From NCBI GenBank assembly GCA_963740635.1, contig CAVUEQ010000002.1, forward strand, positions 1 through 39,610: a stretch of 39,610 bases of DNA, written 5' to 3'. Under the pieces are notes generated by a model. The model was given only the letters and a program-made list of their open reading frames with translations. It ran no database searches and was not told the origin of the DNA. Position numbers and translations under genes: made by a program. This stretch comes from an uncultured bacterium. Its GTDB lineage: Bacteria; Patescibacteriota; Saccharimonadia; UBA4664. Shown one piece after another: positions 1 to 39,610 of the stretch (its first letter is position 1; each line of letters begins with the position of its first letter).

Positions 1-2328
1 GGTTTTGCCGGTCTTGCCCGTCACCACGCCGGCTTTAATGCCCACGCCGCCGCGCGCATGGGTGGCGAACTGGTCAACCTTGGTGCGCTTCCCGTAGCCG
101 TTTTCCATTACCACCAGCATCTCGCTGCCGGGCCGCACTACGTCCATGCCCACCACGATGTCGCCGCTGCGCAGCCGGATGCCACGCACCCCACGGGTGG
201 CCCGGCCCATCGGCCGCACTTCGCTCTCCTTGAACCGGATCGCCTGCGCCAGCGCCGTCGACACAATAATCTCGTCTTTGCCGCTAGTCAGTTTCACCCA
301 TTTCAGCTCATCGCCGTCGTCGAGTTTTATCGAGATCAACCCGTTAGCGCGCACATTAGCGTAGTCAGCCAGCGGGGTTTTCTTGACCGTGCCTAGCTTG
401 GTAGTCATAAACAGATATGAGTGGTCGACCTTACTGTCGAACGTCACCAGGCTGGTCACCTTTTCGCCCTGGCCGAGCTGCAGCAGATTGACCACCGGCT
501 GGCCCTTGGCTGTGCGTGACGCCGCCGGAATCTCGTAAACCTTCAGCCGGAAGACCCGTCCCTTATTGGTAAAGAACAACATGAAGTCGTGGTTTTGAGT
601 CAGCACCAGGTGCTCCACCACGTCTTCCTCTTTGGTGGTCATGCCCATAATGCCCTTACCGCCGCGACCCTGGCTTTTGTACGTATTCGCCGGGATGCGT
701 TTGATGTAATTGCCTGTTGTAAGTGTGACAATAACTTGTTCATTCGGAACCAGCTCTTCCTCCGAGAACTTGCCCAATTCTGAGCCCACGATCTGCGTCC
801 GGCGCACGTCGCCGTACTTGGCCTTCAGCTCTTCGAGCTCCTCCCGGATTACGCGCAAAATCTCGCTCTCACTCGCCAGGATTTTCTCGAGCTTGGCGAT
901 TAGCTTCATCAGCTCGGCCAGCTCGTCCTCGATTTTCTTGCGCTCCAGGCCGGCCAGCGTCCGCAGCTGCATCGCCAAAATCGCCCGCGCCTGAATCTCT
1001 GAGAGTTTGAATTGCTTCATGAGGTTTACGCGCGCTTCATCGGTCGTCTGCGAAGCCCGGATCGTCTTGATCACCTCGTCGATGTGGTCGAGCGCGATCT
1101 TGAGGCCTTCCAGCACGTGCGCCCGGTCGCGGGCCTTTCGCAGCTCAAATTCCGTCCGCCGCCGCACCACAATTTGGCGGTGCTTCAAATACTCGCGCAG
1201 CATCATCTCCAGGCTCAGCACGCGCGGCTGGCGGCCGTTGTCCACCAACGCCAGCATGTTGAGGTGGAACGCCGTCTGCATCGGCGTCAGCTTGTAGAGC
1301 TGGTTCAGGATCTTCTTGGGGTATGAATCTTTCTTGAGGTCGATCACGATCTTGGTGCCGTGACGGTTGCTCTCGTCGCGCAGGTCGCTAATGCCCACCA
1401 CCCGTTTGTCCTTCACGAGCTCCGCAATCTTCTCCACCATGGTCGAGCGGTTGACCGCATACGGGATCTCGGTGATCACGATGCTCTCGTGACCTTTCTT
1501 GTCTTCTTTGATCTCGGCCTTGGCGCGCACTACCACGCTCCCCTTGCCGGTCCCGTAGGCCTGACGGATAGAATCATTGCCAAAAATGATGCCTCCCGTC
1601 GGGAAATCCGGGCCCTTTACGCACGTCAGCAGGTCATCAAGCGTCACGTCGTCCTTGTCGATGATCATCACGATGGCGTCTACCAGCTCGCTCAAATTGT
1701 GCGGCGGAATATTGGTGGCCATACCCACGGCGATTCCCATCTGGCCGTTGAGCAGCAGGTTGGGCAGTTTGGACGGCAACGGCCAGGGCTCCTTCTTGGA
1801 GCCGTCGTAGTTGGGGCTAAAATCGACCGTGTCTTTCTCAATATCAAACAGCATTTCCTCGGCAATCGCCGTCATGCGGGCTTCGGTGTAGCGCATGGCC
1901 GCCGGCGGATCGCCGTCCATCGAGCCAAAGTTGCCCTGGCCGTCCACCAGCGGGTAGCGCATCGAAAAGTCCTGCGCCAACCGCACCATGGCATCATAAA
2001 TGGCACTGTCGCCGTGCGGGTGGTAGTTACCCATGACCTCTCCGACCACCGTCGCGCTCTTGCGGAATTTGGCGGTATGTCGAAGACCTAAATTGTTCAT
2101 TACGTAGAGAATTCGCCTATGCACAGGCTTTAAGCCATCACGCACATCGGGCAGTGCGCGGCTCACAATCACCGACATGGCGTAGGCCAAGTAGCTTGTT
2201 TCCATCTCTGTTTCGAGCTTTTGCAGCCGCACCGTGCCAATGTCGGTCTTCACCGCCTCCAGCTCCTCCTCACGCGCCTCGTCGGGATTTTCAGGATTTT
2301 CCAGGTCTTTTATTTCGTCTTCGTCCAT
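1..2328 (-). CDS. gyrA: DNA gyrase subunit A, with the C-terminal end cut by the left window edge (~776 codons present)
   Basis: This minus-strand frame is missing from the ORF track because it runs off the edge. Hand translation from ATG 2328..2326 gives [121 protein letters not shown]-like [12 protein letters not shown] is encoded near 130-200. Confidence 0.93.
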
Positions 2329-2345
2329 CTTATTGCCTTTGCCTT

Positions 2346-2467
2346 ATGACGGATTTACATGTGTGCAGTTCAAGGAAGTAGCGAGCAACGGACTGAGGCG
2401 TATATGTTAATACGTTGAAGGAGTAGTGGAGCTGCTGACGCCGAAATGTGCCATGTAAATCCGTCAT
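2346..2467. repeat. Perfect 16-bp inverted repeat (ATGACGGATTTACATG / CATGTAAATCCGTCAT) enclosing a 90-nt spacer in the gyrB-gyrA intergenic region
   Basis: The arms are at 2346..2361 and 2452..2467. The right arm abuts the gyrB stop (2469..2471). The spacer holds an inner CGTAT-atgtta-ATACG hairpin and two similar direct segments (GGAAGTAGCGAGC / GGAGTAGTGGAGC). Confidence 0.8.
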
Positions 2468-2468
2468 T

Positions 2469-4631
<2,163 letters not shown>

Positions 4632-4633
4632 TC

Positions 4634-4662
4634 ATTATAGCGCTCCAGGCTATCTGGGGCAA
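4634..4662 (-). promoter_or_regulatory. Candidate sigma70-type promoter for gyrB-gyrA (-35 TTGCCC, 17 nt, -10 TATAAT)
   Basis: The minus strand reads TTGCCC (4662..4657), a 17-nt spacer, then TATAAT (4639..4634), about 50 nt upstream of the gyrB ATG, which has a strong SD. Confidence 0.35.
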
Positions 4663-4702
4663 CCTATAGCGATACCGAGGCCGATGTTGTATCATTACGC
4701 TA

Positions 4703-6196
4703 ATGTTTAGGAAGATCGTCTCTTCGCTATCGTTATCACCGAGTGCCGTCAGCCAACTGACGTTCTACGCCCGCCGCCTCAAACAAGAGCAAGTCACCCG
4801 CTCATTTTCGGCCATCGCGGCCGTTCTCCTGGTGGGCCTCCAGGCTGCGGTCGTTCTGGGCCCGCCCACGCCATCCAATGCCGCCTCCCCCTCAGACATC
4901 ATCCACGGCGGCATCACCTCCCGCACGGACCTGCTGAACCATTATGACCAAAGTGCCGAGCTCCAGTCCATCTACGCGCGCCTCGGCATTACCCGCGCCG
5001 AGCTCGCCGTCACCTCAAAAGCCAAAATCAACACCCTCGACCGCACGCTAAAATCCATCGGCCGCAGCCAGCACGGCGCCAGCGATTACGAGGTTAAAAT
5101 CGGCGCCCACGGCTACTGGATGCAGCCGTTGTATCAATGGGACAGCGGCTGGTTCGCGACTCATGGCTCCACCTACGACGTGCTCCAGGGCCATCGCCGC
5201 GACGGCAGTTATTTCGCGGTCATGTTTCTGTGCGGCAATATTGTGACCAAAACCTACCCGCCGGCTCCCCCGGCTCCCACGCCCAAGCCAACCCCCAAAC
5301 CCACGCCCAAGCCCACCCCGAAGCCAACCCCCAAACCCACCCCCAAGCCGGCTGTCAGCTTGGATTGCACCGAATTCAATGGTGATGCCATCAGCGGCCC
5401 CGCCCCGCTCAGCGTCAAGTTCACCGGCCTCGGCGCCGCCACCGGCCAATCCATCGACGACTACATCTTCGACTATGGCGACTCCAAACTCGACCACAAG
5501 AAAACCGGTTCCGTCGTGCACGTCTACCAAAACCCCGGCAAATTCATCGCCCACCTCCAGGTCCACGGATCGGCCGGCAAAACCACCGACAAAAACGATG
5601 TCTGCAGCTATACCGTCACCGTCACGGCCACTCCGCCCAGCTTCACCAAATCCAAGTCGGCCCTCAACCTCACCCAAAACATCGACGCCACCACCAAACC
5701 AGCCGCCGGCGGCGATGTCATTAAATACAGTCTCCACACCAAGAACATCGGCGGCACCGCCGGCGACTACGTTGTCACCGAGCACATCTCTGACGTTCTG
5801 GAGTATGCCGACGTCACCGACTCCGGCGGCGCCACCCTCACCAACGGCGTGCTCACCTGGCCTTCCCGCAACCTCACCCCTGGCCAAGCCCTGGGCCTCA
5901 CGTTCACGGTCAAAATTAAAAACCCGGTGCCTTCGACCCCCATTGGTATCTCCGACAAAGACAGCTTCGACCTGCGCCTGGACAACGTCTACGGCAATGC
6001 AGTCCAGATCGCGGTCGCTCCCCCGGTATCCAAAGAGATCGAGGCCGCCACTACCAGCCTCCCCGCCACCGGCGCTCCGCTGGCCACCGTCATCGTGCTC
6101 GCGGTCAGCGGCATCAGCCTGTTCTTTTACTTCCGCAACCGCCAGTTAATCACCGAGATTAAGCTGCTCCGCGGCGAATTTCAGAGCGGTCTATAA
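4703..6196 (+). CDS. Sortase-anchored surface protein: N-terminal TM/signal anchor, (TPKP)6 linker, PKD-like domain, DUF11-like repeat domain, LPATG sorting signal
   Basis: Hydrophobic N-terminus (AIAAVLLVGLQAAVVLG). PKD-like PLSVKFTG..FDYGDS..VHVYQNPGKF. DUF11-like GDVIKYSLHTKNIGGTAGDYVVTEHISDVLEY. C-terminal SLPATG plus a hydrophobic helix plus RNRQ, followed by 14 extra residues. Confidence 0.85.
   Translation: MFRKIVSSLSLSPSAVSQLTFYARRLKQEQVTRSFSAIAAVLLVGLQAAVVLGPPTPSNAASPSDIIHGGITSRTDLLNHYDQSAELQSIYARLGITRAELAVTSKAKINTLDRTLKSIGRSQHGASDYEVKIGAHGYWMQPLYQWDSGWFATHGSTYDVLQGHRRDGSYFAVMFLCGNIVTKTYPPAPPAPTPKPTPKPTPKPTPKPTPKPTPKPAVSLDCTEFNGDAISGPAPLSVKFTGLGAATGQSIDDYIFDYGDSKLDHKKTGSVVHVYQNPGKFIAHLQVHGSAGKTTDKNDVCSYTVTVTATPPSFTKSKSALNLTQNIDATTKPAAGGDVIKYSLHTKNIGGTAGDYVVTEHISDVLEYADVTDSGGATLTNGVLTWPSRNLTPGQALGLTFTVKIKNPVPSTPIGISDKDSFDLRLDNVYGNAVQIAVAPPVSKEIEAATTSLPATGAPLATVIVLAVSGISLFFYFRNRQLITEIKLLRGEFQSGL
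5279..5350 (+). repeat. Tandem 12-nt coding repeat encoding (TPKP)x6
   Basis: acg ccc aag cca / acc ccc aaa ccc ... read in frame with the 4703 ORF. Confidence 0.9.
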
Positions 6197-6210
6197 GGTA
6201 GGAATGAATT

Positions 6211-6783
6211 ATGTCAGCTGAACATCTATCACAATCACCGGAGCGCTCGGAACAAGACAACGCCGAGCTCGAAGCCGCCCGGGCCGAGCGCCTGGCCGAA
6301 GTCCGTGAAGCTGCCGGCGAGCACGACCCGGCCGACCACGCCGAGGTGCGCGCCGAACGCGCGCGCGAAGTCATCAACCAGCATGAAGACCAGCCGGAGC
6401 CCGAGACCGAGACCAAGTCCGAGGCCACGCCGCCGGCCAAACACCCCCTGCATATCCTCGACCACCATCTCAACTATTCGCGGACCATGGCCAGCGTCCA
6501 GCGCCGGCTCGGGCCGGTCAGCCGGGGCTTCAGCAAGGTCATTCATGCACCGGCCGTCGAGAAAACCAGTGAGGCGCTCGAGCACACGGTCGCGCGGCCA
6601 TCGGTGTTGCTTGGCACTACCTGGACGGCCCTCATCGTCGGTGGCATCTTCTATTTCACGGCCCGGCATTACGGCTTCTCCCTGTCCGGCTCCGAACTGC
6701 TATTCTCGTTCATCGTCGGAGCTTTACTCGGCCTCGTGCTGGAGGGTATTTGGCACGCGCTCACCATCAAGCGCCGCAAGTAG
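6211..6783 (+). CDS. Hypothetical membrane protein (190 aa): acidic/charged N-terminal half and two C-terminal TM helices
   Basis: SD AGGTAGGA lies 7 nt upstream of the ATG, 14 nt after the LPXTG gene. TM segments are WTALIVGGIFYFTA and LLFSFIVGALLGLVLEGIW. No family was recognised. Confidence 0.6.
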   Translation: MSAEHLSQSPERSEQDNAELEAARAERLAEVREAAGEHDPADHAEVRAERAREVINQHEDQPEPETETKSEATPPAKHPLHILDHHLNYSRTMASVQRRLGPVSRGFSKVIHAPAVEKTSEALEHTVARPSVLLGTTWTALIVGGIFYFTARHYGFSLSGSELLFSFIVGALLGLVLEGIWHALTIKRRK

Positions 6784-7737
6784 CTCCTGCAGGTCACAGG
6801 TTGCCAAGCAGCAGCCCTGGTCACCGCTTCCGTAGTAGACGTACAGTTTGTCACCAACCACGACTGCTCCCTCGGGAAATGTCACATTCTTTATTACCCC
6901 TTCCACTTCCTCAGGCGTTTCAGGGCTCAGGATTGGAGAGGATGTTTCCGCAATGATCTTCCGCGGATCGTGCAAATCAAGCAGAGCCGCCTTAATAGTC
7001 CACTCGGGTTGGCGAGTTAGGTTCGCATTGCAGTAAATAAATAGCCAACCAGCACCGGTCTTAACCGGTGGAGCCCCGACCTCTGCTCCCCTAAGGGTTG
7101 GAGTGATGTGCGGCGGTGCAAACACCGCCCACGTATCGAAATCCTCCAAAGTCTTCGCAATCTGGCCCGGAGGCGGTGCGATGATTTCTTCGATACTACT
7201 TGCGGCCACGCTCATAATGGTCGACTGCGGCCGGTCAGCTTCCCACGTATAAAACCACCAATACTTGCCGCCAATGGGCTCGGGGAAAAGTGTAGCTGCC
7301 TTCGAACGGCTGCCGGCCGGCCCGACAACCCCGTGCTTAATCCAGGACTTGCCGTCCTGGCTAGTTGCCAGAGCGATCCTGATTATCGATTTCCCGTTGG
7401 CACCCTCCCCGACAGCCGTGTAATGCATATAGTAGGTCTTTCCAATCTTGGTAACGCGGGCATCCTCGCAGCCTTCACTGTCGTATGTCTCACCAGGTGC
7501 CACCACGGGTTCAGGGCTTCGGACCCATTGCAGGCCGTCTTTGCTTACAGCGTAACCAATCGAGCTGACATAGCCCCCTTTTTGTTTGTGCTTGACGTCG
7601 TTTGTGGCGCGGTAATACATATGGAAGACACCGTTGTCATGGATGACGCAGGGGTTTAGTACCGATCCCGCTTCCCAGTTAACTCCAGGATTCTTTGCCA
7701 GAACCGGGTTGCCATGATATCGCTCGACCTTGAACAT
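6724..7737 (-). CDS. GH130 (DUF377) family glycoside phosphorylase/hydrolase-like protein (337 aa)
   Basis: NPCVIHDNGVFHMYYRA, IGYAVSKDGLQWVR and EGCEDARVTKIGKTYYMHYTAV match my recollection of the GH130 five-bladed propeller pattern. The ATG is 8 nt after the stop of the giant gene. Confidence 0.8.
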   Translation of the reverse strand: MFKVERYHGNPVLAKNPGVNWEAGSVLNPCVIHDNGVFHMYYRATNDVKHKQKGGYVSSIGYAVSKDGLQWVRSPEPVVAPGETYDSEGCEDARVTKIGKTYYMHYTAVGEGANGKSIIRIALATSQDGKSWIKHGVVGPAGSRSKAATLFPEPIGGKYWWFYTWEADRPQSTIMSVAASSIEEIIAPPPGQIAKTLEDFDTWAVFAPPHITPTLRGAEVGAPPVKTGAGWLFIYCNANLTRQPEWTIKAALLDLHDPRKIIAETSSPILSPETPEEVEGVIKNVTFPEGAVVVGDKLYVYYGSGDQGCCLATCDLQELLAALDGERVPNTLQHEAE

Positions 7738-7745
7738 AATTTCCC

Positions 7746-10700
7746 CTATTCTCCTATCAATACGTTGCCCTTGTCATCAACGTAGACTTCACCCGGCGCC
7801 AACTTTTTGGGCTTGGGAGCATCAGCTTTTTTAACCTCGACAGCCGGCTTTTCGCCGGTTGGCAAAATTAACTTTCCGGTGAGCGGAGCCGCTTCTTTGG
7901 CGGCCGCCGACGGTTCGTTGTGCTCCGCCTCTTCTTTACTGCCCACTGTTTCGGCCGGCTTTTCCAGCCGGTGACGCCGCCGCCGGCCGGCCCGGTTGCC
8001 GCTGCCCGCATCCCCAGGCGCCCCTCCGGCCGGCACTGCCGGCTTTTGGCCGTCCGGCTTCCCAGCCTGTGCGGGGGCAGGCGGCGCGGGCTGGCCGGCC
8101 GGCTTGCCGGGCGCCGCAGGCTGCGGACCGGGCGGTGCGGCTGCGGTCGGTACGGACGGAGACGCGGGTGGCGGTGCCTGAATGGCCTTGGCCTTCGCCA
8201 CATCCCCGGCCGCCAACGACTGCGCCTCAGGCATTCCAAATTCATCAACCTGCAGCTGGGCAACCGGCGCCGGTTCTTGGCTGAGCATCATTGGCTCGGC
8301 ATGCTTAATAACTGCCGCCGCGGGCGGGGCAGGCGGCAAACTCACGGCCGCGCTCGACGGCATTGGCGGCACAGCTCCCGGCTGGCTAGGCGCTGCTGCG
8401 CCAGGAACCGCCACGGCTGGCTTGACACCCGCGCCAGGAACCGGCGCCGGCGTTGTTGGCCGCGACGGTTGTCCCGAAGCTGGACCCGCGGGTTTCGGCT
8501 GATTGGCCGGCGCGGGAGCAGGCGTTGTCGGTTGCACTCCCTCAGCCTTATTCAGTTCAGCAATCTCTTTGGCAAACCGTTCCTTCGAAGGCACTATCGG
8601 TTCAAGCGGCTCTATCACTTTAAGTCCATGGTGCTCAGACGGCGCATATTTGTCGCGGTCGTCTGGTGGCGGTGCCGGTGGCGAGGCCACACCCAGGTCT
8701 ATATTGCCCGTTAGCTGCCGCTCTTCATCTGGATTTGACTGTACCGGCTCGGGCAGGCGGCGGTGTATGGCCGTACTATCCGGCTTTATCAATGACACGC
8801 TGAGTAGGTCGTCAATTACGTGCTCAGCCTTCTTAATCTGTTCCGCCGGCGTCACGTCAGTAGCGGGCTGAGATTGCTGGGTGGGTGCGCTGGGTTTTAT
8901 CAGTTCCCCGGATCCGGGACCAGACGCGGGCGGCGGTGAGGCGGCGGTAGGCTCCATGGCTGGCGTAGCGGGCGCCGCTGGTGCAACGGGTACTGCGGGC
9001 GCGATCGGCGGGGTAGCCGCCGGAGCCGGTTTTGCTTCGGGCGCGGCCTTGGGCTCAGCCTGTGCTGCCGCGGCTACCGGCTCTGGCGCAGCTACCGGCG
9101 CTTCGGCCGGCTTCACGGGTGCCCCTTGGGTATCCACCGGTGTCTCGTGAGGCCGCATATCCGGCGGCAAAGCTTCGGCCACGCTCACGACCGCATCCAG
9201 CGGCGAAGGCGGTGGCGGGACGGCCGGCTTAGCTTCAGGACCGGCGGTCAGTTTGGCCACCAAATCCGCCTGCCCGGCCGGCATGCCGTCTACCTGCGGC
9301 ACGGGCTGCGACTGCGCCGGCGGCGTGGTCTGCGGGGCCGGCTTGGGCATGGGCTGGGACACAGGCGGCAACGGAGCCGGCTGAGGCGCAGCTGATTGCA
9401 CTAATTGCACACCCTCAGGAAGGCCACTGAGCCTCGGTTTACCATCAGGGGTCAAATCCTCGGATGCATCCGGTGAATTCAATAATTTCTCCGCCGCCGG
9501 ATCCACAAAGTGAATCAACGGTCCGCTAACAGCGGGCTGCTGCGGTGCGGGCGCAGGTTCCGGTACCGGTTCAGGCTGGAACTGCGGGGCCGGTTCGGGC
9601 TTGGCCGGCGGGGCCGGCTCGGGTTCGGCCGCTAACACTGGTGCCGGTGCCGGCCTCAACCGCGGTGCCGGTGCCGGCCGCGGTGCCGACGCGGGCTCCG
9701 GCGCTAGCCGGGGCATTGGCTCTGGCGCTGGTACCGGCCGAGGGGCAGGTACAGGCAGCGGTGCGGGCACGGGTGCAGCAATTGGCTCAGGTCCGGCGGG
9801 TTCCGCTATGGGCTCAGGAGCCGGGGTTACGGCTGGCGCTGTCGGGACCGGCTCGCTCGCGGCCACCGGTTCCGGCACCGGCAGGTCAGCTGGTATGCGC
9901 ACAGGCTCAAGCACAACCTCGGGCGCCGGCCCAGGCTCGGACCCGGACCGCGTCTCAATCGGCGGTTCCTCCAGCACCTGTGGCTCCCCGGCAGGTTCAG
10001 GCACATCCAATTGGGCGGACGCAGGCTCGGCGGCCGGCGGCTGAACCGCTGACTCGGCGGCCGGCGGCTGAACCGCAGGCTCGGGCGGCGTCACGGGAAC
10101 AGGCTCAGGCGCCGCCGGTGCGCTTCCCAGCACATCAATGCCGGCATACGGGTCGTCCGCCAGAGGCTGGCCGTCACCCACAACCGGTCCCGCGGAAGCC
10201 GGCTGGGAGGGCGCCGCCTGCGACGCCGATGGGGGCGGCGAATCGCCCAGAATATCGATGTTCGCGTAGGGATCCCCTTCCAGTGGTTGGCCATCGGCCA
10301 CATATTCCGGCTGAGGCCCCTCACCCAGGAGCGGCACATCGTCCAACGGCGACGGCTCAGCAGGCACGGCGGCGTTAACCGGACCTGAACGCCCGCCACC
10401 GGTAATATCACCAATCGACAGCGTGCCGGGGTCGTTCGGCAACGCCACCGGCGGCGCCCCTATCGGCGGTGCCCCAATCGGCGGCGGCGCCGTAGCCAGT
10501 GTTGCCGCCGCGGCTGAGGCCAAGGCTGTCTGCGGCTGTGGGGCATTTTCTCCAACTTGGCTTTGCGCGGCCACGAGTTGTTGTGCCAACTCGTCCTCAG
10601 CGCCGCCCTGCTGCAGCCCGGAGGCCGGAGATGCGGCAGGCTGCGTTAGGGCGGGTACAACTTGAGCGGGTTGCGGCTGCGCAAACGTCGCCTGCCCCGG

Positions 10701-11150
10701 GGCTTGATCGCCAACCGGCAAATCAATCGGCGGCGCGCCAATTGGGGGCGCACCAATCGGCGGTGCGCCGGCCACCAACACGCCAATCGGTGCCTGAACA
10801 GCGTCCATGGCCGGCTGTGAATTTTGCACCGGAACCGGTTGTGCTACAGGACGCTCGGCCAGCGCTGCCCCTGGCGCGGGGGCAGCCGCCGGCGCCGATG
10901 CGAACGCTAATTGCGCCAAAGCCGGCACAAGCTGCGGAGTTGGCAGTGGTGCCGGCGCGGGTTCTGGAACGGGTGGAGGTGCTGGAGCCGGCGCGGGCGC
11001 AGGCTCCGGTTCCGGCGCTGGCGCTACCACCGGTGCGGGTACAGGCGCCGGCGCAGGCCCGGCACTCGGAACGGGACCAGGAGCGGGTGGCGGCGATGTC
11101 ACGGCCGGCGATGCTGCCGCTGCCCGTTCCTTCGAAATCGGCGGCTTCGC
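7746..11150 (-). other. Low-complexity Pro/Ala-rich coding tail of the giant gene, with internal repeated motifs
   Basis: It begins after ..VVEADLIDRLSAKPPISKERAAAAS. It contains APPIGAPPIGAPPI twice (DNA ~10444..10495 and ~10719..10778), and DGQPLEGDPYANIDILGD / DGQPLADDPYAGIDVLGS (DNA ~10120..10300). Many spurious ORFs open in other frames here. Confidence 0.9.
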
Positions 11151-13583
11151 ACTCAGCCGGTCAATCAGATCCGCCTCCACCACCGCCTTATCGTGCCCGA
11201 ACTTCGCAGCAGACAGCTGCTTAATCGCCAGCCCCAGCTCGGCGTTGGCATTGCCGAGCGGCGCCGAATCCGCGATGCTAAACGGCTGGCTCGGCAGCCC
11301 CCCGATCATCAGCCGCATCGCCGCATGGTAGTTCGGAATATTCACCAAATCGCTCGCGTCAAACACCGGCGCGAACTGCTTCACCATAAATTCCGCGTCG
11401 TCCGGCCCCATCCTATGCGCCACAATCGTGCCAATGTTGCCAAACACCGCGTCGCGCACCTCCGGGCTCAGCTGGCCAATAAACTGGTTAGCCACTATCA
11501 AATTCAGCCGGTATTTGCGCGCCTCGCTCAAAATGCTGGCGAAACTATCCGTCGAAAAGTTCTGGAATTCGTCCACGTACAGCGCGAAGTCCGCCCGCTC
11601 CGCCTCCGGCATGTCCGCCCGGGACATAGCCGCCGCCTGGAACTTAATCACGAAGATCATGCCCAACAGTTGCGAATTCAACTCCCCTATCCGCCCCTTG
11701 CTCAGGTTCACCACCAGGATTTTCTTGTGATCCATCACGTCGCGCAGGTTGAAGCTCGATTTCGTCTGCCCGATAATGTTGCGCATCATCTCGTTGTTCT
11801 GGAACGCCCCGAACTTACTCACAAACCATCCGAGCATCTCACTCTTGTGAAAGTCGCTCGTCTGCCCCATCTCCTTCGTCCAGAAATCGATCACCGTCGG
11901 GTCTTTGAGATATTTAAACTTCTTCTTCAGGTAATCCGTATCTGTAAACACTTTCGGAATCTCAATAAACGTCGACCCGCCGGGGTCGCTCATCAGCGTC
12001 AGCGCGGCATTGCGGTACCAGTGCTCATACCGCGGCCCGATAATCCCCGTATGGCCCGGGTCGTACAGCTTGTACAGCATGTTTATCGTTTCCTGAACGA
12101 TAAAATCCTTTTGCGCCGGGTCGGTAAATTCAAACAAGTTCAACCCCAGCGGATACTGCGTGTCGGCCGGGTTAAAGTAAATTACGTCCTCAGCCCGCTC
12201 CTTCGGCACCAACGCCAACAGTTTCTCGGCGCTGTCGCCATGCGGGTCAATAAACGCGAACCCGTTGCCGGCCAGCATGTCCTGCACCGCCAGGTTCTCG
12301 AGCATGGTCGATTTACCGGTGCCGGTCTGACCCAGAATGTAGGTGTGCCGCCGCCGGTCCTCCGCGCTCAGCCTGATCTCCTTCTTGACCCCGCGAAATT
12401 CGTTAAAGCCAAACAACAGCCCCGCCGTCGGCAATTGCACCGGCCCGTCCACCTGCTTGCTCTGCTGCCGCTCGACGCTCGCGCTGGGCGTAAATTGCGA
12501 ATCGGGGAAATGGAACAGCGTCGCCAGCTCGGCGCTGTTGAGCACATTGCTGCTCAGCTCGTTGGGGAAAAACCGGAAAATAAAGGCCGTCACCAGCCCC
12601 TGTACGTCCACCGCCGGCAAAAACCTAAATCCATTCAGCCCCGGCGCGTCGTACAGCGCGAAGGCCGTCGCGATGTCGCGCAGGAGTTGCTGGCTCCTCA
12701 TCACCGACCCCGTCGACACGATCACGCGGATCAGCACCTCAAAGCCCGGGTGCTTCACCTTCTCTTCAATCCGCTCCACATTCGACAGCTGCAGCTTACT
12801 CACATCCGGCTGCCCGCCGTTCAGCTGGCGCTCTTCCGCCCGCCGCTCAGCCGGAGCTTTTACGGCCGCCTTCGCCAGGTCCATCGCCGTAAATTTCAGA
12901 TCGTTGTTTTTGCCTTTGCGAAGCTTCTCGGCCAATGCCGCCGATTTTTTGATCCACCCAATGGCCGCCGGCCGCAACATTATCTGGAGGGCCACGCCGT
13001 CTTCTTTTTGCAGCGCCGATATCGTAGTTAGCAGCGCCTCCATCGGGTCTTTATCGAGCTGGTCGTAGGTCGCAATCGGGTAGGCGTTCTCGTTCTTGAG
13101 CGTCATTTCCCCGCCCAAAGTAGCCGCCAGTCTCCCCTCTTGGTTGAAAATGTTGTGGTCTTCTACCTCCTCCAGCCGCGCGCCCGGATAGGCCGTCAGC
13201 ACCGCCTTCTTCACCACACTCACCAATGCCACCGGCACCGCCGCGAAGAAGTGCACGATGCCCTCAGATACAATCAGCTCCAGCGCGATATGCCGCTGGC
13301 CATAAAAATTGCTCTTAAAGCCTTCCGTCGCGGTCCCGGCAATCAGGTTATACAATACCTCTGCCTGCGACGTCTTCTCGCGCATCACCTCGCGGATATC
13401 ACGGTTCTCCGAATGCGTGTCGTGGGAGGGCGGCGGCAAATGGATCAGGATCGGCACCATCTTGAGCCCGCGCTCAATCGCCTTCGCCCGCCTCAATTTC
13501 TTCTGATAAGTAAAAAACGCCACAGCACCCAGCCCTCCTGCCAGGAGAAAAAACACCAGAACAATTAGCAAAATACCGCTCAC
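7746..13583 (-). CDS. Giant membrane-anchored TraD/VirD4-like P-loop ATPase (residues 1-~810) fused to a ~1,135-aa Pro/Ala-rich tail (1,945 aa)
   Basis: One uninterrupted frame. GTG start at 13583 with SD GAGGT 8 nt upstream. N-terminal TM (ILLIVLVFFLLAGGLGAVAFF). Walker A GQTGTGKST, Walker B ALYVDEFQNF, and RKYRLNLIVANQFIGQL. The rest is P/A/G/Q/E low complexity. Confidence 0.88.
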   Translation of the reverse strand: MSGILLIVLVFFLLAGGLGAVAFFTYQKKLRRAKAIERGLKMVPILIHLPPPSHDTHSENRDIREVMREKTSQAEVLYNLIAGTATEGFKSNFYGQRHIALELIVSEGIVHFFAAVPVALVSVVKKAVLTAYPGARLEEVEDHNIFNQEGRLAATLGGEMTLKNENAYPIATYDQLDKDPMEALLTTISALQKEDGVALQIMLRPAAIGWIKKSAALAEKLRKGKNNDLKFTAMDLAKAAVKAPAERRAEERQLNGGQPDVSKLQLSNVERIEEKVKHPGFEVLIRVIVSTGSVMRSQQLLRDIATAFALYDAPGLNGFRFLPAVDVQGLVTAFIFRFFPNELSSNVLNSAELATLFHFPDSQFTPSASVERQQSKQVDGPVQLPTAGLLFGFNEFRGVKKEIRLSAEDRRRHTYILGQTGTGKSTMLENLAVQDMLAGNGFAFIDPHGDSAEKLLALVPKERAEDVIYFNPADTQYPLGLNLFEFTDPAQKDFIVQETINMLYKLYDPGHTGIIGPRYEHWYRNAALTLMSDPGGSTFIEIPKVFTDTDYLKKKFKYLKDPTVIDFWTKEMGQTSDFHKSEMLGWFVSKFGAFQNNEMMRNIIGQTKSSFNLRDVMDHKKILVVNLSKGRIGELNSQLLGMIFVIKFQAAAMSRADMPEAERADFALYVDEFQNFSTDSFASILSEARKYRLNLIVANQFIGQLSPEVRDAVFGNIGTIVAHRMGPDDAEFMVKQFAPVFDASDLVNIPNYHAAMRLMIGGLPSQPFSIADSAPLGNANAELGLAIKQLSAAKFGHDKAVVEADLIDRLSAKPPISKERAAAASPAVTSPPPAPGPVPSAGPAPAPVPAPVVAPAPEPEPAPAPAPAPPPVPEPAPAPLPTPQLVPALAQLAFASAPAAAPAPGAALAERPVAQPVPVQNSQPAMDAVQAPIGVLVAGAPPIGAPPIGAPPIDLPVGDQAPGQATFAQPQPAQVVPALTQPAASPASGLQQGGAEDELAQQLVAAQSQVGENAPQPQTALASAAAATLATAPPPIGAPPIGAPPVALPNDPGTLSIGDITGGGRSGPVNAAVPAEPSPLDDVPLLGEGPQPEYVADGQPLEGDPYANIDILGDSPPPSASQAAPSQPASAGPVVGDGQPLADDPYAGIDVLGSAPAAPEPVPVTPPEPAVQPPAAESAVQPPAAEPASAQLDVPEPAGEPQVLEEPPIETRSGSEPGPAPEVVLEPVRIPADLPVPEPVAASEPVPTAPAVTPAPEPIAEPAGPEPIAAPVPAPLPVPAPRPVPAPEPMPRLAPEPASAPRPAPAPRLRPAPAPVLAAEPEPAPPAKPEPAPQFQPEPVPEPAPAPQQPAVSGPLIHFVDPAAEKLLNSPDASEDLTPDGKPRLSGLPEGVQLVQSAAPQPAPLPPVSQPMPKPAPQTTPPAQSQPVPQVDGMPAGQADLVAKLTAGPEAKPAVPPPPSPLDAVVSVAEALPPDMRPHETPVDTQGAPVKPAEAPVAAPEPVAAAAQAEPKAAPEAKPAPAATPPIAPAVPVAPAAPATPAMEPTAASPPPASGPGSGELIKPSAPTQQSQPATDVTPAEQIKKAEHVIDDLLSVSLIKPDSTAIHRRLPEPVQSNPDEERQLTGNIDLGVASPPAPPPDDRDKYAPSEHHGLKVIEPLEPIVPSKERFAKEIAELNKAEGVQPTTPAPAPANQPKPAGPASGQPSRPTTPAPVPGAGVKPAVAVPGAAAPSQPGAVPPMPSSAAVSLPPAPPAAAVIKHAEPMMLSQEPAPVAQLQVDEFGMPEAQSLAAGDVAKAKAIQAPPPASPSVPTAAAPPGPQPAAPGKPAGQPAPPAPAQAGKPDGQKPAVPAGGAPGDAGSGNRAGRRRRHRLEKPAETVGSKEEAEHNEPSAAAKEAAPLTGKLILPTGEKPAVEVKKADAPKPKKLAPGEVYVDDKGNVLIGE
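10026..10076. repeat. Two perfect 24-nt copies (CTCGGCGGCCGGCGGCTGAACCGC) at 27-nt period inside the tail
   Basis: The copies are at 10026..10049 and 10053..10076, encoding AVQPPAAES twice on the minus strand. Confidence 0.9.
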
Positions 13584-13606
13584 TAGCCAAACCTCACGTC
13601 TTGCGC

Positions 13607-14065
13607 CTACGTTCCTTTTGGCTTACTGTCGTCGGGGTTCGGATCCGCCACGGTTATCCCGTAGCGTTTCTGCAGGTAATCTTCCTGCAGGTCCTCGATC
13701 GCCTCCTCTTCGGCGTATGGGTCACCCTGGTGGGCCACGATGACCTCCTCCGCCTTTTGTACCCACTCCGGCTCTATCACGTCCACATCCCCGGCCGTCG
13801 GCGGGGTGGGCGTAGTCGCAGGCGCAGCGCCTGGGGTCGGAGTGGCTGCAATAGCCGCCGCCACATCGGCGGCGCTCAACTTGGGCGCAGGCGTCGCCGG
13901 CAGCGCGCCCGGTCCCCCACCGGGCTCACCTGCGGGACCTACCTCTGGAGTCGGCGCCGGCCCGGCCTGCAGGTTTTCCGGTGTAGCCCCGGGCGCCTCG
14001 GCTGGCCCAGGCGTGGGACCCGGCGCGTTCTCCGGGTGAACTGGTTGGGGTAACTGATTGTCCAT
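13607..14065 (-). CDS. Small protein (152 aa) with a Pro-rich N-terminal half and an acidic structured-looking C-terminal half. It is the first gene of the giant-ATPase operon.
   Basis: ATG at 14065. The C-terminal half is DVDVIEPEWVQKAEEVIVAHQGDPYAEEEAIEDLQEDYLQKRYG. The stop is 23 nt upstream of the giant gene start. Confidence 0.6.
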   Translation of the reverse strand: MDNQLPQPVHPENAPGPTPGPAEAPGATPENLQAGPAPTPEVGPAGEPGGGPGALPATPAPKLSAADVAAAIAATPTPGAAPATTPTPPTAGDVDVIEPEWVQKAEEVIVAHQGDPYAEEEAIEDLQEDYLQKRYGITVADPNPDDSKPKGT

Positions 14066-14073
14066 TACCCGGA

Positions 14074-14082
14074 ATTATACCA
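14074..14082 (-). promoter_or_regulatory. Extended -10 box TGGTATAAT, 8 nt upstream of ATG 14065 (implies a leaderless mRNA)
   Basis: The minus strand reads TGGTATAAT-tccgggta-ATG, with no SD possible in the 8-nt gap. Confidence 0.55.
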
Positions 14083-14126
14083 TATATTGCGCTTATGCTA
14101 CAGGTAATGCGCCGCCTACTCCAGCC

Positions 14127-15563
14127 TTAGTTGTGCACCCACACCGGCGTGCCAATCGTCGACCAGTTGTAGATAAACTCCGCCGCCGCGTCCGGCAAGT
14201 TCACGCACCCATGCGACCCGCCATAGTAGTAATCCTGTCCGCCAAAATTCCCGTGCCGCCACACCGCGTCATGCAGCCCATATCCCGAGTAAAACGGCAT
14301 CCAGTACTTCACCGGCACGTCGTAATTGTAGCCATACTGGTAGCCCACCAGATGGGTATTGGTCGTTTTGTAATAAATGCTAAACAGTCCTGTAACCGTG
14401 CCCAATCCCGCCCCGGTTGCCCCGCTCGTCACCGGCGAGTCGTAGATCACATTATGGTCCTGCCAGACCCACAGATGCTGCTTGCTCAGGTTAACTTCGA
14501 CGTAGCGGCCCAGGTCCAGGCTCACTAGCGTCGTCGAAATCGTCCTAAACGCCACCGGGTGAGACGTAATCGTAAAGGTCAGCGGGGATTGGTGCGTCAC
14601 AGCGCCGGCTATGGCCGCGGTCACGGGATCCTGGTCTATCGCCGTCCCGTCGGCGCCTTCGGTCTGCACCTTGCTGACACCGTTTTCGACCGTCACTTTT
14701 TTATTAACGGGCGACACATCGAGCTTGTTGGCCAGGTTCTGGACGTAATTTTTTAGCTTGGCCGTATCCACCTGGGGGACTAACTTATAGGCCAGGCCGT
14801 CGGGCTGCTTCACAAATGAAATCCACTGGCCGATTTGCGCTGCCGTCGGGGTAAACGTCAGGTCGTTGTAGCTCAGCACAATCGGCGTGGCCATGAGCTG
14901 ACGAGTCTCGGCAATTGTGGGCGCCAGCGCCTTGGCCTGAATATCGGCCACCCGCTCATGCGGCTTCACTGTGATCAGCACCTTACCGGGGGAGTGCACG
15001 TCGTCTTCAATCAGCCGCTCCAGTCCGGCGCGGTCAATGCTCCAGCCGCTTTTTTCATCCACCGTCGACAGTTTGGCGCCGCTCAGCACCACAGTCGCAT
15101 CCACCGGGGGAGTACCGATCTTGGCTGCCACCTCAGTCGCAAAGTCGTTCAGCTGCGCCCGGTTGAGGCGGTAGCTCAGGCCCAGGGGTTCCTGGTGCGG
15201 AGGAGGAAGCAGCCAGCCATCGCGCCCGGTGTTGTAGGCGCTGGTCAGCGTTGTCTCCACGTCGAACGTCACGCCCAGCTCAGGCGCGCTCAGCACATAG
15301 CTCTCACCGGCAATATTGAGCTTGGTCCGGTAGGCGGCCACGTCTTTTTGGATTACCAACCGGGCCTCGGCCGTCGTCAGCCCGCTCAAATCATGACCCG
15401 CCACCGTCACACCGGGCATCATCCGCCCGTTATACCAAGCTTGCAACCCCAAATGAGCCGCCAATACCACAAAACCTACTGCCATTCCCAGAGCAGCCAT
15501 ACGCGTCACCAACGTATACCCGGCGCTTCCATGGAGCTCGGGATCTAGTCTCCGCCTCAGCAT
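14127..15563 (-). CDS. L,D-transpeptidase (YkuD domain) with N-terminal TM anchor and long extracellular linker domains (478 aa)
   Basis: C-terminal YkuD signature ..GYGLHDAVWRHGNFGG..GGSHGCVNLP. TM segment MAALGMAVGFVVLAAHL. Confidence 0.9.
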   Translation of the reverse strand: MLRRRLDPELHGSAGYTLVTRMAALGMAVGFVVLAAHLGLQAWYNGRMMPGVTVAGHDLSGLTTAEARLVIQKDVAAYRTKLNIAGESYVLSAPELGVTFDVETTLTSAYNTGRDGWLLPPPHQEPLGLSYRLNRAQLNDFATEVAAKIGTPPVDATVVLSGAKLSTVDEKSGWSIDRAGLERLIEDDVHSPGKVLITVKPHERVADIQAKALAPTIAETRQLMATPIVLSYNDLTFTPTAAQIGQWISFVKQPDGLAYKLVPQVDTAKLKNYVQNLANKLDVSPVNKKVTVENGVSKVQTEGADGTAIDQDPVTAAIAGAVTHQSPLTFTITSHPVAFRTISTTLVSLDLGRYVEVNLSKQHLWVWQDHNVIYDSPVTSGATGAGLGTVTGLFSIYYKTTNTHLVGYQYGYNYDVPVKYWMPFYSGYGLHDAVWRHGNFGGQDYYYGGSHGCVNLPDAAAEFIYNWSTIGTPVWVHN

Positions 15564-15569
15564 AACGCC

Positions 15570-15575
15570 ATTATA
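15570..15575 (-). promoter_or_regulatory. -10 box TATAAT, 6 nt upstream of ATG 15563 (leaderless L,D-transpeptidase mRNA)
   Basis: The minus strand reads gcgtTATAAT-ggcgtt-ATG, inside the 54-nt gap after the pheT stop. Confidence 0.45.
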
Positions 15576-15617
15576 ACGCTAACGCTTGCTAAAGATACAG
15601 ACTGGATCGAAAACTAT

Positions 15618-17972
15618 CTATGTCCGCCGTTTCGCGCCGAGTTTATGGCTCAGCCTAGCCAAAATAGCTTCTTCCAACTCAACCGCCTCAGCCTCAGTCG
15701 GCGTGCGGTCGGGGAGCGAGAGGGTTAGCCGGATTGTCAGCCCCTTGGTGCCGGCCGGCAATCCCTCGCCATAGTAATCATCCACAAACTCCACTTCCCA
15801 CCCGGAGGCAGTATCGCGTACGGCCTGCCAGGTCGCGTCCGCCGGCAGCAACAGCGCCAAGTCGCGTTGGATCGACGGGTAGGAGCTCACGGCCTCATAC
15901 GCCCGGGTACGGCTGGCCGCCATCAGGGGAGTGAGTTCCAGCTCAAAGTGCGCGGCGTCACCGGCCAGCTTCATTTGCCGCACCCGGCCCGGCGGCAGCT
16001 GCCCAATCCCGCCAATCTGCGTTTTGGCCAGCCACACCTCGCCATAACGACCCGGGGCATAGGCCTCGTTTGCTGCCGGCCGGATGTCCACATCCACCCC
16101 CAGGCCGTCGCTCACCGCGTCCAGCAAGCCCTTAGCCACTGCATAACCACCCTCGGGCTCAAGTACCGTCACCCCCAGCCGCAGAGGCTCATCGGGCAGC
16201 TCACCTGAGCCGCGCTTCACAAACACGTTCGATATCTCGTACAGCTTCACGGCATTCCCGTACATCCGGTTACGCTCAAGCACGGTCATGTGGCTCGGCA
16301 GGAGACTGCTACGCATGTACGCCTGCTCCAGCGACAATGGATTCTTCAGCTTCAGATGCGCCTTTGGTTCAAGCCCGTAGGCGGCCAACTGCCGCGTCGA
16401 CACAAAGGAATAGGTCATCACCTCGAATGCGCCGGCCGCCCACAGGATGTCCCGCACTTGCCGCCTCACCGCGCGCACCCGGTCAAATTCGATCCGCTTT
16501 GGCCGCCAAGAGGGAATAGTGGATGGCACACGGTCATATCCCACGACCCGCACAATCTCCTCGACCAAATCGGCCGGCTCGCGCAAATCGGGCCGCCACC
16601 AGGGGACCGCGGCCACCTCAATGCCCAGTCCGCTAGTATCCTGTTTGTGCTTTTCTCCAAAATCTTTCACGTGGGCCTCTATCCCAAGCTTAGCCAAAGC
16701 GCCCACTGCCTCTTTGTGCGAAATTCCAAAGCCCAGCATTGTCTGTAAAACAGATAGGGGTAGTGCGATGTTCCAAGACTTTGTTTCCTGATATGGCGCC
16801 TCGACCGCCTCTAGCAGCTCACCGCCACCGGCAGTCAACATTTCGATTGCCCGGGCCAATCCAAGAGGGGGGAGCGCCGCCGGTATGTCGCGCTCGAAGT
16901 GAGCGCTAGCCTCAGTCCGCAGCCCGTGTCGCTGGGCCATCTTGCGCACTGTCACGGCGTCAAACACCGCCGCCTCCAGCAAAATCTCGCTGGTGTCACC
17001 CGATACCTCAGTACCGGCGCCACCCATGAGGCCGGCGAGGGCGATAGGGCCGGTAGCATCAGCTATCACCAAATCCGAGGCCGTTAGTTCGCGCTTAACG
17101 CCGTCCAGTGTCTGCAGCCGCTCACCGGGCTTGGCATGCCGCACGGCAATAGGGGGGACCACCTTGGCGGCGTCAAAAGCGTGGAGCGGCTGCCCAACCT
17201 CATGCAATACATAATTCGTGACATCCACCACATGGTCAATCGACCGCCCGCCGGCAGCCCGCAAACGCGCCTCAACGAGGCGAGGGGACTTAGCGCCTTT
17301 AGGCACCCGCAGCCTAGCCAGCGCGTAGCGCTTAGCCTCAATCCGCGCAGCCAACAGCCCACCCTTGGCACCGGACGACAGCTCAATATTTACTAGAGGG
17401 GGAGTGAGCGGGACTAGATCGGCCTCGGTCATGGCAGCCACCTCACGCGCCAAGCCGTAAACACTTTGAACGTCCCACCGGTTAGCCGGAGTCGTGAGGT
17501 CAATTACGGTATCGGCAGGGAAGAGCTCGCGCAATGGCGTCCCAACCACCGCAACATTTGACAATTCAAGAATACCGTTGTGATCATTACCCAACCCAAG
17601 TTCAAACTCACTGCAAATCATGCCTTCGCTGACTTCGCCGCGCAACTTGACCCGGCTGATTTTTTCACCGCCGGGTAGGGTAGTCCCTATCTGGGCAAAG
17701 GCCACTTTTAACCCAACGCGAACGTTCGGTGCGCCACATACTACACCATATTTCCCCTCACCTGTCTCCACTTCTGCCAGTTTCAGCTTGTCTGCTCCTG
17801 GATGTTGAACAACTTTCTTAACCAGTCCAACAATTACATGATCATCAATTTCGAATGAGGTACTAATTTGTTCAACTTCCATACCGGACCGCTCAAGCGC
17901 CTGGGCGATTTCGGTGTCGTTCAACATTGTGCGACATAGAGACTCTTTGACCCAAGACGATACAACCTTCAT
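15618..17972 (-). CDS. pheT: Phenylalanyl-tRNA synthetase beta subunit (784 aa from the MKVVSSWVKE start)
   Basis: This is the ORF-track protein. I chose the ATG at 17972 because it forms ATGA with the pheS stop (TGA 17971..17969) and gives the usual MK..S..W..E N-terminus. Confidence 0.95.
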   Translation of the reverse strand: MKVVSSWVKESLCRTMLNDTEIAQALERSGMEVEQISTSFEIDDHVIVGLVKKVVQHPGADKLKLAEVETGEGKYGVVCGAPNVRVGLKVAFAQIGTTLPGGEKISRVKLRGEVSEGMICSEFELGLGNDHNGILELSNVAVVGTPLRELFPADTVIDLTTPANRWDVQSVYGLAREVAAMTEADLVPLTPPLVNIELSSGAKGGLLAARIEAKRYALARLRVPKGAKSPRLVEARLRAAGGRSIDHVVDVTNYVLHEVGQPLHAFDAAKVVPPIAVRHAKPGERLQTLDGVKRELTASDLVIADATGPIALAGLMGGAGTEVSGDTSEILLEAAVFDAVTVRKMAQRHGLRTEASAHFERDIPAALPPLGLARAIEMLTAGGGELLEAVEAPYQETKSWNIALPLSVLQTMLGFGISHKEAVGALAKLGIEAHVKDFGEKHKQDTSGLGIEVAAVPWWRPDLREPADLVEEIVRVVGYDRVPSTIPSWRPKRIEFDRVRAVRRQVRDILWAAGAFEVMTYSFVSTRQLAAYGLEPKAHLKLKNPLSLEQAYMRSSLLPSHMTVLERNRMYGNAVKLYEISNVFVKRGSGELPDEPLRLGVTVLEPEGGYAVAKGLLDAVSDGLGVDVDIRPAANEAYAPGRYGEVWLAKTQIGGIGQLPPGRVRQMKLAGDAAHFELELTPLMAASRTRAYEAVSSYPSIQRDLALLLPADATWQAVRDTASGWEVEFVDDYYGEGLPAGTKGLTIRLTLSLPDRTPTEAEAVELEEAILARLSHKLGAKRRT

Positions 17973-19000
17973 CGAAACTTCTCCAAAAACCGGAAGTTCG
18001 GGCGCCAAAATTCGCGCACGTCATCCACTCCGTATTTGATGGCCGCCAGCCTCTCGGGCCCAAACCCAAAGGCAAACCCGCTGTACACCTCCGGGTCGAT
18101 CCCCACGTTGCGCAAAACCTGCGGGTGCACCATGCCGGCGCCGCCCAATTCGAGCCAACCCGTACCGCCACACAAATGACAGCTCTTGCCGGCCAGCTGT
18201 CCCGTCCCGCCGCATATCACACATGTTGCATCCATTTCAACACTTGGCTCGGTGTAGGGGAAGTAGTTTGGGCGCAACCGCAATTTAGTATCGTCTCCGA
18301 GCACACCCCTCAGCATTTGCTCCAGTGTGCCCTTGAGGTCGCCGATGCTCACACCCTTGTCTACCACTAACCCTTCAATCTGATAAAAGCTCCAGGAATG
18401 CCGCGAATCCTCGTCCTCATTGCGGTACACCTTCCCCGGCACAATGATCCGGATAGGGAAGTCATCTTTATGTTCCTGCATGTACCGTATCTGCACCGAC
18501 GACGTATGAGTCCGCGGCAAATGTGCTTCTTCCAGATAGAAAGTATCCTGCATATCCCTCGCCGGGTGGTCCTTCCCCACCAGCAACGCCTCAAAATTAT
18601 GCCACTCCGTCTCCACTTCCGGCCCCTCTGCTACCTGGTAGCCCATCTGCCAAAACAAGTCCACGAGCTGATCCAGTACCACACTCACCGGATGCCGGTG
18701 CCCCAAATCCGGAGCGACACCCGGAGCCGTTACATCGAGCGGCTTAGCAAGCTGCTGCTCTTCAGCTGCCGCCTCCAGTTCCGATTGCTTATCGTATATC
18801 GCCGCCTCCACCGCCACGCGCAGTTCATTAGCGCGCTTTCCCGCCTCAGCCCTCTGCCCAACCGGCATCTCCCCCACCGCCTTCAATGCCTGGGTCAGGC
18901 TACCCTTTCGCCCCAGATAGGCAAGCCGCAGCGCCTCGAGCTCCGTTAAGCTCGCGGCACTACTCACCTCCTCCAATATTTTGGCTTGGTCTAGGGCCAT
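17969..19000 (-). CDS. pheS: Phenylalanyl-tRNA synthetase alpha subunit (343 aa from the MALDQAKILEEV start)
   Basis: YLGRKGSLT, FPYTEPSVEMD and GGAGMVHPQVL. The 45-codon upstream extension in the ORF track overlaps the preceding membrane-protein gene and was rejected. Confidence 0.95.
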   Translation of the reverse strand: MALDQAKILEEVSSAASLTELEALRLAYLGRKGSLTQALKAVGEMPVGQRAEAGKRANELRVAVEAAIYDKQSELEAAAEEQQLAKPLDVTAPGVAPDLGHRHPVSVVLDQLVDLFWQMGYQVAEGPEVETEWHNFEALLVGKDHPARDMQDTFYLEEAHLPRTHTSSVQIRYMQEHKDDFPIRIIVPGKVYRNEDEDSRHSWSFYQIEGLVVDKGVSIGDLKGTLEQMLRGVLGDDTKLRLRPNYFPYTEPSVEMDATCVICGGTGQLAGKSCHLCGGTGWLELGGAGMVHPQVLRNVGIDPEVYSGFAFGFGPERLAAIKYGVDDVREFWRPNFRFLEKFR

Positions 19001-19365
19001 CTGAACCTCACGTACACTTCCACGATTACCAAAAGTATTCCCAGTAGTATAGCATCGAGCCAGCCAAATTGGTGCAGTGAGCTCAGCGCCAGCATCCCGA
19101 CCAACCACCCCCCTACCAGCAACCCCTGCCGCCACGAGTATCGCAGTCGGGCCGCCCCCGTGCTATGCACGCGTAAGTACGATTTGATACCGTACATAAT
19201 CAGAGAAATAATGCTTGCCAAAGCCAAAAACATTACCACAAACCAAACTGTAACTCCCAGCGGCCCCAGCTCAAATGGGTTGGTCAATAGCAAGCTCAAC
19301 ACCAAGCCCGTCACCGACACCAGCGACCACACCACCAAAACAGTTAGCCAACCAATCACAGTCAC
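18991..19365 (-). CDS. Small 4-TM membrane protein (~124 aa), translationally coupled to pheS
   Basis: Four hydrophobic helices (IGWLTVLVVWSLVSVTGLVLSLLL, VTVWFVVMFLALASIISLIMY, GLLVGGWLVGMLALSSL, LDAILLGILLVIVEVYV). The stop TAG overlaps the pheS ATG (ATGGCCCTAG). The start is uncertain. The ORF-track start at 19431 lies inside the upstream terminator hairpin, so I used the first in-frame GTG after the candidate promoter. Confidence 0.55.
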   Translation of the reverse strand: MTVIGWLTVLVVWSLVSVTGLVLSLLLTNPFELGPLGVTVWFVVMFLALASIISLIMYGIKSYLRVHSTGAARLRYSWRQGLLVGGWLVGMLALSSLHQFGWLDAILLGILLVIVEVYVRFRWP

Positions 19366-19395
19366 GCGGCAATTCCACTCACGCTTAACTCCCCC

Positions 19396-19404
19396 ATTAT
19401 CGCA
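19396..19404 (-). promoter_or_regulatory. Extended -10 box TGCGATAAT immediately downstream of the terminator; candidate promoter for the membrane-protein-pheS-pheT unit
   Basis: The minus strand reads ..GGGCGGTTTTTG TGCGATAAT gggggag.. Confidence 0.4.
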
Positions 19405-19405
19405 C

Positions 19406-19447
19406 AAAAACCGCCCGGATCGGTGCCTCACGGCATTGATCGGGCGG
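19406..19447 (-). terminator. Rho-independent terminator ending the upstream non-coding transcript
   Basis: The minus strand reads CCGCCCGAUCAAUGCC-GUGA-GGCACCGAUCCGGGCGG, a ~16-bp stem with one bulged G and two G-U pairs, followed by UUUUU. Confidence 0.75.
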
Positions 19448-19934
19448 TTTCAGATAATTCCAGAGTTACGGGGCGAATTATGACCTAATGGTCCTGAAGC
19501 ATCTATTTTTTTGTGTAATTGACGCCAGTCGCCCCGTAAGTATCTCTACTCTCCAGGCGCATAGCGTGTTTCCTAATGATGGTAATAACGTAGGCGTGTT
19601 TGTTTTGAGTAAGAGATATTGGTTTTTGAATATAGTCGGGAGCAAATTGTTGTGAGATATTGCTTCGATCTATATCCGATTACTTCCGGCAATCCAGCGG
19701 GTGGATAGCTGGAAGCAATCGGTTACCACCACTAGTGATAACCGCGTGCCTCCAGCCCCCTGCCCTAGCTCTGCGCGTTGCCTTGGTTTGGACCCAAAGT
19801 AAGAGCTTTCAAATCGGCGGTAGAGCGGACCCAGGTTAGAAATAAGGGGGATACCTCTAACCGGGGTCGGCTCCACCACCGGGAAGTGCGGGAAGTAAGA
19901 GTACTAAGCTTTCAACGATCATCGAACAGGAACT
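19448..19934 (-). ncRNA. Candidate ~0.5-kb structured non-coding RNA, family not recognised
   Basis: There is no credible ORF. The unit is bracketed by a promoter (19941..19969) and a terminator (19406..19447). There is a long imperfect hairpin at 19815..19881 (~25 bp plus a 15-nt loop). Further hairpins are at 19676..19722 and 19721..19743. A 9-bp closing stem joins ACGGGGCGA / TCGCCCCGT (19468..19476 / 19529..19537). The predicted 5' end (19927..19934) can pair with 19455..19463, just before the terminator. Confidence 0.45.
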
Positions 19935-19940
19935 AGTAAT

Positions 19941-19969
19941 AAGTTAGCACAAGCAGTATGGAAAGTCAA
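19941..19969 (-). promoter_or_regulatory. Candidate promoter of the structured RNA (-35 TTGACT, 17 nt, extended -10 TGCTAACTT)
   Basis: The minus strand reads TTGACT (19969..19964), a 17-nt spacer, then TAACTT (19946..19941) preceded by TGC. Confidence 0.45.
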
Positions 19970-20182
19970 TATTCTTATGTCATCGTCTGCACATACAGGA
20001 TTTATCCCTACCCATAGGTAAAAACTATCTTGCTCTCTTCCCTATTCGTCCGGCGCTCAAGGACCTGTGTTGCATATTCAACAACATTTATGCACAAAAA
20101 AATCGCCAACTTTTCCAGCAAATTGCTAGGTTTCATCATATTTTATTTATGAATACAATTTTTACCCTGTGTGTCTGATTTT

Positions 20183-20191
20183 TGTTATAAT
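20183..20191 (+). promoter_or_regulatory. Extended -10 box TGTTATAAT, 6 nt upstream of ATG 20198 (leaderless)
   Basis: TGTTATAAT-tcgccc-ATG. This places the transcription start at or next to the ATG and argues against the GTG at 20171. Confidence 0.55.
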
Positions 20192-20197
20192 TCGCCC

Positions 20198-21469
20198 ATG
20201 TCTGTCGAAACCTACCCACAAACAATCGAGAAACTCCGTTTTCTCAAGCCTGAAGAAGCAACATCCCTAGCGAAGCAATACGGCACTCCCTTGTACGTTT
20301 ATGATGAGACAATCCTAAGGCAACAAGCCCATGAGGCCCTCAGCTTTAAGGCATCATTCGGACTGACCGTCCGCTACGCGATGAAAGCAAACCCGCTGGC
20401 AGGCATATTGAAGGTATTCAACAGACTCGGAATCCACATTGATGCCAGCTCAAGTTACGAAATTCAAAGAGCGGTCATGGCCGGCATACCGGCAAAAAAC
20501 GTCATGCTAACCTCCCAGCAGCTGCCGTCAAACCTTGAGGAGCTAGTGCGGACGGGGGTGATTTTCAACGCTTGCTCCTTTCACCAGCTCGAAACCTTTG
20601 GCCGCTTGTTTCCCGGTGCCGAAGTAGCAATCCGAATCAATCCCGGGATCGGCTCCGGCCACACCAAAGGCGTTGCGGTTGCCGGGCCAACCTCTAGCTT
20701 TGGCATCTGGCACGAAAACATTGACCGTGTCCAGGAAATCGTCGCCAAGCATCATCTTAAAGTCCGCACCGTTCACAGTCACATTGGCTGCGGTGCCGAC
20801 CCGGCCATTTGGCATCAAGCCGCCAAGTTAACACTGAAGTTACTCGAGCAATTCCCCAGCGCGACAACCCTAAACCTTGGCGGAGGCTTTAAAGTAGGTC
20901 GCATGGCCAACGAAGAAACCACCAATATGCAGGCGCTAAGTTCTGAAGTAGCCCAACTTCTGACGAACTTTGCAGCCAAAACTGGCCGCAAATTGCATCT
21001 GGAAATTGAACCAGGGACCTTCCTGGTCGCCAGCGCCGGCTGTCTAGTTACACGCATCATTGACTTCAACGACACCGGCCCCAATGGTTTCAACTTCCTA
21101 AAAGTAGACACCGGCATGAATGACTTCATGCGCCCTGCCTTGCATGCCGCCCAACATCCATTGGTGGTAATCAACGACAATGCCGAGACTAGCGAATACG
21201 TTGTTGTCGGGCATAACTGCGAATCAACCGACTTGCTTACACCGGCACCAGTAGACTCGGAGCGACCTCACCCGCGATTGATGCAGGCAGCCAGCATTGG
21301 TGACCTGATTGTGATTGAAGGCACGGGCGCGTATTCGTCATCAATGCGGCTGATTGGCTACAATTCTTACCCCACCCCAAACGAGGTGTTAATCGACACC
21401 AACGGGCATCCCCGCCTCATCAACCGCAGCCAAGGCGTGATGGATCTTGCGGCCTCAGAAGTGCTTTAG
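20198..21469 (+). CDS. lysA: Fold-type III PLP-dependent decarboxylase, diaminopimelate decarboxylase-like (423 aa)
   Basis: YGTPLYVYDE, RYAMKANP, HSHIGCG, EIEPGTFLVA and GHNCESTDLL fit the Orn/DAP/Arg decarboxylase family, and the CESxD motif is DAP-decarboxylase-like. Substrate is not certain. Confidence 0.8.
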   Translation: MSVETYPQTIEKLRFLKPEEATSLAKQYGTPLYVYDETILRQQAHEALSFKASFGLTVRYAMKANPLAGILKVFNRLGIHIDASSSYEIQRAVMAGIPAKNVMLTSQQLPSNLEELVRTGVIFNACSFHQLETFGRLFPGAEVAIRINPGIGSGHTKGVAVAGPTSSFGIWHENIDRVQEIVAKHHLKVRTVHSHIGCGADPAIWHQAAKLTLKLLEQFPSATTLNLGGGFKVGRMANEETTNMQALSSEVAQLLTNFAAKTGRKLHLEIEPGTFLVASAGCLVTRIIDFNDTGPNGFNFLKVDTGMNDFMRPALHAAQHPLVVINDNAETSEYVVVGHNCESTDLLTPAPVDSERPHPRLMQAASIGDLIVIEGTGAYSSSMRLIGYNSYPTPNEVLIDTNGHPRLINRSQGVMDLAASEVL

Positions 21470-22458
21470 AGCAGCCCCAATACTTCCTTAACCTGAGCCA
21501 GCTTGGCGTTCGCCAGTTCCGATGCCCGCCACCAGCCGTGCTCCAGCGCCTTCTCGATCTTGTCATTGCCATCGCGCATTAGCTGGCTGTGCACGTGCTG
21601 CAACGGAGCCAGCGAGTGAACAACGATGTCCGCCAGGTCCTCTTTGAACTCACCATACCCCGTACCTGCGTATTTCTCCTCAAGTTCAGAGTTCGCCTTG
21701 CCGCTCAAGACCGACATTATCACCAGCAGGTTCGTAAGCGCCGGCTTGTCCGCGCCGGTAGACACCACGCTTCCCGAATCAGTCACTGCCCGCCCAATTT
21801 TGCGCCGGATTGTTTTCTCGTCATCACTGAGCAAAATGTTACCCGAATCGTCGACGTCACTTTTGCTCATCTTTTTCTCCGGGTCTTGTAGGTTCATGAT
21901 ACGGGCGCCCTCCGTCTGTATTGTCGGTTGCGGGATTTTAAACGTGTCGCCATGAATGTTATTGAAACGGGTCGCAATATCGCGCGTCAGCTCCACGTGC
22001 TGCTTCTGGTCCTCGCCGATCGGCACTTCGTCGGGGTCGTACAGCAAAATGTCCGCCGCCATCAACACCGGATAATCGTATAGGCCAACCAACTGGCCAT
22101 CGGGCCCGTTCTTGGCCGTTTTATCCTTAAACTGAGTCATCCGGTTGAGCTCGCCCACGGTAGTGTAGTTATTCAGAATCCACATCATCTCTGAATGCGC
22201 CGGCACCTGTGACTGCATAAAAATGTACGAGTGATCGTGATCCACCCCCGAGGCCAACAACCACGCCACCGCCGAGCGGCTGTCCCGCCGCAGATCCTCC
22301 GGATCCGGCCGCACCGTCAAGGCGTGCAGGTTCGGCACAAAGAAAAAATGCTCCCGGTCAGGGTCGGCGCTCATCTGCCCCCACCGCTTCATCGCGCCTA
22401 TGTAATTGCCTAAGGTCAGCTCTCCAGTGGGTTTAACACCCGAAACTACACGCTTCAC
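21466..22458 (-). CDS. trpS: Tryptophanyl-tRNA synthetase (330 aa), GTG start
   Basis: GVKPTGELTLGNYIGA (HIGH-type region) and KMSKS are present. SD AAAGG is upstream. The gene is 26 nt downstream of rmuC. Confidence 0.95.
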   Translation of the reverse strand: MKRVVSGVKPTGELTLGNYIGAMKRWGQMSADPDREHFFFVPNLHALTVRPDPEDLRRDSRSAVAWLLASGVDHDHSYIFMQSQVPAHSEMMWILNNYTTVGELNRMTQFKDKTAKNGPDGQLVGLYDYPVLMAADILLYDPDEVPIGEDQKQHVELTRDIATRFNNIHGDTFKIPQPTIQTEGARIMNLQDPEKKMSKSDVDDSGNILLSDDEKTIRRKIGRAVTDSGSVVSTGADKPALTNLLVIMSVLSGKANSELEEKYAGTGYGEFKEDLADIVVHSLAPLQHVHSQLMRDGNDKIEKALEHGWWRASELANAKLAQVKEVLGLL

Positions 22459-22484
22459 AACAGTTTACCTTTCTTTCCCGTCCA

Positions 22485-23687
22485 CTATAACTGTTCCCGG
22501 CCTATCAGCGCCACCGGCTCAGCCTCATCCGCCGCGGGCAGATCCTGCACCCGGTCAAGCTTACGCTCGATAGTACGGGATTTGGTTGCGGCGGATTCAA
22601 TCGTGCTACTTGCTTCCTGCAGCTTCTTTTGGGTCTTATCGAGCAGGTCGCCAAACTTGCCAAACTCGCTCTTCACCGCACCCAGAATCTGCCAAACCTC
22701 GCTCGATCGCTTCTCGATCGCCAAAGTTTTGAAGCCCATTCGCAGGCTGTTCATGAGCGCGGCAATGGTATTTGGCCCCGCCACCATCACGCGATAATCG
22801 CGCTGCAGCAGCTCCTGCAATCCCGGCCGCTGCGTGACTTCGGCATACAAACCTTCAGTCGGCAAATACATGATTCCAAAATCCGTCGTTTCCGGCGGCG
22901 CAATGTATTTATCGCGGATATCACGCGCCTCACTCTTGATCCGGTTTACCAAATCGCGGCTCAGCGATTCTATCATGGGCAGGTCGGCCGCCTCGCGCGC
23001 CGCCACCAGCCGCTGGTAATCCTCCACCGGAAATTTAGCATCGATCGGCAGCCACAATGGGGTTTCCTCATCCGGGCCATTGGGCAGCTTAATGGCAAAC
23101 TCCACCCGCTCAGCACTGCGCTTCTTCACAGCCACGTTCTTCTCATACTGTGCCGGCGTCATGATCTGCTCGAGCAAGCTGCCCAGCTGCACCTCACCCC
23201 AGGTCCCCCGCGTCTTCACATTAGTAAGCACCTTTTTCAAGTCACCCACTCCCGTAGCCAAAGTCTGCATCTCTCCCAGCCCTTTGTGCACGGATTCCAG
23301 CCGGTCTGACACCAGCTTGAACGACTCCCCTAGGCGCTTTTCCAGGGTGGCATGCAGCTTCTCATCAACCGTCGCGCGCATTACCTCAAGCTTGTCGCTG
23401 TTGTCTTTTTGCATTCGCTGCAACCTGTTATCAACGATGGCGCCAAGCGCATTCAGCCTCCGGTCCATTGAATCCCCCACGCCTTTCAGCGATTCCGCCT
23501 GCTCGCGCCGGTTCAGCGCCAAATCCACCTTCAGGCGCTGCTCCACCGGCCCCAGTGCCTCATTAAGTTCATGCCGCAGATCTGTGCCACTCTGCGCGGA
23601 CTTCTTGAGCGCAACCAACTGCGCGTAGATAAGGCCAAGCCCTACCAGCAGCACCACTATCACCAAACCCAACAATCCTATAACCAT
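22485..23687 (-). CDS. rmuC: DNA recombination protein RmuC (400 aa)
   Basis: N-terminal TM, a long coiled-coil, then the conserved C-terminal RmuC-type region (FAIKLPNG..LPIDAKFP..YIAPPETTDFGIMYLPTEGLY..VAGPNT). Confidence 0.88.
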   Translation of the reverse strand: MVIGLLGLVIVVLLVGLGLIYAQLVALKKSAQSGTDLRHELNEALGPVEQRLKVDLALNRREQAESLKGVGDSMDRRLNALGAIVDNRLQRMQKDNSDKLEVMRATVDEKLHATLEKRLGESFKLVSDRLESVHKGLGEMQTLATGVGDLKKVLTNVKTRGTWGEVQLGSLLEQIMTPAQYEKNVAVKKRSAERVEFAIKLPNGPDEETPLWLPIDAKFPVEDYQRLVAAREAADLPMIESLSRDLVNRIKSEARDIRDKYIAPPETTDFGIMYLPTEGLYAEVTQRPGLQELLQRDYRVMVAGPNTIAALMNSLRMGFKTLAIEKRSSEVWQILGAVKSEFGKFGDLLDKTQKKLQEASSTIESAATKSRTIERKLDRVQDLPAADEAEPVALIGREQL

Positions 23688-23730
23688 AAAACCAGTATAC
23701 AGTCCAAACCCTTGCCGAACAAGTCCCGAA

Positions 23731-24168
23731 CTAGTTCAGGGCTTTGCCCAGGGCCTCAATCGCCCGCTCAAAGGCCGTTTCATCTTTGAGGCTAAGGTTC
23801 GAAAGAATCGATTTCTGGCGGGCGGCAATTACCGCCGCAGCCTCCCCCGCCGCCTGCTCACCTTTAGGCGTCAGTTTCAGCACTTTCTCGCGCTTGCTGT
23901 GCGGGTTCGCCATTGACTCCACCAGCCCGCGCGCCCCCAGCACCTCCGCCTGGCGCGTCACCACGGCCGGAGTCACCTCCAGGCTGTCGGCCAGCTCACG
24001 CCCGCTCGCTTGCCCGAGTACCTCCAGCCCGTTCAGTACCCGGAATTGAGAAAAGGTCAGTTTAAAACTGACCTTCAGCTCCCGCTCCACCTCTCGCTCG
24101 AGGCCGTTTGAGACCCGGGCGATTTGATTGAGAAGAGATTTCTCGAATTGAGAATTCCTTACCTGCAC
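23731..24168 (-). CDS. MarR-family transcriptional regulator (145 aa from the GTG start)
   Basis: Winged-helix region LTFSQFRVLNGLEVLGQASGRELADSLEVTPAVVTRQAEVLGARGLV. I chose the GTG at 24168 because SD AAGGAG lies 9 nt upstream. The TTG at 24216 in the ORF track coincides with the -35 box. Confidence 0.85.
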   Translation of the reverse strand: MQVRNSQFEKSLLNQIARVSNGLEREVERELKVSFKLTFSQFRVLNGLEVLGQASGRELADSLEVTPAVVTRQAEVLGARGLVESMANPHSKREKVLKLTPKGEQAAGEAAAVIAARQKSILSNLSLKDETAFERAIEALGKALN

Positions 24169-24187
24169 TTCATTGAACTCCTTAAAC

Positions 24188-24216
24188 AATATACCCCTAA
24201 ACAATTTAGGGGTCAA
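24188..24216 (-). promoter_or_regulatory. marR promoter (-35 TTGACC, 17 nt, -10 TATATT) with an embedded 21-nt perfect palindrome ACCCCTAAA-ttg-TTTAGGGGT (candidate MarR operator)
   Basis: The palindrome at 24193..24213 fills the spacer between the -35 (24216..24211) and the -10 (24193..24188). Confidence 0.55.
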
Positions 24217-24380
24217 TAGTTTTTATGGTCTAGGGCCAGGATTATCCCCTCCCCTATCTGTTGAAAGGAAATATTAAGCCGTATTAATAGCCACCAAACC
24301 ACTCCAAACACCACTGAAACGTTGACCCATAACCAGTCGTGGTCTGAATCTTATCCCCAGCTTATCCACACCCCTAAACG

Positions 24381-24406
24381 AAAAAGCCGAACATCATCAT
24401 GTTCGG
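24381..24406 (-). terminator. Rho-independent terminator after hisIE
   Basis: The minus strand reads CCGAACAT-gatg-ATGTTCGG followed by CTTTTT, 36 nt after the hisIE stop. Confidence 0.7.
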
Positions 24407-24441
24407 TCGTTCGGTATTAGCCTCAAATTAGCTTACGGCGG

Positions 24442-25053
24442 CTACTTTGCCCGCTGCCGCAAAACATCCACGACATCCTCCAGCGCTACGCCCTTCGCAA
24501 CCAAGAGCACCAACAAGTGATACAGCAAATCCGCTGCTTCGCCCGCAAATGCAGCCTCGTCGGGGTTTTTCGCCGCAATTACCACCTCCACCGCCTCTTC
24601 GCCGACGTTCTGCGCCACCCTGTCTATGCCACCCTCAAACAACTCCGTGGTATATGAGCCCACAGGCTTCTTCTCTTTGCGCGTCTTAATCAAAGCGTAC
24701 AGATCATCCAGCACCTTCAACTCCGATCCGGCCGGCTGCACATCCCCGAAGCACGAAGAGCTGCCAGTATGGCAGGTGGGGCCGGTGGGCTCGGCCAGAA
24801 TCAGCAGCGCATCACTGTCGCAGTCCGCCTTTATCGACTCGACCTTCAGGCGGTTGCCCGATTCTTCCCCCTTCTCCCACAATCTATCCTTACTCCGGCT
24901 CCAAAACGTCACCCAGCCGCTCTTTTCGGTCTGCCTAAGCGCCGCTTCATTCATGTATCCCAACATCCGGACCTCTCCGGTCTTCACATCCTGAATAATC
25001 GCCGGCACCAGGCCGTCCGCTTTCGCAAAATCTATCTCTAACGTTTTCATCAT
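24442..25053 (-). CDS. hisIE: Bifunctional phosphoribosyl-AMP cyclohydrolase / phosphoribosyl-ATP pyrophosphatase (203 aa)
   Basis: HisI part GLVPAIIQD..MLGYMNEAAL..SRSKDRLWEKGEESGN..DCDSDALL..GPTCHTGSSSCF. HisE part GSYTTELFEGG..VGEEAVEVVIAA..EAADLLYHLLVLL. Confidence 0.93.
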   Translation of the reverse strand: MMKTLEIDFAKADGLVPAIIQDVKTGEVRMLGYMNEAALRQTEKSGWVTFWSRSKDRLWEKGEESGNRLKVESIKADCDSDALLILAEPTGPTCHTGSSSCFGDVQPAGSELKVLDDLYALIKTRKEKKPVGSYTTELFEGGIDRVAQNVGEEAVEVVIAAKNPDEAAFAGEAADLLYHLLVLLVAKGVALEDVVDVLRQRAK

Positions 25054-25820
25054 TAACTCCTTACAGCCACGCCCGCGGTCCGCAGGTAGGCCTTAACTTC
25101 TGGTATGCTCAGCTCGCCAAAGTGAAACACCGACGACGCCAGCGCGGCATCAGCAACGCCGGGTGCTAGCACGTCGGCAAAATCCTGCAGCTTCCCAGCG
25201 CCGCCCGAGGCCACCACGGGGATGCGCAAAAACCCGTTCAAGCTCCGCTGTAACCGCAAATCGTACCCCTGCTTCATTCCGTCGGTATTCATAGTGTTAA
25301 GCACTATCTCACCGGCCCCCCGGTCCTGCACCTCCCGCACCCAGTCCAGCGTGTCGCGGCCGGTATTCTTCATGGTCTCCACCCGGCCGGTGTGCGAATA
25401 CACCATATCGCGCCCATCCTTCTGCATCGAATCAATTCCCACCACTATGCATTGCGCGCCAAACATCGCCGCCCCCTCATTAATAAGGTCAGGGTTCTCC
25501 AGCGCGGCGGTATTAATGGAGACCTTGTCCGCGCCCGCCCGCAGTATAGCCTGCATGTCAGCAATTGTGCGAATGCCGCCGCCCACCGTCAGCGGGATAA
25601 AGATTTCGCGGGCGATCTCGCGCACCAGACTGATCATAGTGGCCCGCCGGTCGGCGCTGGCCGTAATGTCATAGAAAACCAGCTCATCGGCGCCCTCGGC
25701 AGCGTATTTCTTGGCCAGCTCAACGGCGTCGCCGGCGTCGCGGTGCCCGTCAAATTGCACCCCTTTCACCACCCGGCCGTCCCTGATGTCCAGGCATGGG
25801 ATTATGCGCTTAGCTAACAC
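25053..25820 (-). CDS. hisF: Imidazole glycerol phosphate synthase cyclase subunit (255 aa), GTG start
   Basis: LAKRIIPCLDIRDGRVVKGVQF.., GADELVFYDITAS, PLTVGGGIR. Confidence 0.95.
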   Translation of the reverse strand: MLAKRIIPCLDIRDGRVVKGVQFDGHRDAGDAVELAKKYAAEGADELVFYDITASADRRATMISLVREIAREIFIPLTVGGGIRTIADMQAILRAGADKVSINTAALENPDLINEGAAMFGAQCIVVGIDSMQKDGRDMVYSHTGRVETMKNTGRDTLDWVREVQDRGAGEIVLNTMNTDGMKQGYDLRLQRSLNGFLRIPVVASGGAGKLQDFADVLAPGVADAALASSVFHFGELSIPEVKAYLRTAGVAVRS

Positions 25821-26520
25821 GATTGATCTCCGAAAGTTTTATTTTGCCTTCGTACAAGGCTTTACCCACAATCGCAGCTTCCACTCCCATGGCCGCAAGC
25901 TTCGTCACAGCCTCGGCCGTGCTTACCCCGCCACTGGCAATGATCGGCATTTTGGTTGCCTTCATCAGCCTCCCCATCTCCTCATAGTTCGGCTCAGTCA
26001 GGGTGCCGTCTTTTGAAACGTCGGTATATAAGAACCGCTGCACGCCCAACTGCTCCAGCGCCGCTGCCGTAACCAGCAGATCGCGCCCATCCGCTTTTTG
26101 CCATCCGCGCGTTACCAGCTGCCCGGCCTTGGTTTCCAGAGCCACGACTATCCCGGGCGCGTTAGTGCGCAGCAGCTCCTGCAGGGCGGCCGGGTCTTCA
26201 AAGGCCATGGTGCCCACGATCACCCGCGACACACCGGCCTCCAGCAAGCGCCTCGCGTCCGGCGCCGTACGAATACCACCCCCGACCTCCACCGGAATGC
26301 TCAGAGCGGCCGCGATCTGCTTAAGGACCTCCAGATTCGCCATCCGGCCATCCTTCGCCCCATCCAGATCCACAACATGCAGCAAGCGGGCGCCCTCCGC
26401 CTCCCAACGCTTGGCCATAGCCACCGGATCGGTACCGTACACAGTTTGCTGCCCGAAGTCGCCTTGCATCAAACGCACGCACTTGCCGCCGCGTATATCA
26501 ATTGCCGGAATTACTATCAT
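25810..26520 (-). CDS. hisA: ProFAR isomerase (236 aa)
   Basis: MIVIPAIDIRGGKCVRLMQGDF.., HVVDLDGAK, PVEVGGGIR, IIASGGVS. Confidence 0.93.
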   Translation of the reverse strand: MIVIPAIDIRGGKCVRLMQGDFGQQTVYGTDPVAMAKRWEAEGARLLHVVDLDGAKDGRMANLEVLKQIAAALSIPVEVGGGIRTAPDARRLLEAGVSRVIVGTMAFEDPAALQELLRTNAPGIVVALETKAGQLVTRGWQKADGRDLLVTAAALEQLGVQRFLYTDVSKDGTLTEPNYEEMGRLMKATKMPIIASGGVSTAEAVTKLAAMGVEAAIVGKALYEGKIKLSEINRVS

Positions 26521-27149
26521 GCCGCCTCCCAGAAATTACGCAGCAGTCGCAAGCCGGCGTCGCCGCTTTTCTCCGGATGAAACTGTACCCCAAAAATGTT
26601 GCCGCTTTCAAACACGCTGCAAAATTGCCCGTCATAATCCGTTGTACCCTTTACATCATCTGCATCGGCCGGCGCGCAGTAATACGAGTGGACGAAGTAA
26701 AAGTGGCTGTCGGCAGGAATGCCCCGCAGCAATTTCGAACCTAGGACAGCCCGCACCTCATTCCAACCCATCTCCGGCACCTTCAAACTGGTCTCAAATT
26801 TCTTCACCTTTCCCGGCACCAGGTCCAGGCACCGCGCGGGACCTTCCTGGCTCTTTGTCAGCAGCAGCTGCATTCCCAGGCATATGCCCAGCACTGGAGT
26901 TCCGGCTTGAGCCGCAGCCGCCACAGCCACATCCAACCCGCTCTCCCGCAGGCGCCGCATACCTTCGCCGGCCGCACCCACGCCGGGCAATATCAGCGCC
27001 TTGGCGTTTTTCAGCGCCTCGGGATCGTCCGAAACTTCAAACGGAATGCCTAGCTTCTCCAGGGCATTGGCCACACTCGCCAGATTACCCAACCCATAAT
27101 CGATCACGACGAGCCGGTCGCTTAACCGGGCCGGATAGGACGGTTTCAT
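26517..27149 (-). CDS. hisH: Imidazole glycerol phosphate synthase glutaminase subunit (210 aa)
   Basis: VVIDYGLGNLASV, ILPGVGAAG, GICLGMQLL, FVHSYY, GVQFHPEKS. Confidence 0.93.
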   Translation of the reverse strand: MKPSYPARLSDRLVVIDYGLGNLASVANALEKLGIPFEVSDDPEALKNAKALILPGVGAAGEGMRRLRESGLDVAVAAAAQAGTPVLGICLGMQLLLTKSQEGPARCLDLVPGKVKKFETSLKVPEMGWNEVRAVLGSKLLRGIPADSHFYFVHSYYCAPADADDVKGTTDYDGQFCSVFESGNIFGVQFHPEKSGDAGLRLLRNFWEAA

Positions 27150-27778
27150 GCTGTGACCGTAACGAACCTCTCCTTAAACGCCGCTTTTTGGCTGTTTTCA
27201 AACGGTGACTCCACAAACAGTGCCTGCGAGCCAAGCACTGTCGCCAGCTCCCGCAAACCGTTGGCCTTAAGGGTGCTGCCGCTCTGCGTAATATCACAGA
27301 TGCCGTCAGCCAAACCAAGTGACGGCGCAACCTCTACCGAACCGTTCATTTTGATCACCGAAGCGTCAATCCCGTTCTCTGCCAAAAACTTCTTCAGGCT
27401 ATTGGGGTAAGTGGTTGCGATGCGCCTACCATCCAAGTCCGCAATCGACGTAATACCAGAATCGTTTGGCACTGCTAGCACGAGGCAGCACTCCCCAAAT
27501 CCCAGTTCTCTCACCGCCGGTACGGTCAGACCGCGCTCCAACACCAAATTCTCGCCCACGATTCCAAAATCAACCGTGCCATTTGCGATGTACTGGGGGA
27601 TATCGCCGTGCCGCACAAACACCAGCTCAGCCTCGATGTTACTGCACCGCACCACCAAGCTTCTAGCGTCATCCAGGTCAAATTCCACTCCCAGCGAACG
27701 CACGAAACTCAAACTAGGCCCTTTCAGCCGCCCTCCGCTTTGGATCGCGATCCTGATTGGCCTGTTTATGCTATTCAT
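27146..27778 (-). CDS. hisG: ATP phosphoribosyltransferase, short form (210 aa, no C-terminal regulatory domain)
   Basis: IRIAIQSGGRL.., VRHGDIPQYIANGTVDFGIVGEN, RIATTYPN, DITQSGSTLKANGL. Confidence 0.9.
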   Translation of the reverse strand: MNSINRPIRIAIQSGGRLKGPSLSFVRSLGVEFDLDDARSLVVRCSNIEAELVFVRHGDIPQYIANGTVDFGIVGENLVLERGLTVPAVRELGFGECCLVLAVPNDSGITSIADLDGRRIATTYPNSLKKFLAENGIDASVIKMNGSVEVAPSLGLADGICDITQSGSTLKANGLRELATVLGSQALFVESPFENSQKAAFKERFVTVTA

Positions 27779-28061
27779 TTTTACCCTGCTTCTCGAGCAT
27801 CAACTGGTATCCACCCGTACCGTCTTTCAACCATTTAGATACGCGAGCAATAGTAGTTGAACTCAAGCCCGTCTCTTTCACTATCTTGGAATATGACACC
27901 TTCTCACTCAGCATTTGCGCCGCATTCCAGCGGCTGGCAAATTCCCTTAGCTCACCCTCGGTCAGCAGATCACGAAAAAAACTCTTGGCCTCGTTCATAT
28001 CCTGAAGAGCCAATATTGCTGACAGCAAATCCTGCGTGTCCGGGTTGTCCCAAGTCTCCAT
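27771..28061 (-). CDS. TrpR-like / YerC-YecD family DNA-binding protein (96 aa), first gene of the his operon
   Basis: FFRDLLTEGELREFASRWNAAQML..SYSKIVKETGLSSTTIARVSKWLK matches my recollection of the Trp-repressor-like YerC/YecD family. The stop overlaps the hisG ATG by 8 nt. Confidence 0.75.
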   Translation of the reverse strand: METWDNPDTQDLLSAILALQDMNEAKSFFRDLLTEGELREFASRWNAAQMLSEKVSYSKIVKETGLSSTTIARVSKWLKDGTGGYQLMLEKQGKNE

Positions 28062-28078
28062 GCTTTACTCAACTAAAC

Positions 28079-28121
28079 TACTTTATTTAAGTAAAGTACT
28101 CCACTCGGGCTCTTCTGTCAA
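28079..28121 (-). promoter_or_regulatory. his-operon promoter (-35 TTGACA, 17 nt, -10 TACTTT) overlapped by the palindrome TACTTTA-cttaaa-TAAAGTA (candidate operator)
   Basis: -35 at 28121..28116 and -10 at 28098..28093. The 20-nt palindrome at 28098..28079 starts with the -10 hexamer and covers the predicted transcription start, 18-37 nt upstream of ATG 28061. Confidence 0.5.
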
Positions 28122-28360
28122 CTACTTATCCGTCTCCGAACTCCCCGTTGACTGACTCCGAATTGTATTCAACCAACTAAACTGCGATTCTCTCGACATG
28201 CCACGTTGTTTTAATGTAGTATTTTTGTCCAGGATTTATCAAATCCTCACATTTGGCTTGTGCTGTGATATTAACGAATTTTCATAAGATTTAGGTCAAA
28301 GATCGCTAGTATATTCGTTTTCCTCACATAAATTATTGCAATGGTAATAAACAATCATTG

Positions 28361-30562
28361 CTAAACGAGCTTCACAATTCCACTAGTTGCGTCCACGTCT
28401 ACCGTGTCACCTGTCTTTAATGTGCGCGTGGCACTCTCTGTGCCTATTACGCAAGGAATATTCAGCTCCCGGCTCACAATTGCAGCATGACACAGCATCC
28501 CACCCTCGTCAGTCACGATTGCTGCGGCCTTTTCGACTGCCAGCATCAGGCTTGGTGTGGTCATAGTGGTTACAAGAATCTCGCCGGGCCTCATTTCTAC
28601 CATCGATAAGTCATTCAGAACCACCCTCACCCGGCCACGCACCCGTCCGCCGCAAGCTGTCACTCCCTTTAGCGCCTCGTGATTCTGACTCTCGTCTCGT
28701 GCTGGGCGGCCCTCACTCACGCCGGATGCAAACCATTCCGTAACACCCAGCCTCGTCTCGAATCTAAAACCCTCCCGGCGCTCGCGTGCCCGTGATTGCA
28801 ATGCATCAGTACCAATCCCGCCTTCCAAACCTTCGATAATTTCCTGCCAGGTCAGATGGATCAACTCATCGACATCAGACAGCCCAATCTTTGCCGCCAC
28901 CCGACTGAGCTTGGGCAGCTCCCGCTCATGAGCCATAAAGAACACATCGAGCCGGTAGCTGCGCAAATACAAGTATTTCGACACCACATCAGCTAAATCC
29001 CGAGCATCACTATCCTTGCCCAATGCTTCAATTGCTGCGTCCCGCTCGCGCATTTGCCGCGTGCGGTGGTTTTTCATATCCAGTAGCCGCTTGGCGCAGT
29101 CACCCTTGAGCCCGTTCTGAAGCCGGATCACAACATCCCGGGCCGACTCCGGCTGGCCTGCGTAATACATCCGCCCCATCCAGCCAAAATCCTGGCGATA
29201 CGCGTCAATCAACTCCTGAATCTTGCCAAACTGCCCTGCTATCCGTCCGGTCAACGAATCTGCATCCAACCGTATCCACTCTTCGTAATCCGGGACACTG
29301 GCCTGAACCTCCGCGCCCAGTTCGAGCAACCGCAGCAGGTTATGGACCTCGTGCGTCGGCTGAGTGGCAAACTTCAGCGCCGCCACAACGGCCTCGGCTT
29401 TCTGCGCGTCATTGAGACGCTCCGAGACGAATGCATTCAAGAAATCCTCAAGCTCAAACTGAACGGTAATCATTACGAGCAGATTAGATGCATGAGCCAA
29501 TGCGACCTCGAAATAGCCCTTCACTGCCTCGGCATCCGACTTGCCGGCAGCCTGCCAGGTGGCGTCCAATAATTTCTGGGCCGATCTCTCGCACGTCTTA
29601 GCATATTCCTGAAAAAACCGCAGGCCATCGCGCGCCACTCGGTCGTGCACGACAGCCTTGGCCGCCGCCAGCTCATCCTTATCAAACTGAAACGCCAACC
29701 CCTCACGGCGGATATTCGAAAAACCAATCGGCAGCCCTGTTACACTCTGGATCCGCGCCCGATCCTGGCCCGAAACCGCCAGGCTCAAGAATAACGGCGT
29801 GTGCCGCCGCGCGACCGTTGTCACCCATGTAATATACTTCTGCTTTGACCGTTTGGGCAGCGCAGTAATCGGACGCGACTGCACGATGTAAATCTTCCCT
29901 CGCTCTATTGCCCACTCAATGTCTTGCGGCTGACCGAAATGCCGCTCAATTTGACTGGCAATATTTGAGAGCTCACTCACCTGGTCATCGGACAGGACCG
30001 GCTTCGTGCTACGCTGTTTGCCCTGCATGCGGCTCAGGACCCTTCCGGAAGTTTTCTCCGCACGAATTGTTTCCGGTGTTACCTTCCCTTGGACCAGTAA
30101 TTCGCCCAGTCCATTCACTGATTCGATTACCAGTTCGTCCTCACCACTAACAGGATTAGTTGTAAAAATTACACCGGATACTTCACTTTCAACCATCCTC
30201 TGCACCAGAACTGCCACTTTCTGCGACCCTAGGCTGGTCTTCTTCTCTCTCGCATAGGATTGCGCCTGCGCCGAATCAATTGAACCCTGGCACCTCTTCA
30301 CCGCCTCAATCAAACCGTCATGGGTAGTATTGAGAAACGTATCGAGCTGCCCAGCCCACGACGCCGCACCCGAATCTTCGCCCACCGCAGACGACCGCAC
30401 CGCGACTTTATCCGCGCCCAAACCAGCAAAGGCTGACATTATTTCCAGTTCCAGCGGCCCTGACAGGTTTGCCGCCTGCACGCGCGATGTAATTACAAAG
30501 CCATCGGGCACCGGCAAACCGGCCTGAAGCATCTCACCCAAAGGCCCGGCCTTCCCGCCCAC
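28361..30562 (-). CDS. PEP-utilising enzyme family protein: N-terminal PPDK_N/ATP-grasp domain, ~390-aa helical middle, C-terminal swivelling His domain (733 aa)
   Basis: N-terminus GGKAGPLGEMLQAGLPVPDGFVIT..VAVRSSAVGEDS..IEWAIERGKIYIVQSRPIT. C-terminus ILVTTMTTPS..AIVTDEGGMLCHAAIVSRELNIPCVIG. GTG start with SD GGGAGG 8 nt upstream. The domain order is that of rifampin phosphotransferases and PEP-synthase-like proteins. Confidence 0.85.
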   Translation of the reverse strand: MGGKAGPLGEMLQAGLPVPDGFVITSRVQAANLSGPLELEIMSAFAGLGADKVAVRSSAVGEDSGAASWAGQLDTFLNTTHDGLIEAVKRCQGSIDSAQAQSYAREKKTSLGSQKVAVLVQRMVESEVSGVIFTTNPVSGEDELVIESVNGLGELLVQGKVTPETIRAEKTSGRVLSRMQGKQRSTKPVLSDDQVSELSNIASQIERHFGQPQDIEWAIERGKIYIVQSRPITALPKRSKQKYITWVTTVARRHTPLFLSLAVSGQDRARIQSVTGLPIGFSNIRREGLAFQFDKDELAAAKAVVHDRVARDGLRFFQEYAKTCERSAQKLLDATWQAAGKSDAEAVKGYFEVALAHASNLLVMITVQFELEDFLNAFVSERLNDAQKAEAVVAALKFATQPTHEVHNLLRLLELGAEVQASVPDYEEWIRLDADSLTGRIAGQFGKIQELIDAYRQDFGWMGRMYYAGQPESARDVVIRLQNGLKGDCAKRLLDMKNHRTRQMRERDAAIEALGKDSDARDLADVVSKYLYLRSYRLDVFFMAHERELPKLSRVAAKIGLSDVDELIHLTWQEIIEGLEGGIGTDALQSRARERREGFRFETRLGVTEWFASGVSEGRPARDESQNHEALKGVTACGGRVRGRVRVVLNDLSMVEMRPGEILVTTMTTPSLMLAVEKAAAIVTDEGGMLCHAAIVSRELNIPCVIGTESATRTLKTGDTVDVDATSGIVKLV

Positions 30563-30611
30563 AAGTCCCGCCTCCCGGCCTCACATTATGACGCCATTAT
30601 CGCATATGATG

Positions 30612-31241
30612 TTATTCGACTTTTATACCTAGTTCCGACGCCAATATCGGCGCGAGAACCACCAGCTGCACTGCATCAATAGAAACACCGTGCATACTGA
30701 GTACCCCTTTAATGCCGGACAGGTTTGATCCCGGGAAGCGCACGTTTTCGAAATTTGCGGCATCAAATACCGCCCCATCCAAGTCACAATTCTCAAACAC
30801 AACGCCGGTCAGCTTAGCGCCATAAAAATCAGCTTCGCGCATGTTACACTCCGTAAACATAACATTCTTGAGTTTAGATGCCCGAAAATTCGTCAGGTCT
30901 AGCTTGGCTTTCCTAAAGATGACATCCTTTAGGTTGGAGGCCGTCACCGCCATTCCCGACAGCACACCGCCGCTCACTTCGACTCTCAACCAGCCGCTGC
31001 CGTCAAACACGGCCCCAAACATCATGATGCCGTCAGCGCTCACATCAGTCAGGTTAAGATGCTTAATCTTGCCCGATGCCAACGACACCCGCGCTAGTCG
31101 CGACGAATCAATTGCCAGGCTATTGGTTTGGACGTTCGTGAAGTCGGCATCCTCGATCGCCACGTTCAAAAGCTCTTGATCCCGGTCCAGAGTGACCGGC
31201 TTATACTCATCAAGCTCGTTAGGAATATTCAGCTTCATCAC
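30612..31241 (-). CDS. Pentapeptide-repeat protein (209 aa)
   Basis: Runs of A(D/N)LxX-type pentapeptides, for example NLKDVIFRKAKLDLTNFRASKLKNVMFTECNMREADFYGAKLTGVVFENCDLDGAVFDAANFENVRFPGSNL. Confidence 0.85.
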   Translation of the reverse strand: MMKLNIPNELDEYKPVTLDRDQELLNVAIEDADFTNVQTNSLAIDSSRLARVSLASGKIKHLNLTDVSADGIMMFGAVFDGSGWLRVEVSGGVLSGMAVTASNLKDVIFRKAKLDLTNFRASKLKNVMFTECNMREADFYGAKLTGVVFENCDLDGAVFDAANFENVRFPGSNLSGIKGVLSMHGVSIDAVQLVVLAPILASELGIKVE

Positions 31242-31266
31242 CTACCGGCTACAATTAACTACAAAA

Positions 31267-31342
31267 TGGTCGGGGTGAGAGGACTTGAACCTCCGGCCTC
31301 AGCGTCCCGAACGCTGCGCGCTACCAACTGCGCCACACCCCG
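31267..31342 (-). tRNA. tRNA-Pro (anticodon CGG), CCA encoded
   Basis: The minus strand reads CGGGGTG-TG-GCGC-AGTTGGT-AGCGC-G-CAGCG-TTCGGGA-CGCTG-AGGCC-GGAGG-TTCAAGT-CCTCT-CACCCCG-A-CCA. It has a 7-bp acceptor stem and a canonical T-loop, and the anticodon loop TTCGGGA carries CGG. Confidence 0.93.
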
Positions 31343-31357
31343 ATAACTCCGCCTAGT

Positions 31358-32236
31358 TTACGCTTCCAGCCCCGCTCCGTCCAGCTCCACGCGCATTAAA
31401 TGCAGCTGTGTAGCGGCATAAGCTTTCAGCCATGCCAGCTCACCTTCAAACAGGCCGGTGCTGGCCAGCCGCCGGCTGTATTCGTCAATGCGTCGGCGAA
31501 AATCAGCCTCGCCGGCCACCTGGGGAGCCGGCACATCATCACGGCCCGCCCGGAACCTGTAACCCAGCAGCGCCAAGCCCTCCCAGCGCATATCCCGCAA
31601 CATCGACAGCACAACCGCCTCCACCGTGCCATTCACCATGTCTCGCACCATGGTCGGCACTACCACGGCCTGCGCCGGCTCACGGCATTCAAACATCTGC
31701 GACAGCGCCGACTCTACCCGCTCGCGATCGAGAGGCTCAAAACCGGTTGCGGCCACTTCTATCCACTTCAGCACACTCCTGAGGTTAGCATTAGCCAAAA
31801 AGGACCCCAGGACATATCGGGACGCAATTCTAAATTCCAGCCCAGCCCGAGCGGTAGCCCTCAGCTCTGCCTGGCCGGCACTACTTGCGGCCGCCTGTTC
31901 AATGTAAAACGCCAGTAACCCGCGAGCCTGCGCATACCGCATCGGCTCGCCGCTCACCAGCTTCAACGACCGGTCGATGTAGGCGGTCATGTTGGCCGCA
32001 TATCCAATGGTAAATTCGCTCGGCGCCGCCAGCACACACACAGCTCCGCCTTCGCCTGCCTCTTTTGCAGCTCGAACCAGATTGCTGGTGACCACTTCAC
32101 GACCTTCGGCAAAATCGAGCCCCTCCGCCAAAACAGCGCCCCCCGCATTGGCCGCGGCCCCGTAAGCGACAAAATTAACTTCCGTCAGAGTTTGATCGCC
32201 ATGCTCAGGAGCTAATTCAATCCGGCTCAGTGGCAT
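31358..32236 (-). CDS. Hypothetical protein (292 aa), Ala-rich, no recognisable motif or TM
   Basis: Long ORF. Its ATG is 1 nt after the SprT-like gene stop (TGAgATG) and its stop is 15 nt upstream of tRNA-Pro. Confidence 0.6.
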   Translation of the reverse strand: MPLSRIELAPEHGDQTLTEVNFVAYGAAANAGGAVLAEGLDFAEGREVVTSNLVRAAKEAGEGGAVCVLAAPSEFTIGYAANMTAYIDRSLKLVSGEPMRYAQARGLLAFYIEQAAASSAGQAELRATARAGLEFRIASRYVLGSFLANANLRSVLKWIEVAATGFEPLDRERVESALSQMFECREPAQAVVVPTMVRDMVNGTVEAVVLSMLRDMRWEGLALLGYRFRAGRDDVPAPQVAGEADFRRRIDEYSRRLASTGLFEGELAWLKAYAATQLHLMRVELDGAGLEA

Positions 32237-32237
32237 C

Positions 32238-32744
32238 TCATCGTTCCCCGATAAACCAGAATGGTTTTGGCACGGCCACTCCGGTTCCCCTGGAGCGCCC
32301 TATGCGGCTAGCCGGTTTAATGCCAAATTCTTGTTTCAAAACACCCACCCAGTTCTGCTTAAGCCACCGTTTTTGTTGTAAATAAAGCTCCAAAAGGCCG
32401 CGCTCGGCAAACTCACGGCGCATCACACCTCCGGCATGAGGGTGGTTTTGGGCCTGCTCTAGCGGTGAGTTAAAACCATGGGCGTAGTGAGCGAGCTCGT
32501 GGAAGATCGTGGCCTCCACCACAAATTCCGGCACGTCATCACGCTTAAACACTCCGTTCATGGTGATGATGCTGGTTTTGCGGTCACCCGGGTCGAGGCT
32601 GATAGAACCCAGCCTCCGCTTGGTCCGCCGGCCGAAGACTATGCGCACGTCATTGACCTGCGGCACCTCCGGGAAATAATTATCCCAAATCTTGTCCAGG
32701 ATCCCTTGCAGCCAGGCTTCATCACGCCTAGCCATTGCTTCCAC
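32238..32744 (-). CDS. SprT/DUF45 (YgjP)-like zinc metalloprotease-fold protein (168 aa)
   Basis: HExxH motif in ATIFHELAHYAHG. N-terminal ..IVFGRRTKRRLGSISL.. resembles the DUF45 pattern. It overlaps the helicase gene end by 17 nt (8 nt if the second Met is used). Confidence 0.65.
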   Translation of the reverse strand: MEAMARRDEAWLQGILDKIWDNYFPEVPQVNDVRIVFGRRTKRRLGSISLDPGDRKTSIITMNGVFKRDDVPEFVVEATIFHELAHYAHGFNSPLEQAQNHPHAGGVMRREFAERGLLELYLQQKRWLKQNWVGVLKQEFGIKPASRIGRSRGTGVAVPKPFWFIGER

Positions 32745-35652
32745 CCACGACCTCGCCCGCCGCTAGCAATCGTTCGCTCAGTTCATCAATTTCACCGGTA
32801 CCGTAATATTTCGTCGCCGCACATACATGCATGCTCGAGGGGTTAGGCGCGAACTCGCGCAGTCTAATACTCTGGGCCATACTCGAAAGCTTATCACGAT
32901 GGTTACGCAAAATGGTCCCCGACAAATGAGCCTCCCCCTCCAAACCCGTTACGACGTAGTCGAGCACCACCGCCGCCGGTGCGGCGCCCCGCAGTATCTG
33001 GCCCGCCAAGGCGTAGGTCCTCAGCTGAAAGTTGTCTTTGGTCGCCCGCTGCAATTTCTCGGGCGATGTTTTGGTGCGGCCGGTCTTGAAATCCCGGATC
33101 TCATAACCGGACGAGCGGTCGATGACGGCATCAATTTTGCCGCGGATCCGTAGCTTAGCCTCCGGCAATTCAAACCGGATTGGCACTTCGCTGCCGGTGA
33201 CGTTGCGCCCAGCTGCCTCTTCGCGGTCAAAGAATCTGGCCAAGGTCTTGTTGGCCAGCTTCCGGTCCGATTCGGCGCGAGCCGCGTCGCTGTACCCACG
33301 ATTACTCCAGGCTTCATCCAGTAGCGCCCCCAGCTCCTTAAGTGATGCCGCAGCCCCATCCATCCTGCTCTTATAGTACCGCTCAAAGGCCCGATGCATC
33401 ACGCTGCCAAATGCCAGTTGCGGCCCCATCGGCTGAGAGACCTTAAGCACATGTTCCAGGAAGAACTCAAATGGACAAAAGTTGTATGCATATAGAGCCG
33501 TCACACTGAGCTCAATCCAACCGTCTTCGGACTCGAACGGCAAACGGTCATCAGCCGCAGCTGCAGCTTCAATTGGATAAAATCGTTGTAATTTATTCAT
33601 CAAAGTCCGTCTTTTTTCAGATTCGTCATGCGATACCGGCCCGACTTCCATCTTAAATTCGTCGCCCAGGAGCTCCTTCACGAAGGGACTCAGGAGTTGG
33701 CGGGTTCCGGCCACCGTTGCCAGCGGCGCACTGATAACCAGCGTTGTTTTTGCCCGGGTCACAGCCACATACATCAGACGGCGGAACTCATGGTCCGGTG
33801 GCAGCTCCGGCGTGGTCTTAAGATCGGTCGGCACCTCCCGGCGCTGGCTCCGCCCCGCCGACCAGTTCCGCTGGGTACAGCCCACCAAGTAGACCGTCAC
33901 AAATTCCAGCCCCTTAGCCGCGTGCACCGTCAGCAACTGCACGCCCTCGGCCTCACCAACCGGCTCAGACACCTCCAGCGCCGGTGGTTTCGGAAAGGCC
34001 TCCAGGTAGCCGGCCAGGTTTCCGGCCACCGCCACTGTCTCAAAATCCTGCATTTGAGTCAGCAACCGGTGCAAGTCTTCGAATACCCGGACCATCCGCC
34101 CTCCAGACGCACCCTCGGCCAACTTCTGCCAGCGTTCGGCCACTCCGGTGTCAAACACCAGCTTAAACGCCATCTGGCTGACCGGCAGCGTCTTCGCCCA
34201 GGCGCGCCACTCCTCCAGCTGCCCCACCAACCGGCGGCACCTCTCCAGGTCACTTTTCGCCATTGCCTCTTCAAACGATATTAATTCTTCCCGCGATCGC
34301 TCCAGTATTTCCCGGTACTCGCTCGCACTCCACCCCACAAACGGGCCCATCACCACATGCGCAATCGCTTCGTCTGATGCCTTCCAGTCAACCCATTGCA
34401 GCAAGTACCACAGCCCCAGCAATTCCGGCTGCTCAAAAATGCTCACCGTTGTCGAAATCGCAAATGGCACTTTGCGCCTCGCCATAGCTTTCGCCAGGGC
34501 TTTCAGCGGTGCGTGGGTTGCCGCCAGCACCGCGATGCTGCCCGCCGGCTCCCCACCGCCAACCCGCCGCTCAATCTCAGCCAGCACGCCCTCCTGCTCG
34601 TCCGCGGCATTCGCATACGGCCCAAAACCAACCCGGCTGTCGTCATGCGTGGCCACTAGCTTTTTACTCAGACCAAACTTGTCTTCCAGCCGCTCGGGGT
34701 TGTTGTGCTGTATCAAACGATAGGCCGCATCGAGCACCGCCTGGCCCGACCGGTAATTCCTCACCAACACTACTGGTTTGTCCAGCTCGTAATGTTCCGA
34801 AAACGACAAAATATTCCCGATGTCGGCGCCGCGGAAACCGTATATCGCCTGGTCGTCATCGCCCACCGCAAAGATATTTCCGGTTTTGCCGATAAACGTC
34901 CTCAGTAGTTCATCCTGCACCGCGTTCGTATCCTGGTACTCATCCACCAGCACATACTTAAACTCTTGGGCCAATCTCTGAGCCAGATTGGGCTTTGTAC
35001 GTAAAATATCCAGCGGCAGCTGCAGCTGGTCGTTGTAATCATAGGTTCCCGTTTCTTTCTTCACCTCGGCATAAAGCTGGTAAATCCGGGCCAGGTCAGC
35101 TTGCTCTTCAATCTCCAGCGGGTGTTTGTCGGCGGGATTCGCAGCCAGCCGGGCCACATATTCCGTGCATGCCTCAGGCGATACGCCGGCATTCTGCAAT
35201 TGCCCGATGTAATCAACTACCCCTTCCAGAAATTCAAACAGGTCAGTCTGCGGACCGTAATATTTCAGCTCAATTCGTCCTAAATGTTGTCGTAATAACA
35301 ACGCTTTTTGCATATCATTGATTAATCCCCCGCCCACCGACCTCCCGATGTGGCTCGCAAAGCGGCCCAGCAGTTCTGCGCCAAAGGCATGGAAGGTCAT
35401 TACCGGCACCTGAAACGACTCCCAGCCAATGAGGTCATACAGCCTCTCTTCCATCTCCCTGGCAGCCTTCTCCGTAAAGGTTAACGCCAGGATTTGGTTC
35501 GGCTTGGCCCGGTGTTGGTCTATCAAATACGCAATCCGGCGCGTGATCACTTGGGTTTTGCCCGTACCGGCTCCGGCTATCACAAGTTGCGGCCCGGTGT
35601 CATGCAGCACCGCCGCTTCCTGCTCCGGGTTCAGACCATCAAGAATGCCCAT
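32728..35652 (-). CDS. UvrD/PcrA-type SF1 helicase fused to a C-terminal RecB-family PD-(D/E)XK nuclease (974 aa)
   Basis: Helicase motifs AGAGTGKTQV, LTFTEKAA, VLVDEYQDTN, TVHAAKGLEF, YVAVTRAK. Nuclease motifs GKIDAV, YEIRDFKTG, QLRTYAL. Confidence 0.9.
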   Translation of the reverse strand: MGILDGLNPEQEAAVLHDTGPQLVIAGAGTGKTQVITRRIAYLIDQHRAKPNQILALTFTEKAAREMEERLYDLIGWESFQVPVMTFHAFGAELLGRFASHIGRSVGGGLINDMQKALLLRQHLGRIELKYYGPQTDLFEFLEGVVDYIGQLQNAGVSPEACTEYVARLAANPADKHPLEIEEQADLARIYQLYAEVKKETGTYDYNDQLQLPLDILRTKPNLAQRLAQEFKYVLVDEYQDTNAVQDELLRTFIGKTGNIFAVGDDDQAIYGFRGADIGNILSFSEHYELDKPVVLVRNYRSGQAVLDAAYRLIQHNNPERLEDKFGLSKKLVATHDDSRVGFGPYANAADEQEGVLAEIERRVGGGEPAGSIAVLAATHAPLKALAKAMARRKVPFAISTTVSIFEQPELLGLWYLLQWVDWKASDEAIAHVVMGPFVGWSASEYREILERSREELISFEEAMAKSDLERCRRLVGQLEEWRAWAKTLPVSQMAFKLVFDTGVAERWQKLAEGASGGRMVRVFEDLHRLLTQMQDFETVAVAGNLAGYLEAFPKPPALEVSEPVGEAEGVQLLTVHAAKGLEFVTVYLVGCTQRNWSAGRSQRREVPTDLKTTPELPPDHEFRRLMYVAVTRAKTTLVISAPLATVAGTRQLLSPFVKELLGDEFKMEVGPVSHDESEKRRTLMNKLQRFYPIEAAAAADDRLPFESEDGWIELSVTALYAYNFCPFEFFLEHVLKVSQPMGPQLAFGSVMHRAFERYYKSRMDGAAASLKELGALLDEAWSNRGYSDAARAESDRKLANKTLARFFDREEAAGRNVTGSEVPIRFELPEAKLRIRGKIDAVIDRSSGYEIRDFKTGRTKTSPEKLQRATKDNFQLRTYALAGQILRGAAPAAVVLDYVVTGLEGEAHLSGTILRNHRDKLSSMAQSIRLREFAPNPSSMHVCAATKYYGTGEIDELSERLLAAGEVVGGSNG

Positions 35653-35658
35653 ACGGCC

Positions 35659-35667
35659 ATTCTACCA
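35659..35667 (-). promoter_or_regulatory. Extended -10 box TGGTAGAAT, 6 nt upstream of the helicase ATG 35652 (leaderless)
   Basis: The minus strand reads TGGTAGAAT-ggccgt-ATG. Confidence 0.5.
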
Positions 35668-35697
35668 GTTAAAGCTTGTGGCCCCTCCCTGCCGCAA

Positions 35698-35706
35698 TGG
35701 TATAAT
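35698..35706 (+). promoter_or_regulatory. Extended -10 box TGGTATAAT upstream of the 686-aa gene
   Basis: TGGTATAAT-taagcgtaagag-GTG(35719). An alternative start is GTG 35728, 6 nt after GAGGTG. Confidence 0.5.
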
Positions 35707-35718
35707 TAAGCGTAAGAG

Positions 35719-37779
35719 GTGAAGATTGTGTCTGACTTAATCGCGCGCACTGCCAGACTCGTCCCCTACGCTAAGCGTCCCAAGGCTAGCGCGAGCTTTG
35801 TGACGGCTTATGTTTATGAGCCCGAAGCCGATGAAGCCGGCTCCTCTCTAGGCAACCTCTACGTTGCGGTCGAAGTCCTGATTTCGGGCCGGGCCAGCGA
35901 AGAAGTTGTTGACCTCGTCATCCAAACCGTCGGCGATAAATACTATAATGAACAGCCGGACGAAAACGACGCCCTGGCCCGCTTCGAGGCCGCCATCAAG
36001 CAGACCAACCACGAGCTGTCGGAATATGTGGGGCGCGGCAACGCCGCCTGGATCGGCAAGCTCAGCGCCGTACTGGCAGTCCAATGCGCTGGGGAGCTCC
36101 ACGTGGCCCAAACTGGTTCCGCGGAGGCCTTCCTGTACCGCGGCAAAGCCGTCTCGCGGATCACCCAAACCGACACCGCCAAGCCCTCCACGCCGTCGAA
36201 AACCTTTGGTTCGATCGCCACCGGCGACCTCCAAGCCGGCGACAAATTCCTGCTGGCTACCCCGGCCCTGATACACCAGGTCCCCCTCGAGAAACTCCAA
36301 ACCATCGTCGCAAGCACCAGCCCCAACACGGCCATTGCCGAAATCAGCCAATTGCTGTCCGGCGCCAACACGAGCCGCATTGCCGCCATCGTCGTCGAAG
36401 TCACCACGCCCGAACTGGCGGCCCTCAAGGTGCGTTCCGATGAACCGGCCGAGATCGAGCTGGCGGGAGGCGAAACCTTCGCCGAAGCAGCCATCAATGC
36501 CGCCGCCCCCATTGCTAAAACCTCGGCCGGTAGCGCCCTGGCCGGCGCCCGCGCCGCGCTCGGCACCGCCAAACGCCTCCAGCCCAAACTCCAGTCGGCG
36601 GGCTTGCGGTTCGCGGCTCTCTTGCGCCACGGCCTCAGCACCAAATCCGGGCGCCGCCTGGCGTTGGCTCTCCTCATCGCACTTATCTTCGTCATGGGCC
36701 TCGCTGTCTGGCGCGCCAACTCCGGCGCCGCCTCTACCAAGCAGTTCAACAGCTATCAAAGCCTCTTCGCCGGCTATACCAAAGCCACGGCCGCGGCTGC
36801 GTCGGGGGACAAAGCCGGCGCGCGGCAGCAACTAACCTCCATCCAAACCGCTCTTTCCAAACTGGGCCAAAACGAAGCCGGCATCAACAGCGCCCTGAAA
36901 AACAACCCGCTGCTCGAAGGCGAGCCGACCTCGGTCGCCGGTTTTAAAACCCTGATTGCCGGCCAACTCGACCTTCTCGAAGGCCTTGTCACCGTCACCC
37001 CGCTGACGGTCGCGGAAGTCGGCGGTAAAAATGGCCGCCCCACTCACTTTGAATCGGATGGGGCCCACGCTTACGTCATTGACGCCGCCGATCACAACCA
37101 AATCTCTATCATTAATCTCTCCACCGGCGACCAACGCGATAGCAAAGCCGACGCTAGATCACTAGGTGATGTAATAAACACAACACTTTCAGCTACCGGC
37201 GACGGCATGTTTATCCTCACCGCCAAACCCTCTGTTTGGTTCTACAAATTCTCATCCGACTCGCTGTCGCAGCAAAATTTGGCCTACGGTGATTGGCCAA
37301 AATCCCATGCTTTAGCCTCGTACGCTTCCAACTTGTACCTCTTGGGCGACACCACAATTTACAAGCAAGTGCGCAATTCCAATGGTTACTCTCCCAAGAC
37401 TGATTACATTTCTACAACATCCAGCAGCAACACTGGTCCCAATACAGGACTAGCCGTCGATGGTTGGGTCTACGTATTAAACGCCTCCGGACTTCACCGC
37501 TACCTCGGCACCAGCCTTAAACAATCGGCCACCGCCCCGCAGGCATTGGGCGCTCTGACCAATTTGCGGTCTCAGGCCAACGGCGGCCTCTTAGTTGCGA
37601 CCAGTCAAAGCTCAGGCCGCATCGCGGTCTGGAGTGCCACGAACGACAAACTCACCTTTGACAAGCAGATGGCACTCAGCGATGGCAAAAAACTGTACGA
37701 CGCCGCCTACGACCAAAATACCGGCCGGATTTTTGCCACCGTCGATAACCGTCTCGTGAGTTTTTCGTTCAAGCGCTAA
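35719..37779 (+). CDS. Membrane protein (686 aa): cytoplasmic PP2C-like domain lacking the usual catalytic motifs, one TM helix, and a ~350-aa extracytoplasmic Ser/Thr/Asn/Tyr-rich (beta-rich?) domain
   Basis: HVAQTGSAEAFLYRGKAVSRITQ and GDLQAGDKFLLATPALIHQV resemble the PP2C core strands, but with GDS and SDGL replaced. The TM is LALALLIALIFVMGLAVW. The start codon is uncertain (35719 or 35728). Confidence 0.7.
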   Translation: MKIVSDLIARTARLVPYAKRPKASASFVTAYVYEPEADEAGSSLGNLYVAVEVLISGRASEEVVDLVIQTVGDKYYNEQPDENDALARFEAAIKQTNHELSEYVGRGNAAWIGKLSAVLAVQCAGELHVAQTGSAEAFLYRGKAVSRITQTDTAKPSTPSKTFGSIATGDLQAGDKFLLATPALIHQVPLEKLQTIVASTSPNTAIAEISQLLSGANTSRIAAIVVEVTTPELAALKVRSDEPAEIELAGGETFAEAAINAAAPIAKTSAGSALAGARAALGTAKRLQPKLQSAGLRFAALLRHGLSTKSGRRLALALLIALIFVMGLAVWRANSGAASTKQFNSYQSLFAGYTKATAAAASGDKAGARQQLTSIQTALSKLGQNEAGINSALKNNPLLEGEPTSVAGFKTLIAGQLDLLEGLVTVTPLTVAEVGGKNGRPTHFESDGAHAYVIDAADHNQISIINLSTGDQRDSKADARSLGDVINTTLSATGDGMFILTAKPSVWFYKFSSDSLSQQNLAYGDWPKSHALASYASNLYLLGDTTIYKQVRNSNGYSPKTDYISTTSSSNTGPNTGLAVDGWVYVLNASGLHRYLGTSLKQSATAPQALGALTNLRSQANGGLLVATSQSSGRIAVWSATNDKLTFDKQMALSDGKKLYDAAYDQNTGRIFATVDNRLVSFSFKR

Positions 37780-37792
37780 TTCCCAATTCCTC

Positions 37793-39490
37793 TTAGAGCC
37801 GGTCCGGCGCGTCAATCCCCAACACCTCCAGCCCGCCGCGCAGAACCCCGGCATACGTCTCAACCAACCCCAACCGCAGATCCTCCCGCTTATCGCCCAG
37901 CACGCGGTTCGTCTCATAGAACCGGTTAAACGTCTGTGCCAGCTCATATAAGTATGTGCATATGTGATGAGGCCTCAATTCGTCCACCGAGCGTTGTACG
38001 ACATCACTGAATTCCGCGAGTTTGGATGTCAGCACTCGTTCCCCGGCCTCCAGGCTTCCCCCGCCCAGCCCGCCAGTCACTTTGCCATGGCTCTTGGCCA
38101 GGATGCTGCGCGCGCGGGCGTGGGCATACTGGATGTACGGACCACTGTTACCGTCCAGACTCACGGACTCATCCGGAATAAACACAATATCGGAGCCGAT
38201 CCGGTGCTTCAAAAAGCTGTACTTCACCGCCGCCAACACTACTGCCATATCGTCCTTGCCACTGGCTTCGCGGTTAGCTTCTGCTGTCAGTTCGATCACG
38301 TCCATCGCTTGTAGAATGTTGCCTTTGCGCGAACTCATCTTCACCCCGCCCGCCAGCTTTACATTGCCATGCGTAATGTGGATCGTCCGCTTTACCAGCT
38401 CCGGCTCAAACAGTTCCAGGCTCTTCAGCACGACCTTCATATAATCGGTAATCTCACTACTCGTAATCACGATCGACCGGTCAAAGTGGTAATCACGCCA
38501 CTTGGCTTGTATCACCCCGACGTCCTTGGCCTCATACGTTGGCAAGCCTTGGCTCGTAATGAACACGCGGGTATGCAAGCCATAGGGCTCGCCCTCAAAT
38601 ACCACGGCGCCGTCGCTCTCCTTATATACACCCCGCTTCAGCTGCGCGCGCACTGTAGCCAACCCAATCGGTGCGGCTTCGCTCTCCGGATAGTAGCGTT
38701 CAAATCCGCTGCCGATACTGGCATAAAAATCCTTGAAATAAGCGTAGCTCCACTCCCGGCAGGTCCAGTACACCTTGGCCAAACCCGAGGCATGGTCGTC
38801 ATGAGCATGAATCTCGTAGATGGCTGCGTTTAACTTCTCAATTGCGGTCTTGGCAGTAGCGTCTTCGGCATAGGCCTGCTCGCCGGCTACATAACAAGCG
38901 GCCATCCACTCGGGACGCGATTTAGCCGGCACTTTATCAAGTTTTGCCGGATGCTCACCTCCGAGCTCTTTCAGGATGGCCCACATCGTCTTGGCCACAT
39001 GCAGCCCCACGTCACCGCCAAAGTTAACCGGGTGGGCCTCACCGCCCGCCGCCCGCACCAAATTACTGACGGCGTCGCCCACCACAGTGGTGTAAAGGTG
39101 ACCCACATGCAAAACCTTAAAAGGATTCGGATCCGAATACTCGCTCACAACTTTCTGGCCGGCAAATCCGCCGGGCTTAAATTTGGCCGCCGCCTCAGCG
39201 CTCTCAAGCACCGCCGCATCATCTAGCGTGATATTAATGAATCCCGGCCCCGCTACCTCGGCCCGCGCAATTTGCGGACTACCCGACTTTATGGCCGCCG
39301 CCAGTTTCCCAGCCAGCTCCAGCGGCGGTTTCCCGAGCACTTTGGCATAAACCATGGCCGCATTGGTCGCGAAGTCTCCGTGCTCCGGGTCCGCCGGCAC
39401 GCTCACGACCAACCGGCCCAGGTCCAGCTCACCCCCCAGTGCTTTCACTACCGCTGCCTTAATATGTTGCTCGAGCTGGATACGCGTCAT
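37793..39490 (-). CDS. argS: Arginyl-tRNA synthetase (565 aa from the MTRIQLEQHIK start)
   Basis: SEYSDPNPFKVLHVGHLYTTVVGD (HIGH region), MSSRKGN (KMSK-like) and the C-terminal anticodon-binding domain. The ATG at 39490 was chosen because a promoter box sits 10 nt upstream. Confidence 0.93.
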   Translation of the reverse strand: MTRIQLEQHIKAAVVKALGGELDLGRLVVSVPADPEHGDFATNAAMVYAKVLGKPPLELAGKLAAAIKSGSPQIARAEVAGPGFINITLDDAAVLESAEAAAKFKPGGFAGQKVVSEYSDPNPFKVLHVGHLYTTVVGDAVSNLVRAAGGEAHPVNFGGDVGLHVAKTMWAILKELGGEHPAKLDKVPAKSRPEWMAACYVAGEQAYAEDATAKTAIEKLNAAIYEIHAHDDHASGLAKVYWTCREWSYAYFKDFYASIGSGFERYYPESEAAPIGLATVRAQLKRGVYKESDGAVVFEGEPYGLHTRVFITSQGLPTYEAKDVGVIQAKWRDYHFDRSIVITSSEITDYMKVVLKSLELFEPELVKRTIHITHGNVKLAGGVKMSSRKGNILQAMDVIELTAEANREASGKDDMAVVLAAVKYSFLKHRIGSDIVFIPDESVSLDGNSGPYIQYAHARARSILAKSHGKVTGGLGGGSLEAGERVLTSKLAEFSDVVQRSVDELRPHHICTYLYELAQTFNRFYETNRVLGDKREDLRLGLVETYAGVLRGGLEVLGIDAPDRL

Positions 39491-39500
39491 TACGAGCCGA

Positions 39501-39509
39501 ATTATACCA
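39501..39509 (-). promoter_or_regulatory. Extended -10 box TGGTATAAT, 10 nt upstream of the argS ATG
   Basis: The minus strand reads TTTTTGGTATAAT-tcggctcgta-ATG. Confidence 0.5.
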
Positions 39510-39519
39510 AAAACCAGGA

Positions 39520-39525
39520 TATAAT
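39520..39525 (+). promoter_or_regulatory. -10 box TATAAT, 8 nt upstream of ATG 39534
   Basis: TATAAT-gaggcatt-ATG, back-to-back with the argS box in a 43-nt divergent gap. Confidence 0.4.
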
Positions 39526-39533
39526 GAGGCATT

Positions 39534-39610
39534 ATGAAGCTGCTAGCCAAAAACCGCCGCGCCACCTTCGACTACGAGCAATACGCAACGGAACCAGTGC
39601 CAACAAAAAA
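39534..39610 (+). CDS. 5' end (25 codons) of a plus-strand gene, possibly SmpB-like
   Basis: The translation is MKLLAKNRRATFDYEQYATEPVPTK. NRRAxxDYE resembles the SmpB N-terminus, but the next residues do not fit well. It is cut by the window edge. Confidence 0.3.
   Translation, partial: MKLLAKNRRATFDYEQYATEPVPTK

Follow-up and report, generated by a model that had tools for sequence, protein, structure and literature searches.

A large, intricately folded non-coding RNA probably encoded by its own gene upstream of pheST in Saccharimonadia

The minus strand of a 39,610-nt stretch of DNA from an uncultured member of Saccharimonadia (the window) was analysed upstream of the 4TM-pheS-pheT genes. 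The region from 19934 to 19406 probably forms a gene of its own, whose product would be a large non-coding RNA of about 529 nt with an intricate fold. As judged from its sequence, this RNA appears to represent a new class of large RNA in bacteria, outside the described families. It is also likely to found a family that has been seen, to date, only in the class Saccharimonadia (Patescibacteria/CPR). The proposed fold, which is considered probable, has a 5' domain formed by a five-way junction (P1-P5), a variable P6 in between and a 3' domain comprising P8, P7/P7a and the terminator with its GNRA tip. The best reading of its role is that of a trans-acting structural RNA or ribonucleoprotein (RNP) of a new family, which would stand alone and would not be a pheST leader. 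A preliminary description had proposed an independent, highly structured non-coding unit of about 0.5 kb and of unrecognised family here; the proposal is supported by the conservation of promoter and terminator, by the separate conserved promoter of the downstream operon, by covariation, and by the lack of both a conserved reading frame and an Rfam match. The features are summarized in Table 1.

Table 1. Features of the predicted RNA gene and its downstream boundary in 5' to 3' order of the minus strand (positions of the window).
Feature	Position	Strand	Basis
-35 box TTGACT, promoter of the RNA	19964..19969	-	sequence; TTGAC[A/T] in 33/33 homologues reaching that far
Extended -10, TGC-TAACTT (TGCTAACTT)	19941..19949	-	sequence; TGnTAAGTT/TGCTACATT throughout homologues
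Predicted transcription start, A, 7 nt past the -10 hexamer	19934	-	promoter geometry; homologues all begin A-GUUCG there
Single-stranded 5' leader, G(U/A)YC repeats then near-invariant UUGAAAG (19915-19909)	19909..19933	-	alignment
P1 5' strand UUACUUCC, pairs with 19687-19680, closes the five-way junction	19891..19898	-	MFE and compensation read by eye
P2, 26-bp rod, three 1x1 mismatches, heptaloop UCCCCCU (19851-19845) within GGUAUCCCCCUUAUUUC	19816..19880	-	covariation
P3 (19807-19803/19771-19767) around hairpin P3a (19801-19794/19786-19779)	19767..19807	-	covariation
P4, 20-bp hairpin, conserved 2x2 internal loop	19707..19757	-	covariation
P5, small hairpin AUCCA/UGGAU	19692..19706	-	homologue variants read by eye
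P1 3' strand GGAAGUAA	19680..19687	-	MFE and compensation read by eye
P6, variable long hairpin, outer stem GGAUAUAG/CUAUAUUC	19628..19677	-	RNAalifold, clade-A sub-alignment
P8 (UCUCUUACUC/GAGAGUAGAGA) around A-rich linker and P8a	19543..19616	-	RNAalifold, clade A
P7 (ACGGGGCG/CGCCCCGU), inner P7a, conserved loop CAAUUACA	19468..19537	-	covariation
Conserved single-stranded GUAACUC..AAUUAU	19454..19469	-	alignment
Intrinsic terminator with 3' domain (covarying basal stem 19447-19442/19416-19411, apical hairpin GCC-GUGA-GGC 19434-19425, U5 19410-19406)	19406..19447	-	
Boundary marker outside the RNA: extended -10 TGCGATAAT belonging to the separate promoter of 4TM-pheST	19396..19404	-	conserved in homologous loci

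The transcription signals of the region were compared among the homologues. Positions 19969-19406 of the minus strand carry, in order, the promoter TTGACT-17 nt-TGCTAACTT, about 529 nt without a conserved ORF and the intrinsic terminator. The preliminary description had placed the promoter, the strong terminator with its U5 tract and a new TGCGATAAT box for the downstream genes at these same positions, and all three hold. The layout TTGAC[A/T]-17 nt-TGnTAAGTT/TACATT is exact in 33/33 homologues covering the region, and TGNGNTAANTT has a single match within the whole window, which is the extended -10 of the RNA. The basal stem of the terminator covaries at 6/6 pairs; its apical G(U/G/C)GA tetraloop hairpin and a tract of U4-7 after the stem are retained in most homologues. 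Neither signal was called by the generic scans, the promoter because TAACTT fits TATAAT at only three of six positions and the terminator because its loop exceeds 8 nt. The downstream promoter has the form TTTGC..TGCGATAAT and directly follows the RNA terminator; in 21 loci TG(C/A)GATAAT is found after the terminator and before the 4TM gene, and about five more have near variants (~26/34). The predicted RNA, taken from promoter geometry to terminator, spans 19934->19406 (529 nt). The conserved -35 and extended -10 at fixed spacing, which come close to the sigma-70 consensus, together with a GC stem followed by a U-tract, are predicted to be active and to mark an independent RNA gene, and these signals suggest that the RNA is transcribed as its own unit.

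About 40 Saccharimonadia loci from genomes or metagenomes had enough upstream sequence, and all of them carry a homologue at the same site (trpS / RNA / 4TM-pheS-pheT). The homologues of 34 loci show 51-73% identity; L023, L021 and L038-L041 are additional, divergent members, and L019 lies in the complete genome CP064960.1. The length ranges from 400 to 670 nt. On one side of the RNA there is always trpS (or a lysA inserted there) and on the other 4TM-pheST, with pheST on the same strand as the RNA; aminoacyl-tRNA synthetase genes flank it on both sides, and the rmuC-trpS-RNA-4TM-pheST neighbourhood is conserved as a whole. In most loci the distance from the terminator to the operon is 0-100 nt; inserts of 0.3-1.2 kb separate the two in several, among them L029 and L011 (0.6-1.1 kb), and in L013 a 395-aa gene on the opposite strand stands between the RNA and the 4TM gene. 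The neighbouring 4TM protein is lineage-specific and 124 aa long, with four long helices predicted at pLDDT 90. Its 145 homologues are all unnamed and belong to the same lineage as the RNA. It gave no Pfam, NCBIfam, PDB-sequence or PDB-fold relative, the best Foldseek E-value being 0.86. The 4TM gene is translationally coupled to pheS and is predicted to be transcribed with pheST from its own promoter. A mobile or viral origin of the RNA was rejected: the viral contigs searched contained no match, and the RNA is a single copy in the window, which has no repeats elsewhere.

The folding energy and the covariation of the RNA were calculated against randomized controls. The minimum free energy (MFE) of 19400-19940(-) is -219.8 kcal/mol compared to -153.6 +/- 6.8 kcal/mol for dinucleotide shuffles (z = -9.7, 0/100). 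The covariation alignment comprised 33 homologous sequences, from which RNAalifold gave a consensus of 78 pairs, 45 of them with compensatory changes. Across these pairs 97.0% of the cells are paired, compared to 85.9% in shuffled alignments and 31-45% in slid controls, and none of 500 shuffled alignments reached any of the five measures; the compensatory changes at 45/78 pairs exceed both kinds of control. Six positions are occupied by majority G-U/U-G pairs, which fix the transcribed strand. The helices P1, P5, P6 and P8 were assigned from sub-alignments or by eye and stand outside this formal pair count.

The rod P2 (26 pairs, 97.9% paired, 9 compensatory) corresponds to the imperfect hairpin of about 25 bp reported earlier. 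Its loop UCCCCCU is invariant across the 33 aligned homologues. L023, L038 and L039, which diverge most, also retain the CCCCCUUA core together with its closing A-U pair. All 13 pairs of P3/P3a are compensatory and enclose the conserved loop GUCCAAA at 19793-19787. P4 has 20 pairs (97.6% paired, 12 compensatory), and its tip is the 9-bp hairpin 19743-19721 of the preliminary description. The stem ACGGGGCGA/UCGCCCCGU given there is P7, whose pairing is 100%; G-C<->C-G swaps occur in 4 sequences, and L021 has the compensated version UGGGAGCG/CGCUCCCA; the inner P7a shows UA<->CG covariation in 12 sequences. Covariation confirms these three helices. Three further claims fared differently. The 15-bp hairpin 19722-19676 is present in the window but is not supported: it joins the P4 3' strand to the P1 3' strand and competes with the covarying P4 and P1, and it is strong in only about half of clade A and missing in the other clade. 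The closing helix proposed between the 5' and 3' ends has a cognate duplex energy of -5.6 kcal/mol against -5.7 kcal/mol for shuffles and is not conserved. The second copy of the supposed direct repeats UGAAAGCU..CUUACUU is the 5' strand of the covarying P3/P3a and differs in homologues.

Support for P1 is weaker than for the other helices; its lineage variants, read by eye, are ACUUCC/GGAAGU, CUUUUC/GGAAAG, CCCUC/GAGGG, UCUCCC/GGGAGG and GACA..CCC/GGG..UGUC. P5 was likewise read by eye and occurs as AUCCC/GGGAU, CCACCC/GGGUGG, CUGCCC/GGGCAG or UACC/GGUA in homologues. P6 is short or missing in several clade-B members. P8 is a simple hairpin in clade B and has UUACUC/GGGUAG-type pairs in both clades, and P8a covaries between CGC/GCG and CAC/GUG. 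An extra hairpin within the P7 region (19494-19482) is present in few members only. Among the single-stranded elements, the 5' tail is 6-104 nt long across homologues and its G(U/A)YC repeats number three in the window and 1-12 among homologues; the short motif GUYC..AA recurs in variable copy number, both in unpaired stretches and within a hairpin loop. The G, U, A and A columns of GUAACUC are invariant, and conservation of the next C and U is 90% or more. Candidate tertiary contacts of UUGAAAG with GUAACUC or with the P3a loop, and of AAUU with AAUU, were assessed by eye; they showed no covariation, and some were broken in several members.

The RNA was compared with the known families and with coding sequence. 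It matched no family of Rfam 15 at gathering score in the whole window or in 11 more homologous loci, and at E<=10 the region 19300-20200 and 10 homologous loci gave only tRNAs and scattered, inconsistent chance hits. A full-text literature search turned up no account of an RNA of this kind from Saccharibacteria or CPR. The size, strong promoter, single copy and housekeeping neighbourhood would all fit a highly divergent universal RNA (RNase P RNA, tmRNA, SRP RNA or 6S RNA) missed by the covariance models, and a scan of 138 kb of related loci gave tRNAs only. This explanation is nevertheless very improbable. In RNase P RNA the helix P4 is built from CR-I (GAGGAAAGUCC) and CR-V, and P1 joins the 5' and 3' ends; the element contains no CR-I motif at up to 2 mismatches, no conserved 5'/3' helix and no match to the bacterial RNase P models (A/B). 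ARAGORN found no tRNA or tmRNA in the element, the only tRNA of the window being tRNA-Pro, and a 3' CCA, a T-arm and a tag frame are all missing. The models of 6S RNA, a rod with a central bubble, and of SRP RNA, with its domain IV loops, gave no match either, the element having a five-way junction and a 3' domain instead, a branched architecture unlike that of any of the four. A protein-coding sequence, small-peptide mRNA or decaying pseudogene is hardly credible. Chance ORFs of 55-69 aa do occur in the window interval, but, in accordance with the earlier remark that it holds no credible ORF, the homologues share no reading frame: their ORFs differ in frame, position and length (maxima 34-92 aa), all three frames are used in the P7 region, 1-nt indels fall inside the most conserved blocks, and stem substitutions are compensatory. 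A Shine-Dalgarno sequence with AUG seen in clade A was rejected as a coding start, since it belongs to P8a, a covarying helix, and makes up its 3' strand.

The constant position upstream of pheST on the same strand, and the short distance to the operon in most loci, raise the possibility of a cis-acting leader or attenuator of 4TM-pheS-pheT, that is, a new tRNA-Phe-, Phe- or PheRS-sensing RNA whose terminator would be read through on demand and add to the downstream promoter. The flanking synthetase genes agree with it, as does the P7 internal loop, where some 30 of the 33 sequences have the Phe codon UUC or UUU on the 3' side, UUC frequently within UUCAG, although UUC is replaced by UUA in three members. 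This leader explanation is considered unlikely. The conserved promoter TTTGC..TGCGATAAT separates the terminator from the operon, as do the opposite-strand gene of L013 and the inserts of other loci, no T-box-type terminator/antiterminator directly precedes the gene, and no conserved antiterminator pairing to the 5' strand of the terminator was seen by eye. The T-box model (RF00230; stem I, specifier loop, T-box sequence) was unmatched at E<=10, and the length is far above known leader sizes. An OLE-like membrane RNP, in which the RNA would work with the adjoining four-helix membrane protein as OLE does with OapA, was suggested before by analogy. In its favour, most loci have the small 4-TM gene immediately downstream of this large and ornate RNA, and the confidently predicted protein is confined to the same lineage. 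However, the OLE model was unmatched at gathering score or E<=10 in the window region and 10 homologous loci, the protein has no detectable relative in Pfam, NCBIfam, PDB sequences or PDB folds, and its gene is coupled to pheS and has a promoter of its own. Because the whole neighbourhood is syntenic, the adjacency of RNA and 4TM gene carries little information, and the OLE-like explanation is regarded as quite improbable and stays an analogy.

For a trans-acting structural RNA or RNP, the following mode of action is proposed. Transcription would yield a discrete and abundant RNA from which the terminator hairpin is not removed, and this RNA would act in trans in its folded form, most probably inside an RNP. 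Its invariant unpaired elements may be recognition surfaces for a protein or RNA partner, the candidates being the P2 C5 loop, GUCCAAA, CAAUUACA, the 5'-terminal GUUCGUUGAAAG and GUAACUC. At the 5' end, the GUYC..AA units, which vary in number between species, would multiply one such site. The separate promoter of the operon, the opposite-strand gene of L013 and the inserts of L029 and L011 argue that the RNA is independent of pheST and would not act as its leader; as a counterpoint, it lies upstream on the same strand in every locus, and read-through could add a cis contribution. Two possible targets of the P2 loop were rejected: for pairing of its C5 stretch with the leader of the adjacent 4TM gene, at the Shine-Dalgarno region, the mean z was +0.35, and RGGGGGA, as a G-rich trans target, was not enriched in the window (8 found compared to 15.5 expected). 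It is rather unlikely that the RNA is a lineage-specific housekeeping RNA of a standing like that of RNase P, SRP or tmRNA, either as a new ribozyme or RNP core or as a decoy. In one version of the decoy, the invariant P2 loop AUCCCCCUUAUUUCUA would imitate the 3' tail of 16S rRNA and titrate a factor, a toxin or Shine-Dalgarno sequences that normally engage the anti-SD end; 7 of the last 8 bases of the canonical 16S rRNA 3' end, ..AUCACCUCCUUA, match this loop.

The RNA shares features with several known systems. OLE RNA (RF01071), which is found in anaerobic Firmicutes, belongs to a similar class of about 0.5-0.6 kb with many conserved helices, invariant loops, a narrow phylogenetic range and a gene adjoining that of a small four-helix membrane protein. 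The present RNA differs from OLE in sequence and structure, in its own promoter and terminator, in its occurrence in Saccharimonadia and in a neighbour protein whose gene is predicted to be co-transcribed with pheST from a separate promoter. ROOL and GOLLD occur near tRNA clusters or prophages. The present RNA resembles them in being a large and ornate orphan of bacteria for which no protein partner is known, and in its many covarying helices and GNRA-type hairpins, whereas it matches neither model and is a single copy at a fixed housekeeping site. ROOL and GOLLD form RNA-only homo-oligomers (PMC12286853). OLE, too, oligomerises. The T-box resembles the present RNA in its place upstream of an aminoacyl-tRNA synthetase operon, in the intrinsic terminator at its end and in a possible Phe-codon triplet in an internal loop; the present RNA is two to three times longer, has neither T-box sequence nor antiterminator, and is followed by an independent promoter before the operon. 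With CsrB/RsmZ and 6S RNA it shares the character of a stand-alone, presumably abundant RNA with a short motif, here GUYC..AA, in variable copies. Its motif is not the GGA of CsrB/RsmZ, it has a large conserved tertiary core and no known binding protein, and it lacks the rod with central bubble of 6S RNA.

To our knowledge, new classes of large bacterial RNA with complex folds are rare, the main examples being OLE, GOLLD, ROOL, HEARO and raiA. Each of these opened new structural or mechanistic biology. Saccharimonadia are ultrasmall, host-dependent bacteria whose RNA biology is almost unexplored, and the RNA occupies about 0.05% of a genome of roughly 1 Mb. The promoter and several loops are invariant despite an identity of 51-73% elsewhere, which indicates a strongly selected function. 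The RNA is an immediate target for annotation, by a covariance model for Rfam, and a candidate for cryo-EM or probing. Some Saccharibacteria strains are now genetically tractable through natural competence (PMC10187176), and in such naturally competent strains the RNA would be testable as a gene.

The transcription signals of the element were examined on the minus strand of the window. The promoter, the terminator and the TGCGATAAT box behind it, all marked in the preliminary description, were recovered at the positions listed in the table and are conserved in the homologues; ~529 nt separate promoter region and terminator. In the alignment, TTGAC[A/T]-17 nt-TGnTAAGTT/TACATT is kept in all 33 members reaching the promoter, and the predicted RNA starts with A-GUUCG in every one of them. 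Generic scans overlooked both signals because the -10 hexamer matches TATAAT at 3/6 positions and the terminator loop exceeds 8 nt.

Features of the RNA gene and its flank (window positions unless a related locus is named)
Feature	Position	Strand	Basis or remark
Promoter -35, TTGACT	19969-19964	minus	sequence; 17-nt spacer to -10
Extended -10, TGC-TAACTT	19949-19941	minus	sequence
Predicted transcription start, A	19934	minus	predicted
Single-stranded 5' leader, ending in nearly invariant UUGAAAG	UUGAAAG 19915-19909	minus
P1, closing a five-way junction (P2, P3/P3a, P4, P5)	19898-19891 with 19687-19680	minus	sequence types
P2, 26-bp rod, three 1x1 mismatches, invariant heptaloop UCCCCCU	19880-19816	minus	formal count
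P3/P3a, loop GUCCAAA	19807-19767	minus	formal count
P4	19757-19707	minus	formal count
P5	19706-19692	minus	sequence types
P6, variable	19677-19628	minus	clade-level RNAalifold
P8, enclosing A-rich linker and P8a in the window's clade	19616-19607 with 19553-19543	minus	clade-level RNAalifold
P7/P7a, loop CAAUUACA	19537-19468	minus	formal count
GUAACUC..AAUUAU, 3' of P7/P7a	19469-19454	minus
Terminator GC-rich stem	19447-19442 with 19416-19411	minus	encloses GCC-GUGA-GGC hairpin
Terminator U5	19410-19406	minus	sequence
TGCGATAAT	19404-19396	minus	directly 3' of terminator U5
~28-aa ORF	L014 ~5400-5500; L034 ~1080-1180; L029 3201-3290	minus (L029)	related loci

The folding free energy of 19400-19940(-) was -219.8 kcal/mol against -153.6 +/- 6.8 in dinucleotide shuffles (z = -9.7), and the G+C content of the interval was 49% compared to 58% for the window. 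RNAalifold on 33 sequences (alignment A1) predicted 78 pairs, 45 of which retain pairing with at least one sequence changed on both sides; column shuffles gave 27.3 +/- 2.4 such pairs. An independent count found standard pairs in 97.0% of cells (85.9 +/- 0.4% after shuffling) and 337 compensatory cells (94), and none of 500 shuffles attained any of the five pairing measures. When the 3' partners were slid by 1-3 columns, pairing was 31-45% with 15-23 compensatory pairs. Several pair positions are mostly G-U or U-G (e.g. 27/33, 30/33 and 24/33), which are mismatches on the opposite strand and thus fix the minus strand as the transcribed one. The element is an RNA read off that strand.

The formal count backs P2, P3, P3a, P4, P7, P7a and the terminator, and clade-level RNAalifold backs P6, P8 and P8a; P1 and P5 are graded as probable because their support is compensatory types read from the alignments. 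P8 is a plain hairpin in the other clade. In most members the terminator is capped by a G(U/G/C)GA tetraloop hairpin, which suggests that the terminator hairpin belongs to the mature fold. Among the hairpins described earlier, the long one is P2, the 9-bp one forms the P4 tip, and the stem ACGGGGCGA/UCGCCCCGU was likewise correct. The 15-bp hairpin (19722-19676), formed by the P4 3' strand with the P1 3' strand plus UAAUCGG, is stable in the window, reaching -17 to -25 kcal/mol there and in roughly half the members of the window's clade (clade A); the other clade lacks it, and it is always weaker than P4. At 19676-19722 (-), the P1 3' strand and linker, GGAAGUAAUCGG, are very similar in sequence to the P4 5' strand GGAAGCAnGCGG, so the P4 3' strand has two candidate partners in part of clade A. 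The hairpin may represent an alternative fold restricted to one lineage, or may simply result from the similarity of two GGAAG strands, and the two partners could make a conformational switch confined to clade A. The proposed helix closing the 5' and 3' ends is not conserved (-5.6 kcal/mol for cognate against -5.7 for shuffled ends), and the direct repeats flanking the long hairpin are a coincidence of the window, since the second copy is a covarying P3/P3a strand. In L038, the most divergent long form, a AAGAUAGUCCUUCGA(U/C)(A/U)AAACUCAGGAUUAUCU direct repeat at 3330-3420, just 5' of P2, appears to duplicate part of the P2 base.

A protein-coding reading found no support, as no frame is conserved. 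In the window the interval holds only chance ORFs; among members the longest range from 34 to 92 aa at inconsistent positions, and 1-nt indels fall inside the most conserved blocks. The frame open toward the invariant UAA of CCCGUAAC varies, many members having no start codon or having stops in it, and YGATGVNYT, LTGRLASITH and LRGDWRQLH are identical nucleotides translated in three frames.

Rfam 15 gave no match in the window at curated thresholds and nothing consistent at E<=10 for the window and ten homologues, so the assignment to an unrecognised family stands. ARAGORN found no tmRNA, and the element lacks the CR-I motif of RNase P. The analogy to OLE with OapA fails for the RNA, which does not match the OLE model, and gains no support from the neighbouring predicted four-helix protein, which has no Pfam, NCBIfam or PDB relatives. 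Literature searches on large or structured RNAs of Saccharibacteria, Patescibacteria and CPR turned up no account of such an RNA; a TM7x transcriptome preprint reports no validated small RNAs in TM7x.

A PheS-based scan of species-representative genomes gave 23 loci, all Saccharimonadia/Patescibacteria MAGs, and nhmmer matched the element in 21; each match lies 0.4-1 kb upstream of pheS and on the pheS strand. Searching with a DNA pattern taken from the best-conserved hairpin loop added 14 metagenome contigs and matched none of the viral contigs searched. The profile from the first alignment retrieved 34 copies, complete or almost so, that are 51-73% identical to the window; diverged but recognisable versions occur in two more distant loci, L023 and L021, and homologues of the L023 4-TM protein led to four further contigs with the RNA. 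The form in L038 is ~670 nt and that in L039 ~400 nt. Within the window the RNA is single-copy, with no dispersed repeats of it. It is flanked by lysA, trpS and rmuC on one side and by 4TM (the 124-aa four-helix membrane protein gene), pheS and pheT on the other, and the order (rmuC, where present)-trpS-(lysA)-RNA-4TM-pheS-pheT is kept in every locus with enough flank, lysA being inserted between trpS and the RNA in only 4 related loci.

The window also holds gyrB, a his operon, argS and tRNA-Pro. Amino-acid biosynthesis genes are not typical of Saccharibacteria, which are generally auxotrophic; hisG, hisH, hisA, hisF and hisIE lie at 24442-27778 (-) and lysA at 20171-21469 (+). A 1945-aa ORF at 7746-13583 (-), with long G/A/P-rich tandem repeats, 66-70% G+C and no Pfam domain, may encode a protein located at the surface or associated with pili. 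With the window's PheT as query, the tblastn match falls into two pieces, ~330-560 nt apart, in L001, L003, L004, L009, L010, L013, L014, L017 and L018, and these nine species therefore carry a pheT insertion relative to the window.

The invariable position upstream of pheST, together with a UUC or UUU triplet that ~30/33 members have in the internal loop of P7, would fit a cis-acting leader of the pheST operon. This reading is unlikely, as the RNA keeps its own promoter in all 33 members that reach it and, in most loci, the terminator is followed by another promoter (TTTGC..TG(C/A)GATAAT) and by a 4TM 5' UTR that is itself conserved. An opposite-strand 395-aa gene also separates RNA and 4TM in L013, inserts of 0.3-1.2 kb do so in L029, L011 and others, and no conserved pairing competing with the terminator was seen by eye. 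On these sequence grounds a stand-alone RNA is favoured.

The 4-TM protein (18991-19365 (-), overlapping the pheS start by 10 nt) is confidently predicted as four helices (AF2, pLDDT 90). It is lineage-specific and has no relative in PDB folds or in Pfam, NCBIfam and PDB sequences; all 145 of its homologues are unnamed proteins of Saccharimonadia, with ~33 invariant residues including the RLRYSWRQG stretch. A six-codon mini-ORF, GUG AGU GGA AUU GCC GCG UGA (19362-19394 (-)), follows a GGGGGAG Shine-Dalgarno; the UGA that ends it and the GUG that starts the 4-TM ORF overlap (GUGA). It looks like a leader peptide translationally coupled to the 4TM-pheS-pheT operon; the UAAGC(A/G)UGAG(U/C)GG motif is conserved there in most loci, and in L026/L032 the upstream start is instead in frame. 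One sublineage has a ~28-aa ORF between RNA and 4TM, preceded by a strong AGGAGG Shine-Dalgarno; the peptide contains ..SYDQLGSGFDLPRGTCIR.. in one member and ..RYEELGSQYEFPRETCIR.. in a second.

Among members, the length of the 5' tail ranges between 6 and ~104 nt, and the tail carries 1-12 G(U/A)YC..AA units similar to the terminal GUUCGUUGAAAG and the P3a loop. Such a variable number of short repeated units recalls sequestering RNAs and is the pattern expected of extra copies of putative binding sites. Two simple candidate targets were tried and failed: base-pairing between the P2 loop and the adjacent 4TM leader, and G-rich sites in the window. There is a resemblance between the P2 loop with its 3' arm (AUCCCCCUUAUUUCUA) and the canonical 16S rRNA 3' tail (..AUCACCUCCUUA); a 7/8 match has a ~0.2 chance somewhere in 500 nt, and this one deserves attention solely because it falls in the invariant loop.

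The conserved signals, the covarying multi-domain fold, the lack of a conserved frame and of an Rfam match bear out the original proposal of an independent ~0.5-kb structured non-coding unit, and a genuine structured RNA gene is held with high confidence. It represents a real large structured RNA family of Saccharimonadia, undescribed as far as the resources searched show. Sequence invariance clusters in unpaired elements (the C5 loop, GUCCAAA, CAAUUACA, UUGAAAG and GUAACUC), which are putative contact points for a partner molecule, either protein or RNA. With moderate confidence for this full reading, the RNA would be a discrete, probably abundant transcript acting in trans.

Follow-up and report, generated by a model that had tools for sequence, protein, structure and literature searches.

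The window analyzed here, a separate contig of 39.6 kb, belongs to a soil Saccharimonadia species of the candidate phyla radiation (Patescibacteria) with a tiny genome, and the block of genes under study is a real and intact histidine operon of the Patescibacteria type, predicted to be controlled by HisR (YerC), from which three middle genes are absent. As assembled, the pathway ends at two intermediates, and no histidine can be made; as the operon would thus turn ATP and PRPP into these intermediates rather than into histidine, we regard it as an unusual variant of well-known parts and not as a new system. From an evolutionary perspective, we give an about even chance to a Patescibacteria-type operon that was horizontally acquired and has since been stripped of hisD, hisC, and hisB. 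Most likely, what is left is vestigial or plays a minor upper-pathway role, and is no AICAR supply.

Gene Content and Layout of the Operon

Six intact ORFs lie on the minus strand in the order yerC-hisG-hisH-hisA-hisF-hisIE, with successive overlaps of 8, 4, 4, 11, and 1 nt, which confirms the chain with overlaps of 1–11 nt that had been described by the original prediction, each ORF being found where it had been placed:

27771..28061, minus strand: yerC/hisR, first cistron, a 96-aa TrpR-family regulator (PF01371, 73.7 bits, above its cut-off; TIGR02531, 71.9 bits vs. a cut-off of 42.2)
27146..27778, minus strand: hisG, ATP phosphoribosyltransferase of 210 aa, catalytic core only (TIGR00070, 191 bits vs. 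75.8)
26517..27149, minus strand: hisH, glutaminase subunit of imidazole-glycerol phosphate (IGP) synthase (TIGR01855, 237 bits vs. 105)
25810..26520, minus strand: hisA, ProFAR isomerase (TIGR00007, 263 bits vs. 229)
25053..25820, minus strand: hisF, cyclase subunit of IGP synthase (TIGR00735, 351 bits vs. 295)
24442..25053, minus strand: hisIE, bifunctional PR-AMP cyclohydrolase and PR-ATP pyrophosphatase (NF002747, 278 bits vs. 187)

Enzyme identities were judged by the curated equivalog cut-offs of NCBIfam, all of which are exceeded by HisG, HisE, HisI, HisA, and HisH/HisF, that is, by steps 1–5 of the pathway. This gene content agrees with the claim that the operon is limited to the conversion of PRPP and ATP into IGP and AICAR. 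At the hisG/hisH junction, the hisG stop codon seamlessly overlaps the hisH start codon as ATGA. Deviations at conserved columns are few (0/30 in HisG, 1/83 in HisF, and 2/61 in HisIE); in HisIE, Asn148 replaces a Lys found without exception in 119 homologues, at a site within the HisE motif AQ-K-VGEE. HisF falls in a 26-member clade of metagenome proteins (59–80% identical), and one close homologue comes from a MAG labelled Mycobacteriales.

Predicted Control by HisR

The following elements border the operon:

28116..28121, minus strand: −35-like hexamer TTGACA, read from the sequence
28098..28093, minus strand: TACTTT, weak −10 candidate after a 17-nt spacer, likewise read from the sequence
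28079..28098, no strand: putative HisR operator, the 20-bp palindrome TACTTTACTTAAATAAAGTA
24387..24406, minus strand: terminator-like hairpin followed by a T run, CTTTTTCGTT, 36 nt past the hisIE stop

A consensus promoter scan made no call here because the −10 candidate agrees at just three of six positions. The palindrome is present as had been reported; it overlaps the −10 candidate, ends 18 nt upstream of the yerC ATG, and matches the published HisR consensus operator cacTTTAnnnnnnTAAAgtg, a 20-bp palindrome located upstream of his or hisR genes (PMC9413887). When ACTTTA-N6-TAAAGT was searched with one mismatch allowed, this putative operator was the single site in the 1.12-Mb genome, shuffled genomes yielding 0–2. 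HisR/YerC has been described as a histidine-dependent repressor, the role of histidine as co-repressor for DNA binding being demonstrated for the HisR of R. gnavus only (PMC9413887). Here, YerC is 63% identical to the yerC products that adjoin hisG in the Patescibacteria genomes G527 and G435. The TrpR-family first cistron had originally been considered a departure from the classical arrangement, a view that no longer holds: the gene is HisR/YerC, its operator fits the consensus, and yerC also leads complete Patescibacteria his operons. At the other end, the hairpin and T run bear out the intrinsic terminator that had been placed after the operon.

A Core-Only HisG Nearer to the Long Forms

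HisG lacks the HisG_C domain (PF08029), its ORF ending in the ATGA overlap with hisH. In a phylogeny built without a HisZ-dependent outgroup, it falls within a clade of short, core-only Patescibacteria enzymes (SH-aLRT 99%) that adjoins the long forms. Compared with proteins of known structure, it scores 132–139 bits to long forms or to the truncated Campylobacter jejuni core versus 72–92 bits to HisZ-dependent short forms, and its core is thus nearer in sequence to the long-form enzymes. The C. jejuni core is itself reportedly an active dimer that histidine does not inhibit. A member of the clade, G481, possesses hisD, hisC, IGP dehydratase, and hisH with no hisZ match above cut-off, and hisZ was found in none of five Patescibacteria with hisD. 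On this basis, the enzyme is short in length, as had been predicted, but the accompanying claim that it needs the absent HisZ partner finds no support. A short HisG free of HisZ, that is, a HisG core without regulatory partner, is insensitive to histidine (PMC10795190).

Late Genes Not Found in the Assembled Genome

The genome assembly to which the window belongs consists of 1.12 Mb in 4 contigs, with a completeness of 86.4% and a contamination of 0.29%. A six-frame HMM search of this whole assembly returned no match, not even fragments, for hisD (TIGR00069) or IGP dehydratase (HisB, PF00475), the latter being recovered in 14/14 reference genomes by a control search. The hisC model matched only generic class-I aminotransferases (best match 156 bits vs. 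a cut-off of 277), and the sole match of the hisZ model, at 155 bits vs. a cut-off of 272, was the true HisRS, which reaches 432 bits on hisS. Like the operon, the assembled genome yielded no hisB, hisD, or hisZ, and no hisC match above cut-off. According to the original prediction, finding these genes elsewhere would have made this an ordinary split his regulon; the search for them was negative in an assembly that is 86% complete, and at this completeness the absence of hisB, hisC, and hisD is not proven.

Indeed, a split regulon, with hisD, hisC, hisB, and possibly a phosphatase lying in the unassembled 14% or so and the cell making histidine after all, deserves to be weighed. The 34 tRNA genes of the assembled genome include none for tRNA-Ser or tRNA-Asp, purF and IMP dehydrogenase likewise have no match in it although the other purine steps are covered, two Patescibacteria (G522 and G418) spread their his genes over several loci, and the operon, itself intact, has kept its link to a predicted histidine repressor. 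The relatives, however, argue against this reading. No true hisF was found in the several hundred Saccharimonadia species sampled, which comprise two overlapping draws (400 and 261) and family relatives, and neither hisG nor hisD in 40 close relatives; the six-gene block is unique to one genome among those sampled. As relatives are devoid of the his genes tested, a split regulon would need a second, separate acquisition. Moreover, among the other contexts that extend past hisG and include a late his gene, nearly all have hisD directly behind hisG (G527 has hisC then hisD), the scattered genes of G522 being the exception, and the search for hisD or IGP dehydratase, fragments included, was negative over the whole assembly. 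We therefore consider a split regulon unlikely.

AICAR and the Purine Link

The search for purH and de novo purine genes retrieved a cluster of purD, purN, purL, purM, purE, purC, purB, purH, and purA, in which purH shows an apparent frameshift; purF and IMP dehydrogenase, as mentioned above, were not found in the 86.4%-complete assembly. Through purD, N, L, M, E, C, and B, the genome thus encodes a route of its own to AICAR, and a further supply is not needed. In the upper his pathway, one ATP is used per AICAR made, and therefore no net purine is gained; the pyrimidine of thiamine, for its part, derives from AIR and not from AICAR. These points speak against the suggestion that the operon serves as an AICAR supply for purine or thiamine metabolism.

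A related reading is that the upper pathway is selected independently of histidine, converting adenine nucleotides to AICAR/ZMP or IMP under histidine gating through HisR, as part of a wider Patescibacteria habit. It would account for the intact state and translational coupling of the genes, for the seamless joint between hisG and hisH, for the retention of conserved columns, and for a HisG type that has neither a histidine-binding domain nor a partner, such cores being histidine-insensitive (PMC10795190). It also finds an echo in five Patescibacteria genomes of 99–100% completeness (one of them closed), which keep hisG with hisI, hisE, and/or yerC and in which no hisA/F, hisD, or IGP dehydratase was found. 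purH, present in the window genome, occurs in 4/5 of these genomes versus 6/40 relatives of the window genome, an association that comes from few, non-independent genomes. Against this reading stand the lack of net purine gain, the cell's own AICAR route, the apparent purH frameshift, the lost invariant Lys of HisE, and the uniqueness of the block among sampled relatives; since no IMP dehydrogenase was found, IMP could return to AMP only, and a histidine repressor as regulator is more in keeping with biosynthesis. Overall, selection for such a role seems to us rather improbable. The same doubt attaches to its generalization, namely that Patescibacteria repeatedly retain the upper his pathway as a working module whose task is not to make histidine, under histidine control through HisR or the HisG regulatory domain. 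If this were true, the module could turn adenine nucleotides into AICAR/ZMP and IMP under gating by histidine, or provide a starvation signal of the ZMP type, and the operon of the window, which reaches HisHF when the others keep HisG with HisI or HisE, would be the most extended of the set.

A Variable Slot in a Syntenic Chromosome

The his block sits in a variable slot delimited as follows:

23731..24216, minus strand: marR-family gene, the conserved flank on one side (69–80% identical in G001, G002, G005, and G006)
24217..31266, no strand: variable slot between marR and tRNA-Pro(CGG), holding the his block and two other genes
28361–30562, strand not given: PEP-synthase-like gene (733 aa), within the slot
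30612–31241, strand not given: pentapeptide-repeat gene, within the slot
31267..31342, minus strand: tRNA-Pro(CGG), bounding the slot on the other side

Genomes of the same genus retain both flanks, with a slot of only 1.2–2.9 kb and a different content, and the order LDT-pheT-pheS-trpS-rmuC-marR-[slot]-tRNA-Pro-h168-addA-h686-argS is found in four of them at 58–88% amino-acid identity. Some 3.2 kb separate the his block from the tRNA 3′ end that bounds the slot. GC3 amounts to 0.64–0.74 in the his genes and 0.58 in yerC, with 0.60–0.79 in the flanking core genes; as the his genes fall inside the range of the flanks and yerC only just short of it, the block is not visibly recent. The gyrB, pheS, pheT, trpS, and argS genes carried by the contig are the only copies of the genome, with no second copy on other contigs. 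Given the synteny of both flanks with same-genus genomes and the lack of second copies of these core genes, we take the contig to be genuine. A misbinned or chimeric contig bringing his genes from another organism, as its separate status, the uniqueness of the block in the sampled class, and the Mycobacteriales-labelled HisF homologue might suggest, is accordingly very improbable in view of this synteny, of the sole core-gene copies, of the low contamination, and of a his-block composition that matches the flanks.

Proposed History and Function

Taken together, the original interpretation is partly borne out: the range of steps and the failure to find the late genes and hisZ in the assembly stand, when the need for HisZ, the non-classical TrpR leader, and the AICAR supply do not. 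In the reading that we prefer, acquisition followed by loss, one soil Saccharimonadia species would have horizontally acquired the operon, which now occupies the variable slot bounded by marR and tRNA-Pro(CGG) in a chromosome that is syntenic elsewhere. The usual order of the Patescibacteria his operon is yerC-hisG-hisD-hisC-hisB-hisH-hisA-hisF-hisIE; a transferred complete operon is most likely the ancestor, from which hisD, hisC, and hisB would have been lost. Histidine-bound HisR, on the palindrome over the promoter, would turn the operon off. When histidine is low, a HisZ-independent and probably feedback-insensitive HisG would act with HisIE, HisA, and HisH/HisF to convert PRPP, ATP, and glutamine into IGP and AICAR. 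The latter may then be converted to IMP by the genome's own purH, when IGP would have no encoded fate in the assembled genome. We propose that the operon may persist because, in a histidine-fed cell, it would be held largely silent by HisR. It is possible that the Lys148Asn replacement in HisE and the apparent purH frameshift are the first signs of relaxed constraint.

Several observations sit less easily with a loss of hisD-C-B. All six genes are complete and their translation is coupled, and a random deletion would rarely leave a seamless ATGA junction; a useless, ATP-consuming operon would be expected to vanish fast from a reduced genome; and, judged by its GC3, the block is not visibly recent. 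With regard to a vestigial operon, the recurrence of upper-pathway-only his modules in complete Patescibacteria genomes is a hint of selection.

Comparison with Known Systems

The slot resembles a tRNA-linked integrative island in being tRNA-bounded and variable, yet no integrase or recombinase was found among its genes, no direct repeat of the tRNA end was found at the slot, and GC3 does not deviate. HisG shares with the HisZ-dependent short ATP phosphoribosyltransferases (HisGS/HisZ of Lactococcus, Thermotoga, Psychrobacter, and Acinetobacter) a length of ~200–230 aa and the lack of a C-terminal regulatory domain, but the assembled genome has a true HisRS only and no HisZ, and similarity to HisGS is clearly lower than to long forms (see above). 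Its best match in the structural database, at 138.7 bits, is PDB 5UB9, the truncated core of the long-form HisG of C. jejuni (Mittelstadt et al. 2018, Biochem J 475:247, cited in PMC10795190). Both have the catalytic domains only, without the regulatory tail; 5UB9 is a laboratory truncation, whereas the HisG of the window represents a natural clade of that form, known here from sequence alone.

The same five enzymes release AICAR in the histidine–purine link of enteric bacteria, and the window genome has purH in its purine cluster. In enteric bacteria, PurH recycles the AICAR that HisHF sets free, in the classical purine nucleotide cycle, and the link arises as a by-product of histidine synthesis, whereas here nothing encoded in the assembled genome takes the histidine branch further.

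The HisR-regulated his operons of Firmicutes, Synergistetes, Elusimicrobium, and others (Ashniev et al. 2022, PMC9413887) have in common with the present one a PF01371/TIGR02531 regulator of <100 aa and, for autoregulation, an operator in front of hisR that is a 20-bp palindrome with the core TTTA-N6-TAAA. That study did not cover Patescibacteria, to which the present Saccharimonadia host belongs, and unlike the operons it describes, this predicted HisR-regulated operon is without hisD, hisC, and hisB. Finally, in the complete operons of Patescibacteria (G709, G527, G481, and G445), hisD, hisC, and IGP dehydratase are inserted between hisG and hisH, when here hisG overlaps hisH directly, and their HisF is just 48–50% identical to that of the window, which belongs to another clade of metagenome proteins. 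YerC is nonetheless up to 63% identical and HisG 41–49%, and these operons share with that of the window the absence of hisZ, the leading yerC followed by hisG, and the closing hisH-hisA-hisF-hisIE.

Organization and Regulation of the his Block

The best explanation for the his block of the window, to which we lend about even credence, is a horizontally acquired, HisR-controlled his operon of Patescibacteria type that has lost hisD, hisC, and hisB, ends at imidazole-glycerol phosphate (IGP) plus AICAR, and survives as a vestige or serves some minor use. The original prediction is retained in part: the encoded steps are limited to IGP plus AICAR and hisB, hisC, hisD, and hisZ were not found in the assembled genome, but the need for HisZ, the non-classical TrpR lead, and the supply of AICAR did not stand up. 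All six open reading frames (ORFs) lie on the minus strand exactly where they had been placed, and reading of the junctions from yerC to hisIE confirmed successive overlaps of 8, 4, 4, 11, and 1 nt. Each of the five enzymes exceeds its own curated NCBIfam equivalog cut-off, and their identification by Pfam and NCBIfam is unambiguous, all five being canonical representatives of their families.

Features of the his block, in order of transcription (ORFs identified by Pfam and NCBIfam)
28121..28116, TTGACA hexamer upstream of yerC
28098..28079, palindrome TACTTTACTTAAATAAAGTA upstream of yerC
28061..27771, minus strand, yerC (hisR) ORF
27778..27146, minus strand, hisG ORF (210 aa)
27149..26517, minus strand, hisH ORF
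26520..25810, minus strand, hisA ORF
25820..25053, minus strand, hisF ORF
25053..24442, minus strand, hisIE ORF
24406..24387, hairpin and T-run after hisIE

The left arm of the palindrome is TACTTT, which follows the TTGACA hexamer by 17 nt; this candidate -10 element is weak, and the promoter went uncalled in a consensus scan. YerC corresponds to HisR, which represses his genes in a histidine-dependent manner. This repressor was described from comparative genomics, with in vitro validation in Ruminococcus gnavus; its consensus operator is cacTTTAnnnnnnTAAAgtg, and its gene is often autoregulated and sometimes the first of the operon (PMC9413887). The palindrome fits this consensus and is the sole such site in the genome, and a leading yerC is the norm in the phylum, so that the regulatory arrangement is a known one. 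It also follows that the operon retains the wiring of a biosynthetic unit under repression by histidine.

HisR-type operators also accompany YerC/HisR-like genes in 6 of 40 relatives without any his genes (loci L100 on contig C19 of G006, at about 1436-2771, L099 of G004, L096-L098, and L095), the operator of the same-genus genome G006 being, for example, CACTTTACTTTGATAAAGTG. Their neighbors vary (an M20 peptidase, a GNAT fusion, or an uncharacterized soluble protein, 283 or 356 aa long, common to G004 and G006), and a transporter role for these neighbors was rejected, given their lack of membrane segments and their mixed families.

Search for the Late his Genes

The genome amounts to 1.12 Mb in four contigs, of which the window is all of C2, with a completeness of 86.4% and a contamination of 0.29%. 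Six-frame HMM searches over this whole genome gave no match for hisD or IGP dehydratase (IGPD). All hits of the hisC model were generic class-I aminotransferases that scored under its cut-off, and the hisZ model matched a single gene, which is a true histidyl-tRNA synthetase (432 bits on hisS). In this 86.4%-complete genome, the search thus did not yield the genes that would have pointed to an ordinary split regulon. Completeness nevertheless limits the claim, as just 34 tRNA genes were found, none of them for Ser or Asp, and purF and IMP dehydrogenase were likewise not found; that the missing his genes sit in the unassembled 14% is a reading that we judge unlikely.

Form of HisG

The 210-aa HisG is devoid of the HisG_C domain in Pfam and NCBIfam searches and, as a short form, had been thought to require the absent HisZ. 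Its nearest homologs, of about 205 aa and 49-66% identical, come, where labeled, from Pacebacteria, Magasanikbacteria, Gracilibacteria, and other Patescibacteria, and the next nearest are long-form enzymes of Bacteroidota. In the HisG tree, all short forms make up one clade (99% SH-aLRT) beside the long forms, the direction of this tree, which has no HisZ-dependent outgroup, being not proven. In comparisons with solved structures, the window HisG reaches 132-139 bits for long forms and the truncated Campylobacter jejuni core (5UB9), but just 72-92 bits for HisZ-dependent short forms. Moreover, hisZ exceeds its cut-off in none of five hisD-bearing Patescibacteria, one of which (G481) encodes hisD, hisC, IGPD, and hisH together with a HisG that falls within the short clade. 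The structure scores, the clade, and these five genomes argue, contrary to the supposed need for HisZ, that the window HisG is most probably a natural core-only enzyme working without this partner. A HisZ-free short HisG was reported not to be inhibited by histidine (PMC10795190), and by analogy the core-only enzyme of the window should not be inhibited either. No description of a natural HisZ-free core-only clade was found in the searchable literature; it would offer a good system in which to test how ATP phosphoribosyltransferase gained and lost allostery. Fusions also occur among the nearest homologs, within the short Patescibacteria clade, namely TrpR/YerC-HisG proteins of 305 and 297 aa and a HisI-HisG protein of 319 aa (metagenome proteins P0004, P0054, and P0034).

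Relation to Purine Metabolism

The biosynthetic gene set of the genome is unusually rich for a member of the Saccharimonadia. The genome carries purA, purH, purC, purE, purB, purM, purN, and a full-length, 1296-aa purL in one region of contig C1 (purine/threonine gene region, G000:C1 about 646000-672400), purD on C3, a PRPP synthetase, and the threonine-branch genes for aspartate kinase, asd, homoserine dehydrogenase, and homoserine kinase (thrB). Given the purine cluster and PRPP synthetase, AICAR is produced through the usual purine pathway, with purH available for its recycling. Furthermore, the his route costs one ATP per AICAR and is thus no net purine source, converting at most adenine nucleotides to IMP, which, IMP dehydrogenase not having been found, could only go back to AMP. 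As originally stated, the idea of an AICAR supply is therefore not supported. The purH gene of the purE-purC-purH cluster (G000:C1:656039-657664, minus strand, equivalent to L068 1279-2904) shows an apparent frameshift about 70 codons from its end relative to the 75%-identical ortholog of the same-genus genome G002, which may reflect either a true lesion or a mistake in the assembly.

Upper his pathways in truncated form are found beyond this assembly. In five Patescibacteria genomes of 99-100% completeness, including a closed one, hisG is accompanied by hisI, hisE, and/or yerC (G590, G632, G672, G435, and G071), and hisA/F, hisD, and IGPD are absent genome-wide from all five. The hisG modules of G590 (L058, G590:C1:403000-422999, at 8968-10560) and G632 (L055, on C1, at 8498-10676) encode a long-form HisG with the histidine-binding regulatory domain, and purH occurs in four of the five genomes. 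Because such truncated pathways recur in complete genomes, we leave some room for an upper pathway selected for a histidine-independent role, improbable as we consider it.

Genomic Context and Origin

In favor of a horizontal acquisition of the his operon, neither hisG nor hisD occurs in any of 40 genomes from the same genus, family, and order, and a true hisF was found in none of 400 genomes drawn from the class, in none of the 25 remaining family members, and in none of the 261 class genomes at least 99% complete, these draws overlapping. The contig itself is genuine: its RmuC is 82-88% identical to those of same-genus genomes, it holds the genome's only gyrB, pheS, pheT, trpS, and argS, and its order LDT-pheT-pheS-trpS-rmuC-marR-[slot]-tRNA-Pro(CGG)-h168-addA-h686-argS is common to the same-genus genomes G001, G002, G005, and G006, so that an artefactual his block is extremely improbable. 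The slot, the variable interval that holds the block, spans 7 kb in the window versus 1.2-2.9 kb of different content in relatives; it contains neither an integrase nor, by repeat search, an attachment-site repeat of the tRNA-Pro end, and the his genes have a GC3 that falls inside the range of the flanks or slightly under it. The simplest reading is that the block was gained horizontally in the line of this species, not necessarily recently.

The YerC-like gene of G006 sits in this same slot, but was rejected as an ortholog of the window yerC because the two are just 43% identical, the flanking genes being 65-88% identical, and are oppositely oriented. Adjoining the his block, a 733-aa PEP-synthase-like protein (28361-30562) combines ATP-grasp and swiveling His domains and lacks the PEP/pyruvate barrel. 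Its split paralog (277 and 507 aa, 44-49% identical, G000:C1:665134-667487) directly adjoins purN-purM-purB on C1, and the family is multicopy in this genome and in relatives.

Maintenance or Decay of the his Block

Several observations count for maintenance. The ORFs are all intact and coupled, with a seamless hisG/hisH junction; of the columns on which at least 95% of some 119 homologs agree, HisG retains 30 of 30, HisF 82 of 83, and HisIE 59 of 61; and the clade that includes HisF and HisIE consists of metagenome proteins, 59-80% identical, of which one is labeled Saccharimonadales. Other observations count for relaxation: HisIE has, as one of its two deviations, an Asn at codon 148 of hisIE (24442-25053), replacing a Lys that is invariant in 119 homologs (HisE motif AQ-K-VGEE) and kept in the closest ones; the block is unique among sampled relatives; and IGP has no encoded fate in the 86.4%-complete genome. 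If HisR keeps the operon off under histidine supply, the block would be nearly neutral and its loss slowed.

Saccharibacteria and other bacteria of the candidate phyla radiation are usually described as host-dependent amino-acid auxotrophs. This species has most of the purine pathway, threonine-branch genes, and half of a his pathway that was gained horizontally and is regulated by histidine. Should the truncation prove real, the operon may capture a stage in the trimming of transferred operons within reduced genomes or, with the hisG-plus-hisI modules of other complete Patescibacteria genomes, may give the first indication of a separate use for the upper his pathway.

Comparison with Other Patescibacteria

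Within a 400-genome sample of Patescibacteria, hisG occurs in about 5% (19 genomes), together with hisD in 11 or 12 and IGPD in 10 of these. Nearly all hisG contexts that reach past hisG and include any late his gene have hisD next; in G527, hisC precedes hisD, and G522 is an exception to the rule. In G527, G481, and G445, the genes after yerC-hisG are hisD and hisC, whose order varies, and the window YerC is 63% identical to those of G527 and G435. A HisG-based search of genome and metagenome contigs returned 12 loci, all distant, in which hisD is the following his gene wherever the locus extends far enough. Among close homologs, HisF (80% identical) and HisIE (71%) share a 2,021-bp contig and HisF (70%) and HisIE (62%) a 29,503-bp contig, whereas those of HisG (64-66%) lie on contigs of about 1.2 kb; that no contig in the match lists is shared by close HisG and hisF/hisIE, while hisF and hisIE co-occur on two, is weak evidence.

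Literature searches on Patescibacteria or candidate-phyla-radiation his genes returned nothing relevant, and no account of the truncated layout, of its host, or of the core-only HisG clade was found in the searchable literature. The parts of the operon and its regulator are, by contrast, already known. The fullest operon of the set, that of G709, reads yerC-hisG-hisD-hisC-hisB-hisH-hisA-hisF-hisIE; the window has the same layout minus the three middle genes, its hisG directly overlapping hisH.
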